A stretch of 64,000 nucleotides of DNA from a virus (lineage: Duplodnaviria; Caudoviricetes). The stretch is taken from IMG/VR virus record IMGVR_UViG_3300021959_007005. One strand, given 5' to 3'. The position numbers and the translations under genes are program-made. Of the stretch, positions 1 through 64,000 are shown piece after piece. Each line of letters opens with the position of its first letter. Positions within the stretch are counted from its first letter, which is position 1. The notes under the pieces were generated by a model. That model was not told where the DNA came from and made no database searches. It saw nothing but the letters and a program-made list of their open reading frames with translations.

Positions 1-540
1 TCAACAGCACGTTTTATTCTCACATGCAATTATCCCAACAAGATTATTCCAGCTATTCATAGTAGATGCCAAGGGTTTCATATTACTAGTTTGGATGAAA
101 CAGACTTTACAGTACGTATTGCAGAAATACTTGTTGAAAATAAAGTACAATTTGAAATTGAAACACTTGATAGTTTTGTAAGAGCAACATATCCAGATAT
201 GCGTAAAACTATTAATAATGTACAGATGGCAGTTGTTGATAATATACTAAACATTGGTGATGTATCTGAACAAGATACTGGTTGGCGCATTACTATGGTA
301 GATTTGTTTAAGTCAGGTAAGATTTCTGAAGCACGTAAACTTATTGTTGCAAATGCTAGACAAGATGAGTATGAGGATATGTATCGTTGGCTTTATCGTA
401 ATGTTAACTTTTTTGGTGATACTGATGATAAACATGACGAAGCGATTGTGGTGATCCGCAACAGTATGGTTAAACATACACAAGTTGCGGATCCTGAAAT
501 TAATCTTAGTGCTACATTAATTGAGCTAGCTCAATTGTAA
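1..540 (+). CDS. Clamp loader AAA+ subunit (T4 gp44/RFC-small like), 5'-truncated by window edge
   Basis: Frame is open from base 1: STARFILTCNYPNKIIPAIHSRCQ (RFC/gp44 sensor SRC motif); C-terminal VADPEINLSATLIEL typical of clamp loaders. Confidence 0.9.
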   Translation, partial: STARFILTCNYPNKIIPAIHSRCQGFHITSLDETDFTVRIAEILVENKVQFEIETLDSFVRATYPDMRKTINNVQMAVVDNILNIGDVSEQDTGWRITMVDLFKSGKISEARKLIVANARQDEYEDMYRWLYRNVNFFGDTDDKHDEAIVVIRNSMVKHTQVADPEINLSATLIELAQL

Positions 541-541
541 C

Positions 542-946
542 CTACCAATCGTCATCCTTTGCGGCTTTTTTGGCTACTGGTTTAGATACTGCTTTAGCGG
601 TGTACGCCTGTGATCCATAAAATGCAGCAACAATAGCAGCAACTGATACAAAATACACACTCGCCATATCTCCTAAAATTTCACTTGCTTGCACTAAGTT
701 TAGTGCTACACCAATAACAACCGCAAATGGATACAACAACATTCCAGCTAGTGCAAACCATGCCATGTTACGCTGTGCATCTTGCTTTTTATCTTCATTC
801 TCCATTGTTACTTTACGAAATTCAAGTTCCATAATTGCCTCAGCCTGTGCCATTTCATCGTCTGTAATAATACCATCGCCATCAGCATCTAATTGGTTAT
901 ATTTAGATGATGATTCTAGTGTTTTAGCTTTTTTCGCTGCCGCCAT
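542..946 (-). CDS. Small membrane protein with EF-hand-like loop and two TM helices
   Basis: DADGDGIITDDE fits the 12-residue EF-hand loop (D1,D3,D5,G6,I8,E12); two hydrophobic segments (AWFALAGMLLYPFAVVIGVAL; YFVSVAAIVAAFYG). Confidence 0.65.
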   Translation of the reverse strand: MAAAKKAKTLESSSKYNQLDADGDGIITDDEMAQAEAIMELEFRKVTMENEDKKQDAQRNMAWFALAGMLLYPFAVVIGVALNLVQASEILGDMASVYFVSVAAIVAAFYGSQAYTAKAVSKPVAKKAAKDDDW

Positions 947-987
947 CGAGTTCTCCTTTGTCTTCTCTCAGGAGTATTTATTGCTAA

Positions 988-2124
988 TTACCAAAATTTA
1001 AGTTTCTTAGCTGCATGTTTTACTGCATTTTCTGCATCCCTTGCTGCTTTAGCTGCGGCATCTGCTTGTCTTTGAGCTTCTGCTGCAACACGTTTAGCTT
1101 CTTGTTCCGCCGCACGTTGTGCCGCAGCCGCTTGTTCTGCTGCCTGTTGAGCTGCAACCTGTGCTGCTTTCTGAGCAGCTCGGCGTTGAGATTCAGCCTC
1201 GGCTGCAACACGTTTTGCTTCTGCTTGTAATTCTCTATTATGACGTGCAAGAGCTTCAGCTGCTTCTCTAGCAGCCGCCTCGGCTTCTTTTTGTTGTTGC
1301 TTTATCATAGCAGCGGCACGATCTGCTTCTACTTGTGCGGCTTCCGCAGCCGCATCTGCTTGTTCTTTTGCTAATTTAGCAGTGTCATATGCTGCTTGAT
1401 GTGATGCTTCTGCAACTGCCTTTGAGGTTTGGGTGACTGCCTCTACTGCTGGTTTTGTATCCACACTAACACTAGCATCAATTTCAACACCTGCAAGTAA
1501 TTCAACTTCTCCACTAACACCGATAGTTGCAACACCATCTTCCATTGTTGCACCACCACCAACATCAGCACCTACTTGAGCACCAATACTTACACCAGCC
1601 CCAATGCTTCCGCCATTCCCTGCGTCATCATATGCACTAGTTGAGTTTTCAACCCCTACACCAACACCAGCATGAGCACCAGCCTCACCAGAAATACCAT
1701 CCATTCCAGCCTGTGCATGGGCACCTGCATCAGCTTCTGCAAAAGCGGTTGCTGATGACTCATTAGTAATAGTCACATCACCTACGTCTGCACTAGTACT
1801 TGTGCCAGCTTCAACACTGGCACCAGTTTCGGCACCAATATCAGCATATGCATTTCTATCATCTACACCAGCTTGTGCTTCTGCGGTTGCATGTACTTCT
1901 GCACCAACATGTGCTTCGTTTGTAATTTCAACATCACCAACAGTATCTGTTCTACTTGCACTTGCTCCAGTTTCGGCATGTGCTTCAGCAGTTGCCGCAA
2001 CACTTGAATCAGTTACTTCAGCACTTGCACTTGCTCCAGCTTCAGCATGTGCTTCTACATCAGCCCCTGCTACAAATGCCTCCGCTTTTTCCTGTTTACT
2101 CAACTCGACTTTATCTTCGCTCAT
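988..2124 (-). CDS. Hypothetical Ala/Gly-rich repeat protein with C-terminal Ala/Gln/Glu coiled coil
   Basis: 378-aa ORF, SD GGAG upstream; N-half has AEAHAE/AGA and VGDVxITNE repeats; C-half is a TolA-like helical AAEQAA tract ending KKLKFW. Confidence 0.75.
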   Translation of the reverse strand: MSEDKVELSKQEKAEAFVAGADVEAHAEAGASASAEVTDSSVAATAEAHAETGASASRTDTVGDVEITNEAHVGAEVHATAEAQAGVDDRNAYADIGAETGASVEAGTSTSADVGDVTITNESSATAFAEADAGAHAQAGMDGISGEAGAHAGVGVGVENSTSAYDDAGNGGSIGAGVSIGAQVGADVGGGATMEDGVATIGVSGEVELLAGVEIDASVSVDTKPAVEAVTQTSKAVAEASHQAAYDTAKLAKEQADAAAEAAQVEADRAAAMIKQQQKEAEAAAREAAEALARHNRELQAEAKRVAAEAESQRRAAQKAAQVAAQQAAEQAAAAQRAAEQEAKRVAAEAQRQADAAAKAARDAENAVKHAAKKLKFW

Positions 2125-2160
2125 AAATCTTCTCCTATAATAAGTTTATTATGTATGTAG

Positions 2161-2820
2161 TTATTTATTCATATCATTGAGAGGATTATCAAGTGCTTCG
2201 TCTATTCTTTCATTAACCTTGCTATCTAATTTACTCATTTCCTTATCAATACGTTCTTCGGTTTCACGCATATTATCCCTAACATCTTTTTCTGACTCTC
2301 TAACAGTATTTTCAATTTCACGTAGTGTTGCACTAGTCTCAACTCTAATGACATCCATTTGTGTTCTAATAATTTCTAATGTATTATTAATTTCTTGTTG
2401 TGTTGCTTTAAGTCTGGATTCACTTGCTTCTAATTGGTTCTCAATATTATCTTCTGTTTTCTTAACTCTCAATTCAGTACTATCAGTTGCCGCTTCTAGA
2501 CTTTGTATGTCAGCTTTAAGTTGGTTTCTAATATCTCTTGTATAGTCCAGAGCCTTAATTACTGAATCATCAATTGCAATTAACTTAGTTGCATTTGTTT
2601 GTTCAACTCTTTCTAATTGAGAATTTAACACACTTAGTTGCTCCTGCAATCCACTAAGATCTGGAGCAACATATTCTTGTATCTGTTCTTTCATATTTCT
2701 ATAATCGTTATAAAATTCAAACCCACCCCATGCAACTCCACCCAATGTGCTGAGTGCAGTTATAACAGCAAACATCTTGCCACCTGTAAATTTTACTCCA
2801 CCTACTTCTACTTCGGCCAT
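2161..2820 (-). CDS. Hypothetical N-terminally anchored coiled-coil protein
   Basis: Hydrophobic N-terminal segment (MFAVITALSTLGGVAWGGFEFY) followed by about 170 aa of heptad-like sequence. Confidence 0.75.
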   Translation of the reverse strand: MAEVEVGGVKFTGGKMFAVITALSTLGGVAWGGFEFYNDYRNMKEQIQEYVAPDLSGLQEQLSVLNSQLERVEQTNATKLIAIDDSVIKALDYTRDIRNQLKADIQSLEAATDSTELRVKKTEDNIENQLEASESRLKATQQEINNTLEIIRTQMDVIRVETSATLREIENTVRESEKDVRDNMRETEERIDKEMSKLDSKVNERIDEALDNPLNDMNK

Positions 2821-2822
2821 AT

Positions 2823-3143
2823 TTAATCTCCTATTGGTATTTCTAATCCAAAAACAATTCCTACTTGTCTGCCATTTTCAATCCCAGGCATAACAAACCA
2901 ATTGTCTTTCTTCCATCTTATCATTGGCGTAATTTTGTAATCAGTATAGCCAGTAATCATTCCTACTTCTATATTTTCAAAAATATTTACCCCAGTGTAT
3001 ATACTTACTTTATTTTCGCTGTTTAAAAACACTCCAGCAAATATTTGTTCTTGTGTACATCTAAAATTTGGATGTATTTGGTTATAATCATATTCAAACC
3101 CCACATGCATACTCAATCCTAAACTAATTAGACATTCAATCAT
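2823..3143 (-). CDS. Hypothetical small protein, predicted beta-strand rich (possible small outer-membrane barrel)
   Basis: Alternating aromatic/hydrophobic strands (EVGMITGY, PMIRW, WFVMPG, GIVFGLEI); tightly coupled to neighbours. Confidence 0.6.
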   Translation of the reverse strand: MIECLISLGLSMHVGFEYDYNQIHPNFRCTQEQIFAGVFLNSENKVSIYTGVNIFENIEVGMITGYTDYKITPMIRWKKDNWFVMPGIENGRQVGIVFGLEIPIGD

Positions 3144-5976
3144 TGTATTGTTCCCTTACCATTTTTTTATGTAGTTCATCACTTGCACCATTAAAAAATC
3201 TAGCACTAGGGTTATCCCAAACCTTCTGGTCAGTGTATATCCCTTCAGAACTATACCAATCGTTATTAGTTGGCATTTGCGGCTGTATGTATTGACGGAA
3301 GCTAGGATTGTACCCTAGTAGTGCTGCCTGTGCATCTTCACTGTCATCACCTGCTAGTGCTTTTTCAACTAGATCGTCTTCTAGTTGCTGTTGTTCTAAC
3401 AAATCTTCTGGACTAACTTCGTCTAACGGTTCTCCCATTTCATTTGCTTCTTCTAATGCTCGCTTTGTCATATCAATTATAAATGCGTTTATTTCTGCTG
3501 CAATTATACTTGATATCTCCGCTGCTACAGTTGCATCTATATTGCCGCCAAAGGAATATGTTGACTCCTGAGTTTGTCCGTAATCAGCTGCGCCTGTAAC
3601 ATCTACTGTAGAAACCCCTGTGCCTGCAAGCATTTCTGTAGATGTTCCAGAATTGAGAGCAGCGATGCCGCTGTCTCCCTGTTGTAGTGTTGTTTGTCCT
3701 GTGCTAAAGTTTTGCATAGAACTATTACTACCTGTTGTGAATGATGTTTGTGATCCTGTTGACCCTCCTTCGCTTGTTGACCCTCCTCCGTTATTGTTAG
3801 CAAAGTCGCTACTACTTTGTCCTGTATCTTGTCCTGTATCTTGACTAGCGCCACTATTGTTAGCACTTGAACCTGCATTTCCTGTATTACTATTTTCAGT
3901 ACTTCCAGTATTCTGTGCTGTACTATTTGCACTGTTGCCTGCACTATATCCACCTGTGCTAGATTGTGTACTCTGTTGTGCTTGTGTTGACGCCACTTGT
4001 TCTGCTGCTTTAGTTGTGGTACTTGCAATATTAAGTGCTCTAGTTTTTACACTTGATCGTTTTGCAACAGTTGCAATTGGAGATTCTACTGTTTCTTCTT
4101 CAATTACTTCTTCTTCAATTACTTCTTCTGTAATTTCCTCAATAGTTTCTTCTACTAATTCTTCTTCAATAACTTCTTCTATAGTTTCTTCAACTGTAGC
4201 TTCTGTTTCCTCTACAATTGGCTCTTCTACAATTGACTCTTCAAACGCTTCAACTGTCTCTGTAAACGTTTCTACTTCAGTAAATTCTTCTACAGGATCT
4301 GTAAATATTTCTACAGGCTCTGTAAATTCTTCTTGCGTGTCAACTACACCTGTTGACTGTTCTACGTCAACACCCGTTGACTGTTCTACATCAACACCTG
4401 TAGTTGCTTGTACATCTTCGCCTGTGCTTATATCAACAATAGGATCTTCGTATGTTTCTTCTGGAACAGGCGGCTCACTAAAATCTTGTTGTCCTGTTTG
4501 TTCTTCAATGTCAATACCAGTAGTTGCTTCTAGGTCAACACCGGTGGCTGCTTCAACATCAATACCTGTTGTGTTTTGAATGTCTACTCCTGAATTAGTA
4601 TCTACCATTCCGGTGCTTTGATCTACTGGATCGCTTGTCCCTGTAAATGTTTCTGGTTCAGGGTTTCCTGCATCTGACCCGTCATCCTGTCCGTCACTAG
4701 ACTGTGTACTTGGATCATCATAAGTCTCAGGAGTTGGTTCAATATATCCTGGACACATATTACTACTCTGTGCATCCATTCTACATTGTTCATCAAACTG
4801 TTGCTGTTGATATGCATCATCATAACCGTCACAACTTGAGTCATACAACGGATCTGCTGAACACTGTTGTTGTGTGTATGCTTGTTGATATCCAGCACAC
4901 GATTCGTCATACAATGGATCGTTTGCACACTGTTGATCAGTATATGCTTGTTGATATCCGCTACAACTTGAATCGTATAACGGATCTTGTGAACACTGCT
5001 GATCAGTATATGCCTGTTCATAGCCACTGCAACTTGAATCATACAATGGATCGTTTGCACACTGTTGGTTTGTGTATGCTTGTTCATAACCACTGCAACT
5101 CGAATCGTAAAGAGGATCGTTCGAACATTGTTGGTCAGTATATGCTTGTTGATAGCCCGGACATTGATCTGAACTTAACGGGTCTGAATTACAAGCTGCC
5201 GCAAAGTCATCAGCTGCACCGTAATCGTAGTTAGGATCAAATGGATCTGCTCCTTCTCTGATTGCATATGCGAATGTCATTTTCATTCCACGCACACCAC
5301 TGCCTTCGCCGTTGCCTTCCATAGTCATTTCTACATACCAGTCATCTTCCACTGTAAAAAATCCTGGTGGAGGATGATCTACATCAAAGCCTGTCCAGTC
5401 TGCAAAAGATTGATTAGCATAGCTGTATTCAGAACTATATATTAATCCGTCTTCCCAATCGCCTTCATGTGTTTGACCTGTGGTGCCATTATTACTAGGA
5501 CCCCAAATTTTAACAGTAAGTATTAAGTTACTACTAGCATCAGGTTTCTTAACTTCCCATTCGTAACCAAAGCCTCTAAATTGTGTTGTAAGGCCAGCTT
5601 GCTGTAGTGCTTCATTAATAGCAAATGTAGATTTAATAATTTTATTACTAAGAGTGTCTGCGGAAAATGTATAGGAACCGTCTGTTGAAGAATATACTGC
5701 TACAGGATTACCATCTGAGTCGTAGCTCATAGTTTCATCAACGATATAACCTACGTTGCCATTCATGTCAAGTGTTGTACACTCTAATGTATCGCTTTCT
5801 GTGTTTTGGTATTTTCTGCCGTCGCGGTTTGATATCATTGCTGAGCCGCTGCCTGTGCCTGTGTAAGTTGTTACAGCACAGTTAGATGCTGGTGTAGGAT
5901 CTGCTAGGCTTTCGTTAGAGTAAAAGAAGAAGCAAGATGCCAGCGCCAGCGCCTTTAAGCATGTTGTTAGTTGCAC
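3136..5976 (-). CDS. Large secreted acidic protein with 22-aa Cys repeats and low-complexity linkers
   Basis: 946 aa, GTG start, signal-peptide-like N-terminus, tandem AYTxQQCxxDPLYDSSCxGY repeats, Glu-rich and Ser/Gly/Thr/Gln-rich tracts. Confidence 0.8.
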   Translation of the reverse strand: MQLTTCLKALALASCFFFYSNESLADPTPASNCAVTTYTGTGSGSAMISNRDGRKYQNTESDTLECTTLDMNGNVGYIVDETMSYDSDGNPVAVYSSTDGSYTFSADTLSNKIIKSTFAINEALQQAGLTTQFRGFGYEWEVKKPDASSNLILTVKIWGPSNNGTTGQTHEGDWEDGLIYSSEYSYANQSFADWTGFDVDHPPPGFFTVEDDWYVEMTMEGNGEGSGVRGMKMTFAYAIREGADPFDPNYDYGAADDFAAACNSDPLSSDQCPGYQQAYTDQQCSNDPLYDSSCSGYEQAYTNQQCANDPLYDSSCSGYEQAYTDQQCSQDPLYDSSCSGYQQAYTDQQCANDPLYDESCAGYQQAYTQQQCSADPLYDSSCDGYDDAYQQQQFDEQCRMDAQSSNMCPGYIEPTPETYDDPSTQSSDGQDDGSDAGNPEPETFTGTSDPVDQSTGMVDTNSGVDIQNTTGIDVEAATGVDLEATTGIDIEEQTGQQDFSEPPVPEETYEDPIVDISTGEDVQATTGVDVEQSTGVDVEQSTGVVDTQEEFTEPVEIFTDPVEEFTEVETFTETVEAFEESIVEEPIVEETEATVEETIEEVIEEELVEETIEEITEEVIEEEVIEEETVESPIATVAKRSSVKTRALNIASTTTKAAEQVASTQAQQSTQSSTGGYSAGNSANSTAQNTGSTENSNTGNAGSSANNSGASQDTGQDTGQSSSDFANNNGGGSTSEGGSTGSQTSFTTGSNSSMQNFSTGQTTLQQGDSGIAALNSGTSTEMLAGTGVSTVDVTGAADYGQTQESTYSFGGNIDATVAAEISSIIAAEINAFIIDMTKRALEEANEMGEPLDEVSPEDLLEQQQLEDDLVEKALAGDDSEDAQAALLGYNPSFRQYIQPQMPTNNDWYSSEGIYTDQKVWDNPSARFFNGASDELHKKMVREQYND
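4744..5193 (-). repeat. In-frame 66-bp tandem repeat (5 full + 2 degenerate copies) encoding C-x9-C units
   Basis: Protein units such as AYTDQQCSNDPLYDSSCSGYEQ repeated with synonymous divergence. Confidence 0.9.
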
Positions 5977-7147
5977 GTTCTTTGTCCTCTTCAGTCTGCA
6001 CTGCTACAGGTTGTTTTTCTGGATTAGCTGCCCATTTGTCTTTTGCTTCTTGACCTATTGAGCCATCGAATGGGCAAGGTGTTCCTGCCATTTCCATTGA
6101 ACGATAAACCCGTTCGTCTTGACAGAGTAAGCTAACTGCCGCGACCTTCATGCCCATGTTATATAATGTCTTAGAAAGTTTTAAAGCTTCACAGTTCATA
6201 TCTCTTACATGTGTTCCGCCTGCAATACCTACAATTTGTGTTTGCACTGCACCACTAATACTAGTTGTACAAGTGTCATTGCCGCCAGCATTTACTGTAG
6301 GAGCAATAGCACTCGGGGGAGGAGCTTCTATCTTTTGTGTAATAGTGCTGTTGTTATTGTTATTGTTTGTATTAGTGTTGTCACTAGTACTGTCAACAGT
6401 AGTTTCATTTGTATTGTTATTTGTATTGTTGTTTGTATTGGTGTTGGTATTTGTGTTAGTATTGTTATTCGTGTTTGTATTATTACTAGTACTATTAACA
6501 GTTTGGTCTACAGTACTATTATTAGTGCTGTTTACAGTTTGATTAACAGTGCTTGTATTCGTGTTGGTATTATTGTTAGTGTTCGTATTGTTCGTACCAC
6601 CACTTATAACATTGTTATTAGTATTAGTTGCTGTACTATTAACAGTTGTATTGTTGGTATTGTTGTTTGTATTGGTATTCGTGCTTGTGTTCGTATTAGT
6701 ATTGTTCGTGCCACCGCTTAAAACATTATTATTAGTGTTCGTATTTGTATTATTGGTACCACCGCTTAAAACATTATTATTAGTGTTCGTATTTGTATTA
6801 GTACCAGTATACGTTGTGGTGTTGTTGTTGGTATTTGTGTTGGTGTTGTTATTCGTATTTGTATTAGTACCAGTATACGTTGTGGTGTTGTTGTTTGTAT
6901 TCGTATTGGTATTTGTATTATTATTAGTATTTGTGTTAGTTGTTCCACCACTCATAACTGTATTGTTATTATTTGTATTAGTATTTGTACTATTCACAGT
7001 GCTAGTGCTAGTAGTTGTACTATCAGTTTCTACGTAACTTGTATCATCAAAGTTACCATCAGCATCGTTTGCCACTTGTGCTGATACACTCGATGCTATC
7101 ATCCACAGTAACGCCGCTAAGATGGTGGTCTTTAAAAAAAACTTCAT
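5915..7147 (-). CDS. Secreted Asn/Thr-rich repeat protein with Cys-containing C-terminal domain and hydrophobic C-tail
   Basis: Probable start at the ATG at 7147 (MKFFLKTTILAALLWMIASSVSAQ, signal peptide; GGGG upstream); about 210 aa of TNTNTNNN repeats; C-domain with four Cys; ends GAGILLLLLL. Confidence 0.8.
   Translation of the reverse strand: MKFFLKTTILAALLWMIASSVSAQVANDADGNFDDTSYVETDSTTTSTSTVNSTNTNTNNNNTVMSGGTTNTNTNNNTNTNTNTNNNTTTYTGTNTNTNNNTNTNTNNNTTTYTGTNTNTNTNNNVLSGGTNNTNTNTNNNVLSGGTNNTNTNTSTNTNTNNNTNNTTVNSTATNTNNNVISGGTNNTNTNNNTNTNTSTVNQTVNSTNNSTVDQTVNSTSNNTNTNNNTNTNTNTNTNNNTNNNTNETTVDSTSDNTNTNNNNNNSTITQKIEAPPPSAIAPTVNAGGNDTCTTSISGAVQTQIVGIAGGTHVRDMNCEALKLSKTLYNMGMKVAAVSLLCQDERVYRSMEMAGTPCPFDGSIGQEAKDKWAANPEKQPVAVQTEEDKERATNNMLKGAGAGILLLLLL
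6345..7000 (-). repeat. Low-complexity Asn/Thr coding repeat with internal duplicated blocks
   Basis: Repeated TTTYTGTNTNTN (x2) and NNVLSGGTNNTNTN (x2, plus a VISGG variant) units. Confidence 0.9.
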
Positions 7148-7190
7148 GAATTTCCCCAGTTGTATGTATCTAGCACATATTCTCACTACA

Positions 7191-7198
7191 GTATTTAT
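7191..7198 (-). promoter_or_regulatory. Putative T4-like late promoter (ATAAATAC) for the minus-strand secreted-protein operon
   Basis: Same TAAATA core precedes many late-type genes in the window (e.g. 25681, 27244, 29606, 30084, 41099). Confidence 0.5.
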
Positions 7199-7204
7199 CG
7201 ATCA

Positions 7205-7224
7205 GGTGTTAAAATTTTAACACC
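7205..7224. promoter_or_regulatory. Perfect 20-bp palindrome GGTGTTAAAATTTTAACACC between divergent promoters
   Basis: Exact self reverse complement; lies between the 7191-7198 (-) and 7236-7243 (+) TAAATA boxes. Confidence 0.55.
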
Positions 7225-7235
7225 AGTTAACTATG

Positions 7236-7243
7236 TATAAATA
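7236..7243 (+). promoter_or_regulatory. T4-type late promoter TATAAATA
   Basis: Exact T4 gp55 consensus, 5 nt before the ATG at 7249. Confidence 0.6.
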
Positions 7244-7248
7244 GTTTT

Positions 7249-7491
7249 ATGAAATCACAACAAATGGAAGAACAAGATACATTTTTTGAATTGTTTGAGA
7301 CTTGGACAGAAGCATTACCTGTACCAGAAGAATATTGTTTAGACAATGATGTTGATGATTTTATTATTGATAAAATAAAAGATGCATTATTGGAGCATAA
7401 TGGAAATCAAACAAAAGCAAGCAAGTGCTTGGGTATTAAGCGTACTACACTAATTGCTAAGTGTAAAAAATTAAATATTTTTAGCCTTTAA
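7249..7491 (+). CDS. Fis-family (HTH_8) helix-turn-helix protein
   Basis: IKDALLEHNGNQTKASKCLGIKRTTLIAKCKKLNI matches the Fis/NtrC C-terminal HTH pattern (AL..GN.t.AA..LGi.R.TL..K.k). Confidence 0.8.
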   Translation: MKSQQMEEQDTFFELFETWTEALPVPEEYCLDNDVDDFIIDKIKDALLEHNGNQTKASKCLGIKRTTLIAKCKKLNIFSL

Positions 7492-7651
7492 TATCTACAT
7501 AAACGCATTCTATTGTTTCAGATTTGTCGTTTACCATAACTGATGCTTTTTTTAAGTTTACTGTACACAGTGTTTCAGCTGTAAACGTATCTAAATGATG
7601 ATACCTTACACCTTGATCTTCCATGAATACAAACCACATTAATAACCACAT
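7481..7651 (-). CDS. Hypothetical 56-aa protein (not in supplied track)
   Basis: Hand-translated MWLLMWFVFMEDQGVRYHHLDTFTAETLCTVNLKKASVMVNDKSETIECVYVDIKG; starts 1 nt after the stop of 7653-8135. Confidence 0.6.
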   Translation of the reverse strand: MWLLMWFVFMEDQGVRYHHLDTFTAETLCTVNLKKASVMVNDKSETIECVYVDIKG

Positions 7652-7652
7652 A

Positions 7653-8135
7653 TTACCATTTCCCTGTTCCCATACCTATTAACCAAAAAATAACAGCTAA
7701 TACGCCTGCGCCTACTGCTGCTATAGATCCTCCGACTATCCATTCAAGAATCATTTGTTTGCGTTCTTCAGCTGCATAAACTTCTGCTGCACGTTTCTTG
7801 CGCATTTGACCTTCCATGCGTACAATTTCATCCCAAGCACTCGGGCCGTAATAAAAGCTGATGTGCGTTTTCATTTCTTCACGCATTTCTTTTGCTTTTT
7901 GTTTATGTCCCCAAATTTCTAGAGCATTTTGCTCTATTTGACTTGCACCAAACAGTTTTTTGAACATTGGTGGATTTTGTGCTTGTTTGTGTGAAAAGTC
8001 TAAATCACTCATAGCAGTTGACCACTGAGAAAGTGTGCCTGCCATATCGTGCAGTTCTTTTCCTGTGTCTATTGCTGACTTAATTCCGCGATATGCGGCG
8101 GCCGCCATGCCAATGGCGCTTACTGGATCTATCAT
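7653..8135 (-). CDS. Hypothetical protein with C-terminal TM helix
   Basis: 160 aa, SD GGAG; C-terminal hydrophobic segment; ATAAATAG box at 8187-8194 upstream. Confidence 0.75.
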   Translation of the reverse strand: MIDPVSAIGMAAAAYRGIKSAIDTGKELHDMAGTLSQWSTAMSDLDFSHKQAQNPPMFKKLFGASQIEQNALEIWGHKQKAKEMREEMKTHISFYYGPSAWDEIVRMEGQMRKKRAAEVYAAEERKQMILEWIVGGSIAAVGAGVLAVIFWLIGMGTGKW

Positions 8136-8216
8136 GTGTTAGATCGAACTCCTCTGTTTAAAACTTATTACTCTGTACTCTCATTACTATTTATTCATTT
8201 TATTGTAAAAAAGTAC

Positions 8217-8245
8217 TTGACACTAATATGCATTGGTGCTATACG
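8217..8245 (+). promoter_or_regulatory. sigma70-type early promoter, degenerate member of the palindromic-spacer family
   Basis: TTGACA-CTAATATGCATTGGTGC(17 bp)-TATACG. Confidence 0.65.
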
Positions 8246-8277
8246 TTACGTATCTTAAACACAAATGGAGAAATAAA

Positions 8278-8466
8278 ATGGACTTTAATACACTACAAAA
8301 CATCCAAGTCGAGGATGTCGACATGAAAGACTATCCAAAATTTTGTGATGCTTATATCGCGTCTGCTGAACATGCAGATGGAACAGAACTTACTGATGCT
8401 GAATTAGAGCTAGTAAACAGTGACTCTTCTTTCGTCTACCAAGAAATTCAAAATTTTATTTGGTAA
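8278..8466 (+). CDS. Hypothetical early protein
   Basis: Start reassigned to the ATG at 8278 (GGAG SD): MDFNTLQNIQVEDVDMKDYPKFCDAYIASAEHADG... Confidence 0.7.
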   Translation: MDFNTLQNIQVEDVDMKDYPKFCDAYIASAEHADGTELTDAELELVNSDSSFVYQEIQNFIW

Positions 8467-8480
8467 AACGAAAAAAGTGT

Positions 8481-8520
8481 TTGACAATGGTTGCACCATT
8501 TGCTATAGATAGTGCAACCA
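8481..8520 (+). promoter_or_regulatory. sigma70-type promoter with a different inverted repeat
   Basis: TTGACA-17 bp-TATAGA; TGGTTGCAC (8488-8496) and GTGCAACCA (8512-8520) flank the -10. Confidence 0.6.
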
Positions 8521-8534
8521 ACGGAGATGATGAA

Positions 8535-8714
8535 ATGACAAAGTTTAACATTATTTTAAACGGAACAACTACACTACCAACTGGTGAAGTTAAAACTTTT
8601 GTGAATGAAGTTGAAACTACAGAAGATTGTTATGGCAATGCAGCTGAGTTTGTTTGCCTTTATCAAGAGTTTTATCCAGAAATTGACTTTAAAATAGAAG
8701 AGGTAACTGTATAA
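8535..8714 (+). CDS. Hypothetical early protein
   Basis: Start reassigned to the ATG at 8535 after GGAG SD. Confidence 0.65.
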   Translation: MTKFNIILNGTTTLPTGEVKTFVNEVETTEDCYGNAAEFVCLYQEFYPEIDFKIEEVTV

Positions 8715-8806
8715 TGTTGGAAGCAATTAATAATTGGGCTATTAATACATTGAGTACTACAATGAGTTTAATTGTAGTGGCTGGTATATTGAGCATAATG
8801 TCATGA
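8714..8806 (+). CDS. Putative 30-aa membrane peptide
   Basis: Hand-translated MLEAINNWAINTLSTTMSLIVVAGILSIMS; start and stop overlap both neighbours. Confidence 0.45.
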   Translation: MLEAINNWAINTLSTTMSLIVVAGILSIMS

Positions 8807-9033
8807 TATCAATTCCAGGGATTACACAGCAACAGAAAAAGTTGTTGGATATTATGTGGGATCTTGATAATCAAGAAGATTTATTAACTTGGTTTGACAC
8901 ACTTGATGACGATGAATTCCAACAAGCGGTTACACTTCATGAAATGATACTCATTGCAATGATGGAACACGATGATCGTGACAATTTAAACTTAGCACAA
9001 AAAATGTTAGCAGATATTGGAGTAGTATGTTGA
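8803..9033 (+). CDS. Hypothetical protein
   Basis: 76-aa ORF, ATGA overlap with the upstream ORF. Confidence 0.65.
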   Translation: MISIPGITQQQKKLLDIMWDLDNQEDLLTWFDTLDDDEFQQAVTLHEMILIAMMEHDDRDNLNLAQKMLADIGVVC

Positions 9034-9554
9034 GCCGTTTGAAACTTATACTTGGTATATTTGCATTATCTATTAATGTGATGATACTGATAACTGTAAC
9101 TGCAATAGTGTCACTTCAGTGGAATGAAGCACGAGCTGAACAACGATTAAAGCATGTTACTTCTGATGACGTATTTTGTTTACAACAAAATATTTATTTT
9201 GAAGCCCGTAATCAGAGTGTGTTGGGACAAGTTGCGGTTGCTTGGGTTACTCTCAATCGAATGACCGATACGTCTTACCCTAACAGTGTTTGTAAAGTAG
9301 TTTGGCAAAATAAGCAATTCAGCTGGACCCATGACGGTAAAAGCGATAAGCCAGGTAAAACTAAACTAGAGCAACGTGCTTGGGAAGATGCTGGGCTTGT
9401 GGCACAGATTGTACTTCTTGATTGGGCTCGAGCAAATAATAGTCCTATTTCAGAAGCTATTATGTATCACGCTAATTATGTTGATCCATATTGGACAGAT
9501 TCTTACGTTGAAGTAATCGTTATTGATGATCATATTTTTTATGAAAAAGGCTAA
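9027..9554 (+). CDS. Cell wall hydrolase, SleB/Hydrolase_2 family, N-terminal anchor
   Basis: CLQQNIYFEARNQSVLGQVAVAWVTLNR...YPNSVCKVVWQNKQFSW...YHANYVDPYW...IDDHIFY. Confidence 0.9.
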   Translation: MLSRLKLILGIFALSINVMILITVTAIVSLQWNEARAEQRLKHVTSDDVFCLQQNIYFEARNQSVLGQVAVAWVTLNRMTDTSYPNSVCKVVWQNKQFSWTHDGKSDKPGKTKLEQRAWEDAGLVAQIVLLDWARANNSPISEAIMYHANYVDPYWTDSYVEVIVIDDHIFYEKG

Positions 9555-9664
9555 CCTTTATTTTATTTACAAACTTATTATATAATAATCCATACTTTTG
9601 CTAGATTGCATTCTATGACTTCTTACTATATAACGTAAGAGTAACTTAACAAAAAGGAAAGACA

Positions 9665-9853
9665 ATGCAAATTAACCCATTATGGATTATGTTCGCAGTA
9701 GTATTTGGTGGTCTGGGTATTTGGCTTATTGCATTAGATGCACTAATGCCAGGTTTCTTAATGTGCTCCGGTGTATTAGGTTGGTTGTTTATAGCAAACA
9801 ACACAGGTCAACTATGGATCGAAGATGAAGACGAGGAGTATGAAGATGACTAA
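9665..9853 (+). CDS. Small two-TM protein with acidic tail
   Basis: Two hydrophobic segments then EDEDEEYEDD; AAGGA SD. Confidence 0.65.
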   Translation: MQINPLWIMFAVVFGGLGIWLIALDALMPGFLMCSGVLGWLFIANNTGQLWIEDEDEEYEDD

Positions 9854-9932
9854 TGAAATTATTATCTTAATGGTTGCAATCCCGGTAGTAGTTGCTATTA
9901 TAGCAATGTGCATAGATGTAGGAGACAGGTAA
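9846..9932 (+). CDS. Putative 28-aa membrane peptide
   Basis: Hand-translated MTNEIIILMVAIPVVVAIIAMCIDVGDR; overlaps both neighbours. Confidence 0.5.
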   Translation: MTNEIIILMVAIPVVVAIIAMCIDVGDR

Positions 9933-10075
9933 TGGAATATCTAACATATGAATTGTTGCAAAGAGTTGCAATAGGGTTTCTTGTAGGAGTAGGACTAGGA
10001 TGTATGATAATGCAAGTGTCCGCACTAGTGTGGATGTATTGGGATATGTTTAAGAGTAAACGCAATGGATCTTAA
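9932..10075 (+). CDS. Putative 47-aa membrane peptide
   Basis: Hand-translated MEYLTYELLQRVAIGFLVGVGLGCMIMQVSALVWMYWDMFKSKRNGS; TAATG coupling, GGAG SD. Confidence 0.55.
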   Translation: MEYLTYELLQRVAIGFLVGVGLGCMIMQVSALVWMYWDMFKSKRNGS

Positions 10076-10295
10076 TATCGCACTATCTAACCTAGCAGAA
10101 ATTGTAGTTTTAATTGTTGGTTTTGGAGTATGTGGCATAGTTTTTGCACATATGATGTCACTAGCAGATGTATCAACCAGACATGAAGATGATTATGAAG
10201 ATGAAGATGATTATGAAGATGATGATCTGTTTGAAGACGACGAGTTTACTGAAATGGATCGAGAAGACGAAGCTGAACTACAACGTATAGCATAA
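10065..10295 (+). CDS. Single-TM protein with highly acidic tail
   Basis: IVVLIVGFGVCGIVFA then EDDYEDEDDYEDDDLFEDDE. Confidence 0.65.
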   Translation: MDLNIALSNLAEIVVLIVGFGVCGIVFAHMMSLADVSTRHEDDYEDEDDYEDDDLFEDDEFTEMDREDEAELQRIA

Positions 10296-10303
10296 AGTAA
10301 TCA

Positions 10304-10328
10304 AAGGCACATCACTTGTGCCTTTTTT
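10304..10328 (+). terminator. Rho-independent terminator
   Basis: AAGGCACA-tcact-TGTGCCTT followed by a T run; TTGACA begins at 10330. Confidence 0.75.
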
Positions 10329-10363
10329 ATTGACAATAATTATCTTTATGTTACAATTTATAT

Positions 10364-11083
10364 ATGCTTATGAAAAATAAAGAAACAATATTAACATTCT
10401 ACCAAAAAGATAATCCAGTATTCGCTGAAGTATTTGCTCCTCGAACTAAACTTTATCCAGATTGGTGGCGATCATTAAAAGAATCCAAATCAGACACAAG
10501 TCGAAGTTTACATGATATTGTACCAACTATGAAAACGTGTCCAGGGTTTGTTGACTTATTAAGTACTGCTATTGCTATACCTATGTGGAGAGAAATAAAA
10601 ATCACATATGACACTCGAATTAGGAAAATAGAGATAGCTGGTGTTAATACTGACCAAGAACTAAGTGAACAGGCTGAAACTCATCCAAGTGTACAGTATG
10701 GAAATAATTTTAGTGATAGTATACATTTAAAATTAAAAAGTCCTTGGCTGACAGTCTGTAATGATAGAACAGAGTTTTTATTGCTGGATGCAACTTGGCA
10801 TCGGAATGAATTTTCTAATTATACAGTATTGCCTGGGAAATTAGAATTTAAATTTCAACACTCAGCGCATGTTAATCTATTCATACCAAAAAGTAAAGAA
10901 ACTAAGACATTCACAATAGAGCCAGGAACTCCAATTTGTTATCTATTACCATTAACAGATAAAGATATAAATATTGAGATTAAAACAGTTACTTGGGAAG
11001 AATGGCGCAGATTATTTCGACCTTGGATATGGTTCAGAGGCGGCTATACAAAACTAAAAAAATTATTTGATAAAGGAATTTAA
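10364..11083 (+). CDS. Conserved hypothetical phage protein (possible dUTPase-like beta fold)
   Basis: TMKTCPGFVDLL and IEPGTPICYLLP motifs typical of a family often found beside phage 2OG oxygenases; function not established. Confidence 0.55.
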   Translation: MLMKNKETILTFYQKDNPVFAEVFAPRTKLYPDWWRSLKESKSDTSRSLHDIVPTMKTCPGFVDLLSTAIAIPMWREIKITYDTRIRKIEIAGVNTDQELSEQAETHPSVQYGNNFSDSIHLKLKSPWLTVCNDRTEFLLLDATWHRNEFSNYTVLPGKLEFKFQHSAHVNLFIPKSKETKTFTIEPGTPICYLLPLTDKDINIEIKTVTWEEWRRLFRPWIWFRGGYTKLKKLFDKGI

Positions 11084-11084
11084 T

Positions 11085-11666
11085 ATGCATCTATTTCCAA
11101 TACTAATTTATGACCATGTTGTTGGGTTCGAGGAAGGTCAAAATATACAGACTGAGGCAGAATGGTTATACGAGAAAGCCCTACAAACTGGATTTTCAAA
11201 ACATCCTGGCTGGGAGAAAAATACTCACAGTCTCAGTGATCCTACCTTTGAAGAAAATATATTACATAAGCATCGATGTTATCATTTAATAGATAAAATT
11301 AATGAGTGTGTTAAAGAATATACTGATCAGTTACAGTCAGTACATAATGGATGGAAAATTACATCCAGTTGGTTAACTAGTACTGCACCTGGTGAGTATG
11401 CTAGACTGCATGACCATGGAACATCAGATATTTCTGGCGTCTATTATATTAAAACTCATACTGATACAGCTGGTAACATTTATTTTATAAGTCCTCTCGC
11501 AGTTACAAGAGCAACAAATTTAATGGTCAATTCACCAAGCCAACACGATATGCCGCCAGGAGTGCAATCTTTGTATCTATTTCCAGGATGGTTACAACAT
11601 GGTACACGTATAAACCAATGGGATCAAGATAGAATTAGTTTAAGTTTTAATGTAGATTTTCTTTAA
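11085..11666 (+). CDS. 2OG-Fe(II) oxygenase, TIGR02466-like phage family
   Basis: WLT...HDHGTSDISGVYY...LFPGWLQHGT...RISLSFN (H-x-H...H...RxS); start reassigned to 11085. Confidence 0.85.
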   Translation: MHLFPILIYDHVVGFEEGQNIQTEAEWLYEKALQTGFSKHPGWEKNTHSLSDPTFEENILHKHRCYHLIDKINECVKEYTDQLQSVHNGWKITSSWLTSTAPGEYARLHDHGTSDISGVYYIKTHTDTAGNIYFISPLAVTRATNLMVNSPSQHDMPPGVQSLYLFPGWLQHGTRINQWDQDRISLSFNVDFL

Positions 11667-11672
11667 TAGTTG

Positions 11673-11701
11673 TTGACACCAAGACGTATTGGTGTTAGAA
11701 C
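11673..11701 (+). promoter_or_regulatory. Early promoter with 18-bp dyad in spacer
   Basis: TTGACA-CCAAGACGTATTGGTGT-TAGAAC. Confidence 0.8.
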
Positions 11702-11738
11702 ATGTATATAGAAACAACGTAACACGGAGAAGATCAAA

Positions 11739-12146
11739 ATGGCATATGTATCACAAGCGATGAAAAAAGAATTAGCACCAGGCATTAAAGCTGTACTGAA
11801 AAAGTACAAAACCAAAGCCAGCATTAGTGTTAATAATCACTCAACAATTTGTGTAAACATTAAGAGCGGTCCAATTGACTTTATTGGCGAAGCTAATAAA
11901 AAGAATATGGAGATCGCAGAACGCCGTGGAACACCATACTATGAAAATGATGGATACATTCAAGTCAATGATTGCTATCCTGAAACATACGGTGCCGCTA
12001 GTGACTTCCTAGTAGAGCTTGTAGCTGCTATGAAAGGTCCAAAGTACTTTAATAATGACGACACAATGACTGATTATTTTAGTCGTTCACATTACACTGA
12101 CATTAATGTTGGTAAGTGGAACAAGCCATACGAGTGTGTGGCTTAA
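11739..12146 (+). CDS. Conserved hypothetical early protein
   Basis: 135 aa, GGAG SD, directly after the dyad promoter. Confidence 0.75.
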   Translation: MAYVSQAMKKELAPGIKAVLKKYKTKASISVNNHSTICVNIKSGPIDFIGEANKKNMEIAERRGTPYYENDGYIQVNDCYPETYGAASDFLVELVAAMKGPKYFNNDDTMTDYFSRSHYTDINVGKWNKPYECVA

Positions 12147-12159
12147 TAAGGAAAATTAA

Positions 12160-12375
12160 ATGAATCCCGAAGATAGAAAAGACTTTACAGTAGAAGAAAT
12201 ACAAAACAGACATGGTAAAACTAAATGGGCAGTAATGATAGCTAGTAAGTATACTCATAGTATCTGTCATACTTTAGATGATGCAAATAAAATGGCTAGT
12301 AACTTAAATCTAGATCCGTATCACTATGATCGTATAGTTAACAATCATCGTTCTAAGACTTATTATAATAGTTGA
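12160..12375 (+). CDS. Hypothetical protein
   Basis: 71 aa, AAGGA SD. Confidence 0.65.
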   Translation: MNPEDRKDFTVEEIQNRHGKTKWAVMIASKYTHSICHTLDDANKMASNLNLDPYHYDRIVNNHRSKTYYNS

Positions 12376-12377
12376 AA

Positions 12378-12421
12378 AATAAAAAGGCTGATTTCCTACC
12401 AGGGTTTTCAGTCTTTTATTT
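12378..12421. terminator. Probable bidirectional terminator between convergent genes
   Basis: AATAAAAAGGCTGA ... TCAGTCTTTTATT inverted arms with A/T tails on both sides. Confidence 0.6.
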
Positions 12422-12425
12422 CATG

Positions 12426-12656
12426 TTATTTGCGTTCCCAGATTTGATATAACACCCAGATTGCGATTAAGCCCATTAGGCCTTCCGCTCCAAGTGAACC
12501 GAGCATACTACTAACATTTGCAATAACACTCACTTCTGGAAAAAATGGGATCGCACCAACGCCAAGTACTTCTACTATGATCATTAATGCCGCGATGCTG
12601 ATACCAAGATCAGCTAGTCCTCCGGCCCACGCTCTTACTTTATTCAGTATATCCAT
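12426..12656 (-). CDS. Small membrane protein (2 TM)
   Basis: 76 aa, GGAGG SD; LGISIAALMIIVEVLGVG and GLMGLIAIWVLYQIW segments. Confidence 0.75.
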   Translation of the reverse strand: MDILNKVRAWAGGLADLGISIAALMIIVEVLGVGAIPFFPEVSVIANVSSMLGSLGAEGLMGLIAIWVLYQIWERK

Positions 12657-12740
12657 TATATACCTCCTTTTTCAGTTAGATAGGTTTTAAACCTACAAGT
12701 ATATTTACATAAAAAAGGTGAAAAAAAGTGAAAAAACTGC

Positions 12741-12769
12741 TTGACGCCAAAACGTCTTGGTGCTATAAA
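12741..12769 (+). promoter_or_regulatory. Early promoter with dyad spacer and phased upstream A-tracts
   Basis: TTGACG-CCAAAACGTCTTGGTGC-TATAAA; A6-7 tracts begin at 12711, 12721 and 12731 (10-bp phase, UP-element-like). Confidence 0.8.
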
Positions 12770-12801
12770 GTGTGAGTAAGTTAAACAAATGAGGTACTAA
12801 A

Positions 12802-13143
12802 ATGCAAGAACAGATTCAAACATTGATCCAAAAAGCCAAAGCAGACTACACAAAATTTGCTACTGCTGGCGGACGTGGTGAACCAGAAGCAGGTAGCTAC
12901 TTTGCTAAAGAACTTGCTAACTTTGAAAATAGTTTTACTGTTAAAGAAGGCAGTAAGTATATCAAACTAATCCGAGGCGGAGGTGTTTGGGGCTTTATTG
13001 TTAACACAGACAACGATAAAAAGTTTGTTAAAGGTGATATCCTTAAAGCCGCAGGTTATAATGCTCCAGCTCGTAACGCTGCACGTGGCAATGTTTTTGG
13101 TGAATACAATGTAGCATGGACTGGCCCACATTATTTGAAATAA
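12802..13143 (+). CDS. Conserved hypothetical T4-like phage early protein
   Basis: GSKYIKLI...VWGFI...KGDILKAAGYNAPARNAARGNVF pattern; GAGG SD. Confidence 0.75.
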   Translation: MQEQIQTLIQKAKADYTKFATAGGRGEPEAGSYFAKELANFENSFTVKEGSKYIKLIRGGGVWGFIVNTDNDKKFVKGDILKAAGYNAPARNAARGNVFGEYNVAWTGPHYLK

Positions 13144-13152
13144 GGAAATAAA

Positions 13153-13245
13153 ATGACTCAAGTAGCGTTATGGAGAACAATACATTGTGCAATAATTGGT
13201 ATGTTAGGTATTACACCAATTATTGCACTACTTTTAATATTATAA
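13153..13245 (+). CDS. Putative 30-aa membrane peptide
   Basis: Hand-translated MTQVALWRTIHCAIIGMLGITPIIALLLIL; AAGGA SD. Confidence 0.5.
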   Translation: MTQVALWRTIHCAIIGMLGITPIIALLLIL

Positions 13246-13251
13246 AAACAG

Positions 13252-13280
13252 TTGACACCAATACGTATTGGTGTTAAAAC
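13252..13280 (+). promoter_or_regulatory. Early promoter with perfect dyad spacer
   Basis: TTGACA-CCAATACGTATTGGTGT-TAAAAC; ACACCAATACGTATTGGTGT (13255-13274) is a perfect 20-bp palindrome. Confidence 0.8.
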
Positions 13281-13311
13281 ATGTATATAAATTAAACAAA
13301 CGGAGTTGAAA

Positions 13312-13815
13312 ATGTCTGTAATTGATAAAGCATTTGCATTTGCCACCGCAGCACACGCCGCAGTTGGACAAAAAAGAAAGTATGATGGTGCACCTTACAT
13401 TGTTCATCCTCAGAGAGTTGCTGATATTGTTAGAACATATGGAGGCAGTGACGATCAGATTGCCGCCGCTTACCTACATGATGTTGTGGAGGATACACAA
13501 GTTGACATTGATACTATTCGTGACATGTTTGGCGATACTATCGCTGATTTGGTTTCAGACCTTACAGATGTGTCTTGTTCCTATGATGGCAATAGAGCAA
13601 CCAGAAAATCAATAGACATGGAGCACACACTCTGTGGCAGTGTTGATGCACAGTTTGTTAAACTGGCTGATATATTGGATAACAGTCAGGACATCAAAGA
13701 AAATGATCCTAGTTTTTGGAAAGTATACCAAAAGGAAATGCTTGCACTATTAGAAGGAATGACAGATTGTACTATGTTCCCTCTATATGCTAAAGCATTG
13801 GACAGTGTTAGTTAA
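13312..13815 (+). CDS. Stand-alone HD-domain hydrolase, Mesh1/SpoT-hydrolase ((p)ppGpp hydrolase) family
   Basis: AFAFATAAH..GQKRKYDGAPYIVHP..VA...AAAYLHDVVEDT...VKLADILDN; no synthetase domain. Confidence 0.85.
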   Translation: MSVIDKAFAFATAAHAAVGQKRKYDGAPYIVHPQRVADIVRTYGGSDDQIAAAYLHDVVEDTQVDIDTIRDMFGDTIADLVSDLTDVSCSYDGNRATRKSIDMEHTLCGSVDAQFVKLADILDNSQDIKENDPSFWKVYQKEMLALLEGMTDCTMFPLYAKALDSVS

Positions 13816-13818
13816 TAA

Positions 13819-14589
13819 TTAACTTGGTTTAATTCCAGATAATGTTTTGAGATCGTCAATTGAAGAATCATCAGAACCCATTCTTTTTCCTTGCGTAGCA
13901 CTAGTGTTTGCTGGAAATTTATCAGTGGGTTCTGATTTAGCTTTTTCTGCTTCAGCGGCCTTTAATTCAGATAATCTTGGAAGGTCTGCATATCCACCCT
14001 TTGCATTAATTTTTTTAACTTCATCATCTGATAGTACTCTATTAATCATCATGTTACCAGAAATAATCCAATTTCCTGTCATGTTATTATTTGTTTTAAA
14101 TCTATAATGTCCGCCCAATGGTATTTGGTCAGTAATAGCTTTACTTTTTGCACTGATTTGACCTTTAAACGGTCCACTTTTTAATACAGTACCTTTTGCA
14201 TCAGCTCTCGCCTGCCAATCAACTTCGTCACTCATTAATACTTCTGCCCATACTTGGTTATCTGGTCTGTAATCTGGCTCTGCTTGACCTTTGCCTTTAC
14301 TCTTACCACCAATATGTGTTGCCATTGGATAATCACCTGCATGCCAACCTGGACGATATGCTAAATCACCTAATTTAGATTTAACCATTCTTCCACCACT
14401 TTTATTATCTTTAGCACGTTCACCTTCTTCAGCAGTTTTCCATACACCCATTTCTACTGGTATATTTTTATTCACATATAATGGATATAATTTTCCACCT
14501 TTTGTATTGAATAATTTGTATGCTTTAATGGTTTTACCTTCAAATTCATTAATTTGGGTTTCCTTAAGGTACTCTTTTAAATTTTTCAT
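13819..14589 (-). CDS. Hypothetical late/virion-type protein with RPGWH-containing domain
   Basis: N-terminus MKNLKEYLKETQINE, core LAYRPGWHAGDYPMATHIG...PDYRPDNQVWAEV, C-terminus DDLKTLSGIKPS; ATAAATA-like box upstream. Confidence 0.7.
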   Translation of the reverse strand: MKNLKEYLKETQINEFEGKTIKAYKLFNTKGGKLYPLYVNKNIPVEMGVWKTAEEGERAKDNKSGGRMVKSKLGDLAYRPGWHAGDYPMATHIGGKSKGKGQAEPDYRPDNQVWAEVLMSDEVDWQARADAKGTVLKSGPFKGQISAKSKAITDQIPLGGHYRFKTNNNMTGNWIISGNMMINRVLSDDEVKKINAKGGYADLPRLSELKAAEAEKAKSEPTDKFPANTSATQGKRMGSDDSSIDDLKTLSGIKPS

Positions 14590-14677
14590 GACGATATCCT
14601 TGTTATGTTTATTTATTCTTTTATTGACAACTATTATAAAATAGTATATTGATAGTTAGAGAGTTTAAATAAAAGAG

Positions 14678-15793
14678 GTGAGAATAATGCAGAATATAGT
14701 TAGTTTAAACAGCCTTTACAAAAGAGATTCAAAAGGCAAAGTTCGTATTTGGACTATAGAGTTTGGATACGACAATGAAGATACAGCAGGTATCCGCAGT
14801 ATTAGCGGGTTAGTTGATGGCGAGAAGATCACAAGTGTTTGGAACATAAGTGAAGCAAAGAACGTAGGACGTTCAAATGCCACTACTGCAAGAGAGCAAG
14901 CACAAGATGAAGCACATGCACAGTGGACTAAAAAAGCTGACAAAGAATATTTTGCAGACGTAAACAAAATCGATACGTATGAAAAGTTCAAGCCAATGCT
15001 TGCACATGATTATACCAAGCGTCCACAAAGCGAAGGTTACAGTCAACCTAAACTAGATGGTATCCGTTGTGTAGCAGATGCTAACGGACTATGGACACGT
15101 AGCGGCAAAGCCATTACAAGTTGTCCGCATGTTTGGGAAAGTGTAAAGCCATTTATTGACGCTAATCCAGGCATTGTACTGGATGGTGAGCTTTACAATC
15201 ACGACCTTAAAGCAGACTTTCAAAAGATTGTTAGCCTTGTGCGTAAAGTAAAATGTCGTCCAGAAGAGATTGCAGAAAGTGCAGAGCTTGTGCAGTATCA
15301 CGTATATGATTGCTATATCCCAGACATGGAGTTCGCAGACCGTATCAAAATTGCCAAAGGTGCAAAAAGTGATGTTGTACATATTGTACAAACAGATTAT
15401 GCTAGTTTCCAGGAGGAACTAGATGCACTGTACAGCGATTATATGGAACGTGGATATGAAGGACAAATGATCCGCAATAACACACCATACGAATGTAAAC
15501 GTAGCAAAAATCTACTCAAGCGTAAAGAGTTTATCACAGAAGAGTTTGACGTAGTAGAGGTAATAGAAGGACAAGGTGCATGGACTGGATATGCAAAACG
15601 TTTTGTTCTTGCAATGCCAGATGGCACACAGTTTGGCAGTGGAGTACGTGGCACTCAAGCACAACTCAAAGAGCTGTTGGAAACGGAAGTAAAACCCAAT
15701 TGGGTTACTTGTAGATTCTTCGAATACAGCAACGACGGTGTACCTCGCTTTCCAGTAGTAATTGATTATGGTGTAGGAGTACGTAATGATTGA
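14678..15793 (+). CDS. ATP-dependent DNA ligase
   Basis: KPMLAH...QPKLDGIRC (motif I), LDGELY (III), YHVYD (IIIa), YEGQMIR (IV), LLKRK (V), OB-fold PRFP; TTGACA at 14624 upstream. Confidence 0.95.
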   Translation: MRIMQNIVSLNSLYKRDSKGKVRIWTIEFGYDNEDTAGIRSISGLVDGEKITSVWNISEAKNVGRSNATTAREQAQDEAHAQWTKKADKEYFADVNKIDTYEKFKPMLAHDYTKRPQSEGYSQPKLDGIRCVADANGLWTRSGKAITSCPHVWESVKPFIDANPGIVLDGELYNHDLKADFQKIVSLVRKVKCRPEEIAESAELVQYHVYDCYIPDMEFADRIKIAKGAKSDVVHIVQTDYASFQEELDALYSDYMERGYEGQMIRNNTPYECKRSKNLLKRKEFITEEFDVVEVIEGQGAWTGYAKRFVLAMPDGTQFGSGVRGTQAQLKELLETEVKPNWVTCRFFEYSNDGVPRFPVVIDYGVGVRND

Positions 15794-16070
15794 ATCAGTT
15801 AAACAATTTTTTAAAGATAGTTATACACTGTCACCATTGGCATTTTACTGTGAACTAGTTGAGGCAGTAATGCTAATAGGTGCTAGTGCAGTACTAACAT
15901 TTACTGTGCTAGATCCAGCAACTAAAATCTTCATTCCAATGTATTTGGTAGGCAGTATACTTGGTGTGATTAGTACTTGGATTAGGCGGGCTGGATTTGC
16001 TATTGTTCTGACACTTTGGTTTGTTGTAATGAATAGCATTGCTATGGTGCAATTATTTGTATTAAGCTAA
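15786..16070 (+). CDS. Small polytopic membrane protein
   Basis: Three hydrophobic segments in 94 aa. Confidence 0.7.
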   Translation: MIESVKQFFKDSYTLSPLAFYCELVEAVMLIGASAVLTFTVLDPATKIFIPMYLVGSILGVISTWIRRAGFAIVLTLWFVVMNSIAMVQLFVLS

Positions 16071-16101
16071 ATAATGATATACATGTATTAAAGGAAAAAT
16101 A

Positions 16102-16575
16102 ATGGACGATTTAAATAGAGTAAGAGAACTGGCAGGAGTGCCATTATTAGAGTCTCACGTTAGTTCAGAAATTGAGTCAGCAGAAGTAGTAGAAAAAGAA
16201 ACTACTGAAGAAGAAGCAGTCGACGAAGCGGGTGATTATTATACTAAAGGTGTTTGGAAATTAATTGATGCACATGGTGCCGATGCAGTACTAAGAGAAA
16301 TGCTGCGATTTTTACATGCTGATGTGATTCAAGATTTTACAAACCATGTGCATGATGCAGATGCTATGTCATTTGAATCAACAGCTAATGAAGGCGAGAC
16401 AAAACCCAAATTTGTGTTTACAGTAATTAATTCTAATACGTTGCTAATTGTTAACGATAACACAGGGGAGCAACGTTATGCAAACAATGTTACGCTGCCG
16501 TCGCTGTATGATGTAACACAAGCACAACTTGCAAAATTATTTAAAACTGGAACACATTCAGACGCTCGGTCTTAG
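16102..16575 (+). CDS. Hypothetical late/virion-type protein
   Basis: CTAAATAA box and AAGGA SD; N-terminal LNRVRELAGVPLLE motif, Glu-rich linker. Confidence 0.7.
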   Translation: MDDLNRVRELAGVPLLESHVSSEIESAEVVEKETTEEEAVDEAGDYYTKGVWKLIDAHGADAVLREMLRFLHADVIQDFTNHVHDADAMSFESTANEGETKPKFVFTVINSNTLLIVNDNTGEQRYANNVTLPSLYDVTQAQLAKLFKTGTHSDARS

Positions 16576-16669
16576 TAACTTTTGCCACTAATATCCTCAG
16601 TTGACCCATGGAAAAGGTCACTACGGCAAGAAGAAAAAGTAATATAAACAAGAAGTCAACGACGAAGAT

Positions 16670-16697
16670 AGCGAAGGATTAAACCTTCGCTTTTTTC
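16670..16697 (+). terminator. Rho-independent terminator abutting an early promoter
   Basis: AGCGAAGG-attaaa-CCTTCGCT plus T run. Confidence 0.8.
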
Positions 16698-16726
16698 TTG
16701 ACATCAATACGTCTTGGTGCTATTGT
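16698..16726 (+). promoter_or_regulatory. Early promoter with dyad spacer
   Basis: TTGACA-TCAATACGTCTTGGTGC-TATTGT. Confidence 0.8.
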
Positions 16727-16757
16727 GAAGATAAGTTAAACAAAGCGAGGTGCCAAA

Positions 16758-16901
16758 ATGTATACAGTAGAATATGGATACTATAACTACCCAAAAAAGA
16801 TACGCACTTTCAAAACATATGAAAGCGCCAAAAAGTTTTTTTACTACATCGGAAAACAAAACGGTGTGAAAAAAGCAGAACTCACAGTACCAGGATCATA
16901 A
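16758..16901 (+). CDS. Hypothetical 47-aa early protein
   Basis: Hand-translated MYTVEYGYYNYPKKIRTFKTYESAKKFFYYIGKQNGVKKAELTVPGS; GAGGT SD after the dyad promoter. Confidence 0.65.
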   Translation: MYTVEYGYYNYPKKIRTFKTYESAKKFFYYIGKQNGVKKAELTVPGS

Positions 16902-16903
16902 TA

Positions 16904-17179
16904 ATGGAAGACATCATGCCAATTCAAGAACTCAAAGAACTTTTGAGTAATGAAATCGTAACTGTAACATTTACAAAACTTAATGGTGAAGAGCGTACTA
17001 TGCCCTGTACATTAATGGAAACTTATTTGCCTGAAGCAAAAAAAGAAGATCCATTAACACAGAAGAAAATTAGAACTCTTAATGAAAACGTACAAGTTGT
17101 ATGGGCTTTAGAGAGTAATGGCTTTCGTAGTTTTCGTTATGACCGTGTAACTAAAATTGAGGTTAAAAATGACTCGTAA
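16904..17179 (+). CDS. WYL_2-like (DUF2693) SH3-fold protein
   Basis: LLSNEIVTVTFTKLNGEERTMPCTL...VWALESNGFRSFRYDRV. Confidence 0.7.
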   Translation: MEDIMPIQELKELLSNEIVTVTFTKLNGEERTMPCTLMETYLPEAKKEDPLTQKKIRTLNENVQVVWALESNGFRSFRYDRVTKIEVKNDS

Positions 17180-17318
17180 TGAAATAATAGATGATGCCAT
17201 TGGTGTTATGTTGCTTGCTGTATTTGCTTTTGGGTGGATGGATACTCTTTGGATTTTTGGTGTGGAAAATAGTCAACAATACACTTGGTGGAATTTAATT
17301 CAGTATTTTGCCAATTAA
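17169..17318 (+). CDS. Putative 49-aa membrane protein
   Basis: Hand-translated MTRNEIIDDAIGVMLLAVFAFGWMDTLWIFGVENSQQYTWWNLIQYFAN; GAGG SD. Confidence 0.55.
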   Translation: MTRNEIIDDAIGVMLLAVFAFGWMDTLWIFGVENSQQYTWWNLIQYFAN

Positions 17319-17322
17319 TACA

Positions 17323-17351
17323 TTGACAAACTATTGTAATAGTAGTATAAC
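17323..17351 (+). promoter_or_regulatory. sigma70-type promoter
   Basis: TTGACA-17 bp-TATAAC; spacer holds an ACTATT-gt-AATAGT inverted repeat. Confidence 0.7.
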
Positions 17352-17387
17352 GTATGAATAAAGTTAAGTAGATCAGGAGATAATAAA

Positions 17388-17579
17388 ATGAGTGCTACAA
17401 AAAATTGGATGATGGCAGTAGAAGAAACTTTTTGGGACTGTGTTAACGATATTATGAAGCAATCTTCAACTTTAAATGAGGCTATTGAAAGATCAGTTTC
17501 ATTAGGTAAACCAATGGTTCCACATATTAGCGAATCTCAGATTGACGAAGCAGTTTCAGAAATGTATACACATGGATGA
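17388..17579 (+). CDS. Hypothetical protein
   Basis: 63 aa, AGGAG SD. Confidence 0.65.
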   Translation: MSATKNWMMAVEETFWDCVNDIMKQSSTLNEAIERSVSLGKPMVPHISESQIDEAVSEMYTHG

Positions 17580-17814
17580 GAACCAAATGTTAGAAACACT
17601 TAAACAGGAGTACCTAGGTATGAAGTTTGTAGTTGAATTTAAAAAGCATATGACAACTGGCATTTTGCAAGGTCTTACTTTCGATGAAAAGATGAACTTT
17701 GTAGACTGGAGCGATGCTTGTGATTGGGCAAGTAAAGTTACTGCCAGTGCAAAAGTACCGTTTAATATTCTTGAAATGCATAACCCTTTAACTGGTGAAA
17801 TGGAGACATTTTAA
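17572..17814 (+). CDS. Hypothetical protein
   Basis: Start reassigned to 17572 (MDENQMLETLKQEY...). Confidence 0.6.
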   Translation: MDENQMLETLKQEYLGMKFVVEFKKHMTTGILQGLTFDEKMNFVDWSDACDWASKVTASAKVPFNILEMHNPLTGEMETF

Positions 17815-17972
17815 TGAACGATCTATTAGAAGATATCGCAGTAATGGAAAGCGTACTTATTGCAATGGCAGAAGGTGCTAGTGATGAACGCCGAATGGCA
17901 CTTGGTTATATGGAAAACTTAGTTGCTAAAAAACAATTAATAGTAGAGGAATTTGAGAAACAAGCAGAATAA
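17814..17972 (+). CDS. Hypothetical 52-aa protein
   Basis: Hand-translated MNDLLEDIAVMESVLIAMAEGASDERRMALGYMENLVAKKQLIVEEFEKQAE; TAATG coupling, GGAG SD. Confidence 0.6.
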   Translation: MNDLLEDIAVMESVLIAMAEGASDERRMALGYMENLVAKKQLIVEEFEKQAE

Positions 17973-18003
17973 TTAATATTACAAAAAAGGAGCAGGTAAT
18001 ATT

Positions 18004-18213
18004 TTGAGTAATAAAGAGGTTGATTTTGAAGATGCAATGTCGGATGATGACTATGGTATTATTATTAGTAGAACTGGAGAGCTAAAAGGTCTATTTGTTC
18101 CAAAAATTATCAATAATAATGAAAACGTGCCAGATAGTATTGTTGCAATCATTACTGACATTTTTGGATTAGAACTTGATGGAAATGAAGAAAATAATAT
18201 AACAATACACTGA
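18004..18213 (+). CDS. Hypothetical protein
   Basis: TTG start with AGGAG upstream. Confidence 0.6.
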   Translation: MSNKEVDFEDAMSDDDYGIIISRTGELKGLFVPKIINNNENVPDSIVAIITDIFGLELDGNEENNITIH

Positions 18214-18222
18214 GGAGTTTAA

Positions 18223-18468
18223 ATGACAATACCTAATGCTTTTGAAGTAACTAATGATCGTCGGGAAGCAACAAAGCTCGCTGAGTTTATCGCGAACCTA
18301 ACTTATTCGACTGGAGAAGATTATAAACTAGCAAACACGTTGAGTGAAATTTCACGAAATTTACAATCATTTAATGAAATATTTGGATATAGATGGAATG
18401 ATTTTAGTCAGGAACATCAACGTATTATAGTTCAATGCAAAAAATTAATGGAAAAAGAAGTGAAATAA
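18223..18468 (+). CDS. Hypothetical protein
   Basis: 81 aa, GAGGAG SD. Confidence 0.65.
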   Translation: MTIPNAFEVTNDRREATKLAEFIANLTYSTGEDYKLANTLSEISRNLQSFNEIFGYRWNDFSQEHQRIIVQCKKLMEKEVK

Positions 18469-18469
18469 A

Positions 18470-18646
18470 ATGGGAAGATTTAGTGTAACTGATGAAGATC
18501 AGAAATTAATTGACGAGTATTTAAAAAAAGGTGGCGAGGTAACAATTTGTAAGAAATTTGCTCGTACAGAAGAAGAAGACATTCGTTATCTATGGAAAAA
18601 GAAAGCATTCAATCCTCCAAAAAAAGTTGACACTGATGACAAATAG
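18470..18646 (+). CDS. Hypothetical 58-aa protein
   Basis: Hand-translated MGRFSVTDEDQKLIDEYLKKGGEVTICKKFART...; I.EYLxKGG.V pattern common in small phage proteins. Confidence 0.6.
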   Translation: MGRFSVTDEDQKLIDEYLKKGGEVTICKKFARTEEEDIRYLWKKKAFNPPKKVDTDDK

Positions 18647-18685
18647 TGTTAGATATATTATGAATTAGAAATAAAGGATGAAGAA

Positions 18686-19270
18686 ATGAAATTTAGAAAA
18701 GATATAATTTTAACTGATGTAGATGGTGTCTTACTTGATTGGGAAAGTAAATTTACTCAATGGATGGAAACCAAAGGGTTTCGACCAGAACCTGAGCAAT
18801 ATAGTTATGAAATGAACCTTCGTTTTGGTTTAAAAAAACCACACGTTAAAGAGCTAATACGTCAGTTCAATGAAAGTGCCTGGATTGGATTCTTACAACC
18901 ATTACGTGATTCAGTAGAAGGGGTTCGTATATTACACCAAGAAAAAAAATGGAGGTTCGGCGCTATTACAAGTTTATCCGAAGATCCATTTGCTACACAG
19001 TTACGTAAAAATAATTTAGAACTAATTTTCGGAGAAGACACGTTTGACTTTGTAAAATGTATCGATACTGGTGCAGATAAAGACAATGAGCTTTTGCCAT
19101 ATAAAGACAGTGGTCTTTATTGGCTAGAAGATAAGCCTGAGAATGCACTACTAGGTGCAGACCTAGGATTAAACACAATTCTAATGCGGCATAAACATAA
19201 CGCAAATTTTTATGATGAACGTATCAAAGTTGTGGACAATTGGACTCAAATTGTTAATACTATAACTTAG
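18686..19270 (+). CDS. HAD-superfamily phosphatase (5'(3')-deoxyribonucleotidase-like)
   Basis: ILTDVDGVLLDWE (DxD), AITS (motif II), WLEDKPEN (motif IV); TTGACA at 18627. Confidence 0.85.
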   Translation: MKFRKDIILTDVDGVLLDWESKFTQWMETKGFRPEPEQYSYEMNLRFGLKKPHVKELIRQFNESAWIGFLQPLRDSVEGVRILHQEKKWRFGAITSLSEDPFATQLRKNNLELIFGEDTFDFVKCIDTGADKDNELLPYKDSGLYWLEDKPENALLGADLGLNTILMRHKHNANFYDERIKVVDNWTQIVNTIT

Positions 19271-19989
19271 TTATTTTCACCGTAAATATTCAGTATGTCT
19301 ATCACAGCGGGATGTCTTTCGACATCCCGTTTTGTAAAATGCACATGTCCTATAGACGCAGGAGAATGTGATCTATATCTTTCTAAAAAGTCTTTTAAAC
19401 CATTATTTGTAAATCCTCTATCATGTTGAGCAAGGTCACCTGTCACAACAACCTTTGATCCAACACCGATACGAGTTAATAACATTTTAGTTTGTTCTTG
19501 AGTTGCGTTTTGCATTTCGTCTGCAACAATCCAAGATTTTTTAAATGTTCGTCCTCGCATATATGCTAATGGGGAAATTTCAATGTCTTTGTTTTCTAAC
19601 ATTGCTGCTATCTGTTTGATAGTATAAAATTCCTCAAGGAAATCAAATATTGGTCGTGTCCAAGGCGCCATCTTGGCGTTTAAATCACCGGGTAAGAATC
19701 CATGTTGTTCGTCAACACTTACAGCGGGCCGTGTAACAACGATTTTGTCTACACTTCCTGCCTCCATTTGTTTAATTCCCATTTGGACAGCCATCATGGT
19801 TTTGCCTGTACCCGCAGGTCCAGTTGCAAAGCATATATGTTTATGGGTGTCTTCTAGGATATCAAGATATTCTTCTTGATTTAAATTACGAGGTAGGATT
19901 TGTAGTTTGGTTTTTTTAGAACGCTCTAGTTCTGATACCATATCGTTAAACGATCCTTTTTGTTTTGTTTGTCTTGCTCTTTTAGCCAT
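19267..19989 (-). CDS. phoH: PhoH-family ATPase
   Basis: GPAGTGKT, TRPAV, GFLPGDL..KM.PW, PLAYMRGRTF, ADEMQN, TGDLAQHD, DVERHP. Confidence 0.95.
   Translation of the reverse strand: MAKRARQTKQKGSFNDMVSELERSKKTKLQILPRNLNQEEYLDILEDTHKHICFATGPAGTGKTMMAVQMGIKQMEAGSVDKIVVTRPAVSVDEQHGFLPGDLNAKMAPWTRPIFDFLEEFYTIKQIAAMLENKDIEISPLAYMRGRTFKKSWIVADEMQNATQEQTKMLLTRIGVGSKVVVTGDLAQHDRGFTNNGLKDFLERYRSHSPASIGHVHFTKRDVERHPAVIDILNIYGENN
19308..19333 (+). terminator. Intrinsic terminator for the plus-strand early operon, embedded antisense in phoH
   Basis: CGGGATGTC-tttc-GACATCCCG-TTTT. Confidence 0.7.
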
Positions 19990-20090
19990 TTGTAGAACTC
20001 CATTGTTGAGTTAGTCTTTGCCGAGTCCAATGTGTCCACACTATTACTTATTACCAAACTGCTAAATAACTGTATAAAAGAGATGTAAAA

Positions 20091-20636
20091 ATGCGTGAAA
20101 TTGAAGAATTAAAACAAACATTAGACCAACTAGTCGATTCTAGTAGCGATTTAAATATCCTATTAGAGTTTGAAGAAGTATTGGATAATCTAAACATATA
20201 TGCATATAAGAATTGGGAGTATGGAGAAGTACTTGCTGGTCCTGATATTAGTAAGTATTGGATTACTTGTTCATTGATGTGGCCTCGAAATCTTATGCCA
20301 GATCCAGATGGTGCATTACGATTAACTAAACACGGTGCAAGAGTATCTTTTAAGAAAGACACTCTTATTGAACCAATTAAGATTGTAACACAAGACGATT
20401 TAGAGATTGCGCCTGGCACAGACGGAAAAAGCAGAGCAAAAAAGAAAAACACTCCAATTTGGATAGTAAATGTTGAAATGCCACGACAGTTTGTTGATGA
20501 ATTTGAAAGCAGTAAGATTACTATTAACGGAACAGACATTGATTTAAGTGAAGTTGATGGAGCATATGATAGTGATCAAAATCTTGATTTAACACCAGAA
20601 AAATCAGATGTATTAGACAATATTGGAGAACAATAA
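20091..20636 (+). CDS. Conserved hypothetical phage protein (late)
   Basis: CTAAATAA box upstream; LLEFEEVLD...KNWEYGEVLAGP...MWPRNLMPDPDG pattern. Confidence 0.7.
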   Translation: MREIEELKQTLDQLVDSSSDLNILLEFEEVLDNLNIYAYKNWEYGEVLAGPDISKYWITCSLMWPRNLMPDPDGALRLTKHGARVSFKKDTLIEPIKIVTQDDLEIAPGTDGKSRAKKKNTPIWIVNVEMPRQFVDEFESSKITINGTDIDLSEVDGAYDSDQNLDLTPEKSDVLDNIGEQ

Positions 20637-21109
20637 TGAGTGTAAAATTTAATGAAATGGCAAACCTAGTTAATCCAACAATTAGTATTGATCAATATAA
20701 GCCTAAAATTGGCGAAGCTAGTGAAACAGTTGTAGTAGCATTTGAAGTTGACTCAGAACAACCAGCAAGTGATTTAGCAAATTTATTAGAAACTGATGTT
20801 GTTGAAATGTTAGATGTGGATGTTTCCCAAGGTCCAAATAAGGATGGCAAGCATCTTGTATTTGTTGAATTTGCTAGAGATAATAGATTACACAGTAATA
20901 TCTTAGATATTATGCATGCTGTATCGAGTGCAACTGGTATATCAGAATGGCAGTTTGATGGATACAAATCTGAAGCATCTTCACAATTAGATGAAGACAA
21001 TCTGTCTTCTTTGGTACTTGACAATCCGCAAGATTATGTGTTAAAGTATGCGGACAAGATGGAAGAATCTTCAGAATTATTAAGGCTAAAAACCTTATCT
21101 GGAATTTAA
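20636..21109 (+). CDS. Conserved hypothetical phage protein
   Basis: TAATG coupling; ends ELLRLKTLSGI. Confidence 0.7.
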   Translation: MSVKFNEMANLVNPTISIDQYKPKIGEASETVVVAFEVDSEQPASDLANLLETDVVEMLDVDVSQGPNKDGKHLVFVEFARDNRLHSNILDIMHAVSSATGISEWQFDGYKSEASSQLDEDNLSSLVLDNPQDYVLKYADKMEESSELLRLKTLSGI

Positions 21110-21125
21110 AAATCGAGGTATAATA

Positions 21126-21587
21126 ATGGGAGCAAAATTAGCAGGTGTTATGTTTATAATACTGATTGCCGCAAGTGGTGTCGGTTACTGGTACTATAAT
21201 GACACCCAGCAACGTATTGCAATCTTAAATGAAAATAATGCTAAACTAAACGTAGCAATAAATTTAAATGAAGAAACTATAACTTCTTTGGAATCAGATT
21301 ACAGAAGAGTTAATGAAGAACTAACAACTATTAATCAACAATTTGCTAATGTTCGGAAACAAAATAATAGATTAAATGAAAAACTTGCAACGATTGATCT
21401 TGGACTAGCGGCAGTTAATAATCCCGATGGGATTGGCAGAGCAGTCAATAGAGGTACAGAAAATGCAGGAAGATGTTTCGAATTATTAAGTGGTGCTGAT
21501 TTAAATGAAAAGGAAAAGGGAGCCACCAATGGCATACAATTTAACAAAGAGTGTCCTTGGCTTTGGCCTGGTAATGACACTCCTTAG
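21126..21587 (+). CDS. Inner-membrane spanin (Rz-like)
   Basis: N-terminal TM, long coiled coil, two C-terminal Cys; overlaps a downstream lipoprotein gene. Confidence 0.75.
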   Translation: MGAKLAGVMFIILIAASGVGYWYYNDTQQRIAILNENNAKLNVAINLNEETITSLESDYRRVNEELTTINQQFANVRKQNNRLNEKLATIDLGLAAVNNPDGIGRAVNRGTENAGRCFELLSGADLNEKEKGATNGIQFNKECPWLWPGNDTP

Positions 21588-21918
21588 TGGGTGCAGTAGT
21601 TTACCAAGCACCTTAAATGTATCAACAAAACCAGTTACAAAGCCAATATTGGTATTGCCTGATGTTGACGAAGTATCAATGCGCCGCATTGAATGGATTG
21701 TTATTAATGAAGAAAATGTAGATGATGAGTTAGCTAAACTTAAAGAAAAAAACATTCCAACTGGTTTGTATGCATTAACTGGTCAAGGTTATGAAAATTT
21801 AGGTCTGAACTTTAGTGACATACGTGCTCTAGTACAACAACAGCAAGCAATTATTGTAGCATATAAAAATTATTATATTGAAGCAGAAGAAACTCTAGAC
21901 AACTCAGTAGCAAAGTAA
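21529..21918 (+). CDS. Outer-membrane spanin lipoprotein (Rz1-like)
   Basis: Probable start MAYNLTKSVLGFGLVMTLLSGC (lipobox LSGC); Pro-rich N-region; overlaps the i-spanin 3' end. Confidence 0.75.
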   Translation: MAYNLTKSVLGFGLVMTLLSGCSSLPSTLNVSTKPVTKPILVLPDVDEVSMRRIEWIVINEENVDDELAKLKEKNIPTGLYALTGQGYENLGLNFSDIRALVQQQQAIIVAYKNYYIEAEETLDNSVAK

Positions 21919-22769
21919 TGTCAACAAAACCATATAAAAATTCAGATCCATATGATCTATTAGGTGTTGACAAAACTGCTACTGATAGTGATATTAAAAG
22001 TGCGTATAGAAAATTAGCAAAAAAATGGCATCCTGATACTCCTAATGGAGATGCTAAAAAGTTTAATGAAGTAAATACTGCATATGAATCAATTAAAGAT
22101 GTCGATGCTAGGTTCCAACAAGAACAACAACAGCATACATCTAACCCACATAACTGGCAACATAAAGCAGAGTCTAATCCATTCAATAATCACAACACTC
22201 CTCCTGGATTTGATAGTATGTTTGATAGTATGTTTGGAAGACAGCAAAAATACCACCAACGTAATCAGGATGTAGAAATAACTGCACATGTAACATTAGA
22301 AGAAGTATTAAACGAATCTCAAAAAAACTTAAATATAAATCTTATGAATGGTAATTTTAGAACTGTTACTATACACATTCCACGTGGTGTACATGAAGGA
22401 TCTAAGATAAGATACAATAGTATGGGTGATGATTCCGTTCCTGGACCACCTGGTAATTTAATCGTAACTTATCGATTAAAAAAACATAATAGGTTTTGGA
22501 CAGATGGTTACAATTTAAATGAAAAAATTAATATAAGTTTAAAAACTGCATTATTTGGTGGTGACATCCCTATTAGCGGAATAGACGGAAGTCAATTTAA
22601 ATTAAATATAAAGGCGGGTACTAGCCCAAATACAAAACTTAGAATACCACAACATGGGTTACCACAACCCAATCAACCAAATGGTGATTTAATATTACAT
22701 ATTGATGTTTCTATACCACCATTAACAGTCGACAATTTAAATACCCCAATTGGGGAATTATTAGAATAA
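21918..22769 (+). CDS. DnaJ-class co-chaperone (class B/CbpA-like, no Zn finger)
   Basis: J domain PYDLLGV...IKSAYRKLAKKWHPD; DnaJ C-terminal domain (IPRGV..G.KIR...G, GDLILHI). Confidence 0.9.
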   Translation: MSTKPYKNSDPYDLLGVDKTATDSDIKSAYRKLAKKWHPDTPNGDAKKFNEVNTAYESIKDVDARFQQEQQQHTSNPHNWQHKAESNPFNNHNTPPGFDSMFDSMFGRQQKYHQRNQDVEITAHVTLEEVLNESQKNLNINLMNGNFRTVTIHIPRGVHEGSKIRYNSMGDDSVPGPPGNLIVTYRLKKHNRFWTDGYNLNEKINISLKTALFGGDIPISGIDGSQFKLNIKAGTSPNTKLRIPQHGLPQPNQPNGDLILHIDVSIPPLTVDNLNTPIGELLE

Positions 22770-22788
22770 AGTAATAGGAGTAAGTTTA

Positions 22789-25032
22789 TTGTCTAATGAA
22801 GATAAGATTGAAAAAATCGTAAACAAGACATTTATGTTGAGTAAAGATTACCGTCACCACTATGTAACTATTGAGCATTTACTAGCTATTATTCTTGATT
22901 TAGATGAAGTGAAGGATATTGTTTCTGATTTTAGTGTAGATCCATCTGATATAAGCAGAGAAGTATACGATCATTTAGCAGATTCAGTTGATAGTTATCC
23001 AGATGCTACAGAACAAGAACCCAAAAAGACTGTCATGTTGGAGCGAGTATTCCATAGAGCATTTACGCAAGCATTGTTCAATGGCCGTAATAACTTAGAC
23101 CCCAGAGATTTACTGATTAGTATTTTATCAGAGCAACAAACGCCAAGTGCTTTTATTTTACAAAAATACGGTATTGACAGAGATGCAGTTAGTAACTATC
23201 TTCAGGATATTAATCGTATTCGAGAGCAAAATATTAATCAAGATTCATCACCAACAATTACAAAAGCTGACAAGATATTACGTAAATTTTGTGAAAATTT
23301 AAATGAATCAGCAGCTAGTGGTAAAATAGATGCTATTGTTGGTAGAGAAGAAGAATTAGCCGAAACAGTACAGACCCTTGCTCGTCGTAAAAAGAATAAT
23401 GTTGTACTTGTTGGTGATAGTGGTGTTGGCAAAACTGCCATTGCCGAAGGACTTGCTTATTTAATCAATGAAGGAAGTGTTCCTGATCTAATACAAGGAC
23501 ATATTGTTTATAGTTTAGATTTAAGTGCTTTATTAGCTGGTACTAAATTTAGAGGAGACTTTGAAGACCGACTTAAAGAAGTACTAGATGTATTAGAAAA
23601 AAGAGACGATGCTATTTTGTTTATTGATGAAATACATATGATTATGGGAGCAGGCAATAGTGGATCCGGTGCAATGGATGTTGCTAATATGTTAAAGCCA
23701 GCACTACAAAAAGGAAAGTTGCGTTGTCTTGGTAGTACAACCTATGATGAATACCGCCAACATTTTGAAAAAGATAAGGCACTTGTACGTAGATTTCACA
23801 AAGTAGACGTACCTGAGCCAAGTGTGGCAGATGCAAAGCGTATAATTAATAACAGCATATATCCATATGAAGCACACCACGAGATTGCATTTACTAAGAA
23901 CGCACTTGATGGTGCAGTAGACTTAACTGCACAATATTGGCATAATAAATTTCTTCCAGATAAAGCATTTGATGTAATTGATAGTGCGGCGGCTCGTCAA
24001 CGGTTACTTCCCAAAGACGATCGTAAGAGTATTATTGACTTAGATGAAATTAGATTTGAGGTTGCTAAACTAACAAGGATACCAATTGACCAATTAGTAT
24101 TAACCAAAGATAGTGAGTACAAAAAAGAAAAGCCTGTAGATATTGAAAAGCAATTAAATCTTAAAGTGTTTGGCCAATCAGAAGCTATCACTAAGTTAGC
24201 TGATAGTATTTACATTGCGAAAGCAGGTCTTAAAGCAGAAGATAAACCAATTGGTAGTTACTTGTTTAGTGGACCAACGGGTGTTGGTAAAACAGAAACA
24301 GCAAAGCAGCTCAGTAATACCATGGGAATGGAATTATTACGTTTTGATATGAGTGAATATCAAGAAAGACATACAGTATCAAAACTTATCGGCAGTCCTC
24401 CAGGCTACGTTGGATTTAGTGAAGGCGGTTCAGGTAGTGGTCTGTTAATTAATAAACTAGAAGAAAATCCAAATAGTATTTTACTATTAGATGAGATTGA
24501 AAAGGCTCATCCAGACGTTAGTAACGTATTGTTACAACTAATGGATAATGGAATGGTTACATCAAGTGACGGCAAAACAGTCAGTGCTAGAAATTGTATT
24601 ATTATACTTACAAGTAATTTAGGTGCTGCTGATAGCGAAAAGAACTTAATTGGCTTTGGTGCTGGAAAAAATGAGTCAGCAGCAGGTGAGGCAGTTAAAA
24701 GTTTCTTTAGTCCAGAGTTTAGAAATAGACTTGATGCAATTGTGCAATTTAAAAAATTAGACAGAACATTGATGAAAAATGTTACAGTTAAGTTTATTAC
24801 TGAACTAGAAGCAATGTTAACTCCACGGGAGATTGTACTATTATATGATGATAAAGTAATTGAATGGCTAACTGACAATGGATTCAGTGAAACAATGGGC
24901 GCAAGGCCGATGGCACGTGTCATTAATCAACAAATCAAAAAACCGCTTGCTAAAGAATTATTATTTGGTAGTGACATTAAAACAGTAACACTGGAAATAT
25001 TAGATGGCAGTATTAACATTACAACAAATTAA
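22789..25032 (+). CDS. clpA: ClpA-type Hsp100 AAA+ chaperone
   Basis: Clp N-domain; NBD1 GDSGVGKT/LFIDEIH; NBD2 GPTGVGKT/LLLDEIEKAH; IGF ClpP-docking loop; no ClpB middle domain. Confidence 0.93.
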   Translation: MSNEDKIEKIVNKTFMLSKDYRHHYVTIEHLLAIILDLDEVKDIVSDFSVDPSDISREVYDHLADSVDSYPDATEQEPKKTVMLERVFHRAFTQALFNGRNNLDPRDLLISILSEQQTPSAFILQKYGIDRDAVSNYLQDINRIREQNINQDSSPTITKADKILRKFCENLNESAASGKIDAIVGREEELAETVQTLARRKKNNVVLVGDSGVGKTAIAEGLAYLINEGSVPDLIQGHIVYSLDLSALLAGTKFRGDFEDRLKEVLDVLEKRDDAILFIDEIHMIMGAGNSGSGAMDVANMLKPALQKGKLRCLGSTTYDEYRQHFEKDKALVRRFHKVDVPEPSVADAKRIINNSIYPYEAHHEIAFTKNALDGAVDLTAQYWHNKFLPDKAFDVIDSAAARQRLLPKDDRKSIIDLDEIRFEVAKLTRIPIDQLVLTKDSEYKKEKPVDIEKQLNLKVFGQSEAITKLADSIYIAKAGLKAEDKPIGSYLFSGPTGVGKTETAKQLSNTMGMELLRFDMSEYQERHTVSKLIGSPPGYVGFSEGGSGSGLLINKLEENPNSILLLDEIEKAHPDVSNVLLQLMDNGMVTSSDGKTVSARNCIIILTSNLGAADSEKNLIGFGAGKNESAAGEAVKSFFSPEFRNRLDAIVQFKKLDRTLMKNVTVKFITELEAMLTPREIVLLYDDKVIEWLTDNGFSETMGARPMARVINQQIKKPLAKELLFGSDIKTVTLEILDGSINITTN

Positions 25033-25681
25033 AAATTTACCAGAATTTACCTATGCTACTGGAATATATTATAAAAAGTTTCCTTGGCGTATTCAGTTTT
25101 GGCAACCAGAGTTCTTTAGACGTGGATTTTATAAAGATCTAGAGCATGAGAATGCATGGAGAACTTGTATGATACGTAATATGGACATCAACTCACTTTT
25201 AAAAAATCAATTAGGATATGAACGTTGGAAGGTTAGGCGAGACAGAAAGTTTTTTGTATATCTGACTGAACATAATTTAATATCTAAATTAGTAGATCGT
25301 TGGGGTGAAGATATATTGCAAATACAAGGGCCTATTAACCAAAAACATCAAGAGCTTATGATTGATAATTTAGACTTGGTAACAAAAAAAGAACTTTGGT
25401 ATAATAAATTTAGATATAAGGTTAGCTTTACTAGACATGGTAGACAACCACTCGACATACTGTCTGAAATTTTTGAGTTTGTTGATGAAACATTTGACGC
25501 AAATAATTATCAGATGAATCATATTATGAAGCGGTCTATTAGGCACAAGACAATGCACGATCCTTATACTAACACTGGTACTATATTTTTAAAAGAATAT
25601 GATGATGTTGCCACATTGCATCTGATGTTTAAGAAACACATAACATCAACCAAAAAATGTGTTCTAATAAATGAACTGTAA
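25004..25681 (+). CDS. Hypothetical protein
   Basis: 225-aa ORF overlapping the clpA end. Confidence 0.65.
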   Translation: MAVLTLQQIKNLPEFTYATGIYYKKFPWRIQFWQPEFFRRGFYKDLEHENAWRTCMIRNMDINSLLKNQLGYERWKVRRDRKFFVYLTEHNLISKLVDRWGEDILQIQGPINQKHQELMIDNLDLVTKKELWYNKFRYKVSFTRHGRQPLDILSEIFEFVDETFDANNYQMNHIMKRSIRHKTMHDPYTNTGTIFLKEYDDVATLHLMFKKHITSTKKCVLINEL

Positions 25682-25712
25682 TAAATACATGTAACTAATA
25701 GGATATTGTGCT

Positions 25713-25883
25713 ATGGCAAAGATGAATGAAGATATGGTCGTTATTAAAGTAAGCGAACTAATTCGAGACGATCAATCAGCATCAGAGATACTTAACGGAG
25801 AAATAATCTCCACTATAGAAGAAGCAGTACAAGCTCTAGTCGGCGCTGGTAAATTAGTGGAGATTATTAAAGATGAAAGCTAA
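25713..25883 (+). CDS. Hypothetical 56-aa late protein
   Basis: Hand-translated MAKMNEDMVVIKVSELIRDDQSASEILNGEIISTIEEAVQALVGAGKLVEIIKDES; ATAAATAC at 25681, AGGA SD. Confidence 0.65.
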   Translation: MAKMNEDMVVIKVSELIRDDQSASEILNGEIISTIEEAVQALVGAGKLVEIIKDES

Positions 25884-26199
25884 AGAATTTACAATTAACG
25901 TACCAATTAATATTAAGATTAATGGTGACGGCGATCCTGAAATTGATATGGGACAAAATGATGATGGTTATGAAAAGTCTGATGGACTTGACCCAGATCC
26001 ATTAATGGTTCCACCATTACAGCAAAACTTAGAACTTAAAAAAGCTGCATTAGGTAAAGATAGTGAAGCAATTGATAAAATTACATCTGATGATATCCCA
26101 TCAGATGAACAAGAACAAATTGATAATGACAGTATGGATAATTTTCGCAAGGCGTTGGGTTTAGTACAGGATGGTGGCAACGGCGCAGAGGTGGAATAA
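25873..26199 (+). CDS. Hypothetical acidic virion-type protein
   Basis: MKAKEF start; MVPPLQQNLELKK motif. Confidence 0.65.
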   Translation: MKAKEFTINVPINIKINGDGDPEIDMGQNDDGYEKSDGLDPDPLMVPPLQQNLELKKAALGKDSEAIDKITSDDIPSDEQEQIDNDSMDNFRKALGLVQDGGNGAEVE

Positions 26200-26865
26200 A
26201 TGTCTGTTCAAAAATTAGTTACTAGTCTTAATAAAAAACTTGATGGTCCTGATTATGTAGGCGAAAAGAATAGACTATTTTTTGATCTTGCAACTAGATC
26301 ATTTAGACTCAGTGACGGCGTGACACCAGGCGGTATAGTATTACAAGGCGGTGGTGGCGGAGGCGGTGGTGGTTTAACTGGTATTACTGATTTTGCAACT
26401 AGCAGTGTTGTTGAGCTTACTGATACTCAAATAACAATTACAGGTGCTGCACTATTAGAATCTGACGAGACTATTGATCCTGTTACAAAATATGAATATG
26501 TGTTATACGGCACAACAGTTAATAACACAGTATCAGAACTTTATAGAGATTCACTCAATAATAAAATTATCTTAGATAATAATACAACTTATTTTTATGA
26601 AATTGATGTAATAGGCAGAGGTAATGCAGGAACTAATCATGCCGCCATACAATTTACTGGTGCAATCAATGTTGACAATTATGGTAGTATGAGTAAAATT
26701 AATGAACAAAAAACTACTATTTCATCTGGACCAGGATTTGATTTAGATGCTATAATCGGCCTAACCTCTAATGATACTTCACTAAATGTTTCAGGCAGTG
26801 GAAGAGCTTCAAGTACTATTAGATGGACGGCACTTGTAAAATTAATTGAAGTTAAACAGATTTAA
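26200..26865 (+). CDS. Putative virion/fibre-associated protein
   Basis: LFFDLATRSFRLSDGVTPGG resembles fibre N-terminal modules; poly-Gly hinge, then a beta-rich domain. Confidence 0.55.
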   Translation: MSVQKLVTSLNKKLDGPDYVGEKNRLFFDLATRSFRLSDGVTPGGIVLQGGGGGGGGGLTGITDFATSSVVELTDTQITITGAALLESDETIDPVTKYEYVLYGTTVNNTVSELYRDSLNNKIILDNNTTYFYEIDVIGRGNAGTNHAAIQFTGAINVDNYGSMSKINEQKTTISSGPGFDLDAIIGLTSNDTSLNVSGSGRASSTIRWTALVKLIEVKQI

Positions 26866-26935
26866 ACACATAAAATAGATAAATAAATATATAGGTACAC
26901 AATATAGTGTAATGAATTTTTAGAGGAGACCAGAA

Positions 26936-27190
26936 ATGGCTTTAACAACAAACGCAGCAACCAAAGCAGGCAACGGCTTAGGTTCAGTAACACAAATCGT
27001 TTCAGCAGCACCATCAGATCAAGCGGCATTAGATGCATTTGAAAAAGCAGTAGGCGCAGCAGGACACACAATTGCAGGCGTCGACGGCGCACACGGCGGA
27101 ACAATGCACTTTGCAATCCAAGGTGGCGGTGCAGTAGCTAACCCAACAGGCGCAGAAGCAACAGCAATTGTTGCAACATTTGAAGACTAA
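26936..27190 (+). CDS. Small Ala/Gly-rich putative virion protein
   Basis: Late box, strong GAGGAG SD, own terminator; highly biased codon use. Confidence 0.7.
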   Translation: MALTTNAATKAGNGLGSVTQIVSAAPSDQAALDAFEKAVGAAGHTIAGVDGAHGGTMHFAIQGGGAVANPTGAEATAIVATFED

Positions 27191-27209
27191 GTTTTAGTAA
27201 TACTAAAAT

Positions 27210-27238
27210 AAAAGCAGTGTTTCGGCACTGCTTTTTTT
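27210..27238 (+). terminator. Rho-independent terminator (UUCG loop)
   Basis: AAAAGCAGTGT-TTCG-GCACTGCTTTTTTT. Confidence 0.85.
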
Positions 27239-27274
27239 ATGACTAAATACAGGTAGAGTATATAGGAGATTAAA

Positions 27275-27622
27275 ATGGTAGCAAGAGCAACAAACAATTT
27301 AAATGCATTTAGCCACACAAATGGAATTGCCGAAGATGTAGAAATGTTTACAATTGATGGTGGTGCAACACTGGCAAATGAAACTAATCCAGGCGAAGCT
27401 ATGGACGCAATTACAAGATGTATTGAAGAATTTTCAAATATTATTGCAGTAGGAGTAGAAGATACTGCTGGTGCATTTCGTATTATGTTACATGGTGGTA
27501 AATGGAAAGCGGCGACATTACAGGACGCACTAAGGGTATTAGGACCAACAGCAAACGGACTAAACGTTGGATCAAATAATTATGACTTATCAGGTGCAAC
27601 AGTAGTCGATTTTGAATTCTAA
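27275..27622 (+). CDS. Small putative virion protein
   Basis: CTAAATAC box at 27243, AGGAG SD, own terminator. Confidence 0.7.
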   Translation: MVARATNNLNAFSHTNGIAEDVEMFTIDGGATLANETNPGEAMDAITRCIEEFSNIIAVGVEDTAGAFRIMLHGGKWKAATLQDALRVLGPTANGLNVGSNNYDLSGATVVDFEF

Positions 27623-27645
27623 ATTATAAAGAATATCCCCAGAAG

Positions 27646-27672
27646 AAGGCGCATTTCGATGCGTCTTTTTTT
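27646..27672 (+). terminator. Rho-independent terminator (UUCG loop)
   Basis: AAGGCGCAT-TTCG-ATGCGTCTT plus T run. Confidence 0.85.
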
Positions 27673-27693
27673 ATGATTTCTTACAATTAAGTG

Positions 27694-27722
27694 TTGACAC
27701 CAAGACGTATTGGTGCTATATG
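27694..27722 (+). promoter_or_regulatory. Early promoter with dyad spacer
   Basis: TTGACA-CCAAGACGTATTGGTGC-TATATG. Confidence 0.8.
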
Positions 27723-27761
27723 TAGTACATAGAAAACAACATAACAAAGAAGGAAGACAAA

Positions 27762-28106
27762 ATGCAAACTCAGTTAAGCACAGCAGAAACCGGATTTGGA
27801 ATTTGGAACCGTTACGTTAATAAGTCAGGCTCTAATAAATCAATACGTTTTAGCTTTGAGCGTGAAACTCAAAACGGTGAGTGGGCATATGATCTTCCAA
27901 TTTGGAATATCAAATATACAGAAGATGGCTTTCATTATACTACAGTTGGTTGTGTTACAGCGTTTCCAGGAGATGGTGTACAAGCTACTATAAGAGGTTA
28001 TGATACGGTCAAAGGTGTAGATCCGTTTACAGTGTTTGAAGATGCAGTTGAAGCCGCCGCAGATTTTGATTTAGAAGAGTTTTATAGAGCAAAAGAAAGT
28101 GATTGA
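27762..28106 (+). CDS. Hypothetical early protein
   Basis: 114 aa after the dyad promoter; AAGGA SD. Confidence 0.7.
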   Translation: MQTQLSTAETGFGIWNRYVNKSGSNKSIRFSFERETQNGEWAYDLPIWNIKYTEDGFHYTTVGCVTAFPGDGVQATIRGYDTVKGVDPFTVFEDAVEAAADFDLEEFYRAKESD

Positions 28107-28131
28107 CACCAAGACGTCTTGGTGCTATGGT
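28103..28131 (+). promoter_or_regulatory. Early promoter with perfect dyad spacer
   Basis: TTGACA-CCAAGACGTCTTGGTGC-TATGGT; CACCAAGACGTCTTGGTG (28107-28124) is a perfect palindrome. Confidence 0.8.
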
Positions 28132-28163
28132 ATGTGTATAAGTTAAACAAAAAGGAACACACA

Positions 28164-28493
28164 ATGAGCTATATGATCAATAAATTCAATAACGGTGAAG
28201 TTAAAATGCAAAATGGCGCCGCAGGTTGGTTGTTTGATAGTGGTGAGTTTCGTCCGCTTATGGCAGATGCAATGGCAGAGCTTTTAGAAGCAGGACTTGT
28301 AGATACCGCTATTGTTAATGCAACTGCAGATGCCCGTAAAGAGCATCTTAAAGAAATATTTGCAGAATATAGAACAGCACAAGCAAATCGCAGTCCAGAA
28401 CAAATTGCAGAAGAACGTATGATGGCAGCTGGTGCAATGGGACCAGGTGTTGATATGGTAAATATATTCACAGGTGAAACTTACACTACATAA
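28164..28493 (+). CDS. Hypothetical early protein
   Basis: Start reassigned to 28164 (MSYMINKF), AAGGA SD. Confidence 0.7.
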   Translation: MSYMINKFNNGEVKMQNGAAGWLFDSGEFRPLMADAMAELLEAGLVDTAIVNATADARKEHLKEIFAEYRTAQANRSPEQIAEERMMAAGAMGPGVDMVNIFTGETYTT

Positions 28494-28504
28494 GGATTAA
28501 TAAA

Positions 28505-28768
28505 ATGAAACGTAATTATAGAACAGCATTCAATGCACTGAAGAAAATGGGGGTGCCAGTAATCGAAGGCGGTTATAATGGCGAAGATACATTTCGTATT
28601 AGCGGTGAAGATAACGATACAGTTGTTTGGGCCGACTACTATGGTGAGTACATGAATGAGCCAGAATACTTGTTTGGTGTTAAGCGTGAAATTAATGATG
28701 TGCTGGACACATGTGGATTGTTTGCAGAGTGGATTAATCCAGGTGTGTTAGGTGTGTGCGAAGCATAA
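28505..28768 (+). CDS. Hypothetical early protein
   Basis: 87 aa, AAGGA SD. Confidence 0.7.
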   Translation: MKRNYRTAFNALKKMGVPVIEGGYNGEDTFRISGEDNDTVVWADYYGEYMNEPEYLFGVKREINDVLDTCGLFAEWINPGVLGVCEA

Positions 28769-28794
28769 ATATTGTTAATACAAAGGACAATGTT

Positions 28795-29037
28795 ATGAAC
28801 GAATTAGATTTATTAAAACGCAATGCTGGTATCTCAGAAGATTCGCAAATGATTCAAGTTAGAGTAATAAACAGTGGATTCGGATCTGATCGAGGTATGA
28901 TGGATGCACAGATTATTAGTCAAGAATTAGACCATAGAATGATGCCTATTCTCAAAGTTAAAATTAAAGATGTTAATATGGGTGACCCTGTTGTTGCGGA
29001 TTTCCGTGACGGTGGATGGGTTGTGGACATGGACTAA
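28795..29037 (+). CDS. Hypothetical late protein
   Basis: Probable start MNELDLLKRNAGISE after CATAAATA box and AAGGA SD. Confidence 0.6.
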   Translation: MNELDLLKRNAGISEDSQMIQVRVINSGFGSDRGMMDAQIISQELDHRMMPILKVKIKDVNMGDPVVADFRDGGWVVDMD

Positions 29038-29595
29038 ATGCAAGATTTTTATATACTACAAAGAACAGATAAGCCACTTAATGCTGAAGTAATTCAGCGT
29101 TGGTACTTAACTGTTGACATGCTTACACCAGAAGATGTTATTATGAGTGATGACGAAACTAATAGTTTTGTTATGGCTACACAAGCTGATTCGTATTTGT
29201 ACTTAATACCGCTAGTAAGACATCTTACTGCTAACGAAGCAGAAGTAATTGTTGAAGGGTATATGAGAATTGCAGATCATGATTTTCAAATAGAATCAAG
29301 TAACGTATATCGTGTAGATGCAGACTTTGGTCATCCTTTTGATTATGACATTGATTTAGACGAAGGTGCTCGTAGTATATTAGAAGATACATATTCAAGA
29401 CAGCAACATAATGCTTGGATACAAGACAAGCAACACAAAGGCTGGCGCTACGGGTTAAATTTAAGTATGCAAGAAAAAACTCATCCAGCAATGCGTCCCT
29501 GGGACGATTTACCAGAGTCTTACAGAAAACAGCCAAGTGCAGATAATAAACAACTAGTTGATTTTTATGCTAGTAATGTAAGCAAATTTAAATAA
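29038..29595 (+). CDS. Protein with C-terminal RyR (ryanodine receptor repeat) domain
   Basis: HNAWIQDKQHKGWRYG...KTHPAMRPWDDLPESYRK fits the RyR-domain pattern H..W...K...GW.YG.....K.HP.L.P...L. Confidence 0.75.
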   Translation: MQDFYILQRTDKPLNAEVIQRWYLTVDMLTPEDVIMSDDETNSFVMATQADSYLYLIPLVRHLTANEAEVIVEGYMRIADHDFQIESSNVYRVDADFGHPFDYDIDLDEGARSILEDTYSRQQHNAWIQDKQHKGWRYGLNLSMQEKTHPAMRPWDDLPESYRKQPSADNKQLVDFYASNVSKFK

Positions 29596-29612
29596 CAATC
29601 TCCACTAAATAC

Positions 29613-29703
29613 GTGTGTCCAATAGTACTCATGAGAGGACTTATGCTGCACCACAGCGTAGCCCATAGAACGGGCGTAGGACTTCTTTTTAAGGAGAAAA
29701 CAA
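29613..29703 (+). ncRNA. Candidate structured cis-regulatory 5' leader, copy 1
   Basis: Follows TAAATAC; stems GTCC/GGAC, TATGCTG/CAGCGTA, GCCC-ATAGAAC-GGGC; near-identical to 30091-30182 with compensatory changes. Confidence 0.6.
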
Positions 29704-30075
29704 ATGGGAAGACCACTAAACAAAAGACACTTTGGCAATCCAGGTAATGATGGGTTCCAGATCAGGGTAACAGCAGACGTAGGTGCTGGCGCAAGCGCAG
29801 GTCATATTGTAAAGCAAACAGGCAGCAAGCGTTTTCTATGTGATGTAGGCGGAAGTGAAGCAGTTTGTTCATTAGGAGCAGGCGCACCAGGCGTAGGCGA
29901 AGTGAGAATTAACGTAACAGACAGTGCAGCAGGTACTTATGATGTTACTAAAATCTCAGGTAGAACATGTACAGTTAAACCACAGACAGGTACACAATTT
30001 GCTCAAGGCGATAAAGTTCCTTGGAACAAAATTGGCGCCGTGGTTAATGAAAGTGTTGTAATCGACTTTCTATAA
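29704..30075 (+). CDS. MGRPLNKR-family putative virion protein, paralogue 1
   Basis: AAGGAG SD; shares KQxGSKRFL, KISGRTCTV and GTQFA...KVxWN with 30183-30572. Confidence 0.75.
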   Translation: MGRPLNKRHFGNPGNDGFQIRVTADVGAGASAGHIVKQTGSKRFLCDVGGSEAVCSLGAGAPGVGEVRINVTDSAAGTYDVTKISGRTCTVKPQTGTQFAQGDKVPWNKIGAVVNESVVIDFL

Positions 30076-30090
30076 TTGCAGCATAAATAC

Positions 30091-30182
30091 GTATGTCCAA
30101 TAGTACTCATGAGAGGACTTATGCTGTACCCACAGCGTAGCGACTAGAACTCGCATAGGACTTCTTTTTAAGGAGAAAACAA
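30091..30182 (+). ncRNA. Candidate structured cis-regulatory 5' leader, copy 2
   Basis: Stems GTCC/GGAC, TATGCTGT/ACAGCGTA, GCGA-CTAGAAC-TCGC. Confidence 0.6.
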
Positions 30183-30572
30183 ATGGGAAGACCACTAAAC
30201 AAGAGAAATTTCGGCGCACGAGCAGACGCTGGTGCCCAAATTGCACCAGCCGCATACACTACCCAACTATTTGGTAATGCTCATATAATCAAGCAAAAAG
30301 GTAGTAAGCGTTTTCTAGTAGCAACTGCGCTGTCTGGGGTCGATCAACCAGACCAAATTTGCAAACTAGTAACGGATGTACCAGCTGCTACTGGTGAAAT
30401 GGTTATCAAATGTAAAGATAGTGTGAACGGAACTTACTTTGTAAGTAAAATTTCTGGTAGAACTTGCACAGTAGTAGCAGATTCAGGAACACAGTTTGCA
30501 TCAAAAACAAAAGTACAGTGGAACCTCAGTGCCGCTGAAGCTGGCGTATCAGTTATACTAGACCTAGCATAA
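30183..30572 (+). CDS. MGRPLNKR-family putative virion protein, paralogue 2
   Basis: Tandem paralogue of 29704-30075. Confidence 0.75.
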   Translation: MGRPLNKRNFGARADAGAQIAPAAYTTQLFGNAHIIKQKGSKRFLVATALSGVDQPDQICKLVTDVPAATGEMVIKCKDSVNGTYFVSKISGRTCTVVADSGTQFASKTKVQWNLSAAEAGVSVILDLA

Positions 30573-30590
30573 TAAAATTATAAAACTCTT

Positions 30591-30637
30591 CCCTTAGTAA
30601 ACACATAAATACTTTAAAGTTTACTAAGGGTTTTTTT
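30591..30637 (+). terminator. Terminator-like hairpin with a late-promoter motif in its loop
   Basis: CCCTTAGTAAAC-acataaatactttaaa-GTTTACTAAGGG-TTTTTTT. Confidence 0.65.
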
Positions 30638-30686
30638 ATGGAAGATCCAAACTAATGAGAATAAATACATTTGATAGGAAGTTAAT

Positions 30687-31289
30687 ATGGATAACATGAG
30701 AAATTTAATTAATTTAGTAGAGGGCCGTATTGAAGGCAATCCAGAAGTTAGTTACACAGATAGCGAAGGTGCATCTGCTACCAAAGTTGTAGCACAATTA
30801 AACAGTTATAAAAGCGGCGTGTATACTAAGTTAGCTATGAAATTAACAAGGCTAGAAGAAATTAAACAAGAAGCTAAAGAACTAACTGCTGAAATTAAGC
30901 AACAATCAAGAGAAAATGTTGCAGATTTATTTGATGCAGAAGATGCAGCAAGTACGAGAGTTGTAGACACATTACAATTTATTTTTACTATGACTAAAGA
31001 TCCAAAAGCAACTGAAAGTCCACAATATAAAAAGATACTAGAAACACTCGAAAAACAATTTACACCAGAGTTAACAGAAGTATATACTAGATTAAAATCA
31101 GAAATGGTTACAGTAACACAAAAAGCACCAGCCTTAAAAGTTGCAAAAAAAGAAGAATCAATACAAGAAATGTTAAATCTACGTGAGGGCATTGCTTCTA
31201 TGTTTACTAAAATTAAAAATGCAGTTATGAGATGGGGACAAAAATATGACGCCAAACTTGATGCATTAAAGGCACAAGTAGGGATGTAA
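30687..31289 (+). CDS. Hypothetical helical virion-type protein
   Basis: ATAAATAC box, AGGA SD; MDNMRNLINLVE N-terminal tag. Confidence 0.7.
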   Translation: MDNMRNLINLVEGRIEGNPEVSYTDSEGASATKVVAQLNSYKSGVYTKLAMKLTRLEEIKQEAKELTAEIKQQSRENVADLFDAEDAASTRVVDTLQFIFTMTKDPKATESPQYKKILETLEKQFTPELTEVYTRLKSEMVTVTQKAPALKVAKKEESIQEMLNLREGIASMFTKIKNAVMRWGQKYDAKLDALKAQVGM

Positions 31290-31291
31290 TA

Positions 31292-31666
31292 ATGAAAATT
31301 AATGAAGTGATACAAATAGTAGAAGAAGTTACGCTAGAAGATGATCAAGACTTCCATGAAGAATATGGCTATCTAGCATACAGCATTGATGAAAGTGATT
31401 TGTTCGAAGCAGAGTATCAAGGACGTAAAGTTAAACTAAACAAGCCAATGCGTGGCGATGTTAAAAAGTTTAAAGTATATGTTAAGAATAAAAAAGGCAA
31501 TGTTATCAAAGTTAACTTTGGACACGGTGGTACTAGTGCCAAACGTCCAACAATGCGTATACGCAAAAGCAATCCAAAAGCACGTAAGAGTTTTAGAGCA
31601 AGACATAATTGCGATAACCCAGGGCCAAAGACTAAGGCACGTTACTGGTCATGTAGAAAGTGGTGA
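31292..31666 (+). CDS. Conserved basic Cys-containing phage protein
   Basis: MKINEVIQIVEE tag; EAEYQGRKVKLNKP...KVNFG...RKSFRARHNC...ARYWSCRKW. Confidence 0.75.
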   Translation: MKINEVIQIVEEVTLEDDQDFHEEYGYLAYSIDESDLFEAEYQGRKVKLNKPMRGDVKKFKVYVKNKKGNVIKVNFGHGGTSAKRPTMRIRKSNPKARKSFRARHNCDNPGPKTKARYWSCRKW

Positions 31667-31667
31667 T

Positions 31668-32741
31668 ATGAAAGCTGAAGATTTAAGGTTACCTGCAGCC
31701 GCAGCAGGATTAAGAACAGGTACTTCATTTAAAAAAGGTGCTAAAGCGAGTGGACCAGTGAGTCAAGCTACTTACAATCGTGAAATGGGAGCTTTAGCAA
31801 GAAGTAAAACAGCCGTAAAACCAACAAAACAGATTCCAATGCCAGGGCGTGGTGTAAATGAACTTAAAATAGTTAAGCCTAATCCTAAGGATACCAAAGG
31901 TATTAAACGTAGTGATATGCCACAAGTGTCCAAAAAAGATTATCCAGAATTTTTTGAATACTTAAAATCTAACGGTGCTACTTTTGAGATGCAAAGAGAT
32001 ATTCCTGCTAACACATTCAAATCAACACAGGGTGAATTTAGCGATGCTGGTGTTGAGAGATCAATGACTAAACTACTCAAAGGTGCAAAAAAGAAACCAA
32101 TTATAGTTAGTCAAGACAACTATATTATTGACGGACATCACAGATGGTTAGTTGCTATGAACTTAGGCAACAGTACAGTTGACACAATAAAGATAAGCAT
32201 GGATGCAGATGAGTTGCTAGCACTAGTAAAAGCATTTAACAAAACAAGTTACAAAGACATTTACAGTGAAAAAATAGATAAATTTAATAAAGACGAACCA
32301 AACAAAAGTACAGTAGCAGTACCAGGTTACGGTACTATGAACATTGATAGTTTGATGAAAAATGTAATCGATCAAACAACACAAATGTTAACTCAGATGA
32401 AACAAGGCACACAGGGTTTTCGTAATGCAAATTATGCACTTAACAGTAATAAGGTGTTAGCAGCTAAAGTTGGGGCATTAGTACAAGCGTTAGATGACTT
32501 GCAGTCAATACGTAGTAAAGGCGGATCAAATAGTAGAAATATACAGCAAGAAGCAGAAAGCGATAATGAATTGCCAGTTGATGAAAATGCTATTATGTCT
32601 AAAATACAAGAATTTGAGAGCCAAGAATATGTTACACCAGAAGACGCTGACTTTATGAGAAGAGCTGTACAAAGTTTAACATCTGGTAGACAAACAATTA
32701 ATCCACAAGCTATACTACAGTTATTAACACTGGTATCATGA
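31668..32741 (+). CDS. Multidomain protein with ParB/sulfiredoxin-like domain
   Basis: True start probably the ATG at 31668; FKSTQ...KPIIVSQDNYIIDGHHRW is the ParBc/Srx signature. Confidence 0.7.
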   Translation: MKAEDLRLPAAAAGLRTGTSFKKGAKASGPVSQATYNREMGALARSKTAVKPTKQIPMPGRGVNELKIVKPNPKDTKGIKRSDMPQVSKKDYPEFFEYLKSNGATFEMQRDIPANTFKSTQGEFSDAGVERSMTKLLKGAKKKPIIVSQDNYIIDGHHRWLVAMNLGNSTVDTIKISMDADELLALVKAFNKTSYKDIYSEKIDKFNKDEPNKSTVAVPGYGTMNIDSLMKNVIDQTTQMLTQMKQGTQGFRNANYALNSNKVLAAKVGALVQALDDLQSIRSKGGSNSRNIQQEAESDNELPVDENAIMSKIQEFESQEYVTPEDADFMRRAVQSLTSGRQTINPQAILQLLTLVS

Positions 32742-33586
32742 AAGCATTTGAAATCATAAATGAACGTGTTCAACAACGTACACAGATTATGTATCATGGC
32801 ACTAGTACTAATTTAATACCTAGTATTAAGTCTAACGGATTATTAGCAACACCACCAAAGAAAACATATGATAAAGACACGTATGGTGCAAGTACTGCGA
32901 GTATGGGTGGTGTATATGTTGCTAGTGAGAAAGGCTTTGCATTAGAAGTTGCTCGTGAAGCAGTTGGAACACATGGTGGCGAAAAGGCACTAGTTACAAT
33001 ACAATATGTAAAAGGTTCAGGAGACCTTGACGAGGATGAAATAGTTGCTAGTATTAGTGATGCCGCCCAGCAAATAATGAGAAAACTGTCTGCTGACGCA
33101 CCTAATAAAAGACCAGATATCATACCAAGTGGAATGAAGTTTAAAGATGAGCCACCTGATCGTTATTCTGGAATGAGCTATCCAGATCAAGGATGGGCTG
33201 CTGATTGGATGGTTAGTAATATAGATAAATCCGCAACTCAAATCGCCACACGAACAATAGAAATACTACAGAAAAAATCCAAACCAAGTAAGCAAGCCAT
33301 TTCTATAGTAAAACAAATGGCAACTAAATTATTACAGTCAGCTAGTAAGGTTGAAGACGCATATGGCAGATCAAGAGCCATTGGCTTTGATGCGTATGAT
33401 ACTTTTAGAGAAAACATGGAAGATTTATTATCGGTATTAATGCAACAAGTTAATCCTGATACTGCTAATAAGAGTGCAGAATCAAGACGTATTAATAGAG
33501 ATGTAAAGTTTAAAGGTAAAACAAGAATACTACAAATTGAATCTCCTGTTGGCAATATTGTATATAAAGATGCAAATTTTAATTGA
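32738..33586 (+). CDS. Putative ADP-ribosyltransferase-fold protein
   Basis: MKAFEIINE tag, then MYHGTS...SIKSNGLL...GGVYVAS...A, typical of HY-clade ART/Tpt1-like strands. Confidence 0.55.
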   Translation: MKAFEIINERVQQRTQIMYHGTSTNLIPSIKSNGLLATPPKKTYDKDTYGASTASMGGVYVASEKGFALEVAREAVGTHGGEKALVTIQYVKGSGDLDEDEIVASISDAAQQIMRKLSADAPNKRPDIIPSGMKFKDEPPDRYSGMSYPDQGWAADWMVSNIDKSATQIATRTIEILQKKSKPSKQAISIVKQMATKLLQSASKVEDAYGRSRAIGFDAYDTFRENMEDLLSVLMQQVNPDTANKSAESRRINRDVKFKGKTRILQIESPVGNIVYKDANFN

Positions 33587-33641
33587 CAGTTAATACCCAA
33601 TAGTATACAACATAGTAGTACATACAATCTAGGTAATCAAA

Positions 33642-34760
33642 ATGGAAATGAAAATAACTAAAGAACTGAAACAACTAGATAAAATGTTTACTAAGTCTGG
33701 CTACGACATACGAGTTGTAGGTGGTGCAGTAAGAGATCTCGCATTAGGTAAAGATCCAAAAGATATAGACCTTGCAACAAACGCAACCCCCACAGAAATG
33801 CAAAAAATGTTTGACAGCTCAGGCGTTAAGCATATACCGTCAGGCATTGAACATGGCACTATAACTGCCATAATCAACGGCGAGGAGTTTGAAATAACCA
33901 CACTAAGAGCAGACGTGGAAACAGACGGTAGGCATGCAGAAGTGGAGTTTGTACGTAGTTGGAAAGAAGATGCTAAACGCAGAGACTTAACGTACAATGC
34001 AATGAGCATGGATTTTGATGGTAAACTATATGATTACTTTGGTGGTATGGATGACTTACAAAACAAAGTAAGCCGTTTTGTCGGTGATCCTGCAGCACGT
34101 ATACAAGAAGATTATTTGCGTATATTAAGGTATTTCCGTTTCCAAGGAAGAATGGATACGCCAAAGTTTGAAAAAGATACAATGAAATCTATAGCAGATA
34201 ATGTTTCTGGACTAAAGCAGTTGAGTGTTGAACGTGTTTGGATGGAAATAAGCAAGATACTTAGTGGTGGAAATATACAGCAAGTACTTAGTGCTATGTC
34301 ACATACTGGTGTAACTAATTCTTTAAATTTACAAGTGCAAAATATAGATAAAGTACAAGATGGCGGAGATCCTATTATAAATCTTGCTAGAATAACTAAC
34401 GATGAATCAGTAGGCAAGCGTTGGAAGATGAGCAATGATGAAAAATCAAAGCTAGGGTTCCTAATACAAAACAAAGGGCAAACACACGATAAAAAGTGGT
34501 TTACTGATCAAATGGCAGACGGATTTAATAGAGATTTGTTGGATGCACTTGCTAGGTTTAATCATCAAGACGATATGATACAGCATGTTAAATCATTCAA
34601 AGCACCTGAGTTTCCAGTTACTGGAAATGACTTGATGAAACTAGGACATGCACGTGGTCCTGGTATAGGAAAAACGTTGCAGTCAATGAGAGATCAATGG
34701 AAAAAAGGTAACTTTGATTTAAGTAAAGACGATTTGCTAAAGAGTGTAAGTAAAGAATAA
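33642..34760 (+). CDS. cca: Class II CCA-adding tRNA nucleotidyltransferase
   Basis: VGGAVRD...DIDLAT; GIEHGT; EITTLR; EDAKRRDLTYNAM; RIQEDYLRILRYFRF; TTGACA at 33583. Confidence 0.9.
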   Translation: MEMKITKELKQLDKMFTKSGYDIRVVGGAVRDLALGKDPKDIDLATNATPTEMQKMFDSSGVKHIPSGIEHGTITAIINGEEFEITTLRADVETDGRHAEVEFVRSWKEDAKRRDLTYNAMSMDFDGKLYDYFGGMDDLQNKVSRFVGDPAARIQEDYLRILRYFRFQGRMDTPKFEKDTMKSIADNVSGLKQLSVERVWMEISKILSGGNIQQVLSAMSHTGVTNSLNLQVQNIDKVQDGGDPIINLARITNDESVGKRWKMSNDEKSKLGFLIQNKGQTHDKKWFTDQMADGFNRDLLDALARFNHQDDMIQHVKSFKAPEFPVTGNDLMKLGHARGPGIGKTLQSMRDQWKKGNFDLSKDDLLKSVSKE

Positions 34761-34788
34761 ATACACTTAGTAAATAAAGGCCCTTTAC

Positions 34789-36723
34789 ATGAGACTTAAT
34801 GAATTAACAGAAGCATTAGATAATCCATATCCATACACCTGGTACGAGCGTAGTAATGATACATGGACTGCATATGCAGAATTGAATTCAGAACGTTCAT
34901 CTGATGGAAGAGATGACGAAGACGCAACACTTAGAATAATAGCTGACAGAGTTTCAGGCGGTGATGACTGGGACGATGATGAGCGTGTGGTTCCTACCAT
35001 TTGGGAACTTAGCTTTATGACTGGTTATAAAACTCACAAGACCGGTGCAGGTGATCAATTTAGAATTTTTGCTACAGTGGTTGCCGCATTTACTGATTGG
35101 TGGAAACAAATGGGATCAAAAGTAAATGATATTGACGAACTTGAATTTACCGCAGATAAAGCAAAAGATGGTAAAAGCAGAGCAGTACTATATGCTAGAT
35201 TTGCTAAAAAGTTTGCACAAATGACTGGCTTTAATTTAGAAACTAAGCAAGATAGTTATCAGGATGTCTTTACGTTTGTAAATCCACAAAGTAGTTTTGC
35301 TGAGGCTTCAGTTACTGAAGTATCAAAAGAAGAGTTTGATGCTATTCAGAATGGATACGTTGATATTGAGTTTGATAAGAAGTGGTGGCCACTAGACGAT
35401 GATTACCCACTGATCAAACATATCGGTAAAGCAATCGGCGCAACTAGTTGGACTAGTTGGGGTAAAGTTGGTGTCCCATGGTCAGAAAAAGAAATGATCG
35501 GTGGCGGTGGCACATATATGCTTAAAGGTGATTTCGGTCATATCTTGTTGGATGCGGCTAAGAGTTTTAGCCCAGAACAAATTTTAATGGCACAAATATC
35601 AACTTCTAATCGTGGTGGTGGCGTCGGCGTTAAAGTTATGAACGCAATAAAGTCATATGCCGATCAAAAGGGTTTGCCAATAACAATATATAAAGTAACT
35701 AATCAGAAGTTTTTTGACAAGTTTGAATGGTTAGAAAAGACAGGTGCTGATACATACGAATATAAACTTAGTAGTTTTGCTGAGGCTTCAGTTACTGAAG
35801 AGGTAAGTCTTCCAGAAGATATCTTTCATATGAAAAACAGATTGCTAAAAGTTAAAAAAATAACTGATGCAATGGGTAATCGTCCAATAATGTTTAGAAG
35901 TTTTGTATATGACGCAGATCGTATTGGAAAAATTATTAAAAAGGTAACTAATGATAGTGGCAGAAAAATAAAAACTGGAAGCAATCAAAAACAACAAGAA
36001 GTCTTACAAAAACTTGGTGTCAACAATCCAACATTTGCAAACCTTGCAGCAGGAAAGCATGCAGATGTTCGCAGAACCTCACTTGAGGATCATGGGGTAG
36101 CTGGATTGCAAAACATTTTTATCCCAATAAGCAACGAAATATATTACAGTGATGCAGTTGAAGACTTGGGCATGGGTCGCTCAACAGGTGGAAAAAATAT
36201 TTCATTGCAAAGTGACTTTGATGTAGATAAAGCAGTAGCCAGTTATAAAAAAGGGTGGCCACCTGCTGGATTTGATAACGAAATAATTGTAGATACTGAT
36301 AAGTATTATCTTCTAAACTTGCAGTCTTTTTTATTAGAACTAACAAGTCCTGATATTAAAGATCAGATTAAACGTTTAAAAAGAGAATATGATAAGTCAT
36401 ATTCTAGCAATGCATCAAAAAATCAGGTCGATGATATTTTAAAAGATCTGTTTAAAACAAAAATAATGACATATAGTAATATATCACGCTGGATCGAAAG
36501 TGTTGCTATTCCTTTTGTAGATATGCTTGGAGCCAGTAGTGTACAAGAAAACTTTGCTGACGGTAAAGTAAAAGGCAAAAGTAGACCAGGGCGTGTAAAA
36601 CGTAGTGGTGCAAGTTGTAATGGTAGTGTAACAGAACTAAGAGCCAAAGCAAAAAAAGCCAGCGGTGAAAAAGCAAAAATGTATCACTGGTGCGCCAACA
36701 TGAAGGCTGGTAAGAAGAAATGA
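34789..36723 (+). CDS. Modular multi-domain (polyprotein-like) virion-type protein including a GNAT-like module
   Basis: MRLNELTE tag; SSFAEASVTE linker occurs twice; RGGGVGVKVMNAI acetyl-CoA-binding-like motif; basic Cys-containing C-module after VQE. Confidence 0.7.
   Translation: MRLNELTEALDNPYPYTWYERSNDTWTAYAELNSERSSDGRDDEDATLRIIADRVSGGDDWDDDERVVPTIWELSFMTGYKTHKTGAGDQFRIFATVVAAFTDWWKQMGSKVNDIDELEFTADKAKDGKSRAVLYARFAKKFAQMTGFNLETKQDSYQDVFTFVNPQSSFAEASVTEVSKEEFDAIQNGYVDIEFDKKWWPLDDDYPLIKHIGKAIGATSWTSWGKVGVPWSEKEMIGGGGTYMLKGDFGHILLDAAKSFSPEQILMAQISTSNRGGGVGVKVMNAIKSYADQKGLPITIYKVTNQKFFDKFEWLEKTGADTYEYKLSSFAEASVTEEVSLPEDIFHMKNRLLKVKKITDAMGNRPIMFRSFVYDADRIGKIIKKVTNDSGRKIKTGSNQKQQEVLQKLGVNNPTFANLAAGKHADVRRTSLEDHGVAGLQNIFIPISNEIYYSDAVEDLGMGRSTGGKNISLQSDFDVDKAVASYKKGWPPAGFDNEIIVDTDKYYLLNLQSFLLELTSPDIKDQIKRLKREYDKSYSSNASKNQVDDILKDLFKTKIMTYSNISRWIESVAIPFVDMLGASSVQENFADGKVKGKSRPGRVKRSGASCNGSVTELRAKAKKASGEKAKMYHWCANMKAGKKK
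35290..35800 (+). repeat. Perfect 31-bp direct repeat pair (35290-35320 and 35770-35800), 480 bp apart, in frame
   Basis: AGTAGTTTTGCTGAGGCTTCAGTTACTGAAG at both positions. Confidence 0.95.
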
Positions 36724-36908
36724 GATTTCGAGAACTAACTGAAGATGGAAAAATTGTTCCAGGGGTAAATACTACAGTTGATGTACAACCTGGCGAAACT
36801 GAAAGACAAGCAAAGAAATTGTTTCCTATGAATAAAGACGGAAAGCCCAAGCCATTGGGTGTAAAAGGTGCTACGCCTCATCAAGCATTTAACTTGGGAC
36901 TAGATTAA
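36720..36908 (+). CDS. Small virion-type protein
   Basis: MRFRELTE tag; IVPGVNTTVDV module; ATGA overlap. Confidence 0.7.
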   Translation: MRFRELTEDGKIVPGVNTTVDVQPGETERQAKKLFPMNKDGKPKPLGVKGATPHQAFNLGLD

Positions 36909-37771
36909 TGAAGATTAACGAAATTTTTGAAAATATGAGTTATACTGGCACTGCATTAAAAAAAGCAGAGCGTAAAAAGGGTATACAGCCAGGGACGACT
37001 GAATGGTTCCAACATTGGTTTGAGTTGCCTTATATGAAAGAAGATGTGTCACAAGGACAATTAAATGCTTTAGAAAAAATTGTTGATAAAGTATTTGCTC
37101 GTGTTGGTATTGATGTGGAATTTACACGTCACTTTTTAGATAGAGTAAATGATGAACGTAACGGCGAGCCTATTAGTATACAAGAGTTGGGAAGATTATT
37201 TGCTAAAGAATATAAGCAATGGGGGAAGCCAATTGCACAAATGGGTCCAAACCAAGCAATAATGAAAGATTTAGAAAGTGATATTAATGTACCATTTGTA
37301 TTAGAAATTAACCCACGTACTAAAATGCTTGACTTAGTTGCCAAGAGTGTTATGCGTAAGAAAGATTTCAGAACAAGTAATAAGGTATTTGCTGTTGAAG
37401 ACTTTGGCAGTTTGCCTAGTTTAGTAGATTTAATTTTACTTGCTGTTGCACTAAAGACAACAGTAGCTGGTGTCAGAGTATTGTTCAAAACTGCACAAGG
37501 ATATAGAAAATTACTTCGTGCTGCAGATTCAGTTGGTGTTAAACTAGCAAACAAACTGCAAAGAGAAGATACTAAAGATGAAATGATGGATAGAATTTTG
37601 GCTAGTCAAAAGAATCGTTTTTGGGATGCCGCAGTAGAAGCATTGCATCGTTTAGTAACATCACAGTCAGGACGCCAAAGTTTAGGCGGTTATGCATTTG
37701 ATATTTCTAAAAGTTTCAAAGATATGGATTCTAAAGAACTGATATCTGCATATAGACAAAAATATTCATAG
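36908..37771 (+). CDS. Modular virion-type protein, central domain possibly an RNase-like fold
   Basis: MKINEIFE tag; modules separated at KE/VE/RE; central FTRHFLDRVNDERN...VMRK. Confidence 0.6.
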   Translation: MKINEIFENMSYTGTALKKAERKKGIQPGTTEWFQHWFELPYMKEDVSQGQLNALEKIVDKVFARVGIDVEFTRHFLDRVNDERNGEPISIQELGRLFAKEYKQWGKPIAQMGPNQAIMKDLESDINVPFVLEINPRTKMLDLVAKSVMRKKDFRTSNKVFAVEDFGSLPSLVDLILLAVALKTTVAGVRVLFKTAQGYRKLLRAADSVGVKLANKLQREDTKDEMMDRILASQKNRFWDAAVEALHRLVTSQSGRQSLGGYAFDISKSFKDMDSKELISAYRQKYS

Positions 37772-37816
37772 ACTTACAAAAAAACACATGTTATAATAAT
37801 TAAAAATGGAGTTACT

Positions 37817-38722
37817 ATGAAAATAGCTATAATGCTTAGTGGGCAAGCTAGATATCTCGAACAAAGTGCTGAATGGTGGCAAAAAGTGTTTCCTAAAATA
37901 ACTGGATCACATATAGAGGTTGATTTTTTCTGTCATTTTTGGGAAGAACCGGGAAGAGACTTATATGAAGAATGTCAACGCCTATTTAACCCAGTTAAAT
38001 GTTTTATACAGTCTTATGATGATGTTTTTTATCCACATATGTATGCTATTCAAAATCTAAATAAAAAATATGATAAGCATACGGAACTAGTACCTAACGA
38101 TGTTAGGTCTACTTTATTATTTCCAGGAAGTGAACTTAGTACATATGCATATAATTTTCATGCGATGTTTTTAAGTGCATCTGCAATAGGAAAAATGTGT
38201 GGAGAGTTGACTGAATATGACTTTGTTATTAAAACAAGAAGTGATACAGTGTTTAATCCAATGGCCGAACATCATTGGATGAATTTATTACACAATATGA
38301 GAAAAGATATATACAACAATATTATATTTTCTCCTTGGATGCGTTTACATAACGGAAGCGGCTATTTTGGTGATTTGGCATTTATTTCTGCTCCATCTAC
38401 TATGTATAGATATTTAAAAAACTTAGACGATAATCTTATTAATGTGTGTACCAAATATAAATTTCTGTTTGGTGAAAGATTAATAGAATCTAGCTCTCCA
38501 ATTGCCCATTGGATGTGGCATAGATTAAGTATGGAATCTAAGGTTGATTGGCTTGCAATTAGTGTAGTTTGGCCTACACCATTTAATGCAGCATTAATAA
38601 GGAATAACGAACCAGTTACTAATTTTGATTTTGATACTATGCTAGAAAAGTATAAAAATGAAGAGGATTCGAGACATGCGGAAATGCATAAAAAAGATCT
38701 TATTAAACCAAGGTCAACTTAG
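37817..38722 (+). CDS. Hypothetical glycosyltransferase/polysaccharide-biosynthesis-like protein
   Basis: MKIAIMLSGQAR...VDFFCHFW...YDFVIKTRSD pattern; sigma70-like TATAAT upstream. Confidence 0.55.
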   Translation: MKIAIMLSGQARYLEQSAEWWQKVFPKITGSHIEVDFFCHFWEEPGRDLYEECQRLFNPVKCFIQSYDDVFYPHMYAIQNLNKKYDKHTELVPNDVRSTLLFPGSELSTYAYNFHAMFLSASAIGKMCGELTEYDFVIKTRSDTVFNPMAEHHWMNLLHNMRKDIYNNIIFSPWMRLHNGSGYFGDLAFISAPSTMYRYLKNLDDNLINVCTKYKFLFGERLIESSSPIAHWMWHRLSMESKVDWLAISVVWPTPFNAALIRNNEPVTNFDFDTMLEKYKNEEDSRHAEMHKKDLIKPRST

Positions 38723-38733
38723 CGGACAATTAG

Positions 38734-38741
38734 TATAAATA
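38734..38741 (+). promoter_or_regulatory. T4-type late promoter TATAAATA
   Basis: Exact consensus, 5 nt before the ATG at 38747. Confidence 0.6.
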
Positions 38742-38746
38742 ACTAT

Positions 38747-38941
38747 ATGAAAGTCTGGGAAGTCATAAAAGAAGATACTACTTCTGGCGTATTTGCCAGT
38801 GTTGCTATGCCACTGTTTACAGGAAAAAAAGGCAAAGCACATCACAAGGCTGCACGAAAAGCAGTAGGATTAGAAGACACAGGAAAAAACAAACCTGTTG
38901 TTCCAGGCTATCCAAATAACATGATTCGGAGAGTCAAATGA
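38747..38941 (+). CDS. Small virion-type protein
   Basis: MKVWEVIKE tag. Confidence 0.7.
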   Translation: MKVWEVIKEDTTSGVFASVAMPLFTGKKGKAHHKAARKAVGLEDTGKNKPVVPGYPNNMIRRVK

Positions 38942-39405
38942 GACTAAACACATTAAACACAAATAAAGCGCCTAAAGCAGTACCAATGGTTGTCAAAGAA
39001 AATGCTGGGTATGCAGTTAAAGATATAAATGGTATTACAAGGAAACTATTTGACGATATTGATATTGCAAATCATTATATGAAACGTCACAATAAAGAAC
39101 TTAGAGAAGGTGTCGAGCCAGTTGTATACATGAGTGAAATTATGGAAGGTGTTCTTGATAGCACTGACGATGATGGATGGATGGCAAAAGGACAACTATA
39201 TCAACTTAGTAAGTATAGTGTAGAGTTACACGGAATGATTCAAGACACGGATAATTTAGAGCCTTGGGTACAAGCAAAAATTACTAAAGCAGCAGATTAT
39301 ATTAGTGCAGTTAAACATTATATGGAATATCTAGTAATTAATGATCAACAATCTGACGCACCAGTAGTAATAGATGACCTTCCTGACGACGAATTTGAAA
39401 TGTAA
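38938..39405 (+). CDS. Conserved hypothetical virion-type protein
   Basis: MAKGQLY...LEPWVQAKITKAADYISAVKHYMEY helical module. Confidence 0.7.
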   Translation: MRLNTLNTNKAPKAVPMVVKENAGYAVKDINGITRKLFDDIDIANHYMKRHNKELREGVEPVVYMSEIMEGVLDSTDDDGWMAKGQLYQLSKYSVELHGMIQDTDNLEPWVQAKITKAADYISAVKHYMEYLVINDQQSDAPVVIDDLPDDEFEM

Positions 39406-41102
39406 TGCGTTTTACGGAGTTCACTGATCTAACTGAAGGCCTCCCTGCTTTAAATCAAGGTGGGGTGTTTGGCTCTGGGTTAGATCCACAGCAATTCCAA
39501 CAACGCTACGGGGTTTCTGCAGCTAATGCATCAAACGCAGTTAAGAATGTAGTTAAATTATCGCCGGGATTTAAAAGTCCCCAAATGAAAAATGCACTAC
39601 AGAGTTATTTTTTAGAAAACCCTAAATCACTTCAAGCAGCTAATCAAAATTTCAACCCACAAGGTCAATTAAAATCAAACGTAAAGCCTGGATTATTCAA
39701 AGGGTTGCTAGGTAAAGCATTTGGTGCCATTGGATTAATATTCACTCCTAGTGCTACAAACCAGGGAGAAGACCAAGCAGTAAGACAAATGGAAGCTGTT
39801 TGGAAATTTACAAGATATTTGTTAAAAAATGCACCCAAGGAATACATTAAGTTTTATAATGATGAATGGGATGCATTAACCCCAAAAGAAAAAGAAACAA
39901 ACGCACAATGGAACCCAACAGAGTCTGACGAATATAAGCAAGCTCAAGAAATAGTACGTATGTTAGGCAAAAATACTACTGATTTTTCTCCTAACGAAGA
40001 TCCCACCCCAGATGAAGTTAGCCCACAAGTCCAACCAGATTGGTGGCCGGAGGATTTACCTTTTAATCCAGAGACATTGCCAGAGCCAGATACTCGTCCT
40101 GAAACGAAACCAATAACACAACCGGATATTCCTACTGTACCAGAGAAACCAACAACACCAGAACCAGATGACGCACCAGAACCAAAAGTTAATCCAAAGT
40201 CTCCTGATGTAGATCCAACTCCTCCGAAGCAACCAAGCGATCCAAAAATAGAACCAGACAAAAAACCTCAATCAGAACCAATAACGCCGCCTAAGTTTCC
40301 AGGTATTCCTGTACTACCTGATGCGCCTGGGCCTGAGACACCATTGGAAATTCCAGAACCAGATGTGGATCCAACTTCTCCGGAGCAACCAATAGTACCT
40401 GATCCACTGCCAGTACCGGGACCTGAATTAGATCCTAAAGCACCGGAACAGCCACTGACACCAGAAGTGCCTGATAATGCTCCAATTGTGCTTCCTAGAA
40501 TTTCGCCAGACGCTGATCCGCAATTTGATCCAACCCCAATGCCTGTTATTCCTCTACCGGATCCATCACCAGTACCTAGTACAACTCCATCAGATCCAGC
40601 AGCACCACCTAAGCCACAACCCAAACCAGAGCCTGGGCCTAATATAAATCCGCTGGCACCTTCTCAACCAAACACTCCAAAAATAGATCCAAATACTAAT
40701 CCTAAATCAGACCCAATTACACAACCAGATATTCCTACTACGCCAGCTCAACCGGAAGCTCCTAAACCAGATGATGCACCAGCAACTCAGCCTGCACCAA
40801 AGCCAGCACCTAAGCCAGTACCGAAACCTAAGCCAGCACCGAAACCTAAGCCAGTACCGAAACCTAAGCCAGCACCGAAACCAAAACCCAAGCCTGCACC
40901 CAAAGTTGCACCTACACCTAAGGTACAACCAATACCTAAAACTGGTGGGGGAAGAGGTGGTAGGCCACCACGTATAAGACCACGTAAAAGAATCGGGTTA
41001 CCTCCATTTAGTGCAAAGGGTGATAACAAAAAATGGGTACCATTTGATTTTGTAAACGTAAGAGATCCGTTAGATCTTGGCAGAGCGGCAAGACGTAGCT
41101 AA
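39405..41102 (+). CDS. Pro-rich extended protein
   Basis: MRFTEFTDLTE tag; about 300 aa of P/E/D/K low complexity with PKPAP/PKPVP repeats. Confidence 0.75.
   Translation: MRFTEFTDLTEGLPALNQGGVFGSGLDPQQFQQRYGVSAANASNAVKNVVKLSPGFKSPQMKNALQSYFLENPKSLQAANQNFNPQGQLKSNVKPGLFKGLLGKAFGAIGLIFTPSATNQGEDQAVRQMEAVWKFTRYLLKNAPKEYIKFYNDEWDALTPKEKETNAQWNPTESDEYKQAQEIVRMLGKNTTDFSPNEDPTPDEVSPQVQPDWWPEDLPFNPETLPEPDTRPETKPITQPDIPTVPEKPTTPEPDDAPEPKVNPKSPDVDPTPPKQPSDPKIEPDKKPQSEPITPPKFPGIPVLPDAPGPETPLEIPEPDVDPTSPEQPIVPDPLPVPGPELDPKAPEQPLTPEVPDNAPIVLPRISPDADPQFDPTPMPVIPLPDPSPVPSTTPSDPAAPPKPQPKPEPGPNINPLAPSQPNTPKIDPNTNPKSDPITQPDIPTTPAQPEAPKPDDAPATQPAPKPAPKPVPKPKPAPKPKPVPKPKPAPKPKPKPAPKVAPTPKVQPIPKTGGGRGGRPPRIRPRKRIGLPPFSAKGDNKKWVPFDFVNVRDPLDLGRAARRS
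40791..40904 (+). repeat. 18-bp coding tandem repeat (PKPKPA/PKPKPV)
   Basis: Units such as CCGAAACCTAAGCCAG(C/T)A. Confidence 0.85.
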
Positions 41103-41124
41103 ATAATACTGTTAAGGATGTACC

Positions 41125-42849
41125 ATGGATAGTTTAACAGAAGCACAAATAATAGAAGCACAAGTACAAGAAATAATAGATGAAGCAGAACAACTCAATG
41201 AGTTCTTGCCACTAATACCATTGGCTATTTGGGCAGGTGGTGCTGCATGGACAGCCTACGATGTTTATCGTACTGCAAAACAATACAAAGCAGGTGAAAT
41301 TACCAAAGGTGAAGTTGCTAAACGAGTTGGTACTGATGTTGCATTAAGTATCGCTGGAGGAGCAATAGCCAAGGGTTTAATTAAAGGTGGAAAAGTTGGT
41401 TACGGCGTAATTAAAAAAGTAGTTGACAAAAGTAAAGAAAAGTTCGATGTAGTTGATCGAGCAAATAAAAGAGGGCGTACTACTAAGGATATAACAATTG
41501 GTGGTCAAAAAATAGTTGATCCTACTAAAGTAACTACAGCACGTGGTGCTGATGGTAAGATGAGAGCATTAACTAAAGCAGAGAAAAAAGCATTAGCAAG
41601 GGCTAGTGATACTAGAAGTACTGCCGCAAAAGCAATTGATGCGGTTTCTGCACCAGTTAAGGCGGTTACTGGGTTGGGTAAAGGTGGACTTGACAGAAAA
41701 ATGGGCACTGCTACAAGTAATGTTGTTAAAAAAATTACTGACCCCTTAATGAAAAAGAAAAATATTCCTACAGTAGCAATAGATCCTTTAACCAAAAAGT
41801 TTAAAAAATTAGATGGACCAATTGATGACAGAACTAGATTAGCTAAAGTTATTGACGCACCAAAAGCTGGACTGGATGCTCTAAGAAAAGTAGATGACTT
41901 TATTGGTGATATACCTGGCAACATTGCAAGAAAAACTATAGACACAGTAACACAGAATCCAATTGCTAAAGCAGAAAAAGCTAGACGTAAAGCAGCTAAA
42001 CAAATTAGAGCGGCGGATGCAGTCGCAGCAAGAGCCGCTAAAGAAATTGATAAGCAAATGCAGCAAGCAAAAGACTTGCGTAAACGTGATGCAACACAAC
42101 GTATTAGATCTGCTGATGCGGATGCGGCAGCTGCCGCTAAAAAAGCAGCAAAGAGTGCAGATGAATTTAAACGTAATGCAGCTCAACGTAATGCTAGTGC
42201 CGCAATGCGTAATGCAGATAACATCGCAGTTAAGCAAGCAACTAGGCAAGCAGCAGACCAAAAAGCAAATGCCGCCAAAAGAAGTGCATCAGCAGCAATA
42301 CGTAAAGCAGATAAAATTGCTACAGACAGAGCATCTGATGTAGCCGCATTTAAACGTAATGCAGCTCAAAGAACAGCTTCAACTAGGATGCGTAGTGCAG
42401 ATAAAATTGCTACTAGACGAGCTGATGATCTAGCAGTAAATGATAAAAGAAGAGCGGCAGCAGCCACAATTAGAAAAGCAGACTCAGATGCAATTAAAAA
42501 AGCAAAAGAGATAGAAATTGCTGCTAAAAAGAAACGAGCAGATGCTGTGGCAGCAAGAGCTGCTAAAAAAGCAGATGCAGAAGCACGTATTAAGAAAGCT
42601 GATGCCGCCGCAGCGAAGAGATTAGGCAAAAAGACAGATGCTGGTGAAATCGCTGCAAGAGTAGCTGCAAGACGTGCAGCCAGAAAAGTTGATGGTAAGA
42701 CAAAAATGGCCAAGCGTGTGGGAAGAAGAGTTGACAAATTAATTCCAGGCGGTAAATCTGGTGGTGGCGCTCCAGCAGCTTCATGGCAGTCATTTTCGCC
42801 AGTCGCAGTAAATGATCCACTAAATTTGTCAAGAGCTAATAAAGGGTAA
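41125..42849 (+). CDS. Lys/Arg/Ala-rich basic protein (histone-H1-like composition)
   Basis: CTAAATAA box; acidic N-tag ending LNE, hydrophobic FLPLIPLAIWAGGAAW, then FKRNAAQR.AS..MR.AD.IA repeats. Confidence 0.75.
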   Translation: MDSLTEAQIIEAQVQEIIDEAEQLNEFLPLIPLAIWAGGAAWTAYDVYRTAKQYKAGEITKGEVAKRVGTDVALSIAGGAIAKGLIKGGKVGYGVIKKVVDKSKEKFDVVDRANKRGRTTKDITIGGQKIVDPTKVTTARGADGKMRALTKAEKKALARASDTRSTAAKAIDAVSAPVKAVTGLGKGGLDRKMGTATSNVVKKITDPLMKKKNIPTVAIDPLTKKFKKLDGPIDDRTRLAKVIDAPKAGLDALRKVDDFIGDIPGNIARKTIDTVTQNPIAKAEKARRKAAKQIRAADAVAARAAKEIDKQMQQAKDLRKRDATQRIRSADADAAAAAKKAAKSADEFKRNAAQRNASAAMRNADNIAVKQATRQAADQKANAAKRSASAAIRKADKIATDRASDVAAFKRNAAQRTASTRMRSADKIATRRADDLAVNDKRRAAAATIRKADSDAIKKAKEIEIAAKKKRADAVAARAAKKADAEARIKKADAAAAKRLGKKTDAGEIAARVAARRAARKVDGKTKMAKRVGRRVDKLIPGGKSGGGAPAASWQSFSPVAVNDPLNLSRANKG

Positions 42850-42853
42850 TAAG

Positions 42854-44269
42854 ATGAAAAAAGATGCAAATAGTATACTAAAAAATATTTTTGATAAAGC
42901 CGCCAATGCGGTTAATGAAGGTTACAAAGTACTTCCTCCAATGGATGACAAGTACCAACCACGTGATGGTTTAGAAGGCCCGTTTACAACATTAAGTGGA
43001 AAAGTAGTATACTATGATCCAGGCGAGGGGGCATATTACGACCCAGATACTGATTTTTATATTTCATACGATGAGTACCAAGAACTAGATAAAGATTATA
43101 GTGGTATGAAAACCGAAGGTGTTGAAACAGATTATGAAAATGAGATTGATCAAATTATTGATGAGATAAAAGAGTTAGGAATAACAGATGTAGATGAAAT
43201 CGCCAGTGTTGTTGGAAACTTTATTGATAATGAAGATGACGCAGCGGAAGTATACGTAACTGTGTTAGACTTTTTGGGACTTGCAGAATCAATTAGCGAA
43301 GGTGCAATGGATGATGAGATTGCCGCATACTACAGGCAGTTAAAACTTCCAAATATGAAATCTTGGAAAAAATTAACAAAAAATGAAAATCTTGGAGGAT
43401 CTCCATTTAGAGCATCCGCTGCTAATGCTGAAGATTATGGCATGTTTAGTCAAGATGGTAATTATGAAGTTCAAGAGATTGTCGACGATGCATGTGGAAT
43501 GGTTAAAAGTGGTGAAGCTGATATTATGAAGGCAGTCGATGCAGCAATGCGAATGCTTACAGATCTAAGTGAAATGGGCGGTCACGAAGAAGCAGAAGAC
43601 ACCGCAGTACGTGATAGTGTTACACGAGCTATTTGGAATCGTTGTGATAATGACGATACTAACGAAGGGCATAGTCCACATAAAAAAGGTACTGCAAAAT
43701 ATAAAAAGCATATGGCTGCAATGCATGCTGAAGATAAAAAGAAAATGGTTAAGGATCCAAAAACAGGTAAGATGGTTCCAAGTTATGCAATAGACGGCAA
43801 AGGTGATAATGATCTTAAAGAGAAGGTATCAATTTCCCAAGTTAAAGAAAGTATCAATACTAAGTCCACAGACAAGAATCGCATAGTAGCGGATTATATT
43901 GGCGGATACTTAAATGGAAACCTTACTGAATCACAAGTTAAAGATGAAATTAAACATGTAGTAAGTCAAATACGCGAATCTGTTGATGCTAACGTAATAT
44001 ACACTAACATGCGTAAAACTAATATACAAGAATCTCTTGATAAAAAATTAATGGTAAGAGAAAGTATTGCACAACTCCAAAAAATTGTATCAGACAAGCA
44101 AATGATGCCAGTTAAATTTACTGACGGCAGTATGAAAATTGATATGACTACAGCAAATATAGTTCTAGATGCATACAAAAAAGTTAAGCCTGAAAATCAA
44201 CAAAAAATAGAAAAAATGATGGAAACAAAATACGGGTTTAAGCGTTTATTAGATATCATCTATAAATAA
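42854..44269 (+). CDS. Modular virion-type protein
   Basis: Several short modules separated by xNE/xKE/xRE; C-terminal VKFTDGSMKIDMTTANIVL domain. Confidence 0.7.
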   Translation: MKKDANSILKNIFDKAANAVNEGYKVLPPMDDKYQPRDGLEGPFTTLSGKVVYYDPGEGAYYDPDTDFYISYDEYQELDKDYSGMKTEGVETDYENEIDQIIDEIKELGITDVDEIASVVGNFIDNEDDAAEVYVTVLDFLGLAESISEGAMDDEIAAYYRQLKLPNMKSWKKLTKNENLGGSPFRASAANAEDYGMFSQDGNYEVQEIVDDACGMVKSGEADIMKAVDAAMRMLTDLSEMGGHEEAEDTAVRDSVTRAIWNRCDNDDTNEGHSPHKKGTAKYKKHMAAMHAEDKKKMVKDPKTGKMVPSYAIDGKGDNDLKEKVSISQVKESINTKSTDKNRIVADYIGGYLNGNLTESQVKDEIKHVVSQIRESVDANVIYTNMRKTNIQESLDKKLMVRESIAQLQKIVSDKQMMPVKFTDGSMKIDMTTANIVLDAYKKVKPENQQKIEKMMETKYGFKRLLDIIYK

Positions 44270-44871
44270 TGATTGCTGACAGTGCTGAAGATTTTGTATG
44301 GGCGAGTATTGACCCAGATGATATCTGGGTCATGGATAAACTAATACTGTCAAGAAAATTAGGGTACGTTTGTGGTCCAGTTGGGCTTGATGTTCCGATA
44401 CCAGGATATTATATTGTGCGACCATGTGTTAACATGTTAGGTCTAGGGTTAGGGACACGGCGGGTATGGATAGAAAAAGAAACTATGCATTTGCCATTAG
44501 GATATTTTTGGTGTGAATTCTTTGAGGGCAGACACCTTAGTGTAGATTATAACTATGGATTACAGCGGTTATGTGTTGAAGGATTTAAACCATTAGATAC
44601 ATTTACTAAATGGAGCGAATGGAAACGTACTACAGACTATGTAACCCGTCCTAATATATTACTTGACTTATTAAAAAGATACGAATGGATTAATTGTGAA
44701 TTTATTGGCGGCAATCTTATTGAAGTTCATCTAAGACACAACGAAGATTTTGACGGCGGTATTAATCATTTTATTCCAGTATGGGAAGGACAAGACACTA
44801 TTCCACCAAATGGATATCAATATAAAGATTATCCAGACGTACATGGACGTATAGGAGCGTTTATAAAATAA
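44269..44871 (+). CDS. Conserved hypothetical protein, possible ATP-grasp-like fold
   Basis: YIVRPCVNMLGLGLG...FWCEFFEGRHLSVDY...INCEFIGG resembles ATP-grasp motifs. Confidence 0.5.
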   Translation: MIADSAEDFVWASIDPDDIWVMDKLILSRKLGYVCGPVGLDVPIPGYYIVRPCVNMLGLGLGTRRVWIEKETMHLPLGYFWCEFFEGRHLSVDYNYGLQRLCVEGFKPLDTFTKWSEWKRTTDYVTRPNILLDLLKRYEWINCEFIGGNLIEVHLRHNEDFDGGINHFIPVWEGQDTIPPNGYQYKDYPDVHGRIGAFIK

Positions 44872-44898
44872 ATACATTTAGTATAAAAAGGAAAAACT

Positions 44899-45753
44899 AT
44901 GAGTAAATTTACATTTGACTTTAAAGGAAGATATGTAGCAGACATCTTACATCTTGGTAAAGATGACGCTATGGAATGGTTAGGCGCAATGCAAGATGTA
45001 TTACCTAAATATGACATTAATACTCCAGAAAGAGTTGCTGGATTTATGGCTCAAACTGGGCATGAATCCAATGGATATAAGGTACTTACTGAAAACTTAA
45101 ACTACAGTGCAAAAGCACTCGATGCTATATTTGGCAAATATTTTAAACGAGCTGGGAGAGATGCAAATGAATATCATAGACAGCCTGAAAAAATTGCGAA
45201 CGTTATTTACGCAAACAGAATGGACAACGGTGATACCAATTCCGGTGATGGCTGGAGATTTAGGGGCGGTGGCATACTGCAACTTACAGGTAGAAGCAAT
45301 TATACAAGATTTGGAGAATCAGTTGGAATGAGTGCTGAAGAAGCAACTGACTATGTACGCACAAAAGAAGGTGCTCTTGAGAGTGCATGTTGGTTCTGGA
45401 AAACAAACAACTTAAACAAATACTGTGATAATAATGATATCACAACATTGTCTAAGCGTGTTAATGGTGGTACAATTGGTCTTGAAGATCGTATTAAACA
45501 TTGGAATCATGCAATGGAATTGTTTACTGGAGTAGCAGCACCACACGTAGAAGAGAAGCTAGACATTAAACTTATTAAAAAAGGTAGTAGGGGATCGCTT
45601 GTTAAAGCAATGCAAGAAGTGCTTGGACTTGATGCTGATGGCGACTTTGGCCCAGGCACAGAACGTGCGGTCAAATCTTGGCAAGCTGAAAATGGACTAA
45701 CACCTGATGGCATTGTAGGACCAAAAACACTAGCTAAGATGGGTATTGAATAA
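44899..45753 (+). CDS. Endolysin: glycoside hydrolase family 19 plus C-terminal peptidoglycan-binding domain
   Basis: FMAQTGHES...ENLNYS...FRGGGILQLTGRSNY...VNGGTIGLEDR; PG_binding_1 DGDFGPGTERAVKSWQ...LTPDGIVGPKT. Confidence 0.92.
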   Translation: MSKFTFDFKGRYVADILHLGKDDAMEWLGAMQDVLPKYDINTPERVAGFMAQTGHESNGYKVLTENLNYSAKALDAIFGKYFKRAGRDANEYHRQPEKIANVIYANRMDNGDTNSGDGWRFRGGGILQLTGRSNYTRFGESVGMSAEEATDYVRTKEGALESACWFWKTNNLNKYCDNNDITTLSKRVNGGTIGLEDRIKHWNHAMELFTGVAAPHVEEKLDIKLIKKGSRGSLVKAMQEVLGLDADGDFGPGTERAVKSWQAENGLTPDGIVGPKTLAKMGIE

Positions 45754-45947
45754 TGGCAGCAAACGATGATGATCAAGGAAAGTTGGAAATTGCCGTAAGA
45801 GTATTAGGTAATGAACTAGTTGCTTTAAAAATGGTAGTAGATGATTTTAAAATGAAATGGTTAGTAATCGGTGTATTCACCATTGTGTCATTATTTTGGG
45901 CCGCTAGTAAATTTGGTCCAGCATTAATGGGAACATTTGGATCATGA
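45753..45947 (+). CDS. Small single-TM protein (holin/antiholin candidate)
   Basis: TAATG-coupled to the endolysin; WLVIGVFTIVSLFWAA. Confidence 0.55.
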   Translation: MAANDDDQGKLEIAVRVLGNELVALKMVVDDFKMKWLVIGVFTIVSLFWAASKFGPALMGTFGS

Positions 45948-46138
45948 TAAGCAAACAGTGTAAAGCACATTTAAATGATGTTGGAGAAACAGGATTACAA
46001 CATATGGCAGTGGCATTAAAAACCGCAGTTAGGTTACAACTATTGGTTCCTGCACTAATTATTCACAGCATCGCACCTAGGTGCTTTACACACACAGCAA
46101 CTAATGTGATGAAAGATATTTTGGAGAAAAGAAAATGA
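45944..46138 (+). CDS. Small hypothetical protein (DUF6356-like pattern)
   Basis: HLNDVGETGLQHM...LIIHSIAPRCFTHTAT. Confidence 0.55.
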   Translation: MISKQCKAHLNDVGETGLQHMAVALKTAVRLQLLVPALIIHSIAPRCFTHTATNVMKDILEKRK

Positions 46139-46293
46139 ATTGGATAAAAGAACGTATCAGTGAACGCACCACATGGGACGGTGGCGTGATGATCGCAATG
46201 GGACTGATTGCATTGTTTGCAACTAGCTTTATTAAATTAGCGGCAATTGCAGCAATTGCATATGGCGCATGGACTATTTGGAAAGCAGAATAG
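46135..46293 (+). CDS. 52-aa two-TM protein, holin candidate (not in supplied track)
   Basis: Hand-translated MNWIKERISERTTWDGGVMIAMGLIALFATSFIKLAAIAAIAYGAWTIWKAE; GGAG SD, ATGA overlap. Confidence 0.6.
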   Translation: MNWIKERISERTTWDGGVMIAMGLIALFATSFIKLAAIAAIAYGAWTIWKAE

Positions 46294-46294
46294 T

Positions 46295-46594
46295 ATGTGG
46301 GAAATGATCGAACGCATGGCTAGCGATAGGCTTTGGATTTACACTGCACTTGCTGGAAGTGTGTTCGGTGCCATATTTGTGGCATATATGAGTACTACAC
46401 GTATAGGACTTTGGTTTTATGCCAAAGTGGACAGTTGGGTAGACTTTTTAGTAGAGCGTTGGGGCTGGACATGGTTACAACAACCAGAAGATGCATGGCG
46501 TAAAAAGTATCCACACGTTACTAAGAAAATAGATAAACTAGAAACTCGTATTGAAGAACTAGAGAGAAAAGACACACAATATCATAATTATTAA
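46295..46594 (+). CDS. Membrane-anchored hypothetical protein
   Basis: Start reassigned to 46295 (MWEMIERM); N-terminal TM and C-terminal coiled coil. Confidence 0.6.
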   Translation: MWEMIERMASDRLWIYTALAGSVFGAIFVAYMSTTRIGLWFYAKVDSWVDFLVERWGWTWLQQPEDAWRKKYPHVTKKIDKLETRIEELERKDTQYHNY

Positions 46595-46595
46595 C

Positions 46596-46625
46596 TTGAC
46601 ATTTCTATTGTAAACCTGCTATACT
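46596..46625 (+). promoter_or_regulatory. sigma70-type promoter of the replication operon
   Basis: TTGACA-18 bp-TATACT with an extended -10 TG. Confidence 0.7.
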
Positions 46626-46658
46626 ATAGTAAGATTATAATATAAACAAGGAGCAAAT

Positions 46659-46919
46659 ATGCCTACACGATCATTTAGTAGTTCAGAAATTACAAAACTA
46701 AAGCAATTAATGAGCGAAGGAATTCAAGTAACTAGTGAAGTTGATGCATTAAAAGAAGGTCTTAAAGATACAGTTAAGGCTATTGCTGAAGAAATGGATA
46801 TGAAACCAGCACTACTTAATAAAGCAATCCGAATTGCTTACAAAAATGAGTTTGCTCAAACACAGGATAACTTTAGCCAAGTTGAAGAAATTTTAGCGGC
46901 TGTAGGTAGAGACAATTAA
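46659..46919 (+). CDS. Small dsDNA-binding protein (T4 DsbA/GapR-like)
   Basis: Helical KLKQLMSE...LKEGLKDTVKAIAEEMDMKPALLNKAIRIAYK pattern. Confidence 0.6.
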   Translation: MPTRSFSSSEITKLKQLMSEGIQVTSEVDALKEGLKDTVKAIAEEMDMKPALLNKAIRIAYKNEFAQTQDNFSQVEEILAAVGRDN

Positions 46920-47617
46920 TGCTCGACTTAAAAGTTATTGAAGTAGAACATTACACAGACAAATTATTTAGAATACAAACAGAAAGACCCCGTAGTTTTA
47001 GATTTACTGCGGGGGAGTTTGTTATGATAGGTTTAGAAGATGCACCTAATAGGGCATACAGTATTACCAGTGGTCCATATGATGACTACATTGAGTTCTA
47101 CAGTATCAAAGTACAAGATGGACCGCTAACAAGTAAACTACAGCATATTCAAGTAGGCGATACTATTCGTGTAGGTGAGAAGCCAACAGGTACACTTATA
47201 CTTGCTAACTTAGAGCTAGGCGGGCACCTAGTAATGATGGCAAGTGGTACTGGTATTGCTCCGTTTATTAGTTTACTACGTGAACCAGAAACATATGACT
47301 TGTTTGAGAACATTACAGTAACATGGACCACTAGGCTACATGCTGAACAAGACTGTTACCGAGACTTCTTGAATGAGATGCCAATTGAATACATCAGCAC
47401 AGTTACACAAGAGCCAGCTGAACTACAAGGACGTATTCAAAAGTTTATGGCAGATGGTACAGTACAGATTGACAATCCTGCTGAACAGCGTATAATGTTA
47501 TGTGGAAGTGTGGCATTTAATAATGATTTGAAAGAACACTTTAACAGTCTCGGATTTAATGAGGGAAACAAACGCACACAAGGTACGTTTGTACAAGAAA
47601 GGGCGTTTGTTAGTTAA
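46919..47617 (+). CDS. fpr: Ferredoxin/flavodoxin-NADP+ reductase
   Basis: RFTAGEFVMIGL, RAYSI, EFYSIKVQDGPLTSKL, GTGIAPFISL, MLCGS. Confidence 0.93.
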   Translation: MLDLKVIEVEHYTDKLFRIQTERPRSFRFTAGEFVMIGLEDAPNRAYSITSGPYDDYIEFYSIKVQDGPLTSKLQHIQVGDTIRVGEKPTGTLILANLELGGHLVMMASGTGIAPFISLLREPETYDLFENITVTWTTRLHAEQDCYRDFLNEMPIEYISTVTQEPAELQGRIQKFMADGTVQIDNPAEQRIMLCGSVAFNNDLKEHFNSLGFNEGNKRTQGTFVQERAFVS

Positions 47618-50298
47618 TGTATGTAGATGCACATTTTGATCGTAACAAAGATATTATCTATGTTGCTGAACGTATTAATGGCCATAGAGAGTATCGAGAG
47701 TACCCGCCAAGCTATATGTTTTATTATAAAGACCAACGTGGGAAATATGAAAGTATTTTCGGAGACAAACTCTCACGGTATTCAACTACAAATGGCAAGG
47801 CATTTAAAAAAGAAAAGAAAATGTATGGTGGACAAACATTATTTGAAAGTGATGTTAATCAAGTTTTCAAATGTTTGGAAAACAACTACTTGGGGAAAGA
47901 ACCTCCTAAACTAAACACTGCATTTTTTGATATTGAAGTTGACTTTGACAAAGATGTAGGATTTGCACCGCCAGAAGATCCGTTTAATCCTGTTACTGCT
48001 ATTGCTGTTAACTTAAATTGGATTGGCAAGACAATATGTATTGCTTGTAAGCCTGATACACTCACTAAAGAAGATGCACAAGAAATTTGTGATAGATTTC
48101 CTGACACACTTCTTATGGATACAGAAGAAGAACTGCTTCGAACATTTTTAGAGTTAATTGAAGACGCAGACGTAATGAGTGGATGGAATAGTGAAGGATT
48201 TGATATTCCATATTTGGTAAACCGCATTACACGTATACTTGGAAAAGATTACACACGTAAATTTTGCTTGTGGGATCAACTACCAAAGCGCAGAGAGTTT
48301 GAAAAATATGGCAAGGCACAAGAAACATATGATACAATTGGTCGATTGCATTTGGATTATATGCAACTATATCAGAAGTACACATATCATGAAATGCATA
48401 GTTATGCACTAGACGCAATTGGCGAATATGAGCTCAATGAGCGTAAGATTGCATATTCAGGCACATTAGATGCATTGTATAATAATGACTTTGAAACTTT
48501 TATTGATTACAACCGTCAAGATGTGGAATTGTTAGTTAAACTAGATGCAAAGTTGCAGTTTATTGACTTAGCAAATGTTATTGCACATGATAACACAGTA
48601 CTAATACAAACCACAATGGGCGCAGTTGCAGTTACTGACCAAGCTATTATTAATGAAGCACATCGCAATGGACTTATTGTTCCAGATAAACAACATGATA
48701 AAGTACAAAAGCATTATCCACAAACAACACAAGCCGCTGGTGCATACGTTGCAACACCAGTTAGAGGACGGCATGAATGGATTGGTAGTATGGATTTAAA
48801 CAGTCTGTATCCAAGTATTTTACGTGGACTTAACTTGAGTACTGAAACAATTGTTGGGCAAATTAGACATACATTAACTGTACCACTTCTACAAGAGTTT
48901 AAATGGGAAGCAGCAAGGGCTTGGGAAGGTAAATTCGCCACACCTGAATATGAGCTAGTAATGGCTAAAGATACTAAAACACAGTTATGGATTGACTTTG
49001 AAAATGGTGAAGAGTTAATGGCAACTGGCGCTGAGATATACCAGATCATTTTTGAAAGTGGACAGCCTTGGGTTATATCAAGTAATGCTACTATTATTAA
49101 ACAAGATAAAAAAGGCATCATTCCTGGCTTATTAGAGCGTTGGTATGCTGAACGTAAAGTATTACAAAAGAATGCCAAAGAAGCAAAAGGTGTTGATGGT
49201 GAAAAATTTACATATTGGGATAAACGACAGCTAGTTAAAAAGATTAACTTGAACAGTTTGTATGGTGCGTTACTTAATCCAGGCAGTAGATTTAATGATC
49301 CACGCATGGGGCAATCAACAACACTAACTGGCAGAACTATTGCTAGACATATGGGAGCTAAAGTAAATGAACTATTTACAGGAGAGTATGACCATGTCGG
49401 GGCCAGCATTATATATGGAGATACTGATAGTATCTATTTTAGTGCGTATCCTATATTCAAGGAACAGATAAAAAATGGAGAGTTTGAATGGGATAAAGAT
49501 AAGGTTAGTGAATTATATGACACAGTATGTGAGCAAGCTAACGTAACCTTTCCTGATTACATGGCAAATGCACATAATGTGCAAGACCGTGAGCAGGGAA
49601 AAATTATTGCCGCTGCTCGAGAAATGTGTGCGTTATCAGGTATCTTTATCAAGAAGAAACGCTATGCAATCCTAGTATATGACAACGAAGGGTTTAGAGA
49701 AGATTATGATGATAAACCTGGTAAAATTAAAGCCATGGGATTGGACTTAAAACGTAGCGATACTCCTCCATTTATGCAAGATTTTTTGAGTGAACTACTT
49801 TTAAAAACACTTACTGGTGTCCCTAATGAAGAACTTATTGAAAGAATTGTTGAATTCAGACGTGAGTTTAGAGACAAGCCAGCATGGGAGATTGGCACAC
49901 CTAAGCGTGTTAATAAGCTCACATATTATAATAATTTAGAGTGGGATAAAAAAGGCAGCTACAAAGGTAAAGCAAACATGCCAGGGCATGTTCGTGCCGC
50001 AATTAACTATAATCGTCTACGTGATATCAATAGTGATAAGTTTAGCTTAGATATTATTGATGGTATGAAAACTATTGTATGTAAATTAAAACCAAACCCA
50101 ATGGGATTTACTAGTATCGGTTATCCTACAGATGAAGGCAGAATTCCAGATTGGTTTAAGGAATTACCATTTGATACTGATCTTATGGAGGAGACTATTA
50201 TTACTAAAAAAATAGAAAACTTACTAGGAGTAATAGATATTGACTTATCTAAAGCAGAGGACAAAACTACATTTGAGAGTTTGTTTGATTTTGGATGA
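47617..50298 (+). CDS. Family B DNA polymerase (T4 gp43-like)
   Basis: Exonuclease FFDIEV / SGWNSEGFDIPY / YNRQDV; polymerase DLNSLYPS, KINLNSLYG, YGDTDS, KKRYA, GLDLKRSD. Confidence 0.97.
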   Translation: MYVDAHFDRNKDIIYVAERINGHREYREYPPSYMFYYKDQRGKYESIFGDKLSRYSTTNGKAFKKEKKMYGGQTLFESDVNQVFKCLENNYLGKEPPKLNTAFFDIEVDFDKDVGFAPPEDPFNPVTAIAVNLNWIGKTICIACKPDTLTKEDAQEICDRFPDTLLMDTEEELLRTFLELIEDADVMSGWNSEGFDIPYLVNRITRILGKDYTRKFCLWDQLPKRREFEKYGKAQETYDTIGRLHLDYMQLYQKYTYHEMHSYALDAIGEYELNERKIAYSGTLDALYNNDFETFIDYNRQDVELLVKLDAKLQFIDLANVIAHDNTVLIQTTMGAVAVTDQAIINEAHRNGLIVPDKQHDKVQKHYPQTTQAAGAYVATPVRGRHEWIGSMDLNSLYPSILRGLNLSTETIVGQIRHTLTVPLLQEFKWEAARAWEGKFATPEYELVMAKDTKTQLWIDFENGEELMATGAEIYQIIFESGQPWVISSNATIIKQDKKGIIPGLLERWYAERKVLQKNAKEAKGVDGEKFTYWDKRQLVKKINLNSLYGALLNPGSRFNDPRMGQSTTLTGRTIARHMGAKVNELFTGEYDHVGASIIYGDTDSIYFSAYPIFKEQIKNGEFEWDKDKVSELYDTVCEQANVTFPDYMANAHNVQDREQGKIIAAAREMCALSGIFIKKKRYAILVYDNEGFREDYDDKPGKIKAMGLDLKRSDTPPFMQDFLSELLLKTLTGVPNEELIERIVEFRREFRDKPAWEIGTPKRVNKLTYYNNLEWDKKGSYKGKANMPGHVRAAINYNRLRDINSDKFSLDIIDGMKTIVCKLKPNPMGFTSIGYPTDEGRIPDWFKELPFDTDLMEETIITKKIENLLGVIDIDLSKAEDKTTFESLFDFG

Positions 50299-50525
50299 AA
50301 CTAGATTTACATGGAAAACATATTCATGAAGCATGGAAATGTGTTGACAGATTCATTAATGACTGCTATTATGGTAATATTAAAAGATGTGAAATTATCT
50401 GCGGTCAAGGTGCTATTAGGACTGAAATTGAAACCTGGTTGCATCTAAATAAGCATGTAAAAGAATACAGGTTTAATAGTCGCACACAAGGCAGCTACAA
50501 CATAATACTAACAAAAAGGAAATAA
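50295..50525 (+). CDS. Stand-alone Smr/MutS2-domain protein
   Basis: LDLHGKHIHEA...EIICGQGAIRTEIETWL. Confidence 0.8.
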   Translation: MKLDLHGKHIHEAWKCVDRFINDCYYGNIKRCEIICGQGAIRTEIETWLHLNKHVKEYRFNSRTQGSYNIILTKRK

Positions 50526-50527
50526 GT

Positions 50528-51247
50528 ATGAGAGATTATCTTCTCGATATTGTAAAACATACACGAAGTGTAGGCAACATTGATGCAGTTAAAGTTACTG
50601 ACGGATTAGTTGTCGAAGCAAAAGACGACGATAATAAGGTAATTGTGAAAGCAACTTATAAGTCAGCCCCAACAGAATTAGACGGTGTACTAGGGCTACC
50701 TAACTTGGATAAACTAAACATTATCCTTAATATTCCTGAGTACACAGAAAATGCAAAAATTAGTGTTGAAAATCGTGAACGCAATGGAGAAAGCACACCA
50801 TTTAGTTTGAAGTTTGAAAATGCAGGTGGCGACTTTAAAAATGACTTCCGCTTTATGAGTAAGGAACTAGTTACCCAACGTATTCCAGAAGTAAGATTTA
50901 AAGGTGCTAATTGGGATGTAGAGTTTGAACCACATAGTGCAAGCGTACAACGGTTTAAATTCCAAAGCCAAGCAAATAGTGAAGAAAGTGTGTTTATTGC
51001 AAAAACTGAAGACACCAATCTAAAGTTTTATTTTGGCGATGATAGTGGACATACTGGAAACTTAGTATTTCAGGCAGACATATCTGGATCACTAAAACAA
51101 AGCTGGAAATATCCAGTTGCAGAGGTATTAAACGTATTAAATATCAATGGTGACATTACTATGCGGTTTAGTGATAGTGGGGCACTTAAAATTGATGTAG
51201 ACAATGGCATGGCCATTTATGAATACATCTTTCCGGCACAAAGTTAA
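50528..51247 (+). CDS. Sliding clamp / polymerase processivity factor (gp45-like)
   Basis: 239-aa two-domain beta/alpha pattern directly after the polymerase; clamp loader also in the window. Confidence 0.65.
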   Translation: MRDYLLDIVKHTRSVGNIDAVKVTDGLVVEAKDDDNKVIVKATYKSAPTELDGVLGLPNLDKLNIILNIPEYTENAKISVENRERNGESTPFSLKFENAGGDFKNDFRFMSKELVTQRIPEVRFKGANWDVEFEPHSASVQRFKFQSQANSEESVFIAKTEDTNLKFYFGDDSGHTGNLVFQADISGSLKQSWKYPVAEVLNVLNINGDITMRFSDSGALKIDVDNGMAIYEYIFPAQS

Positions 51248-51684
51248 TGATAGTTGGGTTCACATGTAGTGTATTTGACCTGCTACATGCAGGTCATATT
51301 GCAATGCTACGTGAAGCTAAAGATCATGTTGATTACTTAATAGTTGGGTTACAAACTGACCCAACTATTGATAGACCAGACGAAAAGAATAAACCAGTAC
51401 AGAGTTTAGTAGAAAGATACGCACAATTAGCAGCTACTAAATATGTTGATGAAATAATACCTTATCAAACTGAACAGGACTTAACTGACATACTTGAAAT
51501 GTATCATATTGATATTCGAATCCTTGGAGAAGAATATCGAGAAAAAGATTTTACTGGAAAAGAAGTTTGTCGCAAAAGAGAAATCGAACTATATTTTAAC
51601 AAACGAGATCATAGGTTTAGTACTAGTGATCTTAGGAAGAGAGTGGAAAATGCACCCTGCCAAAAAAGAAGCTCGCCTAAATAA
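51247..51684 (+). CDS. Cytidylyltransferase (TagD/glycerol-3-phosphate CTase-like)
   Basis: FDLLHAGHI (HxGH), LIVGLQTD, VDEII, FSTSDLRKR. Confidence 0.88.
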   Translation: MIVGFTCSVFDLLHAGHIAMLREAKDHVDYLIVGLQTDPTIDRPDEKNKPVQSLVERYAQLAATKYVDEIIPYQTEQDLTDILEMYHIDIRILGEEYREKDFTGKEVCRKREIELYFNKRDHRFSTSDLRKRVENAPCQKRSSPK

Positions 51685-51838
51685 ACTACGTGAACAACAT
51701 AAAAATCTTGACATCAGGATCCAAAAGTTATATAATACAACTAATAGTGAACGTACCTTAAAAACCCTTAAAATTGAGAAATTAGATCTCAAAGATAAAA
51801 TTACCGAATTGGAGAATAGAAATGGTAAAAAAAATTAG
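51650..51838 (+). CDS. YdcH/DUF465-like coiled-coil protein
   Basis: Start reassigned to 51650; RLNKLREQHKNLDIRI...LKIEKLDLKDKI. Confidence 0.65.
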   Translation: MHPAKKEARLNKLREQHKNLDIRIQKLYNTTNSERTLKTLKIEKLDLKDKITELENRNGKKN

Positions 51839-51992
51839 AGTTATTGAACCAGATATTGAAAATACTGGAGATGCAGAAAATATGACAGAGCTAGCAAAAT
51901 CTATGGATTGGAAGCTATGGGAAATCTTGCAAATTATGCAGAGATTAGAAAAGAAAATTGGGGCTGATGGTTTAGTTCTCGACGATGGCTGA
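51822..51992 (+). CDS. Hypothetical 56-aa protein
   Basis: Hand-translated MVKKIRVIEPDIENTGDAENMTELAKSMDWKLWEILQIMQRLEKKIGADGLVLDDG; GGAG SD. Confidence 0.6.
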   Translation: MVKKIRVIEPDIENTGDAENMTELAKSMDWKLWEILQIMQRLEKKIGADGLVLDDG

Positions 51993-52431
51993 TAATTATG
52001 AACCCTACGAAGCATATATGCGACGGAGATCAAAAGAAGAGGATGCAAAAATGAATAATGCTAAACGTAGTATTTGGGTAACTTTCACTAAAGAAGGTAT
52101 CCATAAGTATCCAGCAGCATTAGACGATCCTGCACTAGCAACAGGAGATGAGTATGATGTAAGTTTCTTAGGATACCCACATCGACATACTTTTCATTTT
52201 AAAGTACAAATACAAGTAACACACAACGATAGAGATATTGAATTTATTCAATTCAAGCGTTGGTTAGAGAATCTTTATAAAGAAGATATTCTCGAACTAG
52301 ATTACAAGTCATGTGAAATGATTGCAGATGACTTATATCTACACATCAACAGCAAATACCCCGGCCGGTTTGTTGTCATTGATGTCGCCGAAGATGGCGA
52401 AAACGGCTGTCAAATTGTTTATCCAGCATAA
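51985..52431 (+). CDS. QueD-like (6-pyruvoyltetrahydropterin synthase T-fold) protein
   Basis: IWVTF..EGIHKY...HRHTFHFKV...DIEF...SCEMIA...V.EDGENG: T-fold His motif and terminal E; clustered with folE and a TGT-like gene. Confidence 0.65.
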   Translation: MADNYEPYEAYMRRRSKEEDAKMNNAKRSIWVTFTKEGIHKYPAALDDPALATGDEYDVSFLGYPHRHTFHFKVQIQVTHNDRDIEFIQFKRWLENLYKEDILELDYKSCEMIADDLYLHINSKYPGRFVVIDVAEDGENGCQIVYPA

Positions 52432-52440
52432 AGGAATATA

Positions 52441-52764
52441 GTGGTGAATAATGTAGGTACAGATATTCGAGACCTTCGTCAAGGTCGTGTGAGTATTAAT
52501 GATATCAAGTTTGACTTGATTAAGATTATCGAACCACATGATGGGTGGTTAGCAACAAATGAAGGAAGTGATAAACTTGTACGTCATCTTTTTACTCGTT
52601 ATTTGAGTGACTTAAGATACGCTGGTTTAGTAAATGACTTTAATATTAGAAGTGCTATACGTAATAATGCAATTACATATGATGTTTCTGTTAAAATGAG
52701 TCAAGAACGTAGTGATAAGAAACTCAAAATTCATGTGGGTGTATATCAGAAACGAGTAAAGTAA
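52441..52764 (+). CDS. Hypothetical protein, paralogue of 56838-57125
   Basis: Shared SINDIK.DLIKIIEP.DG and AITYDVS.K...KLKIHVG.YQ. Confidence 0.7.
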   Translation: MVNNVGTDIRDLRQGRVSINDIKFDLIKIIEPHDGWLATNEGSDKLVRHLFTRYLSDLRYAGLVNDFNIRSAIRNNAITYDVSVKMSQERSDKKLKIHVGVYQKRVK

Positions 52765-54275
52765 TGACAGCGACCCGTATTAACTTAACAGAACGTAATA
52801 AGGACTATGCAGTATTTTTGCCTAGTATTAGTACATTTTATAATAATTATATTGCTAAACAACGAGTAACCGGTGGACAGCACATTTTGCCAGACCGCAT
52901 GCCAGATGGTTTTGAAACTGGCATGGAAGGCATGAACTTTCTCAATGAGAAGGATGCTTACTATAGTTACAAGTGGGGGTTATACTCCGCAGGACATGCC
53001 CAACTTAATTTAAGCAAAGCTAATGATTCAGATGCAATGGTACAAGGACGTGATCGTGACAAAACGTTTATGCTCTGTGACAGTGGCGGGTTTCAGATTA
53101 TTAAAGGTGTTATCCAGTGTGATTGGGATAACTTTAAAACTGATGACAGTTTACGTCAGAAGATCTTAAACTGGTTGGAACACACAGGTGACTATAGTAT
53201 GATCCTGGATATTCCAACACTGGCGGCGGATCCTACATTTAGTGGACGTACTGGTATTACTAGTTTTAATCAGTGTTTGGAGTTTACAGACTTTAATGTA
53301 AACTGGTTTAAGAAACACCGCAAGTATCAAACAAAGTATCTTAATGTTATGCAAGGCCGTAATTGGGCTGAAGCAGAACATTGGTATGAAACTATGAAGC
53401 ATCATGATTTGGAAGGCTTTGCGTTTGGTGGTAGTGCTAAGAACGATATTAATATTGTACTACGAACACTTATTAAGATGCGTGATGATCAGCAACTTGA
53501 ACGTGGCAAACGTGATGTACTACACTACTTGGGCATTGGTAGACTGGAATGGGCAACAGCCTATACAGCAATCCAACGTGCATTGCGTGAGCATGTAAAC
53601 GAAGATGTTCAAGTAATGTTTGACTGTGCATCGCCTTTCTTAGCAACAGCAAATGGTACAATGTATACCCAACATGTACATAAAAATGACCGCTTTGGTT
53701 ATGTTATGGATAAAGCAATGGACAATAAAGCACTAAGCGGTAGTAAGTTGGCATTTCCCTTTGGTAGTCCAATTGGCGAAAGACTTAACTTAGGTGACAT
53801 TTGTCATTATGCACCTGGCATGCTGAATAAAATTGGCAAAGAAGGGAAAACTAGTTGGGATAGTTTTACATACATGCTGTTAATGTCACATAATGTATAC
53901 AGTCATATTGAAAGTGTACAACGTGCAAACGCACTTACTGATATGGTAAACACAACAGTAAGTACAGACTACAGACAGTGGCGTAAGCTAAAAGCGACCA
54001 GTAAAGATGAAGTGTTTAGTCCGTATGTACCACGTAATATTGTTTATATGACGCAATTTATTGATCAACTGTTCCGTAGTGAAACGCCAATGCAAATGTT
54101 AGACGAAGCGGAGTCTATGCTTGCTAACTTTAGTGGACAGAAACTACAAACATCAAGTGCTGGAAGTTTTAGTAACTTGTTTGAAGTTAACGATGTGGTT
54201 TCAGAAGAATCAAATGAAATGACAGCTGAACAAGAAGCTGAGGCTGAAAACTTCTTAGAAACATTGGAGGTATAA
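52764..54275 (+). CDS. dpdA: TGT-fold transglycosylase, DpdA-like (7-deazaguanine DNA insertion)
   Basis: CDSGGFQ, MILDIP, VMQG, FAFGG, LHYLG, FDCASP and a C-terminal HN follow the TGT catalytic order; lacks the CxCxxC of tRNA-TGT; clustered with folE and the queD-like gene. Confidence 0.7.
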   Translation: MTATRINLTERNKDYAVFLPSISTFYNNYIAKQRVTGGQHILPDRMPDGFETGMEGMNFLNEKDAYYSYKWGLYSAGHAQLNLSKANDSDAMVQGRDRDKTFMLCDSGGFQIIKGVIQCDWDNFKTDDSLRQKILNWLEHTGDYSMILDIPTLAADPTFSGRTGITSFNQCLEFTDFNVNWFKKHRKYQTKYLNVMQGRNWAEAEHWYETMKHHDLEGFAFGGSAKNDINIVLRTLIKMRDDQQLERGKRDVLHYLGIGRLEWATAYTAIQRALREHVNEDVQVMFDCASPFLATANGTMYTQHVHKNDRFGYVMDKAMDNKALSGSKLAFPFGSPIGERLNLGDICHYAPGMLNKIGKEGKTSWDSFTYMLLMSHNVYSHIESVQRANALTDMVNTTVSTDYRQWRKLKATSKDEVFSPYVPRNIVYMTQFIDQLFRSETPMQMLDEAESMLANFSGQKLQTSSAGSFSNLFEVNDVVSEESNEMTAEQEAEAENFLETLEV

Positions 54276-54276
54276 A

Positions 54277-55044
54277 ATGCGTGATATTGTTTTAGTAACT
54301 GGTGGATTTGATCCGTTACACTCAGGACATATTGCTTATTTTAAAGCAGCTCGGGAACTAGGTGATATCTTAGTTGTCGGGCTGAATAGCGACAGTTGGC
54401 TTACCCGTAAAAAAGGTAGACCATTTATGTCTTGGAATGAACGTAGTAGTATTATTGGCGAACTTGAGTGTGTTGATGAGGTTATTGGATTTAACGATGA
54501 TGATGGCACCGCTGTTGATGCAATTTCAGAAATGATTTCAGAATATCCGAATGATAATATTATATTTGCCAATGGCGGAGACCGTAAAAAAGGCACAACA
54601 CCAGAACTAGAATTTGCTAAACAATTCGATAACGTTACATTTGAGTTTGGTGTTGGTGGTGAAGATAAAAAGAACTCTAGTAGTTGGATACTAAAAGACT
54701 GGAGCCAACCTACTACAAAAAGAGCATGGGGTACTTATACAGTACTTCACAATGGCCCAGGCTGGGCAGTAAAAGAACTAGCATTTGGTACTGAAACTCC
54801 ACTAAGTGATCAACGACATTTTATTCGTAGTGAACATTGGCATGTAGTTGAAGGCACTATACAAATGGATTTAGAGTTTGACAATGGCGAAAAATCTAGT
54901 ACAATATATACATCAGGCGAAAGTATTGACATTCCTGTTTTAACTTGGCACAAAGCGACTAACATTGGTAGCACAACAGCAAAAGTTATTGAAGTTTGGA
55001 TGGGCGATGAATTAACAGAAGATGATATTGAAAGAAGAGATTAA
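54277..55044 (+). CDS. Bifunctional nucleotidyltransferase (RfaE/HldE-type) plus cupin (mannose-6-P isomerase-like)
   Basis: TGGFDPLHSGH, VVGLNSD, FANGGDR, SSSWIL; cupin R.WG.Y...QRH..RSEHWHVVEG. Confidence 0.85.
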   Translation: MRDIVLVTGGFDPLHSGHIAYFKAARELGDILVVGLNSDSWLTRKKGRPFMSWNERSSIIGELECVDEVIGFNDDDGTAVDAISEMISEYPNDNIIFANGGDRKKGTTPELEFAKQFDNVTFEFGVGGEDKKNSSSWILKDWSQPTTKRAWGTYTVLHNGPGWAVKELAFGTETPLSDQRHFIRSEHWHVVEGTIQMDLEFDNGEKSSTIYTSGESIDIPVLTWHKATNIGSTTAKVIEVWMGDELTEDDIERRD

Positions 55045-56105
55045 TGAACACAATTTGGATTATACCAATTGAGCCTATTGACCAGCGTTATACTAAACAG
55101 TGGTACGATAATATTCCACTTACATTAAAAGCAAAAATTGCAGAACGTGAACTTAATTATTTTGTACAAACTATTGATGGTGAAGATTTTAAACCTGATG
55201 TGAGAACTGAAGGTGCCTTTCTTGACTTTGGTGCAACTAATGTATACAAAGCAACACAAGCGGCAGAAGTAAGTCGTATGTTTAGCAATGGCAAAGTTAA
55301 AGCAGGTGACAAATTTCTGATAACTGATGCTTGGAACTTTATCATCACTCCAATCAAATACATGAGTGACTTATTAGATATTCCAGTAGAGATACATAGT
55401 ATTTGGCATGCTGGTGCATATGATCCTACAGACATACTTGGCTATAAAATGAGTAAGCCTTGGCCTTCACATGTTGAAAAAAGTTGGTATTATAGTAGTG
55501 ATTATAATTACTTTGCAACAAATTTCCACAAAAATATGTTTTTACGCAACTTGGATATTCCAGTAGAAGATCATGGAAGAGCAATACGTAGTGGGCAACC
55601 GCACGAGCTTATTGTTGATAGTTTAGTAAAGCATCAAAATACACCAAAGAGTGATAAAATTATGTGGCCACATAGGTGGAATGATGATAAGCAACCGGAT
55701 ATTGCATTGGCATTAGCACAAGATTTTGATATGGTTATTACACAAAAAATGAACCTTGACAAATCACAGTACTATGCTAAAATGGGAGAAAGTAAATTAA
55801 TTTTTAGTTGTGCATTACATGAAAACTTAGGTATCAGTGTTATGGAAGCAGTACTAACTGGTGCTATTCCTATTGTACCAGATCGTGCAAGCTATAGTGA
55901 GATGTATTTGCCAGAATTTAAGTACCCATCTGAATGGACTGCAAGTTTTGAATCATACAAACAACATAGGGATTCACTAGTAGGATTTATAAAAGAAAAA
56001 CTAATCATGTTTGACAAATACCAAGACGTATTGGTTAAGCAACGTAACATTCTTATTGAAAATTATCTAAATAGCAGTGTTATGATAAACAACATACTAC
56101 AATAA
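55044..56105 (+). CDS. GT-B fold glycosyltransferase (GT4-like)
   Basis: C-terminal HENLGISVMEAVLTGAIPIVPDRASYSEM (E-x7-E motif); WPHRWNDDKQP. Confidence 0.75.
   Translation: MNTIWIIPIEPIDQRYTKQWYDNIPLTLKAKIAERELNYFVQTIDGEDFKPDVRTEGAFLDFGATNVYKATQAAEVSRMFSNGKVKAGDKFLITDAWNFIITPIKYMSDLLDIPVEIHSIWHAGAYDPTDILGYKMSKPWPSHVEKSWYYSSDYNYFATNFHKNMFLRNLDIPVEDHGRAIRSGQPHELIVDSLVKHQNTPKSDKIMWPHRWNDDKQPDIALALAQDFDMVITQKMNLDKSQYYAKMGESKLIFSCALHENLGISVMEAVLTGAIPIVPDRASYSEMYLPEFKYPSEWTASFESYKQHRDSLVGFIKEKLIMFDKYQDVLVKQRNILIENYLNSSVMINNILQ
56020..56035. promoter_or_regulatory. Orphan copy of the early-promoter dyad core inside the GT gene, upstream of folE
   Basis: ACCAAGACGTATTGGT is identical to the cores at 11678 and 27699; TTGACA at 56011. 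Confidence 0.45.
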
Positions 56106-56121
56106 AAAGGAACATAGTATA

Positions 56122-56811
56122 ATGACAAAGACTTCCGATTTGATTAAGCAACGACTTAAAGATCAAAATATTAGACATTGGGCTGGTGACAACATTAGCT
56201 CAGTATTAGAAGATGGTGATAAACAAAAACTTATTGATGAAGCGACAACTAGTTTTGAAGATGTATTAGACTCATTAATTATTGACAGGGATAATGACCC
56301 AAATAGTCATGGAACTGCCAAGCGTCTTGCTAAGATGTATTTTAATGAATTAATGAGTGGACGGTATGAGCCAGCACCTAGTGCAACAGCATTTCCAAAT
56401 GATAGTGCTGAACGTTATGAAGGTATGCTAGTTGTACGTAGTGAATTAAGAAGCATGTGTTCACATCATCATCAGCCAGTAGCAGGAGTTGCATATATTG
56501 GCATTATCGCCTCTAATAAATTAATTGGACTAAGTAAGTATACAAGAATTGCACAGTGGTGTGCAAGACGTGGAACTTTACAAGAAGAGTTGGCAACCGA
56601 CATTGCTCGAGAAATTATGAAAGCAACAGAAAGTGAAAATGTAGGGGTCTACATTCAGGCTACCCATGGCTGTTGTGAAAATCGAGGTATTATGGCACAT
56701 AGTAGTTTAACACAAACTACAGTACTTAAAGGTAGCTTCCATAATGATCCTGGATGCAAAAAAGAATTCATGGATAATATTAAACTACAACAAGAATATG
56801 CTCCAAGATAA
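56122..56811 (+). CDS. folE: GTP cyclohydrolase I
   Basis: RSMCSHHHQP, GLSKYTRI, QEEL, ATHGCCENRG. Confidence 0.95.
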   Translation: MTKTSDLIKQRLKDQNIRHWAGDNISSVLEDGDKQKLIDEATTSFEDVLDSLIIDRDNDPNSHGTAKRLAKMYFNELMSGRYEPAPSATAFPNDSAERYEGMLVVRSELRSMCSHHHQPVAGVAYIGIIASNKLIGLSKYTRIAQWCARRGTLQEELATDIAREIMKATESENVGVYIQATHGCCENRGIMAHSSLTQTTVLKGSFHNDPGCKKEFMDNIKLQQEYAPR

Positions 56812-56837
56812 ATGTAAACAATTAATAAGGAATAAAG

Positions 56838-57125
56838 ATGTATACCCGTTTAAGCATTAACGATATCAAATGGGATCTAATAAAGATCATTGAACCATTT
56901 GATGGTATCCTCGAAAATAAGCCACGTGGAGAAAAGTCGATCCGTCGACTTTTTGAAGCGTATCTTAAAGACTTACGTTCAGATCAACAAATATCAGATT
57001 TTAACGTATATAGTAACATTCGTGACACAGCGATTACTTACGATGTTTCTATAAAAGTGGCATCAGATAGATCGCCACGAAAACTAAAAATCCATGTTGG
57101 CACATATCAACACCCATGGATATAA
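56838..57125 (+). CDS. Hypothetical protein, paralogue of 52441-52764
   Basis: Shares the motifs listed for 52441-52764; AAGGA SD. Confidence 0.7.
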   Translation: MYTRLSINDIKWDLIKIIEPFDGILENKPRGEKSIRRLFEAYLKDLRSDQQISDFNVYSNIRDTAITYDVSIKVASDRSPRKLKIHVGTYQHPWI

Positions 57126-57197
57126 TTTTTAAATTGCATTAGTAATTTATATAAGGGTGAGGCATTAGTTAAAGAATACCCTTCAGAAAGGAAAAAA

Positions 57198-58274
57198 ATG
57201 AAACTATTAAAACTATTGGCTGCTACACTAGTAGTGGCAGCTGTAGGCGTTTCTGCAAGTGCAGATGCTCCTAAGGATAAAGCAAAAGTCGCATTTATTT
57301 ACGTTGGCCCAACAGGTGATCACGGTTGGACATATCGTCACGATATTGGTCGTCAGCAAGTAGAAGAAGCATACGGAGATCGTGTCGAAACTACGTTTGT
57401 TGAAAGTGTAGCAGAAGGTGCTGACGCTGAACGTGTAATGACACAAATGGCACTACAGGGCGCAGACATTATTTTTGCGACATCATTTGGATATATGGAT
57501 CCAATAATGAACGTAGCAAAGAAGTTTCCAAACGTAAAGTTTGAACATGCTACAGGTTATAAATCATCTGACAACGTTGCTAACTATGGTTTGAAACTAT
57601 ACCAAGCAAGACACGTACAAGGTGTTGTAGCAGGTATGATGACAAAAACAAACAAAATTTGTTATATTGCTTCATTCCCAATTCCAGAAGTTATGCGTGA
57701 GATTAACACATTCTTCTTGGGCGCACGTAAGTATAATCCAGATGTAGAACTATCAATTGCGTGGGTTTACACATGGTATGATCCAGGCAAAGAAAAAGAT
57801 GCGGCTGTGGCTCTGATCCAACAAGGTTGTGACATTGTAGCACAACACACTGACTCACCTGCTCCGCTACAAGCGGCAGAACAAGCAGGTGTACTTGGTT
57901 TTGGACAAGCAAGTGATCAAATGAAGTTTGCTCCTAACGCACAATTGACAGCAACTATTGACAATTGGGGTCCTTACTACATCGACAAAGTAGGACAAGT
58001 ACTAGATGGTACATGGGAAACAGGCGATTACTTTGGACATATGAACGAAGGTGCTGTACAAATGGCACCATTTGCTAATATGCCAGCTGATGTACAAGCA
58101 GAAGCACAACGTGTAAAAGATGCTATTAGCGCAGGCGAGTTGTTTGGATTTACAGGTCCAATTAACAAGCAAGACGGAACAGTGTTCCTGAAAGAAGGTG
58201 AAGTAGCAACGAGACAGCAACTAGACACTATGATGTTTTATGTCGAAGGCATCACATCACAGGTACCTGGTTAA
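57198..58274 (+). CDS. BMP-family (basic membrane protein/PnrA-like) ABC substrate-binding protein
   Basis: Signal peptide; VAFIYVGPTGDHGWTYRHDIGR, IIFATSFGY, KFEHATGY, SFPIPEV.REIN.F.LG, WYDP.KE. Confidence 0.92.
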   Translation: MKLLKLLAATLVVAAVGVSASADAPKDKAKVAFIYVGPTGDHGWTYRHDIGRQQVEEAYGDRVETTFVESVAEGADAERVMTQMALQGADIIFATSFGYMDPIMNVAKKFPNVKFEHATGYKSSDNVANYGLKLYQARHVQGVVAGMMTKTNKICYIASFPIPEVMREINTFFLGARKYNPDVELSIAWVYTWYDPGKEKDAAVALIQQGCDIVAQHTDSPAPLQAAEQAGVLGFGQASDQMKFAPNAQLTATIDNWGPYYIDKVGQVLDGTWETGDYFGHMNEGAVQMAPFANMPADVQAEAQRVKDAISAGELFGFTGPINKQDGTVFLKEGEVATRQQLDTMMFYVEGITSQVPG

Positions 58275-59137
58275 TGATTCCAGTAATTGATTTACAAGCA
58301 TCAGACGCTTTAGATCGCATTGACGAAGCCTACACAACAGTAGGCTTCGCAGTGTTTACAAATGCGTTAACTGACACACATCAACAAGACATCAAGTCTT
58401 GGCAAGAACAAATGAAAGCATTCTTTGAATTGCCAATGGATACAAAACAAAGCTATCCTTACAACGCAGATACTAACTTAGGTTACAGTATGGTAGGTGA
58501 CGAAAATGTAGACCCTACAGCACCCAAGGATATTAAAGAAAGTTTTAATTATAACAATACACGTATGCCAGATGATCTTTGGCCTACTGAACTAAATGGA
58601 TTTAAATCAACAGCATTACAAAGTATAGATATTGCCGATAAACTTACACTAAAGATATTAGAAAAGTTTGATACTATCCTAGATAGCGGAACTACACTAG
58701 TAGATTCACATTTACAACCTTTTAATACAACAAGGGTCATTCATTATCCAGCATATGATGGACCAGTACAAGATAAACAAATGCGTATAGGAGAACATAG
58801 TGACTACGGTACTATTACTTTACTTTGGCAAATTAACGATGTACCAGGACTCGAAGTTCAAGACCTTGATGGAACATGGCATGCAGTACCATATGAAAAG
58901 GATGCAGTAATTTGTAACATAGGCGACTTGTTACAACGATGGACTAATGACTATTTCAAGTCAACCAAGCACAGAGTTGTAAACAGTCACATACATCAAC
59001 AACGCTATAGTATGCCACACTTTGTAGATCCTACACCGGGTACTATTGTTGATAATCTGCGTTTCCACGAAGCGCCTAAATATCCGCCAATTGAATCAAA
59101 AGAGTATTTGATGTGGCGCCTAGCACAGAGTTATTAA
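58274..59137 (+). CDS. Isopenicillin-N-synthase-like 2OG-Fe(II) oxygenase
   Basis: IPVIDL, GEHSDYGTITLL (HxD), NIGDLLQRWTND.FKST.HRV, RYS. Confidence 0.9.
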   Translation: MIPVIDLQASDALDRIDEAYTTVGFAVFTNALTDTHQQDIKSWQEQMKAFFELPMDTKQSYPYNADTNLGYSMVGDENVDPTAPKDIKESFNYNNTRMPDDLWPTELNGFKSTALQSIDIADKLTLKILEKFDTILDSGTTLVDSHLQPFNTTRVIHYPAYDGPVQDKQMRIGEHSDYGTITLLWQINDVPGLEVQDLDGTWHAVPYEKDAVICNIGDLLQRWTNDYFKSTKHRVVNSHIHQQRYSMPHFVDPTPGTIVDNLRFHEAPKYPPIESKEYLMWRLAQSY

Positions 59138-59138
59138 T

Positions 59139-59654
59139 ATGAAACAATATATAAAAAGTTACATGGACTTTCCTAAAGACGGTATTGATTTTAAATGTAC
59201 CGCAAGTTTATGTGCATCACAGGATGGGTTTGAACTAGCCAACAATTTTATATACAGTAATTTATTGAAGTATTGTCCAGTAGATAAAATTATTGGTATT
59301 GATGCTAGAGGTTTTATCTTTGCAAGTGTGTTTGCACACAGGACTAGAGGACCACTTGTGCTTGCACGTAAACCAGGGAAGTTGCCAGGTAGTACTATTA
59401 GTCGTGAGTATGAACTAGAGTACGGAACCAACGAACTAGTAATGCAACGAGATAGTTTTGATAAGGGCGACACTGTTCTTATTATAGATGACTTAATAGC
59501 AACTGGTGGAACTATGAAAGCAGTTATTGAAATGTGTGATGAAATAGAAGTAACCATAAAAGCAGTTGCATGTATAATGGACTTACCTAAACTTGGCGGA
59601 AGTGATTATGTTAAGAATCGTAACATACCATTTTACGCAGGTGTAAATTATTAA
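59139..59654 (+). CDS. apt: Adenine phosphoribosyltransferase
   Basis: DFPKDGIDF, GIDARGF, RKPGKLPG, YELEYG, IIDDLIATGGT. Confidence 0.92.
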   Translation: MKQYIKSYMDFPKDGIDFKCTASLCASQDGFELANNFIYSNLLKYCPVDKIIGIDARGFIFASVFAHRTRGPLVLARKPGKLPGSTISREYELEYGTNELVMQRDSFDKGDTVLIIDDLIATGGTMKAVIEMCDEIEVTIKAVACIMDLPKLGGSDYVKNRNIPFYAGVNY

Positions 59655-60860
59655 ATGGCAAACTTAGTAGTAATAGGAACCCAATGGGGCGATGAAGGCA
59701 AAGGCAAAGTAGTTGATTTACTAGCAGAACAAGCAGATGTTATAGTACGTTTTCAAGGAGGACATAACGCAGGGCATACACTGGTAATAGGTGACAAAGT
59801 TTTTAAACTTAGCTTACTGCCCAGCGGTATAGTAAGAGAAGATAAAGTTTCGGTTATTGGTAACGGTGTTGTATTGAATCCTTGGAAACTATTAGAAGAG
59901 ATTGAACTAGTACAGTCACAAGGTGTAAACATTGATCCTAGTAGATTGATGATTGCAGAAAACACTCCGCTAATTTTACCCTATCACCAAGCATTAGATC
60001 AGTCAAGAGAAGAAGTAACTGATAAAAAAATCGGTACTACTGGCAGAGGCATTGGTCCTGCATATGAAGATAAAGCAGGAAGACGTGCAATTAAAGTAGG
60101 AGATCTTAGAGATGATGAACTACTCAAACATAGACTAGCAATAGCCGCAGAGTATCACGACTTTGACCAACAACAGTTGTTTAATCAGCTAGCACATATC
60201 AAAAAACATGTATTACAATATGTAAATGATGTACCACTTTATCTAAATCAAAAGACTGACTTAGGATTTAATATATTATTCGAAGGCGCACAAGGAAGCA
60301 TGCTAGATGTAGACTTTGGCACTTATCCTTATGTAACAAGCTCAAACACACTAGCAGGTATGGCTAGTATAGGCTCAGGGGTACCGCATAATAAGATACC
60401 AAATGTAATTGGTATAACAAAAGCATACACAACTCGAGTTGGCGAAGGGCCAATGACGACTGAATTATTTGATGATGTTGGAGAGCATCTAGCAAGTGTA
60501 GGTAAAGAAAAAGGTACAGTAACTGGTAGAAGCAGACGCTGTGGATGGTTTGATGTATCACAAGTAAAACGAACATGTATGTTAAATGGTGTTACTGGCA
60601 TAGCATTAATGAAAATAGACGTACTCGATAAACTCGAGACTATTAAGATTTGTACTGACGTACACAACGGAATACCAGTGTATGAAGAGCTACCTGGTTG
60701 GTGTACTAGTACAATAGGTATAACTGATTATTCAGATTTACCAAGACTTGCTCAAGAGTATATTAACCGTATTGAGCAATTAACACAAACCGAAGTAGTT
60801 TTGATATCAACTGGACCAGAAAGAGATCAAACTATTTTATTACAAGATTCTTTCTTTTAG
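59655..60860 (+). CDS. purA: Adenylosuccinate synthetase
   Basis: QWGDEGKGK, RFQGGHNAGHT, IGTTGRGIGPAY.DK, FEGAQG..LD.DFGTYPYVTSS, GTVTGRSRRCGWFD. Confidence 0.95.
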   Translation: MANLVVIGTQWGDEGKGKVVDLLAEQADVIVRFQGGHNAGHTLVIGDKVFKLSLLPSGIVREDKVSVIGNGVVLNPWKLLEEIELVQSQGVNIDPSRLMIAENTPLILPYHQALDQSREEVTDKKIGTTGRGIGPAYEDKAGRRAIKVGDLRDDELLKHRLAIAAEYHDFDQQQLFNQLAHIKKHVLQYVNDVPLYLNQKTDLGFNILFEGAQGSMLDVDFGTYPYVTSSNTLAGMASIGSGVPHNKIPNVIGITKAYTTRVGEGPMTTELFDDVGEHLASVGKEKGTVTGRSRRCGWFDVSQVKRTCMLNGVTGIALMKIDVLDKLETIKICTDVHNGIPVYEELPGWCTSTIGITDYSDLPRLAQEYINRIEQLTQTEVVLISTGPERDQTILLQDSFF

Positions 60861-60894
60861 AGAAAGAAATAACACTAACAGGGAGAAATATATT

Positions 60895-61515
60895 ATGTTA
60901 GGATTTTTTAAAGATATTGACAGAAGCATGTTGCTGAAACTAGTAGCACTACATGTAATTGTTATCGTAGTAAGTAACGCACTAGTAAGTATTCCAGTAG
61001 AAATTTTTGGAATTAAACTTACCTGGGCTGCATTTACATTTCCGTTAGTTGTACTAGCAACTGACTTAACAGTACGAATGTTAGGTAAAAACATTGCACG
61101 TTCAACAATTGCGGCAGCTTATCCGTTGGCAATTATTGGCTCAATTTTAGTTGTAATGGCGGAGGGTGCACCAAGTAGTGTAGCAATGCGTATTGGTTTA
61201 GCTAGTGCAACAGCATATGCAGTTGGCACAATGTTGGATGTATATGTATTTCAATACCTACGTGAAAACTTTATGAAGCATTGGTGGATTGCGCCAGCAG
61301 TATCAACTGTAGCGGCAAACGTCATTGACACATACACATTCTTTTGGGTTGCGTTCAACAACAGTGCAGACGAATATATGGCTGCAAACTGGGTAGAGAT
61401 CGCAGGATCACAAGTTGTGATTAAGATTGCAGTAGGACTTATTATCTTCCTACCAGCATACGGTGTGCTATTACGTTACTTAAATGGTAAACTTTCAGAA
61501 GAAGACGCCGAATAA
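60895..61515 (+). CDS. yhhQ: Queuosine-precursor (preQ0/preQ1) transporter, YhhQ/VUT family
   Basis: SN.LV..P...G..LTW.AF.FP...LATDLTVR..G...AR; AS..AY..G..LDV.VF..LR...WW.AP..ST...N..DT..FF..AF, matching the YhhQ pattern as I recall it. Confidence 0.88.
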   Translation: MLGFFKDIDRSMLLKLVALHVIVIVVSNALVSIPVEIFGIKLTWAAFTFPLVVLATDLTVRMLGKNIARSTIAAAYPLAIIGSILVVMAEGAPSSVAMRIGLASATAYAVGTMLDVYVFQYLRENFMKHWWIAPAVSTVAANVIDTYTFFWVAFNNSADEYMAANWVEIAGSQVVIKIAVGLIIFLPAYGVLLRYLNGKLSEEDAE

Positions 61516-61526
61516 TACAAAATTAA

Positions 61527-61553
61527 AAACGGTGGGGGAGATCCCCGCCGTTT
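61527..61553 (+). terminator. GC-rich hairpin, probable terminator
   Basis: AAACGGTGGGG-gagat-CCCCGCCGTTT. Confidence 0.65.
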
Positions 61554-61570
61554 AATATAAGGATAATATA

Positions 61571-62290
61571 ATGAAAATTAAATATGAAGACCATGATATA
61601 CTTTATCCATTTGGTGAATATATTTATAGATCAAAAGTAGACGCTGATGGTCTTAAATTTATGCAAGACTTAGCTGAATCCTCAAGGGAAGGCGATGATG
61701 CTAGTAAATCTTTAGTTGGAAATATAAAAGAACAACGACATGGCATGATTAAAAATCAACAAGATGTAAATAACTTTGATAAAATTTTTCGTCCACATTT
61801 AAAAAACTATATGGATCAAATTAACAGAACGGCTAATTTTGTCTTAGAAGAAGATTCTGAACGTTCTGAGCATGAAAGAGAAAATACACCATTTTGGAAA
61901 ATTGTTAGTGGTGATTATGAAAAACTTAGTTATTCGTTAAACCAAGGACCTTGGTTTAATTATATGAAAAAATATGAATTTAATCCATTACACAATCATC
62001 ATGGAGAAATAAGTGCAATATGTATGGTAAAGGTACCTGAGGAAATTCAAAAAGAAGCAGAGAATGATGAAGATCCAAATTGGAGAGCTGGTGGAAAATT
62101 AGAGTTTGTTAGTGCAAACGGCCAAGCATCACCACATAGGGTTGTTTCAAGAGAGGCTGATGTATATATGTTTCCATCTATACTGAGACATCAAGTTTAT
62201 CCTTATAAAAGTGATGTTGAACGAATTACATGTAGTTGGAATTATTATAATATTAACTACCCACCCTTGCAGGAATCATCAAATGAGTAA
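61571..62290 (+). CDS. Putative 2OG-Fe(II) oxygenase (phage type)
   Basis: WFNY...FNPLHNHHGEISA...GKLEF...MFPS.L.HQVYP...ERITCSWN. Confidence 0.75.
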   Translation: MKIKYEDHDILYPFGEYIYRSKVDADGLKFMQDLAESSREGDDASKSLVGNIKEQRHGMIKNQQDVNNFDKIFRPHLKNYMDQINRTANFVLEEDSERSEHERENTPFWKIVSGDYEKLSYSLNQGPWFNYMKKYEFNPLHNHHGEISAICMVKVPEEIQKEAENDEDPNWRAGGKLEFVSANGQASPHRVVSREADVYMFPSILRHQVYPYKSDVERITCSWNYYNINYPPLQESSNE

Positions 62291-62471
62291 TGAAATACAA
62301 GCTAGAATGTTAGAGCTATGTGAGCCAATTGAACGACAAATTATGATGTGCGATAACAGAGAAGATATCTTAATGATGGCATGCGTTATGCTAGATAAGG
62401 TTAAAGTTATGCTTGACAGTCAAATTGGTGTTAAAGGAAGACGTGAAATTATAGATGGTGCAAATAAGTAA
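62283..62471 (+). CDS. Hypothetical protein
   Basis: Start reassigned to 62283 (MSNEIQARML), AGGA SD. Confidence 0.6.
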   Translation: MSNEIQARMLELCEPIERQIMMCDNREDILMMACVMLDKVKVMLDSQIGVKGRREIIDGANK

Positions 62472-63164
62472 ATGTATTTTATCAGTGCGCCATTTGGCAA
62501 TTATTTACAGTACACAAACTTTCTAAGTGGCAAACCAATAGTCAGTGTTACTGGAACATTTACGGTGAAGCCACGTCCTGGACTAGCAAAACAAATTATA
62601 AAAACACTTAGGTATACTAGAACAGGCTGGCGCAACAAACTAGGTTTGCGTAACCCAGGAATATTTAAGGGGTTGGACAACACTGCACCACACAATGTAA
62701 TGAGTATTGCTAGTTTGGAACCAAATGATTGGCGTATACTATATGAAATAGTGCCCAAGCATCAGAATGTAGAACTTAACATAAGTTGCCCAAATGTAGA
62801 TGAACATCCAGACTTAACTAAAGCATTTGCAAAAGATCAACGCTTCTGGTGCATTGTAAAAGTACCACCAACTATAACAAACAAACAGATTGACAAAATA
62901 GTTAAACTAGGCTATAATCAAATACATGCAAGCAATACTATTCCAACAGCGAAAGGTGGACTTAGTGGTGATGTAATTGTACCACACACTTTGAGAATAC
63001 TAGAATACATAAAAAGTACACATCCTCATGTTGAAGTTATCGCAGGCGGCGGAGTAAAAGATAAAGCTAGTGTTGATAGATATATTAACGCTGGAGCAGA
63101 TCATATTAGTATAGGCAGTGTATGTTTTACTCCTTGGCGTATTAAAGGAATTATAAATGATTAA
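62472..63164 (+). CDS. Dihydroorotate dehydrogenase-like FMN enzyme (compact form)
   Basis: NKLGLRNPG, ELNISCPN, VKVPP, SNT, GGLSG, IAGGGV, AGAD.I.IGS. Confidence 0.8.
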   Translation: MYFISAPFGNYLQYTNFLSGKPIVSVTGTFTVKPRPGLAKQIIKTLRYTRTGWRNKLGLRNPGIFKGLDNTAPHNVMSIASLEPNDWRILYEIVPKHQNVELNISCPNVDEHPDLTKAFAKDQRFWCIVKVPPTITNKQIDKIVKLGYNQIHASNTIPTAKGGLSGDVIVPHTLRILEYIKSTHPHVEVIAGGGVKDKASVDRYINAGADHISIGSVCFTPWRIKGIIND

Positions 63165-63717
63165 GAAACATTATTACAGTTGGCAAGATATTGAAAATAT
63201 GTGTAGTAGTATTGTATTACAAATGTATGCTGACAATTGGCGTCCGGATTATATTGTAGGACTTACTCGTGGAGGGAATGTACCTGCTACTATTATTAGT
63301 AACATGACAGGCATTCGTTGTGAAGCACTTAAAGTAAGTTTGCGAGATGATGAAGTAGGACCAGAAAGTAACCTATGGATGTCTGAAGATGCATTTGGAT
63401 ATAACGATCCAGACAAATCTGGTATTACTGGTGCACGATGGGATATTAAACTTCGTAAGAATATTCTTATTGTAGATGATATCAATGATACAGGTGCAAC
63501 ATTCAATTGGATTATAAAAGATTGGCAAGCAAGTTGTTTCCCCGAAGAAGAAAATGGTTGGAATAGTGTATGGAACAATAATGTTCGATTTGCCACATTA
63601 ACAGACAATTTGGCTAGTGAATTTACAGAGCATTGTGCTTACACATGTCACGAAATTAATAAAGCAGAACAAGATGTTTGGCTAGTTTATCCTTGGGAAA
63701 ACGTAGGAGAATATTAA
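63157..63717 (+). CDS. Type I phosphoribosyltransferase (purine salvage, Gpt/Hpt-like)
   Basis: YIVGLTRGG.VPA; ILIVDDINDTGAT; WLVYPWE. Confidence 0.85.
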   Translation: MIKKHYYSWQDIENMCSSIVLQMYADNWRPDYIVGLTRGGNVPATIISNMTGIRCEALKVSLRDDEVGPESNLWMSEDAFGYNDPDKSGITGARWDIKLRKNILIVDDINDTGATFNWIIKDWQASCFPEEENGWNSVWNNNVRFATLTDNLASEFTEHCAYTCHEINKAEQDVWLVYPWENVGEY

Positions 63718-64000
63718 ATGAGCAAATTTTTATATAGAGTTGATGGCGGACGATATGGCGGAGAATTAGCAATTGGTAAAGTAACAGCAGAATTTGTACG
63801 CTATTGGCAAGACAAAGACCAAGATGATCTAGTATCACACATTGTTGGATTGGATTGGGACGATAGTGAAGATGTTGATACTAATAGTCCAGATCCATAT
63901 GAAGATATGGATTACTGGAACAACTGGTACGAATGTGACGAGTATGAACATCAAAATGGTTACTATGCTGACGGTACATTTAGTGTCCATGATGTTTCAG
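63718..64000 (+). CDS. Hypothetical acidic protein, 3'-truncated by window edge
   Basis: Hand-translated MSKFLYRVDGGRYGGELAIGKVTAEFVRYWQDKD...; AGGAG SD; open to the window end. Confidence 0.6.
   Translation, partial: MSKFLYRVDGGRYGGELAIGKVTAEFVRYWQDKDQDDLVSHIVGLDWDDSEDVDTNSPDPYEDMDYWNNWYECDEYEHQNGYYADGTFSVHDVS

Follow-up and report, generated by a model that had tools for sequence, protein, structure and literature searches.

Why should neighbouring genes for unrelated proteins, gathered in one 13-kb island of a phage genome, begin with nearly the same few residues? The island (positions 30687-44269) lies in a window of 64,000 nucleotides, the whole stretch of DNA that was analysed, which is a fragment of an uncultured marine giant phage of about 350 kb belonging to the T4 superfamily. 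A preliminary description had read the shared N-termini as tags resembling the T4 capsid-targeting sequence (CTS), carried by diverse proteins ejected with the DNA. Comparison lends good support to the first part of this reading, namely putative capsid-targeting tags with a predicted prohead-protease site on diverse cargo.

A common N-terminal motif is concentrated in the island

All ten N-termini listed in the preliminary description were found where it placed them, each at the start of an ORF. A strict motif applied to gene starts (^M[KR][ILVMFAWY].E[ILVMFWY], i.e., M-[KR]-h-x-E-h) was matched by 7 of the 15 island genes (31292, 32738, 34789, 36720, 36908, 38747, and 39405) and by 1 of the 83 genes in the rest of the window (Fisher p = 3.4e-6). 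The five-residue pattern of the motif occurs internally 26 times in 19,283 positions, corresponding to 0.13 N-terminal matches expected by chance, and never after an internal Met in the window proteins. Permitting D as well at position 5 (relaxed motif) adds the ParB-like gene 31668 and raises the counts to 8 of 15 versus 1 of 83 (p = 3.4e-7). Three of the ten listed tags (30687, 41125, and 14589) fail the strict motif. That of 14589 stands as a T4-type 10-mer (hydrophobic residues at positions 4, 7, and 8 and E at 10), whereas those of 30687 and 41125 match only a loose rule, h-x-E within 13 residues, which is satisfied by 28 of the 98 window genes, and are therefore statistically indistinguishable from chance. 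The genes and sites concerned are as follows.

13819-14589, minus strand: 256-aa protein starting MKNLKEYLKE, the T4-type 10-mer (phrog_30118, 2.7e-58); late-promoter-like AATAAATAA upstream
25873-26199, plus strand: 108-aa protein starting MKAKEF, the sole strict-motif match outside the island, in a unit downstream of ATAAATAC at 25681
30687-31289, plus strand: 200-aa protein starting MDNMRNLINLVE, first gene downstream of the late-promoter-like ATAAATAC at 30661
31292-31666, plus strand: tagged 124-aa protein, with tag MKINEVIQIVEE, an acidic spacer ending LFE/AE, and a basic HVA1-like module
31668-32741, plus strand: ParB-like nuclease-domain protein, 357 aa, pI 9.3, starting MKAEDL (relaxed tag only)
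32738-33586, plus strand: tagged 282-aa ADP-ribosyltransferase (ART)-like protein, MKAFEIINE directly preceding YHGTS...GGVY...DED
33642-34760, plus strand: untagged CCA-adding tRNA nucleotidyltransferase (Pfam PolyA_pol, 1.5e-37; phrog_2244, 6e-65)
34757-34764, plus strand: late-promoter-like ATAAATAC, about 25 nt 5' of the polyprotein gene 34789
34789-36723, plus strand: tagged 644-aa mosaic or polyprotein starting MRLNELTE
35290-35320, plus strand: perfect 31-nt direct repeat, copy 1, encoding a Glu-ending linker
35770-35800, plus strand: copy 2 of the 31-nt repeat, exactly 480 bp past copy 1
36720-36908, plus strand: tagged 62-aa protein, MRFRELTE followed by a DGKIVPGVNTT module
36908-37771, plus strand: tagged 287-aa protein starting MKINEIFE
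37817-38722, plus strand: untagged 301-aa protein, sigma-70-like promoter TAGACT-17-TATAAT upstream
38747-38941, plus strand: tagged 64-aa basic protein starting MKVWEVIKE, pI 10.2, with an exact TATAAATA at 38734 upstream
39405-41102, plus strand: tagged 565-aa proline-rich protein starting MRFTEFTDLTE and ending DPLDLGRAARRS
41125-42849, plus strand: basic protein of 574 aa, rich in Ala and Lys, pI 10.4, with the start MDSLTEAQIIE (tag unsupported)

Codons and upstream DNA vary from one tagged gene to the next, so the likeness is one of peptides and not of DNA. The island is not purely cargo, since five of its genes are untagged (33642, 37817, 38938, 42854, and 44269); among them, the CCA-adding enzyme lies within the island but outside the tagged set, and 37817 is probably an insert with different timing rather than cargo. 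The pI is 9.0-10.2 in 6 of the 8 tagged proteins (7.1 in the polyprotein and 5.5 in the proline-rich protein) and 4.6-6.5 in the untagged island proteins; a strongly basic character is also found in the internal proteins of T4 (PMC8442874). Late-promoter-like (A)TAAATA(C) sequences stand 20-35 nt 5' of 30687, 34789, 38747, 44269, and 44899, the sites similar to that at 34757 being at 30661, 38734, 44261 (TATAAATA), and 44868.

The tagged proteins are diverse, and some are modular

The preliminary description had counted a ParB-like module among the packaged proteins. The tag of 31292 belongs not to it but to a separate 124-aa protein, the HVA1-like module of which (YQGRKVKLNKP...ARYWSCRKW) matches phrog_7595 (1.5e-13); the ParB-like domain is encoded by an ORF of its own, 31668, which starts 1 nt past the stop of the preceding gene and carries the relaxed tag. 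It matches PHROG ParB-like families (9e-9 to 1e-3) and phrog_2859 (1e-25), and neither Pfam nor PDB sequence searches returned a match. The proposed ART-like module was borne out at the level of the predicted fold: the AF2 model of the 32738 protein (pLDDT 80.8) has KptA/Tpt1 and PARP10/14/15 as its best Foldseek matches (probability ~1.0, E 0.02-0.3), and there is a weak Pfam PARP match. No search supports the suggested RNase or histone-like modules. The 30687 protein has no Pfam or PHROG family and no homologue in the relatives G002-G006, and no family match was obtained for the proline-rich protein, in which acidic tracts are followed by basic (KP)n tracts; its counterpart in G001, a 97%-identical phage, differs in length (612 aa). 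A C-terminal DPLNLSRA motif is common to this protein and that of 41125. Gene 36720 is kept in G001, and its module is found behind tags in many metagenomic proteins as well. In the 287-aa protein the tag is followed by a small PGTTEWF module, then by a conserved core (FTRHFLDRVNDERN...), and, past a hydrophobic segment, by a GGYAFDI domain; the AF2 model of this protein is poor.

The 644-aa protein looks like a polyprotein. It begins with MRLNELTE, domain A, an SSFAEASVTE linker, a GNAT-like cassette, and a second SSFAEASVTE linker, and continues with domain C, the junction SVQE/NFADGK, and a 58-aa basic module ending MYHWCANMKAGKKK. G001 has one copy of the 31-nt repeat left and lacks the 480-bp GNAT-like cassette. 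Of the distinct complete ORFs with the basic C-terminal module, 44 in all, 28 have strict and 10 near tag matches. At the junctions before this module P1 is Glu in 64 of 64 contexts and P3 is I, L, V, M, or F in 56 of 64, a pattern that holds despite unrelated upstream domains, and the smallest carriers are tag plus module alone (MRASEFTE/NFADGK). By its residues, the h-x-E at module junctions is a predicted gp21-type site; the Glu preceding NFADGK could, alternatively, be a residue of the module and not a cleavage site.

The tag is conserved and exchanged with T4-type tags

All 58 homologues of the ART-like protein are tagged, and in the 30 of 30 that were aligned M1 and E9 are invariant down to approximately 31% identity. 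The 287-aa protein has 1558 homologues, and of the 120 that score best, 114 have tag starts; one homologue, gp42 of Paraglaciecola Antarctic GD virus 1, begins with MKSFEQYIEE, a T4-type CTS. Standalone homologues of domain C of the 644-aa protein start with MTTFKQFVSE or MKTFKHFNEA and also with MKINELITK. Judging from these starts, the short tag and T4-type tags are interchangeable on homologous cargo.

The HVA1-like module is tagged in the Kyanoviridae phage C48C1 and in the relative G003, and untagged and free-standing in Kolga, CRP-902, HTVC106P, and a Nitrosopumilaceae virus, that is, in a siphovirus, CRP-902, a podovirus, and an archaeal virus, with starts such as MAKYQGR, MATYKGK, and MAIYRGRK. 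In phages of the gp21 type, the module is preceded by tag and acidic spacer, with h-x-E/AEYQG at the spacer end, so that the predicted mature N-terminus equals that of the free-standing form. In some phages of the T4 superfamily, phiN3 (gp356) among them, the homologous domain lies inside a larger untagged protein.

Relatives encode a gp21-type protease in a T4-like head module

The closest cultured counterparts of the window DNA polymerase, at 43-47% identity, come from Rak2-like and Atu_ph07-type giant phages. The preliminary description had looked to the rest of the genome for a gp21-like protease. Neither the window nor the 78-kb nearest record, each a fragment, yielded a prohead protease gene, and a Peptidase_S77 (gp21-type) protease is encoded, in T4 head-gene order, by 4 of 4 metagenomic relatives at least 80% complete (polymerase identity 58-60%). 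In G003, the order portal, two small genes, protease, scaffold, and major capsid protein corresponds to T4 20-67-68-21-22-23; its small genes, which occupy the gp67/gp68 position, start MNIFELFDPE and MNKYEKLIEY. In G003, TAAATA(C/A) precedes the portal and both small core genes, and the late-promoter-like motif also lies 5' of the first tagged gene.

Comparison with known packaged proteins

In T4, the 10-residue CTS alone suffices for targeting of diverse cargo, with residues 4 and 7 mainly setting targeting and residues 8 and 10 processing (PMC9026906, PMC3012670); the polymorphic ip genes of T-even phages were likewise recognised through the signal sequence (PMC12373910, PMC3012670, PMC9026906). 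The island tag resembles the gp21-processed CTS of IPI, IPII, and IPIII (MKTYQEFIAE) in having two hydrophobic residues three apart and an h-x-E end, but is one residue shorter than the tested T4 CTS, with E at 5 and 8/9 and not at 6 and 10. In both systems the tag sits on unrelated, mostly basic, non-conserved proteins clustered in variable loci, and the island lineage, as seen in its relatives, resembles T4 in its head-gene order and in having a protease of the gp21 family. The island cargo, however, has no sequence similarity to IPI-III and, in contrast to T4 (mature IPI* has 76 residues), includes enzyme-like domains and apparent polyproteins that combine several modules and reach 644 aa; unlike the T-even phages, its phage is an uncultured marine one of ~350 kb, known here through its sequence. 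The earlier statement that the payload is much larger than that of T4 applies to gene number and size and does not extend to measured mass.

The 32738 protein is comparable with T4 Alt, a packaged and injected ADP-ribosyltransferase, in its ART fold and N-terminal propeptide, the removal of which by the head protease is predicted. Alt is an ART of the R-S-E clade; the 32738 protein is set apart by its YHGTS...GGVY...DED pattern and its KptA/Tpt1 and PARP-type fold matches, and is far smaller. In T4, gp21 trims both ends of Alt (PMC9026906). The giant phages phiKZ, 201phi2-1, and SPN3US similarly pack many ejection or inner-body proteins with their DNA. According to PMC9026906, PMC7411985, and PMC10052503, a gp21-related protease of phiKZ-like phages cuts after Glu at short motifs, with several sites per propeptide; these papers describe no common N-terminal tag for such phages. 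The window phage is of another lineage, with T4-like polymerase and head module, and its cargo families are unrelated to theirs. A further parallel is gp31-gp50 of GD virus 1, where about ten adjacent small ORFs have CTS-like starts (MKSFDQFVAE, MKSFEQYIEE, MKTFSEYLTE, MKTFSEFLGE, and similar). Unlike in the island, these tags have the classical 10-mer spacing and sit on small single-module proteins; the ORFs are annotated solely as hypothetical proteins, and we found no literature description of them as cargo.

Probable packaging and its alternatives

About half of the island proteins start with a shortened form of the signal by which T4 loads its head, which makes it probable that they are packaged and enter the host together with the DNA. 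The propeptide proposed for about eight island proteins, M-(K/R)-h-x-(E/D)-h-x(1-2)-E, would bind the assembling prohead core and be cut after its Glu by a gp21-type (Peptidase_S77) protease. The mostly basic proteins would then be trapped with the DNA in the virion and leave with it at infection, when they may act against the host. The larger cargo would consist of polyproteins with Glu-ending linkers between modules, from which the same protease could free small domains.

The tagged proteins might instead be scaffold-core or assembly parts, degraded and expelled before DNA packaging like most of the T4 scaffold, and not effectors. The tag-like starts of the G003 genes at the gp67/gp68 position and the many h-x-E sites in the acidic spacers fit this explanation, but it is unlikely given the folded enzyme-like domains of the cargo (ART-like, GNAT-like, and ParB-like), the small basic modules that are intact across hundreds of contigs, the predominantly basic character shared with the retained T4 internal proteins, and the variation of cargo sets between relatives, which is unexpected for essential scaffold parts. 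A role away from the capsid, as a shared N-terminal helix that binds another phage or host factor, as a signal for degradation or localisation, or as a preference in translation initiation, would make the CTS likeness a coincidence. In AT-rich phages position 2 is often Lys and the second codon often AAA or AGA, near-N-terminal h-x-E is common in the window under the loose rule, and packaging is read here from sequence comparison and the T4 analogy. Yet the strict motif is clustered and enriched at least 50-fold, the tag swaps with genuine T4-type CTSs and always ends in the gp21-type h-x-E that recurs at internal junctions, the HVA1-like module is untagged in viruses without a gp21 system, and the varying codon choice argues against a nucleotide-level initiation signal, which together make a non-capsid role quite improbable.

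Tags and linkers could also be mainly recombination handles for module shuffling, selected at the DNA level and without targeting function. Modules are heavily shuffled among contigs, perfect repeats flank exactly the cassette that is missing in G001, and mobile promoter cassettes are reported to mediate shuffling of T4-type genomes (PMC2839356, PMC4122927). We nevertheless give this explanation very little credence: within the window genome the tags have different codons and unrelated upstream DNA, the tag peptide is kept across homologues of ~30% identity, and recombination at linkers would sit alongside, and not displace, a reading of them as protease sites.

Taken with the T4 analogy, the sequence comparisons make it likely that the island is a block of genes for head cargo, expressed late and changing fast, with tags, Glu-cut prohead processing, and polyprotein cargo. 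The principle is already known from the internal proteins of T-even phages, and the island would represent a variant of it.

Lineage and relatives of the phage

Phage genes extend across the whole window, and the nearest record, a 78-kb IMG/VR fragment (G001) carrying the same island at 96–98% identity, has an estimated completeness of 22%, corresponding to a genome of approximately 350 kb. The family-B DNA polymerase encoded at 47617-50295 is 43–47% identical to those of Sinorhizobium phage Phosso, Agrobacterium phage Atu_ph07, Pectobacterium phage CBB, and Cronobacter phage GAP32, all giant myoviruses of the wider T4 superfamily, and 58–60% identical to the polymerases of the metagenomic records G002-G005 (289–355 kb), among which G003 is a complete 355-kb record with terminal repeats. 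The island DNA had no nucleotide match in 50,697 GenBank phage records. Several homologues come from Tara Oceans sources, in agreement with a marine giant phage.

A short N-terminal tag is concentrated in the island

We called 98 genes in the window mechanically, with a single manual correction at 31292/31668, and all N-termini quoted in the preliminary description proved to be ORF starts. The island genes discussed here are listed by start coordinate, with the strict tag defined as M-[KR]-h-x-E-h (h, hydrophobic).

30687, 200-aa protein, N-terminus MDNMRNLINLVE
31292, 124-aa protein with a basic module, strict tag
31668, ParB-like protein, relaxed tag (MKAEDL)
32738, ART-like protein, strict tag
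33642, clear CCA-adding tRNA nucleotidyltransferase, untagged, inside the island
34789, 644-aa putative polyprotein, strict tag
36720, strict tag
36908, 287-aa protein, strict tag
37817, 301-aa gene, untagged, sigma-70-like promoter in front
38747, strict tag
39405-41102 (+), proline-rich protein, strict tag
41125-42849 (+), Ala/Lys-rich protein, N-terminus MDSLTEAQIIE

The strict motif opens 7 of the 15 genes within 30687-44269 and 1 of the 83 genes elsewhere (25873; Fisher p = 3.4e-6), with a chance expectation, from the internal frequency of the motif, of 0.13 N-terminal matches; it follows none of the 491 internal Met residues in the window proteins. Permitting Asp at position 5 adds the ParB-like protein (8/15 versus 1/83). 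The preliminary description had drawn the set of tags more widely. The termini at 30687 and 41125 cannot be told from background, because the loose rule that would admit them (h-x-E within 13 residues) is satisfied by 28 of the 98 genes, and MKNLKEYLKE (14589, minus strand), also counted as a tag, lacks the short motif but is a T4-type 10-mer with the exact T4 spacing. The tag is missing from five island genes.

Hydrophobic residues at positions 3 and 6 and an h-x-E ending at positions 8–11 characterize the seven strict tags and the relaxed one. Encapsidation of T4 internal protein IPIII requires no more than its first 10 residues, and within the T4 capsid-targeting sequence (CTS) residues 4 and 7 mainly set targeting, whereas residues 8 and 10 set processing, with the cleavage site I/L-x-E (PMC9026906). 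The window tags have the same spacing as the T4 CTS with one residue fewer near the N-terminus. The tag codons differ among the tagged genes, several of which are translationally coupled, and the upstream DNA is unrelated, so the likeness of the tags has been selected at the peptide level. The tagged proteins are mostly basic (6 of 8 with pI 9.0–10.2, the exceptions being the polyprotein at 7.1 and the proline-rich protein at 5.5), and the untagged island proteins have pI values of 4.6–6.5. The mature parts of the island proteins gave no Pfam or PHROG match to the T4 IPI, IPII, or IPIII families.

The heptamer ATAAATA occurs in 20 copies over both strands of the window, most of them 20–35 nt upstream of start codons, and precedes 30687, 34789, 38747, 44269, 44899, the minus-strand gene 14589, and minus-strand genes at the left end. 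The T4 late-promoter consensus is TATAAATA, and exact TATAAATA lies upstream of 38747 and 44269. In G003, TAAATA(C/A) is found ahead of the portal gene, both small core genes, and the first tagged gene. At the level of DNA sequence, the (A)TAAATA(C) sites of both the window and G003 resemble the T4 late consensus.

The tag appears on unrelated proteins and varies with the host virus

Comparison of homologues points to the tag being a portable signal, which is carried by unrelated proteins and is missing from their homologues in phages without a gp21-type system. The basic module of the 124-aa protein (YQGRKVKLNKP...ARYWSCRKW) also exists as a free-standing protein of 79–85 aa in four viruses, where it is untagged:

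Pelagibacter siphovirus Kolga (MAKYQGR...)
Roseobacter phage CRP-902 (MATYKGK...)
Pelagibacter podovirus HTVC106P
Nitrosopumilaceae spindle-shaped virus (MAIYRGRK...)

By contrast, a tag and an acidic spacer stand in front of the module in the window (spacer end LFE/AEYQGRK, with the slash after h-x-E), in Kyanoviridae phage C48C1 (MKKFKQYIDE...LTE/AEYQGKK), and in G003 (MKSLKEYIAE...). Cleavage after h-x-E in the 124-aa protein would leave a mature form that starts with A-E-Y-Q-G and has the length of the free-standing forms minus Met.

In the ART-like protein, all 30 aligned homologues are tagged, down to approximately 31% identity, and neither M1 nor E9 varies. For the 287-aa protein there are 1558 database homologues, which differ widely in architecture (210–503 aa) and in some cases include a fused zeta-toxin-type or AAA_33 kinase domain; 114 of the best 120 of these start with MK(I/L)xE(L/F), and the remaining six look like truncated ORF calls. 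One homologue, gp42 of Paraglaciecola Antarctic GD virus 1, starts instead with the T4-type sequence MKSFEQYIEE. Likewise, 29 of 47 free-standing homologues of domain C of the 644-aa protein carry a strict short tag (MKINELITK, MRATEFIPE, and others), and others a T4-type tag (MTTFKQFVSE, MKTFKHFNEA). The short tag thus appears, from these alignments, interchangeable with the classical T4-type tag on homologous cargo.

GD virus 1 is a cultured marine phage, and approximately 10 neighbouring ORFs annotated as 'hypothetical protein' in its genome (MW805361.1 20162-28014), gp42 among them, have a near-perfect T4-type CTS. Their starts (MKSFDQFVAE, MKSFTSYIEE, MKSFEQYIEE, MQTFDQFLTE, MKTFSEYLTE, MKTFSTFMAE, and MKTFSEFLGE) follow the T4 pattern MKTYQEFIAE, and the run looks like an unannotated internal-protein island.

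Head protease and probable cargo locus in related genomes

The preliminary description called for a gp21-like prohead protease elsewhere in the genome. Peptidase_S77, the family to which T4 gp21 belongs, is absent from the window and from G001, both of which are fragments (G001 being 22% complete), and the gp21-type protease of this system is seen only in relatives of the window phage: each of the four related records with a completeness of at least 80% encodes one copy above the Pfam cut-off. Ten further related contigs gave no match but are uninformative, all being fragments of 23–65% completeness.

The T4 head genes are ordered 20-67-68-21-22-23. The head gene order of G003 matches this arrangement, with the portal (233205), a 78-aa protein starting MNIFELFDPE, a 303-aa protein starting MNKYEKLIEY, the protease (236195), a 366-aa scaffold-like protein, and a 397-aa major-capsid-like protein. 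The gene after the last of these starts MGRPISKK, and its N-terminal sequence resembles those of two window genes, 29704 and 30183, described below.

G003 also has a 14-kb run of tagged genes at 27.3–41.3 kb (MRLNEF, MRYQDF, MRYSEL, MRYNEI, MKSKDF, MRYNEL, MRYHEI, MKITEI), and approximately 16 tagged ORFs in total. Its cargo proteins are mostly unlike those of the window, and relatives G002-G006 lack homologues of the ParB-like and 200-aa proteins and of most of the 287-aa protein. The cargo locus is conserved and its content is not.

The 644-aa protein is a probable modular polyprotein

The sequence SSFAEASVTE is present twice in the 644-aa protein, and the two copies are encoded by perfect 31-nt direct repeats at 35290 and 35770, exactly 480 bp apart. 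The orthologue in G001 has 484 aa and a single repeat copy, and lacks exactly the 160-codon GNAT-like cassette; the comparison of the window with G001 documents the gain or loss of a cassette at linker repeats. Matches of other contigs to the 644-aa protein are bounded near the linkers (residues 172–325, 335–644, and 585–644). The linkers hold F-A-E and V-T-E and the last junction holds V-Q-E, all of which fit h-x-E. Cleavage by the head protease would yield the tag and four modules, and the linker DNA would double as a crossover site.

The last 58 residues (NFADGKVKGKSRPGRVKR...MYHWCANMKAGKKK) form a basic module that is found, 85–98% identical, on more than 594 IMG/VR contigs, where the domains upstream of it are unrelated. 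Glu immediately precedes the module in 64 of 64 distinct junction contexts, and P3 is I/L/V/M/F in 56 of them. The shortest module proteins (65–68 aa) consist of tag and module only (MRASEFTE/NFADGK, slash at the junction), and the strict tag is present on 28, and a near variant on 10, of the 44 distinct complete ORFs that contain the module.

For residues approximately 191–335, the ESM Atlas model aligns with GNAT clusters at TM 0.51–0.62 over 105–129 residues, at a low overall pLDDT of 0.54, and GNAT clusters score 0.90–0.91 in the Atlas feature search for the 34789 protein; the sequence of this region itself has no Pfam match. Domain C (residues 348–586) is a member of a viral family without assigned function. 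An ART identity was considered for this domain and not adopted, because the Atlas hints to DarT, PARP, and OspC are weak (feature scores 0.86–0.88, TM 0.38), 27 family members gave no Pfam match, and there was no PDB profile match. The whole protein had no tblastn match in the 50,697 GenBank phage records, and a PDB sequence search returned only spurious weak matches to designed repeat proteins and Rab1.

Other candidate cargo proteins

The protein at 32738 is called ART-like, a putative enzyme of the Tpt1/PARP branch (H-Y-E). Residues H20, Y60, and D98-E99-D100 are invariant in 30 homologues, and the best Foldseek matches of the N-terminal domain of its AF2 model (pLDDT 80.8) are KptA/Tpt1 RNA 2'-phosphotransferases and PARP10/14/15, with alignments of 73–106 residues and probability 0.9–1.0, but E values of only 0.02–0.3. 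Pfam PARP is below threshold on 32738 itself and is precomputed on 17 homologues. Its mature N-terminus after the tag Glu is predicted to be RVQQRTQIMYHGTS. PDB sequence searches with this protein and with the ParB-like one gave no match. Over residues approximately 128–289, the latter matches PHROG families of ParB-like nucleases (9e-9 to 1e-3), and it matches phrog_2859, of unknown function, at 1e-25; it has no Pfam match, and a pattern-based IMG/VR search for relatives returned only G001 itself.

The ParB-like frame is open for 72 codons upstream of its ATG (31452-31667), overlapping the 3' end of the 124-aa gene, and such a stop-free stretch is unusual for DNA of 36% G+C. A programmed frameshift joining the two ORFs is unlikely, because the 124-aa protein ends exactly as its free-standing homologues do (...ARYWSCRKW).

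The AF2 model of the 287-aa protein, built on a 28-sequence alignment, is poor (mean pLDDT 57, with the conserved core at residues 44–168 below 50). The RNase and histone-like modules named in the preliminary description were backed by no search on the island proteins. The proline-rich (39405) and Ala/Lys-rich (41125) proteins are of low complexity and mutually unrelated, and share the C-terminal motif DPL(D/N)L(G/S)RA, the former ending ...VRDPLDLGRAARRS and the latter ...VNDPLNLSRANKG; the motif was not found elsewhere in approximately 1.6 Mb of related loci. Close to the N-terminal region, both proteins contain a hydrophobic stretch. The proline-rich protein contains TonB-like acidic and then basic proline repeats, and measures 565 aa in the window versus 612 aa in G001.

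Genes around the island

Several further features lie outside the tagged set and are recorded here in their own right.

16102, ORF starting MDDLNRVRELAGV
22834-25032 (+), 732-aa Clp-type ATPase (phrog_4871, 8e-248), a few kb upstream of the island
28795, ORF starting MNELDLLKRNAGI
29038-29595 (+), 185-aa RyR-domain protein (Pfam PF02026, 6e-10), just upstream of virion-protein genes
29625-29706 and 30103-30185 (+), two Rfam freshwater-2 RNA motifs (RF02980; 66 and 72 bits versus a gathering score of 49.9)
29704 and 30183, paralogous genes starting MGRPLNKR, just upstream of the island
44899-45753 (+), endolysin-like gene (Glyco_hydro_19 and PG_binding_1) behind a late-promoter-like site
45753-46138, two 64-aa ORFs after the endolysin-like gene
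59655-60860 (+), 401-aa ORF starting MANLVVIGTQWGDEGKGK

Each freshwater-2 copy lies directly 5' of one MGRPLNKR gene, only one of which is present in G001. The first of the 64-aa ORFs (45753) is a possible holin, as it contains a hydrophobic segment. The gene immediately 5' of the tagged cluster in G003 (26671-27261) is ClpP-like, as judged by its N-terminus alone. The 401-aa ORF has the N-terminal signature of adenylosuccinate synthase (PurA); PurA-like PurZ enzymes are associated with 2-aminoadenine genomes in some phages. The ORFs at 16102 and 28795 share a second N-terminal pattern, L..L.(E/R)(L/N)AG(I/V), with a G003 ORF at 278792 (MDNIEELQVLAGI), which, with only three cases, supports no conclusion.

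Implications for giant marine phages

Capsid targeting is the best-supported explanation of the island N-termini and is probably correct. More tentatively, we propose a wider reading, in which an abundant marine clade with genomes of approximately 350 kb may use an undescribed short tag of the MKINEL type to load enzyme polyproteins, the protease may cut these at Glu-linkers into injectable effectors, and the linker DNA may serve as the cassette crossover. If so, the same few codons would specify targeting, processing, and module exchange together, and the polyprotein-with-linker design would allow large enzyme sets to be packed and then released as small units.

Many T-even ip genes have been recognized through their signal sequence (PMC3012670, PMC12373910), and the principle of a portable tag is thus already known. 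As T-even phages have been known since the 1990s to use a portable CTS on varied cargo, what is new here lies in scope and architecture rather than in kind. Compared with T4, the tag is shorter, the clade is an abundant one of uncultured giant phages, the cargo consists of enzyme-like polyproteins, and cassettes are gained or lost at linker repeats; we found no published description of the short tag, these cargo families, or the phage clade. The short tag might also provide a second protein-packaging handle for phage engineering, beside the T4 CTS.

One cargo family has 1558 database homologues, and more than 594 viral contigs carry another module. If the tag works as proposed, candidate first-minute effectors would include ART-like, GNAT-like, and ParB-like domains, small basic proteins, and several families without assignment, and the injected cargo of abundant uncultured giant phages of the ocean would become readable from sequence.

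Follow-up and report, generated by a model that had tools for sequence, protein, structure and literature searches.

Does a marine giant phage, whose deazaguanine genes adjoin its own DNA polymerase gene and are interleaved with glycosyltransferase (GT) and sugar-nucleotide genes, decorate a deazaguanine base of its DNA with a sugar? The genes in question form a single compact plus-strand block at positions 51247-56811 of the window (the whole stretch of 64,000 nucleotides that was analysed), in which the open reading frames abut or overlap. A preliminary description had assigned six of these genes and proposed a glycosylated deazaguanine as their product. Pfam matches, structure models and motifs bear out the six assignments in kind and their operon-like arrangement on the plus strand, on which all other features described below are also located. 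Its overall interpretation is partly supported: the evidence supports a replication-linked 7-deazaguanine DNA-modification module, with DNA as the probable substrate, and allows glycosylation of the base to be proposed tentatively.

Upstream of the block lies a family B DNA polymerase gene (PolB, 47617..50298; Pfam DNA_pol_B and DNA_pol_B_exo1), the product of which ends in TTFESLFDFG, a T4-type clamp-binding tail. The adjacent gene (50528..51247) encodes a probable sliding clamp (gp45/PCNA-like), as suggested by an hhalign match to a Phosso protein annotated as sliding clamp (E 8.3e-51) and, as a lead only, by its Atlas feature neighbours, which are sliding-clamp clusters with PF09116; the product has no sequence match in the PDB. 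Conservation was assessed in 47 loci with sufficient flanks, comprising the window and 46 related viral contigs of 47-99% identity, and the probable clamp gene is located directly upstream of the module in 47/47.

The first step of deazaguanine synthesis is catalysed by GTP cyclohydrolase I (FolE), which is encoded at 56122..56811 (PF01227, E 3.5e-39; 134.5 bits, cut-off 27). The gene described earlier as QueD-like (51985..52431, 148 aa) does encode a QueD paralog, but it is DpdL and not QueD proper. Its product has no Pfam match; it contains L62-x3-H66-R-H68-x-F70, which is the published DpdL signature LxxxHRHxF, and aligns by hhalign with phiST DpdL CGPG_00067 (probability 99.1, E 6.7e-19) and with the ACP17 DpdL homolog (E 8.1e-50). 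A member of the PTPS/QueD T-fold family, DpdL is, according to a published prediction, a 7-carboxy-7-deazaguanine (CDG) decarboxylase (PMC10516641). With the QueD-like gene identified as DpdL, 7-deazaguanine or a CDG derivative is to be expected as the base, and not preQ0. As had been noticed, queE and queC are missing from the window, where phmmer searches with phage QueE and QueC found neither; true QueD is not in the window either. Canonical QueD is present in the relatives G004 and G005, and relatives carry divergent QueE genes 6-10 kb downstream; the window stops before the expected QueD and QueE genes of this very genome. QueC is absent from all six related or comparable genomes inspected (G004, PA5oct, ACP17, X1, Phosso and phiST).

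The enzyme encoded at 52764..54275 (503 aa) is a divergent TGT-fold guanine transglycosylase resembling DpdA. It has no Pfam match, and TIGR00449 matches it below threshold (E 6.5e-4), the cut-offs of the curated families being missed. Its AlphaFold model (pLDDT 90) retrieves exclusively TGT enzymes among the best 50 Foldseek matches and is similar to human, archaeal and bacterial TGT over ~300 residues (Z 20.9, VIA). The invariant residues D106, D149 and D287 correspond in the alignment to D89, D143 and D264 of E. coli Tgt, indicating that the three predicted catalytic aspartates are kept; the CxCxxC zinc site is absent. The earlier DpdA/TGT-like assignment thus holds for the fold and the aspartates, in a protein that is otherwise very divergent. 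An hhalign comparison with ACP17 DpdA gives a probability of 96.7. In addition, the protein is extended at its C-terminus by helices and has a PolB-like FxxLF motif (residues 467-475), which recurs in 12 of 43 sequences against 1.3 expected from shuffling; in Vibrio phage 2.275.O, PolB and the TGT-like protein share a C-terminal DLF(D/G)W. In all lineages the TGT-like gene is flanked by PolB, the clamp and other replication genes. The probable clamp gene upstream and the PolB-like clamp motif together indicate DNA rather than tRNA as the likely substrate. The homolog in phage 2.275.O is, moreover, accompanied by a full preQ1 gene set, a combination of transglycosylase and preQ1 genes that is found in known DNA-modifying phages.

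Several phages offer points of comparison. Cellulophaga phage phiST, the DNA of which holds 7-deazaguanine (dDG), has a DpdA3/DpdL system (Cui, Hutinet et al., NAR 2023, PMC10516641). Like the phage studied here and its relatives, phiST possesses FolE, QueD and QueE but no QueC, a DpdL with the LxxxHRHxF motif, and a distant TGT-like transglycosylase that adjoins polymerase genes. Unlike phiST DpdA3 (259 aa), however, the window protein is 503 aa long and carries the clamp-motif tail, and the two match only weakly (probability 57.6); furthermore, the cluster described here has as a constant component a GT4 glycosyltransferase, which phiST lacks, and it includes sugar-nucleotide genes. Phages ACP17 (Acidovorax) and X1 (Xanthomonas) combine QueD, FolE, DpdA, a GT homolog, DpdL and QueE in one block near the polymerase, but the DpdA of these two phages (424-437 aa) is nearer to the DpdA group of Vibrio phages, and their GT is only 26-32% identical to that of the window. 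The dpdA and dpdL genes of ACP17 were named and tested in PMC10516641, which does not discuss the GT (the word 'glycosyl' is absent from the paper). The Pseudomonas jumbo phage PA5oct (Wroclawvirus) has a block of PolB, clamp homolog, TGT-like protein, GT, DpdL and QueE, with identities to the window of 36% (TGT-like), 37% (GT) and 64% (DpdL). It differs in lacking the cytidylyltransferase (CTase) and cupin genes and in its host, a soil and clinical gammaproteobacterium. The DNA of PA5oct is reported to withstand restriction enzymes with G-containing sites and to be cut by nucleases that recognise hypermodification (PMC12191111); the chemical nature of this modification is unreported in the literature searched.

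The glycosyltransferase itself (55044..56105, 353 aa) has no Pfam match. Its structure model (pLDDT 86) shows a GT-B fold of the GT4 type, for which Foldseek retrieves BshA, PimA, MshA and similar enzymes (E 1e-9 to 1e-7), and the EX7E motif is intact, with E260-x7-E268 invariant. The tRNA-queuosine mannosyltransferase QTMAN/GTDC1 ranks fifth among its Swiss-Prot structural neighbours, a match no better than those of other GT4 enzymes. QTMAN is likewise a GT4-family GT-B enzyme and glycosylates a 7-deazaguanine derivative within nucleic acid, but its acceptor is the cyclopentenediol hydroxyl of queuosine in tRNA, a group that cannot be made by the gene set of the window. Phages of the T-even/RB69 type also use GT-B enzymes to decorate a modified DNA base after replication, with sugar-nucleotide genes that vary from phage to phage. 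The substrates of their enzymes, however, are 5-hydroxymethyl- or 5-hydroxy-cytosine, which ThyA homologs produce, and T4 alpha- and beta-GT are absent among the best 50 fold matches of the window GT. Since ACP17, X1 and the relative G004, the sequence of which is complete, all bear the GT but have no ThyA homolog, a ThyA-made hydroxylated pyrimidine is not the acceptor in these phages.

The linkage of GT and dpdA across phages, proposed earlier as a check, is kept. The TGT-like protein, DpdL and the GT, a core member of the module, co-occur in 47/47 loci, and FolE in 46/47; the nearest partner of the GT gene is dpdL, the starts of the two genes being a median of 736 bp apart. In cultured phages, clear GT homologs occur in five lineages (the PA5oct group, ACP17, X1/BUDD, Phosso and BCSR5), all of them DpdL phages. 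Each of these homologs adjoins dpdL, dpdA, folE or queE (for BCSR5 as judged from coordinates) and has dpdL within ~3 kb, an adjacency that persists despite otherwise shuffled gene order. About seven DpdL-encoding phage groups, including phiST with its plain dDG, are without a GT homolog, which implies that the GT is not needed for the basic modification.

Enzymes of sugar activation are more variable. An HldE-domain-II/TagD-like nucleotidyltransferase (the CTase) is encoded at 51247..51684 (PF01467, E 3.9e-16; sub-threshold matches to TIGR02199, E 5.9e-21, and TIGR01518, E 6.2e-19) and is predicted from these matches to activate a sugar- or polyol-phosphate. The gene at 54277..55044 encodes a fusion of a nucleotidyltransferase (PF01467, E 1.1e-13) and a cupin corresponding to the C-terminal domain of mannose-6-phosphate isomerase (PF01050, E 8.2e-20). 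The NDP-sugar/polyol enzymes of the preliminary description are accessory and not core, occurring in about one third of the clade (CTase in 15/47 loci, CTase-cupin in 16/47). Other subclades have genes for a UDPG/GDP-Man dehydrogenase (NDP-sugar dehydrogenase) and an aldolase-like protein within the cluster instead.

The explanation that we favour, at slightly less than an even chance, is a deazaguanine module with a GT that adds a sugar to the deazaguanine. FolE, together with QueD and QueE encoded elsewhere in the genome as in relatives, would convert GTP to CDG; without QueC the pathway would stop short of preQ0. DpdL would then act on CDG, most likely removing its carboxyl group to give 7-deazaguanine, which the TGT-fold enzyme, probably tethered to the replisome by the clamp encoded just upstream, would insert into DNA in place of guanine. 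The GT may attach its sugar either to the free base before insertion or to the base within DNA. Neither 7-deazaguanine nor CDG has an ordinary acceptor hydroxyl; one chemically possible route would be attack by the free nucleophilic C7, giving a C-glycoside. To our knowledge, the C-glycosyltransferases known so far are inverting GT1 enzymes, not GT4. The two nucleotidyltransferases of the window's subclade could provide a special activated sugar, and subclades with other sugar-nucleotide genes may attach a different one. The constant company of deazaguanine-exchange genes and GT suggests that phage DNA may carry a sugar-decorated deazaguanine, a modification that would be new, since, in agreement with the preliminary description, the literature searched yielded no account of a glycosylated deazaguanine. 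Expression of dpdL and dpdA from phiST and ACP17 in E. coli yielded no dDG, and the authors suggested that further enzymes might be required (PMC10516641).

It is possible, albeit unlikely, that the module yields plain 7-deazaguanine or CDG DNA as in phiST, and that the GT merely co-travels and acts elsewhere, for example on another nucleobase, a host envelope molecule or a protein of the virion or replisome. The synthesis of dDG by phiST without a GT homolog and the missing acceptor hydroxyl are in line with this; against it stand the adjacency to dpdL in five cultured lineages and 47/47 marine loci despite shuffling, the finding that within the phage collection only DpdL phages have clear homologs of the GT, and the absence of a ThyA-type hydroxylase from ACP17, X1 and G004. 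Rather improbable is an action of GT and DpdL on a small-molecule intermediate instead of DNA, either a glycosylated pterin, made with FolE and the PTPS-like enzyme, or a free glycosylated deazapurine that is never inserted. The cyanobacterial tetrahydrobiopterin glucosyltransferase glycosylates a pterin, and such enzymes (5zes and 9v0l) are among the Foldseek matches of the GT; DpdL, whose reaction is a prediction, is of the PTPS/QueD T-fold family, and its gene is the closest neighbour of the GT. Yet dozens of other GT4 enzymes rank at least as high as these pterin enzymes, the cluster always includes the transglycosylase and QueE, both of which belong to routes that end in deazaguanines and not in pterins, and pterin glycosides are not known to have a role in phages. 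That the TGT-like enzyme modifies host or phage tRNA and the cluster reprogrammes translation, as its tRNA-guanine transglycosylase fold could suggest, is very improbable in view of its replication-gene surroundings, its PolB-like clamp motif, its homology to the recognised DpdA of ACP17, the preQ1 gene set beside its homolog in phage 2.275.O and the G-modified DNA of PA5oct (PMC12191111).

Two further genes accompany the module. A YhhQ/Vut_1 family transporter (60895..61515; PF02592, E 5.6e-25), of the queuosine-precursor importer family, is accessory and occurs in six sources only. A small conserved protein (52441..52764) has homologs in 40 loci, mostly encoded between dpdL and the GT, and a paralogous second copy at 56838..57125, the Atlas neighbours of which are uninformative; both translations contain SINDIK.DLIKIIEP.DG and KLKIHVG.YQ.

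The plus-strand genes between 50528 and 57125 form a continuous run in which neighbours abut or overlap, preceded by a family B DNA polymerase gene (PolB, 47617-50298) and an Smr gene. The block of deazaguanine and sugar genes noticed at 51247-56811 in the preliminary description is confirmed within this run, and very probably represents a DpdA-like/DpdL deazaguanine DNA-modification module. It comprises, all on the plus strand, a CTase-like gene (51247-51684; PF01467, E 3.9e-16), dpdL (51985-52431), the gene for a 503-residue TGT-like protein (52764-54275), a fusion of a nucleotidyltransferase domain with a mannose-6-phosphate-isomerase-type cupin (CTase-cupin, 54277-55044; assigned by Pfam), the gene for a 353-residue glycosyltransferase (GT, 55044-56105) and that for GTP cyclohydrolase I (FolE, 56122-56811; PF01227, E 3.5e-39). 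FolE scores 134.5 bits against a PF01227 cut-off of 27 and has the NCBIfam FolE equivalogs as its best matches, yet stays under their cut-offs. The CTase and CTase-cupin proteins are about equally similar to the HldE heptose-1-phosphate adenylyltransferase domain and to TagD glycerol-3-phosphate cytidylyltransferase, below both cut-offs. No Pfam matches were obtained for the TGT-like protein, DpdL and the GT, and a megablast search of the 5.6-kb block against the phage collection gave no match.

The 148-residue protein encoded at 51985-52431, previously called QueD-like, retains its kinship to that family but is, judged by its sequence, DpdL, a putative decarboxylase of 7-carboxy-7-deazaguanine (CDG). 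DpdL was defined by Cui, Hutinet and colleagues as a QueD paralog with the signature LxxxHRHxF, where QueD has CxxxHGH, occurring with DpdA, FolE, QueD and QueE and without QueC (PMC10516641). It was proposed to convert CDG into 7-deazaguanine (DG), which fully replaces guanine in the DNA of Cellulophaga phage phiST; the decarboxylation is a prediction, and reconstitution in E. coli was unsuccessful (PMC10516641). In 25 homologs of the 148-residue protein residues L62, H66, R67, H68 and F70 are invariant, and its profile matches phiST CGPG_00067 (hhalign probability 99.1, E 6.7e-19) as well as the homolog from phage ACP17 (E 8.1e-50). Conservation among relatives is high, with, for example, 70% identity to Sinorhizobium phage Phosso, and a search of the profile against PDB sequences found no QueD or PTPS. 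The protein is rejected as the QueD of the pathway, since ACP17 encodes a canonical QueD next to a homolog of it and the two do not match each other (probability 6.5).

Canonical QueD is located elsewhere in two relatives (G004 and G005), and in close relatives a divergent QueE gene follows 6-10 kb downstream. The relatives and the comparator phages show the combination of DpdL with DpdA, FolE, QueD and QueE, without QueC; in the window itself neither QueD nor QueE was seen, and both would be encoded outside it. Searches for QueC gave no match in the complete 364-kb relative, PA5oct, ACP17, X1, Phosso or phiST, and the expected base is therefore of the CDG or DG type, which corrects the earlier reading as regards preQ0. 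Two genes past QueE, close relatives carry a full-length SAM synthetase (MetK, E 6e-124; 18191-19276 in the related locus L006), which may feed a radical-SAM step.

The predicted structure of the GT (pLDDT 86, pTM 0.85) shows a two-Rossmann-domain GT-B fold nearest to that of GT4 retaining enzymes, the closest folds identified by Foldseek being those of BshA, PimA, MshA, GtfA and others (E 1e-9 to 1e-7). Both glutamates of the C-terminal EX7E motif typical of GT4, E260 and E268, are conserved without exception in 24 homologs, and the N-terminal half, on the acceptor side, shows unusually high conservation. The tRNA-queuosine mannosyltransferases, GT4 enzymes themselves, appear near the top of the Swiss-Prot structural neighbours, but are not set apart from other GT4 enzymes. 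At the sequence level, no Pfam family is matched at E 0.01, PF00534 (Glycos_transf_1) included, and no match was found among PDB sequences; a precomputed PF00534 assignment exists for one homolog (P0205), and the PHROG glycosyltransferase phrog_4356 is matched with E 0.0027. The 353-residue protein was also considered as a counterpart of the annotated primase that follows the TGT-like gene of Phosso, and rejected for lack of similarity; none was found either to the neighbour of the TGT-like gene in Vibrio phage 2.275.O.

To follow the gene linkage, 80 viral contigs related to the window (identity of the TGT-like protein 47-99%) were fetched and their ORFs labelled by phmmer. Loci were counted if their flanks extended at least 2.5 kb upstream and 5 kb downstream, which left 47 with the window among them. 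The GT, DpdL and a 239-residue gene upstream of the module (50528-51247) are each present in 47/47 loci, FolE in 46 and QueE, within the flank, in 27. The linkage of GT and dpdA, which had been named as a point on which the earlier reading could fail, is thus conserved, with GT, DpdL and the TGT-like protein together in all 47. The distance between GT and dpdL has a median of 736 bp, although gene order varies between subclades. Among cultured phages, clear GT homologs are confined to those encoding DpdL and always adjoin dpdL: the order is TGT-like, GT, DpdL, QueE in the PA5oct group; QueD, FolE, DpdA, GT, DpdL, QueE in ACP17; FolE and, after an interval, GT, DpdA, DpdL, QueE in Xanthomonas phages X1/BUDD; and clamp, DpdL, GT, FolE, QueE in Phosso, where the TGT-like gene lies 170 kb off. 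In BCSR5, GT and dpdL are about 3 kb apart. A small gene annotated as 'glycosylase' (7011-7544 in L093, the Phosso locus) is located between the clamp homolog and dpdL.

About seven DpdL lineages do not contain the GT, among them phiST, whose DNA has plain dDG (the deoxynucleoside of DG), and the GT therefore supplements the DpdL pathway without being needed for it. Such lineages would be compatible with a GT that has an unrelated target, a reading which is unlikely when set beside the restriction of its clear homologs to DpdL-encoding phages. Hydroxymethyl- or hydroxy-pyrimidine acceptors are unlikely in ACP17, X1 and the complete relative G004, because no thymidylate synthase (ThyA) homolog was found there; nor was a ThyA-type gene found among the window genes scanned. 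As candidate acceptors these pyrimidines are thereby weakened, though high-scoring ThyA genes are present in PA5oct, Phosso and the relatives G003 and G006.

The nucleotidyltransferases are indeed present in the operon, but they are accessory to the module, their genes occurring in 15-16 of the 47 loci. At the corresponding place other subclades have a UDP-glucose/GDP-mannose-dehydrogenase-like gene (15/47 loci), a class I aldolase-like gene or a radical SAM gene. In pyrimidine-glycosylating phages with differing sugars, the sugar-nucleotide genes likewise change around a fixed transferase (PMC13326640). By analogy, the exchange of these genes is in keeping with one constant acceptor that receives differing sugars.

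Glycosylation of deazaguanine by the GT, either as the free base or within DNA, can be regarded as nearly an even prospect, with doubt slightly prevailing. The main chemical difficulty is that DG and CDG offer no ordinary acceptor hydroxyl. In the proposed scheme, DpdL would set C7 of the deazapurine free, upon which a dedicated GT4 enzyme would place a sugar, differing with the subclade, possibly as a C-glycoside. C-glycosylation at the nucleophilic C7 freed by decarboxylation is an attractive route and would explain the coupling of dpdL and GT; we know of no GT4 precedent for such a reaction. Joint action of the GT and DpdL on a pterin or another small molecule would also couple the two genes, and is improbable.

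Base exchange in the favoured deazaguanine scheme would be carried out by the TGT-like protein. Its AlphaFold model, based on 43 diverse homologs (pLDDT 90), has a TGT-type TIM-barrel fold; the best 50 Foldseek matches in the PDB are all tRNA-guanine transglycosylases (50/50), and VIA realignment to human, archaeal and bacterial TGT gives Z up to 20.9 and rmsd 4.5-4.7 over 294-318 residues. D106 (in DSGGFQ), D149 and D287 are among the few residues invariant across the 43 homologs, and correspond in an hhalign profile alignment (probability 87.8) to D89, D143 and D264 of E. coli Tgt, which are equivalent to D102, D156 and the nucleophile D280 of the Z. mobilis enzyme. The canonical CxCxxC zinc motif is absent, the region having only one cysteine (C347), and the HN histidine of the zinc site (H376) is retained and nearly invariant. 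Matches to known families are faint: TIGR00449 gives 18.7 bits (E 6.5e-4), below its cut-off of 47.6, PF01702 is touched by 4 of the 43 homologs at E 0.0036 or weaker, and neither the single query nor the profile found a TGT among PDB sequences. The profile matches DpdA of ACP17 with probability 96.7, and phiST DpdA3 (CGPG_00065 type) only weakly (hhalign probability 57.6, E 1e-4, 116 columns); Cellulophaga and Campylobacter phages were not reached by tblastn. With the aspartates aligned, the zinc motif missing, the ACP17 match strong and the phiST match weak, the protein appears to be a very divergent, enlarged DpdA-like enzyme that is catalytically plausible, and it is not placed in any named DpdA subfamily. 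Among 8000 candidates scored, its relatives number 6721 metagenomic proteins at 90% clustering, and the family, which is unannotated, comprises 880 representative clusters at 50% identity. Large TGT-like proteins are also encoded in phages of about 200 kb, Vibrio phage GR7B (6602-8218 in L091) and P. putida phage Voja-6 (6857-8227 in L092), among primase, sigma-factor and RecA/UvsX genes; no deazaguanine synthesis genes are visible near them, and they hint at a wider replication-linked transglycosylase superfamily.

The 239-residue gene at 50528-51247 is a probable sliding clamp: its product matches a protein of Phosso annotated as sliding clamp (E 8e-51), the gene for which follows the Phosso polymerase, and its Atlas neighbours are gp45/PCNA clusters, which serve as a lead only. 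The clamp profile found no match among PDB sequences. The PA5oct homolog carries the annotation 'structural protein', and is probably a sliding clamp instead. The C-terminus of PolB in the window (50266-50295) reads TTFESLFDFG, a T4-type clamp-binding tail, and residues 467-475 of the TGT-like protein (54160-54190) read GSFSNLFEV, followed by an acidic helix, so that an FxxLF(D/E) tail motif is common to both. Of 43 TGT-like members, 12 have Fxx[LM]F within their C-terminal 70 residues; the number expected from shuffling is 1.3, and the highest count in 200 shuffles was 5. PolB of Vibrio phage 2.275.O terminates in DLFDW and the TGT-like protein of this phage in DLFGW; the neighbours of the latter are queF, yhhQ, queC, a glutamine amidotransferase gene and folE. 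Replication genes surround the TGT-like gene in every lineage.

The clamp-type motif, the probable clamp and the replication-gene context favour DNA at the fork as the substrate, and suggest a clamp-tethered base-exchange enzyme; the homology to DpdA of ACP17 is a further indirect indication of action on DNA. Action on tRNA, which the matching transglycosylase folds would allow, is scarcely credible beside these features. Complex prediction for the clamp with residues 450-503 of the TGT-like protein gives a score of 0.59 (best control 0.00), the runs sharing at least 55% of contacts with a partner pLDDT of at least 49. Of 78 solved complexes and 108 mismatches used for calibration, 51 and 2, respectively, reached the mark. 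Only 5 of the solved complexes passed with a score of 0.60 or less, as did every one of the 4 passing mismatches; the prediction lends weak support, and may reflect only likeness to solved clamp-peptide complexes.

Taken as a whole, it is tentatively proposed that a clade of marine jumbo phages, common worldwide, and the PA5oct-like, ACP17, X1 and Phosso phages replace DNA guanine by a deazaguanine bearing a sugar at C7, by means of a GT4 enzyme and a DpdA of a new, zinc-site-less subfamily that would ride the sliding clamp at the replication fork. The module is new as a variant of the known phage 7-deazaguanine systems, and is widespread in marine viromes with cultured representatives. To our knowledge, eight 7-deazaguanine derivatives have been found in phage DNA, none with a sugar, and the glycosylated DNA bases known so far are all pyrimidines. 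The literature searched, including that on PA5oct or ACP17 DNA chemistry and the follow-ups on DpdL, yielded no description of a glycosylated 7-deazaguanine in DNA. If true, DNA hypermodification would gain a new class, that of glycosylated purine analogues, with consequences for restriction, CRISPR, modification-sensing defences such as END nucleases, and the sequencing of environmental phage DNA. It could explain why the ACP17 dDG pathway was not rebuilt from dpdA and dpdL alone, and also the G modification of PA5oct, a therapeutic-candidate phage whose DNA is reported to withstand G-containing restriction enzymes and to be a target of END nucleases, which sense hypermodification (PMC12191111). 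The clamp-type motif of the TGT-like protein suggests a route to complete, replication-coupled base replacement, and the hypothesis is directly testable in cultured phages that have this gene set.

Several further genes were noted. Small paralogous proteins of 107 (52441-52764) and 95 residues (56838-57125) flank the module, and homologs lie between dpdL and GT in 40 related loci. They could be assigned to no family, and their Atlas neighbours, clusters of phage sheath C-terminal domains, are unconvincing. Two short ORFs (51650-51830 and 51822-51990) separate the CTase gene from dpdL, the first encoding a DUF465-like coiled-coil protein whose homolog in the relative L004 has PF04325. A ferredoxin-reductase-like FAD/NAD oxidoreductase gene (46919-47617) lies immediately upstream of PolB, and genes for DnaJ and a ClpB-like double-AAA chaperone are adjacent at 21918-25032. 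A purine-handling cassette (57198-61515 and 62472-63717), seen in the window and its 99% relative alone, encodes a Bmp/PnrA binding protein, an IPNS-like 2OG oxygenase, two phosphoribosyltransferases, PurA, a YhhQ transporter and a DHODH-like protein. Its adenylosuccinate synthetase (59655-60860) is rejected as a PurZ of 2-aminoadenine synthesis, scoring 553 bits for the PurA equivalog (cut-off 402) and 133 for PurZ (cut-off 300). The combination of phosphoribosyltransferase and PurA is reminiscent of the toyocamycin/tubercidin logic for deazapurine nucleotides.

Follow-up and report, generated by a model that had tools for sequence, protein, structure and literature searches.

The yhhQ gene in the viral DNA analysed here, a stretch of 64,000 nucleotides (in the following, the window), encodes a real, full-length YhhQ/QPTR protein and is correctly named. 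The gene is an optional, accessory part of a 7-deazaguanine cluster and not a substitute for synthesis genes. Our main reading, to which we give somewhat better than even chances, is that the protein imports a 7-deazaguanine base as an optional booster of the phage's deazaguanine DNA modification.

The window comes from a giant marine phage that has not been cultured. A completeness of 22% is given for the nearest IMG/VR record (G001, 78 kb), from which a genome size of about 350 kb follows. The PolB is 43-47% identical to the PolB of Phosso, Atu_ph07, CBB and GAP32. Megablast of an 11-kb region against cultured phages gave no match. Metagenome contigs of 99.9-100% identity (L107-L111 and L114; 99.98% to the window for L107) extend the view, in coordinates of the window, from approximately -18.7 kb to +84 kb.

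Results and Discussion

yhhQ encodes a full-length protein of the YhhQ/QPTR family

The yhhQ product matched the Pfam family Vut_1 (PF02592) with 88.9 bits (cut-off 27.2) over 149 of the 152 profile positions, and the NCBIfam model TIGR00697, 'queuosine precursor transporter', with 118.1 bits (cut-off 50.95). With the E. coli-type equivalog NF008406 (preQ0/preQ1 transporter) it scored 196.5 bits, under the cut-off of 252, and is thus not assigned to that model. Alignment with Salmonella YhhQ runs end to end at 43% identity (93% of the protein). About 50 alignment columns are conserved to at least 97% across phage, Bacteroidota and enterobacterial YhhQ, and all family-conserved residues are retained in the window's protein. 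It shares family, length class and six predicted TM helices with the preQ0/preQ1 importer YhhQ of E. coli and Salmonella (Zallot et al. 2017, PMC5372724), and the motifs common to the Salmonella and window proteins are N28, F-x-F-P, ATDLT-R, R-I-x-x-A-S, WW-AP, IDT and LP-YG. Unlike Salmonella YhhQ, the protein is encoded by a phage, falls into a different clade of the tree and is devoid of a 9-10-residue loop.

An AF2 model computed from 16 sequences (pLDDT 81.7, pTM 0.77) shows six long helices (residues 10-31, 45-63, 65-89, 94-117, 132-154 and 160-205). The closest folds in the PDB are the ECF S-components RibU, ThiT and BioY (TM 0.5-0.6, with weak E-values), the top neighbour in the ESM Atlas is an all-viral Vut_1 cluster (TM 0.82), and a sequence search of the PDB with the protein found no relative. 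The original prediction had placed a full-length YhhQ-family protein about 4 kb from folE and near a dpdA cluster, and both placements proved correct, folE ending 4.08 kb and the DpdA-like reading frame 6.6 kb upstream of yhhQ.

The gap between purA and yhhQ measures only 34 nt, and a Shine-Dalgarno-like sequence and a terminator-like hairpin accompany the gene (Table 1). Folding gave -19.8 kcal/mol for the hairpin (z = -4.39; none of 200 shuffled sequences was equally stable), which is the probable end of the transcription unit. A scan for consensus terminators did not flag it because its T-run is too short, and a promoter scan yielded fewer sites than were obtained in shuffled sequence. No Rfam family, preQ1 riboswitches included, reached its gathering score near yhhQ, elsewhere in the window or in contigs L107 and L114; control by such a riboswitch is present in part of the YhhQ/QPTR family and does not strictly define it. 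Contigs from metatranscriptome libraries of three studies span yhhQ without a mismatch (e.g. X5, 60656-62669). They were not counted as evidence of transcription, since carry-over of DNA is possible and contigs give no expression level.

Table 1. Features of the deazaguanine cluster and the yhhQ gene, in window coordinates
Feature	Position	Strand	Remarks
DpdL homologue (proposed CDG decarboxylase; P0125)	51985-52431	+	motif LGYPHRHTF
TGT-superfamily 'DpdA-like' protein, 503 aa	52764-54275	+	invariant DSGGFQ, residues 106-111
Conserved cluster protein, 353 aa	55044-56105	+	Pfam/NCBIfam searched, no match
FolE, GTP cyclohydrolase I, first step of 7-deazaguanine synthesis	56122-56811	+	PF01227, 134.5 bits
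Bmp/PnrA-like periplasmic binding protein, signal peptide	57198-58274	+	Pfam/NCBIfam
2OG-Fe(II) oxygenase	58274-59137	+	Pfam/NCBIfam
Adenine PRTase (APRT)	59139-59654	+	Pfam/NCBIfam
Adenylosuccinate synthase PurA	59655-60860	+	Pfam/NCBIfam
Shine-Dalgarno-like AGGGAG	60880-60885	+	9 nt 5' of the yhhQ ATG; read from the sequence
yhhQ/QPTR (COG1738, Vut_1)	60895-61515	+	ORF, 206 aa, ATG start
Terminator-like hairpin	61527-61553	+	directly 3' of the yhhQ stop; 11-bp G+C-rich stem, 5-nt loop, then UUUAAUAU
Gpt-like (xanthine/guanine-type) phosphoribosyltransferase PRT186	63157-63717	+	conserved member of the deazaguanine cluster
QueE-like gene, 298 aa	65235-66131 (window-equivalent; contig L107)		past the window end, 3.7 kb downstream of yhhQ

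yhhQ is under purifying selection and was captured at least twice

None of the 44 distinct viral sequences has a broken yhhQ frame, and their median pairwise dN/dS amounts to 0.12 (848 pairs, dS up to about 1.7), so that the gene is under purifying selection. Across relatives YhhQ is about 83% identical where PolB is 58%, FolE 72% and the DpdA-like protein 43% identical. Recent horizontal spread was considered as the cause of this high identity and rejected, as dS is near saturation; because dS often lies between 1 and 1.7, the value of about 83% reflects strong constraint and not recent transfer.

In a maximum-likelihood tree the marine viral YhhQ form one clade (support 97/96) that is joined with YhhQ of marine Bacteroidota (100/100), and a deletion of 9-10 residues in the loop between helices 3 and 4 is common only to these two groups. 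As the search method restricted the sampling of cellular sequences, this sister position to Bacteroidota serves as a lead and does not identify the host. The YhhQ of PSTCR7, Vid5 and Vibrio phage 2.275.O, which are already annotated as such in the GenBank records, group with gammaproteobacterial YhhQ in the tree. Their genes adjoin queE in PSTCR7 and Vid5 and lie between queF and queC in 2.275.O. According to tree and gene neighbourhoods, yhhQ was thus captured by phages at least twice, and it lies among deazaguanine genes in each case.

The cluster carries synthesis genes of its own and appears to be of the DpdL type

According to the original prediction, import might compensate for the absence of queE and queC. 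Within the window neither gene was found: QueC, QueD, QueE and QueF gave no match in reading frames of at least 100 aa between 2.8 and 64 kb, and tblastn of the window with phage QueC, QueD, QueF and Gat queries gave none either. The idea of compensation did not survive the extension beyond the window, where a QueE-like gene lies downstream (Table 1) and a QueD-like gene (contig L114) 12.7 kb before the window start, nor the presence of DpdL in the window itself. The five best NCBIfam matches of the QueE-like gene are all QueE models, at 36-47 bits and under their cut-offs; three QueE structures are the sole sequence matches of its product in the PDB, and PSTCR7 QueE as tblastn query finds the gene. 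It is followed by genes for a SAM synthetase and then for Fe-S assembly. A radical-SAM reading frame near 76.6 kb of G001 was considered as queE and rejected as a twitch-domain rSAM. The QueD-like product is 46% identical to phiST QueD, and a second T-fold paralogue adjoins its gene.

Neither QueC nor QueF turned up in G001, in the window or in the contigs of the phage itself (about 110 kb altogether, of the implied genome of about 350 kb), and no homologue of the short QueC-like protein encoded by G002 was found there. Searches of G001 with PF06508 and PF01242 returned nothing; this record ends short of the upstream QueD-like gene. In the published DpdL route FolE, QueD and QueE make CDG from GTP, followed by a proposed decarboxylation to 7-deazaguanine, and DpdL is marked by the motif LxxxHRHxF, which replaces the CxxxHGH of QueD (PMC10516641). 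The DpdL homologue of the window is 32% identical to phiST gp040 over its full length (E 2e-18) and 54% identical to the homologue of ACP17. When the contigs of >99.9% identity are included, FolE, QueD and QueE are present and QueC is absent as in phiST, and by this gene content the cluster appears to be of the published DpdL (phiST) type. Because the window encodes a DpdL homologue, the absence of QueC fits the CDG-to-DG route of DpdL and not a gap filled by import; in a DpdL-type cluster devoid of QueC and QueF, preQ0 and preQ1 would therefore not be intermediates of the phage's own route.

The DpdA-like protein is presumed from its sequence to be a DNA guanine transglycosylase. It gave a weak NCBIfam tgt_general match (E 6.5e-4, residues 102-305) and has homologues in PA5oct-like phages, Phosso and Vibrio phage 2.275.O; its profile found no sequence match in the PDB. 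An hhalign comparison of the 503-aa protein with the 259-aa phiST gp042, made as a test for the DpdA3 subfamily, gave no significant match (probability about 1%). FolE and its counterpart in Vibrio phage 2.275.O are 55% identical, and PRT186 matched the NCBIfam xanthine PRTase with 35.7 bits, under the cut-off of that model. Upstream of yhhQ the cluster also encodes a nucleotidyltransferase-cupin protein, and sugar genes are found in it as well.

yhhQ sits in a variable slot and is often dispensed with

Upstream of yhhQ the genes for Bmp, 2OG oxygenase, APRT and PurA (57198-60860) are co-oriented and tightly packed, and with yhhQ added they make up a block for the uptake and salvage of purines. 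From folE to the PRTase gene the stretch measures 6.3 kb; it contains a small ORF, the block from Bmp to yhhQ, a second 2OG oxygenase gene, a further small ORF and a gene of the DHODH-like type. L142 and L151, the closest DpdA-like relatives (91-93% identity), lack the block, and folE is directly followed there by the PRTase gene; the stretch of the window is therefore lineage-specific. In G001 a complete ABC importer replaces Bmp, 2OG oxygenase and APRT in the same slot, which gives the impression of a site where uptake and salvage genes are swapped.

Relatives of YhhQ are abundant in metagenomes (>4400 proteins with E <= 1e-10). The set seeded with yhhQ comprised at least 132 IMG/VR contigs (79-99% identity) and the set seeded with the DpdA-like gene at least 591 contigs; the best 80 loci of each were examined. 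Genes for DpdA-like, DpdL, FolE or QueE-like proteins lie near yhhQ in 32 of the best 80 yhhQ-seeded viral loci. Cluster genes flank yhhQ on both sides in 27 of these 32, the nearest at a median of 38 bp, and the gene occupies at least four different slots (between DpdL and GT, GT and PRT, FolE and PRT, or PRT and QueE). In G314 it adjoins queF. In about 60% of the best 80 yhhQ-seeded loci, deazaguanine genes are missing within 10 kb of yhhQ; the neighbours there include genes for a UvsW-like helicase and a cupin as well as Kdo genes, and a search with the DpdA-like profile was negative for 12 records with such loci, all of which are fragments.

Among the best 80 loci seeded with the DpdA-like gene, DpdL is present in 61, FolE in 50, the 353-aa protein in 48, the PRTase in 36 and the QueE-like gene in 30 (the 353-aa protein and PRT186 occur in 29 and 25 of the best 80 yhhQ-seeded loci, respectively), and yhhQ lies within 10 kb in only one. 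Likewise, 15 long DpdA-like records (53-165 kb) were all devoid of Vut_1 genes. As relatives with the same cluster and no yhhQ are common, the cluster evidently works without yhhQ, which argues against import as a needed replacement.

The sister clade in marine Bacteroidota pairs yhhQ with a PRTase gene

In two lineages of marine Bacteroidota the nearest cellular yhhQ overlaps an upstream gene for a PRTase of 145-154 aa in a two-gene operon. These PRTases align with phage PRT186 over the full length (E 8e-20 and 1e-18), whereas alignment with the phage APRT is barely obtained (E 0.002 over 48 residues). In phages, yhhQ directly adjoins PRT186 at the loci L016, L017, L082, L083 and L066. A sample of 301 Bacteroidota genomes, taken with respect to the generality of the operon, gave only 3 matches. 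Four genomes of the sister group (assemblies of 1.0-1.6 Mb) were found to contain QueA in 4/4, TGT in 1/4, QueC in 0/4 and, one fragment apart, QueF in 0/4 cases, and judging from these genes they appear to show the pattern of Q-precursor salvagers.

New here is thus a viral clade that is sister to Bacteroidota YhhQ encoded in a PRTase-yhhQ operon, the PRTase being homologous to that of the phage cluster. We tentatively consider, as a possibility with rather low odds, that the YhhQ subclade and the Gpt-like PRTase are a two-part module in which admitted guanine or 7-deazaguanine is phosphoribosylated and not used free. If this were true, the module would, in the phage, complete a guanine-recycling loop that returns GTP to deazaguanine synthesis, or would lead to 7-deazaguanine nucleotides, and the YhhQ family would have a role beyond queuosine salvage. 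7-Deazaguanine nucleotides are made by ToyH and TubC in deazapurine antibiotic pathways.

What YhhQ may carry

According to our main reading, yhhQ would encode a YhhQ/QPTR-type permease with six TM helices, similar to ECF S-components and with no ATPase partner encoded alongside, which would be produced during infection and placed in the inner membrane of the host. It would admit from outside a guanine-shaped 7-deazapurine base, by orthology most likely preQ1 or preQ0 and possibly leaked 7-deazaguanine or CDG, and this base would join the pool that is swapped into DNA by the TGT-like DpdA enzyme. The phage's own de novo route would proceed via FolE, the QueD-like and QueE-like proteins and DpdL to the DpdA-like protein. 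With such a route present, yhhQ would be an optional booster in a variable uptake-and-salvage slot and not an enzyme replacement. It is the substrate, the direction of transport and the use of the base by DpdA that we infer here. All family members characterized by experiment carry 7-deazaguanines: the E. coli protein carries preQ0/preQ1 (PMC5372724), that of C. trachomatis queuine and that of B. henselae both (PMC11570991). The purifying selection, the linkage to cluster genes, the separate captures and the salvager pattern of the sister Bacteroidota also speak for this reading. Against this reading speak the transcription unit that the window's yhhQ shares with ordinary purine-salvage genes and the overlap of the sister-clade yhhQ with the gene of a Gpt-like PRTase, which Q-precursor salvage does not need, as well as the NF008406 score, the missing preQ1 riboswitch, the unlinked loci (about 60%), the null result with phage CAjan and the DpdL type of the cluster, in whose route preQ0 and preQ1 would not be intermediates.

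It is also possible, although we consider it rather unlikely, that this YhhQ subclade imports guanine, xanthine or hypoxanthine and that PRT186 traps the base as GMP or XMP, thereby feeding GTP, which serves as precursor of deazaguanine in the FolE route and belongs to the replication pool; PRT186 would in addition recycle the guanine that DpdA frees from DNA. The overlapping genes in Bacteroidota, with a PRTase that is a full-length homologue of PRT186, are in line with this, as are the phage loci in which PRT186 lies directly beside yhhQ, the position of the window's yhhQ at the close of a unit of Bmp purine-nucleoside binding protein, APRT and PurA, and the whole ABC importer that fills the same slot in G001. 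Furthermore, E. coli yhhQ is a gene of the PurR regulon, and those who discovered it note that other purines may be substrates of the family (PMC5372724). However, transport of normal purines has been shown for no COG1738 member, and the sister Bacteroidota, which keep QueA without QueC or QueF, therefore need an importer of Q precursors, for which yhhQ was the sole candidate seen. Since PRT186 is conserved in the cluster with or without yhhQ, the two may be paired in phages simply as members of one cluster.

The only physiological role demonstrated for the YhhQ family concerns tRNA (PMC5372724, PMC11570991), and a boost of Q-tRNA has been proposed for phages with preQ0 genes and no DpdA (Hutinet 2019, PMC6884629). 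Imported preQ1 or preQ0 would then be used by the host TGT (and QueA) during infection, raising the queuosine content of tRNAs of the host or the phage, and would play no part in DNA modification. The large share of yhhQ-seeded viral loci with no deazaguanine DNA gene within 10 kb agrees with such a function, which we nevertheless regard as improbable for the window: it leaves unexplained the at least four slots of yhhQ in a DNA-modification cluster and the separate captures beside queE and queC, and precomputed Pfam annotation of the window and the fetched contigs contains no bacterial-type TGT, QueA or QueG/H. The patchy distribution of yhhQ and the deletion in CAjan, which gave no phenotype (PMC7544227), would even be compatible with a passenger that has no role for the phage, or with another use at the membrane, e.g. 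superinfection exclusion. The 44 intact frames, the dN/dS of 0.12, the retention of all family-conserved residues and the more than 4400 metagenome relatives make this very improbable indeed.

Comparison with known systems

Phage YhhQ in dpdA clusters had already been listed, and uptake proposed, by Hutinet et al. 2019 (PMC6884629), and Kot et al. 2020 (PMC7544227) found preQ0 modification unchanged upon deletion of yhhQ in phage CAjan. As in CAjan, Vid5 and PSTCR7, the window's yhhQ lies inside a 7-deazaguanine DNA-modification cluster with de novo synthesis genes. The clusters of these phages are, however, of the arrangement folE-queD-queE-(Gat-)queC-dpdA and insert preQ0 or G+, whereas that of the window appears DpdL-type with no QueC, and their YhhQ are 38-40% identical to the window's. 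As these siphophage copies branch with enterobacterial YhhQ and the window's with Bacteroidota, the capture was a separate one. Vibrio phage 2.275.O (MG592671, 349 kb), likewise a giant marine phage, has its yhhQ amid deazaguanine genes and also encodes a relative of the DpdA-like protein. It differs in its YhhQ, which is 43% identical and of the gammaproteobacterial type, and in its cluster, queF-yhhQ-queC-gat-folE, where QueC and QueF give a preQ1 route, so that an imported precursor would be a true intermediate.

The dDG system of Cellulophaga phage phiST (Cui, Hutinet et al. 2023, PMC10516641) resembles the cluster described here, which has FolE, a QueD, a QueE-like gene and a DpdL with LxxxHRHxF but no QueC. 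In contrast to the window, no yhhQ is annotated in a 14-kb stretch of phiST, and the main text of PMC10516641 does not mention YhhQ; tblastn with the window's YhhQ matched no Cellulophaga phage. The cluster of the window additionally contains the Gpt-like PRTase and sugar genes.

A base permease and a PRTase form a salvage operon in B. subtilis xpt-pbuX. The Bacteroidota sister clade and several phage loci resemble it in that a gene for a small membrane base carrier lies beside or overlaps a purine PRTase gene. The transporter family is a different one and no riboswitch was found in the window, so that the resemblance concerns a possible way of working and not membership.

Conclusions

The notion of a salvage-fed route of genome modification is upheld by our work insofar as a true YhhQ is linked to deazaguanine genes (32 of 80 loci); the premise of compensation largely fell, and the idea of uptake had been published before. 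Our analysis adds that yhhQ is linked to a DpdL-type cluster devoid of QueC in marine giant phages that are abundant, that its placement is accessory and mobile, and that it is paired with a PRTase. The source of the base matters because phages with 7-deazaguanine in place of guanine escape restriction enzymes and Cas9. The practical weight of yhhQ is modest, as the only phage yhhQ knock-out so far was without phenotype.

Overall, the transporter emerges as a widespread, strongly conserved and optional add-on to a DpdL-type cluster that would be self-sufficient, which corrects the reading that import replaces enzymes. The conserved pairing of YhhQ with a Gpt-like PRTase in cells and phages provides a fresh lead, which bears on the purine-salvage enzyme found in these clusters.

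QueE-like, QueD-like and QueC-like proteins

A QueE-like gene is present on L107, a contig that runs past the 3' end of the window (Table). The radical-SAM cysteines of its product are arranged as C31-x3-C35 ... C86 ('GCDTY'), with an insertion of about 50 residues ahead of the third cysteine, and we know of no earlier description of this spacing. Downstream of this gene, SnoaL-like, SAM synthetase and Fe-S assembly genes were found. On L114, which begins before the start of the window, a tandem pair of T-fold proteins is encoded. One of them is QueD-like, contains the motif CKFLHGY and is 46% identical to QueD of the Cellulophaga phage phiST; the other is without the catalytic Cys and gave no family match.

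Furthermore, a short QueC-like PP-loop protein was detected in the relative G002 and in four yhhQ-seeded viral loci (L039, L041, L042 and L043), at a distance of about 7 kb from yhhQ. It contains the motifs SGGADS and CKECWWC, and PF06508 matches its C-terminal part only (41.8 bits). No homologue of the G002 protein was found in the window's own contigs. The IMG/VR relatives G002, G003 and G004 (170-307 kb) have 13-23 radical-SAM (PF04055) matches per record, mostly in ORFs of 300-590 aa, which is unusually many for a phage. In the nearest relative, G001, a twitch-domain radical-SAM gene adjoins genes for a PtlD-like oxygenase and a desaturase.

Coordinates of features in the window, its extending contigs and related loci
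Feature	Location	Strand	Remarks
Short QueC-like PP-loop protein	L094:1498-2085	-	195 aa; in G002
QueE-like gene	L107:12079-12975 (window-equivalent 65235-66131)
Tandem T-fold protein pair	L114:6045-6946 (window-equivalent -12723 to -11822)
PRTase-yhhQ pair, marine Bacteroidota	L222:5547-6597; L224:5556-6600
G001 slot	L008:181-4482 (G001 41180-45481)		counterpart of window 57182-59655
PhoH-like gene	within window 19267-25032	-
DnaJ homologue	window 21918-22769
ClpB/ClpA-type double-AAA chaperone	window 22834-25032
Rfam 'freshwater-2' RNA motif, 2 copies	window 29625-29706; 30103-30185	+	66.4 and 71.7 bits (gathering score 49.9)
CCA-adding/poly(A) polymerase-family nucleotidyltransferase	window 33642-34760		PF01743, 129 bits

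Elsewhere in the window, the PhoH-like, DnaJ and ClpB/ClpA-type genes lie close together, each 'freshwater-2' copy is followed downstream by a small ORF, and the ORF preceding the CCA-adding-family gene has a weak PARP-like match.

Gene neighborhoods and possible transcription of yhhQ

In loci such as L018-L023 and L035-L048, yhhQ occurs without deazaguanine genes. In roughly half of the viral fragments that carry yhhQ, the surrounding genes encode a UvsW-like helicase, a small cupin, Kdo-8-P synthase, CMP-Kdo synthetase and methyltransferases. In two marine Bacteroidota loci, the cellular yhhQ closest to the phage gene overlaps the PRTase gene (145-154 aa) that precedes it, and the product of this PRTase gene is a homologue of PRT186, the Gpt-like PRTase of the phage cluster.

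The window's yhhQ and its neighbors (56122-63717) are matched at 100% identity by metatranscriptome-library contigs from three studies (runs X5, X12 and X17), with thin coverage of the purA part in X5 and X12. These matches are suggestive, but not proof, of transcription of the region.

Between folE and purA, the place of the window's Bmp/2OG/APRT genes is taken in G001 by genes for a full ABC importer (NMT1/THI5-like binding protein, ABC ATPase and BPD_transp_1 permease), for a 2OG oxygenase and for an arylsulfotransferase-like propeller. The folE-purA slot appears to be a site at which uptake genes are exchanged.
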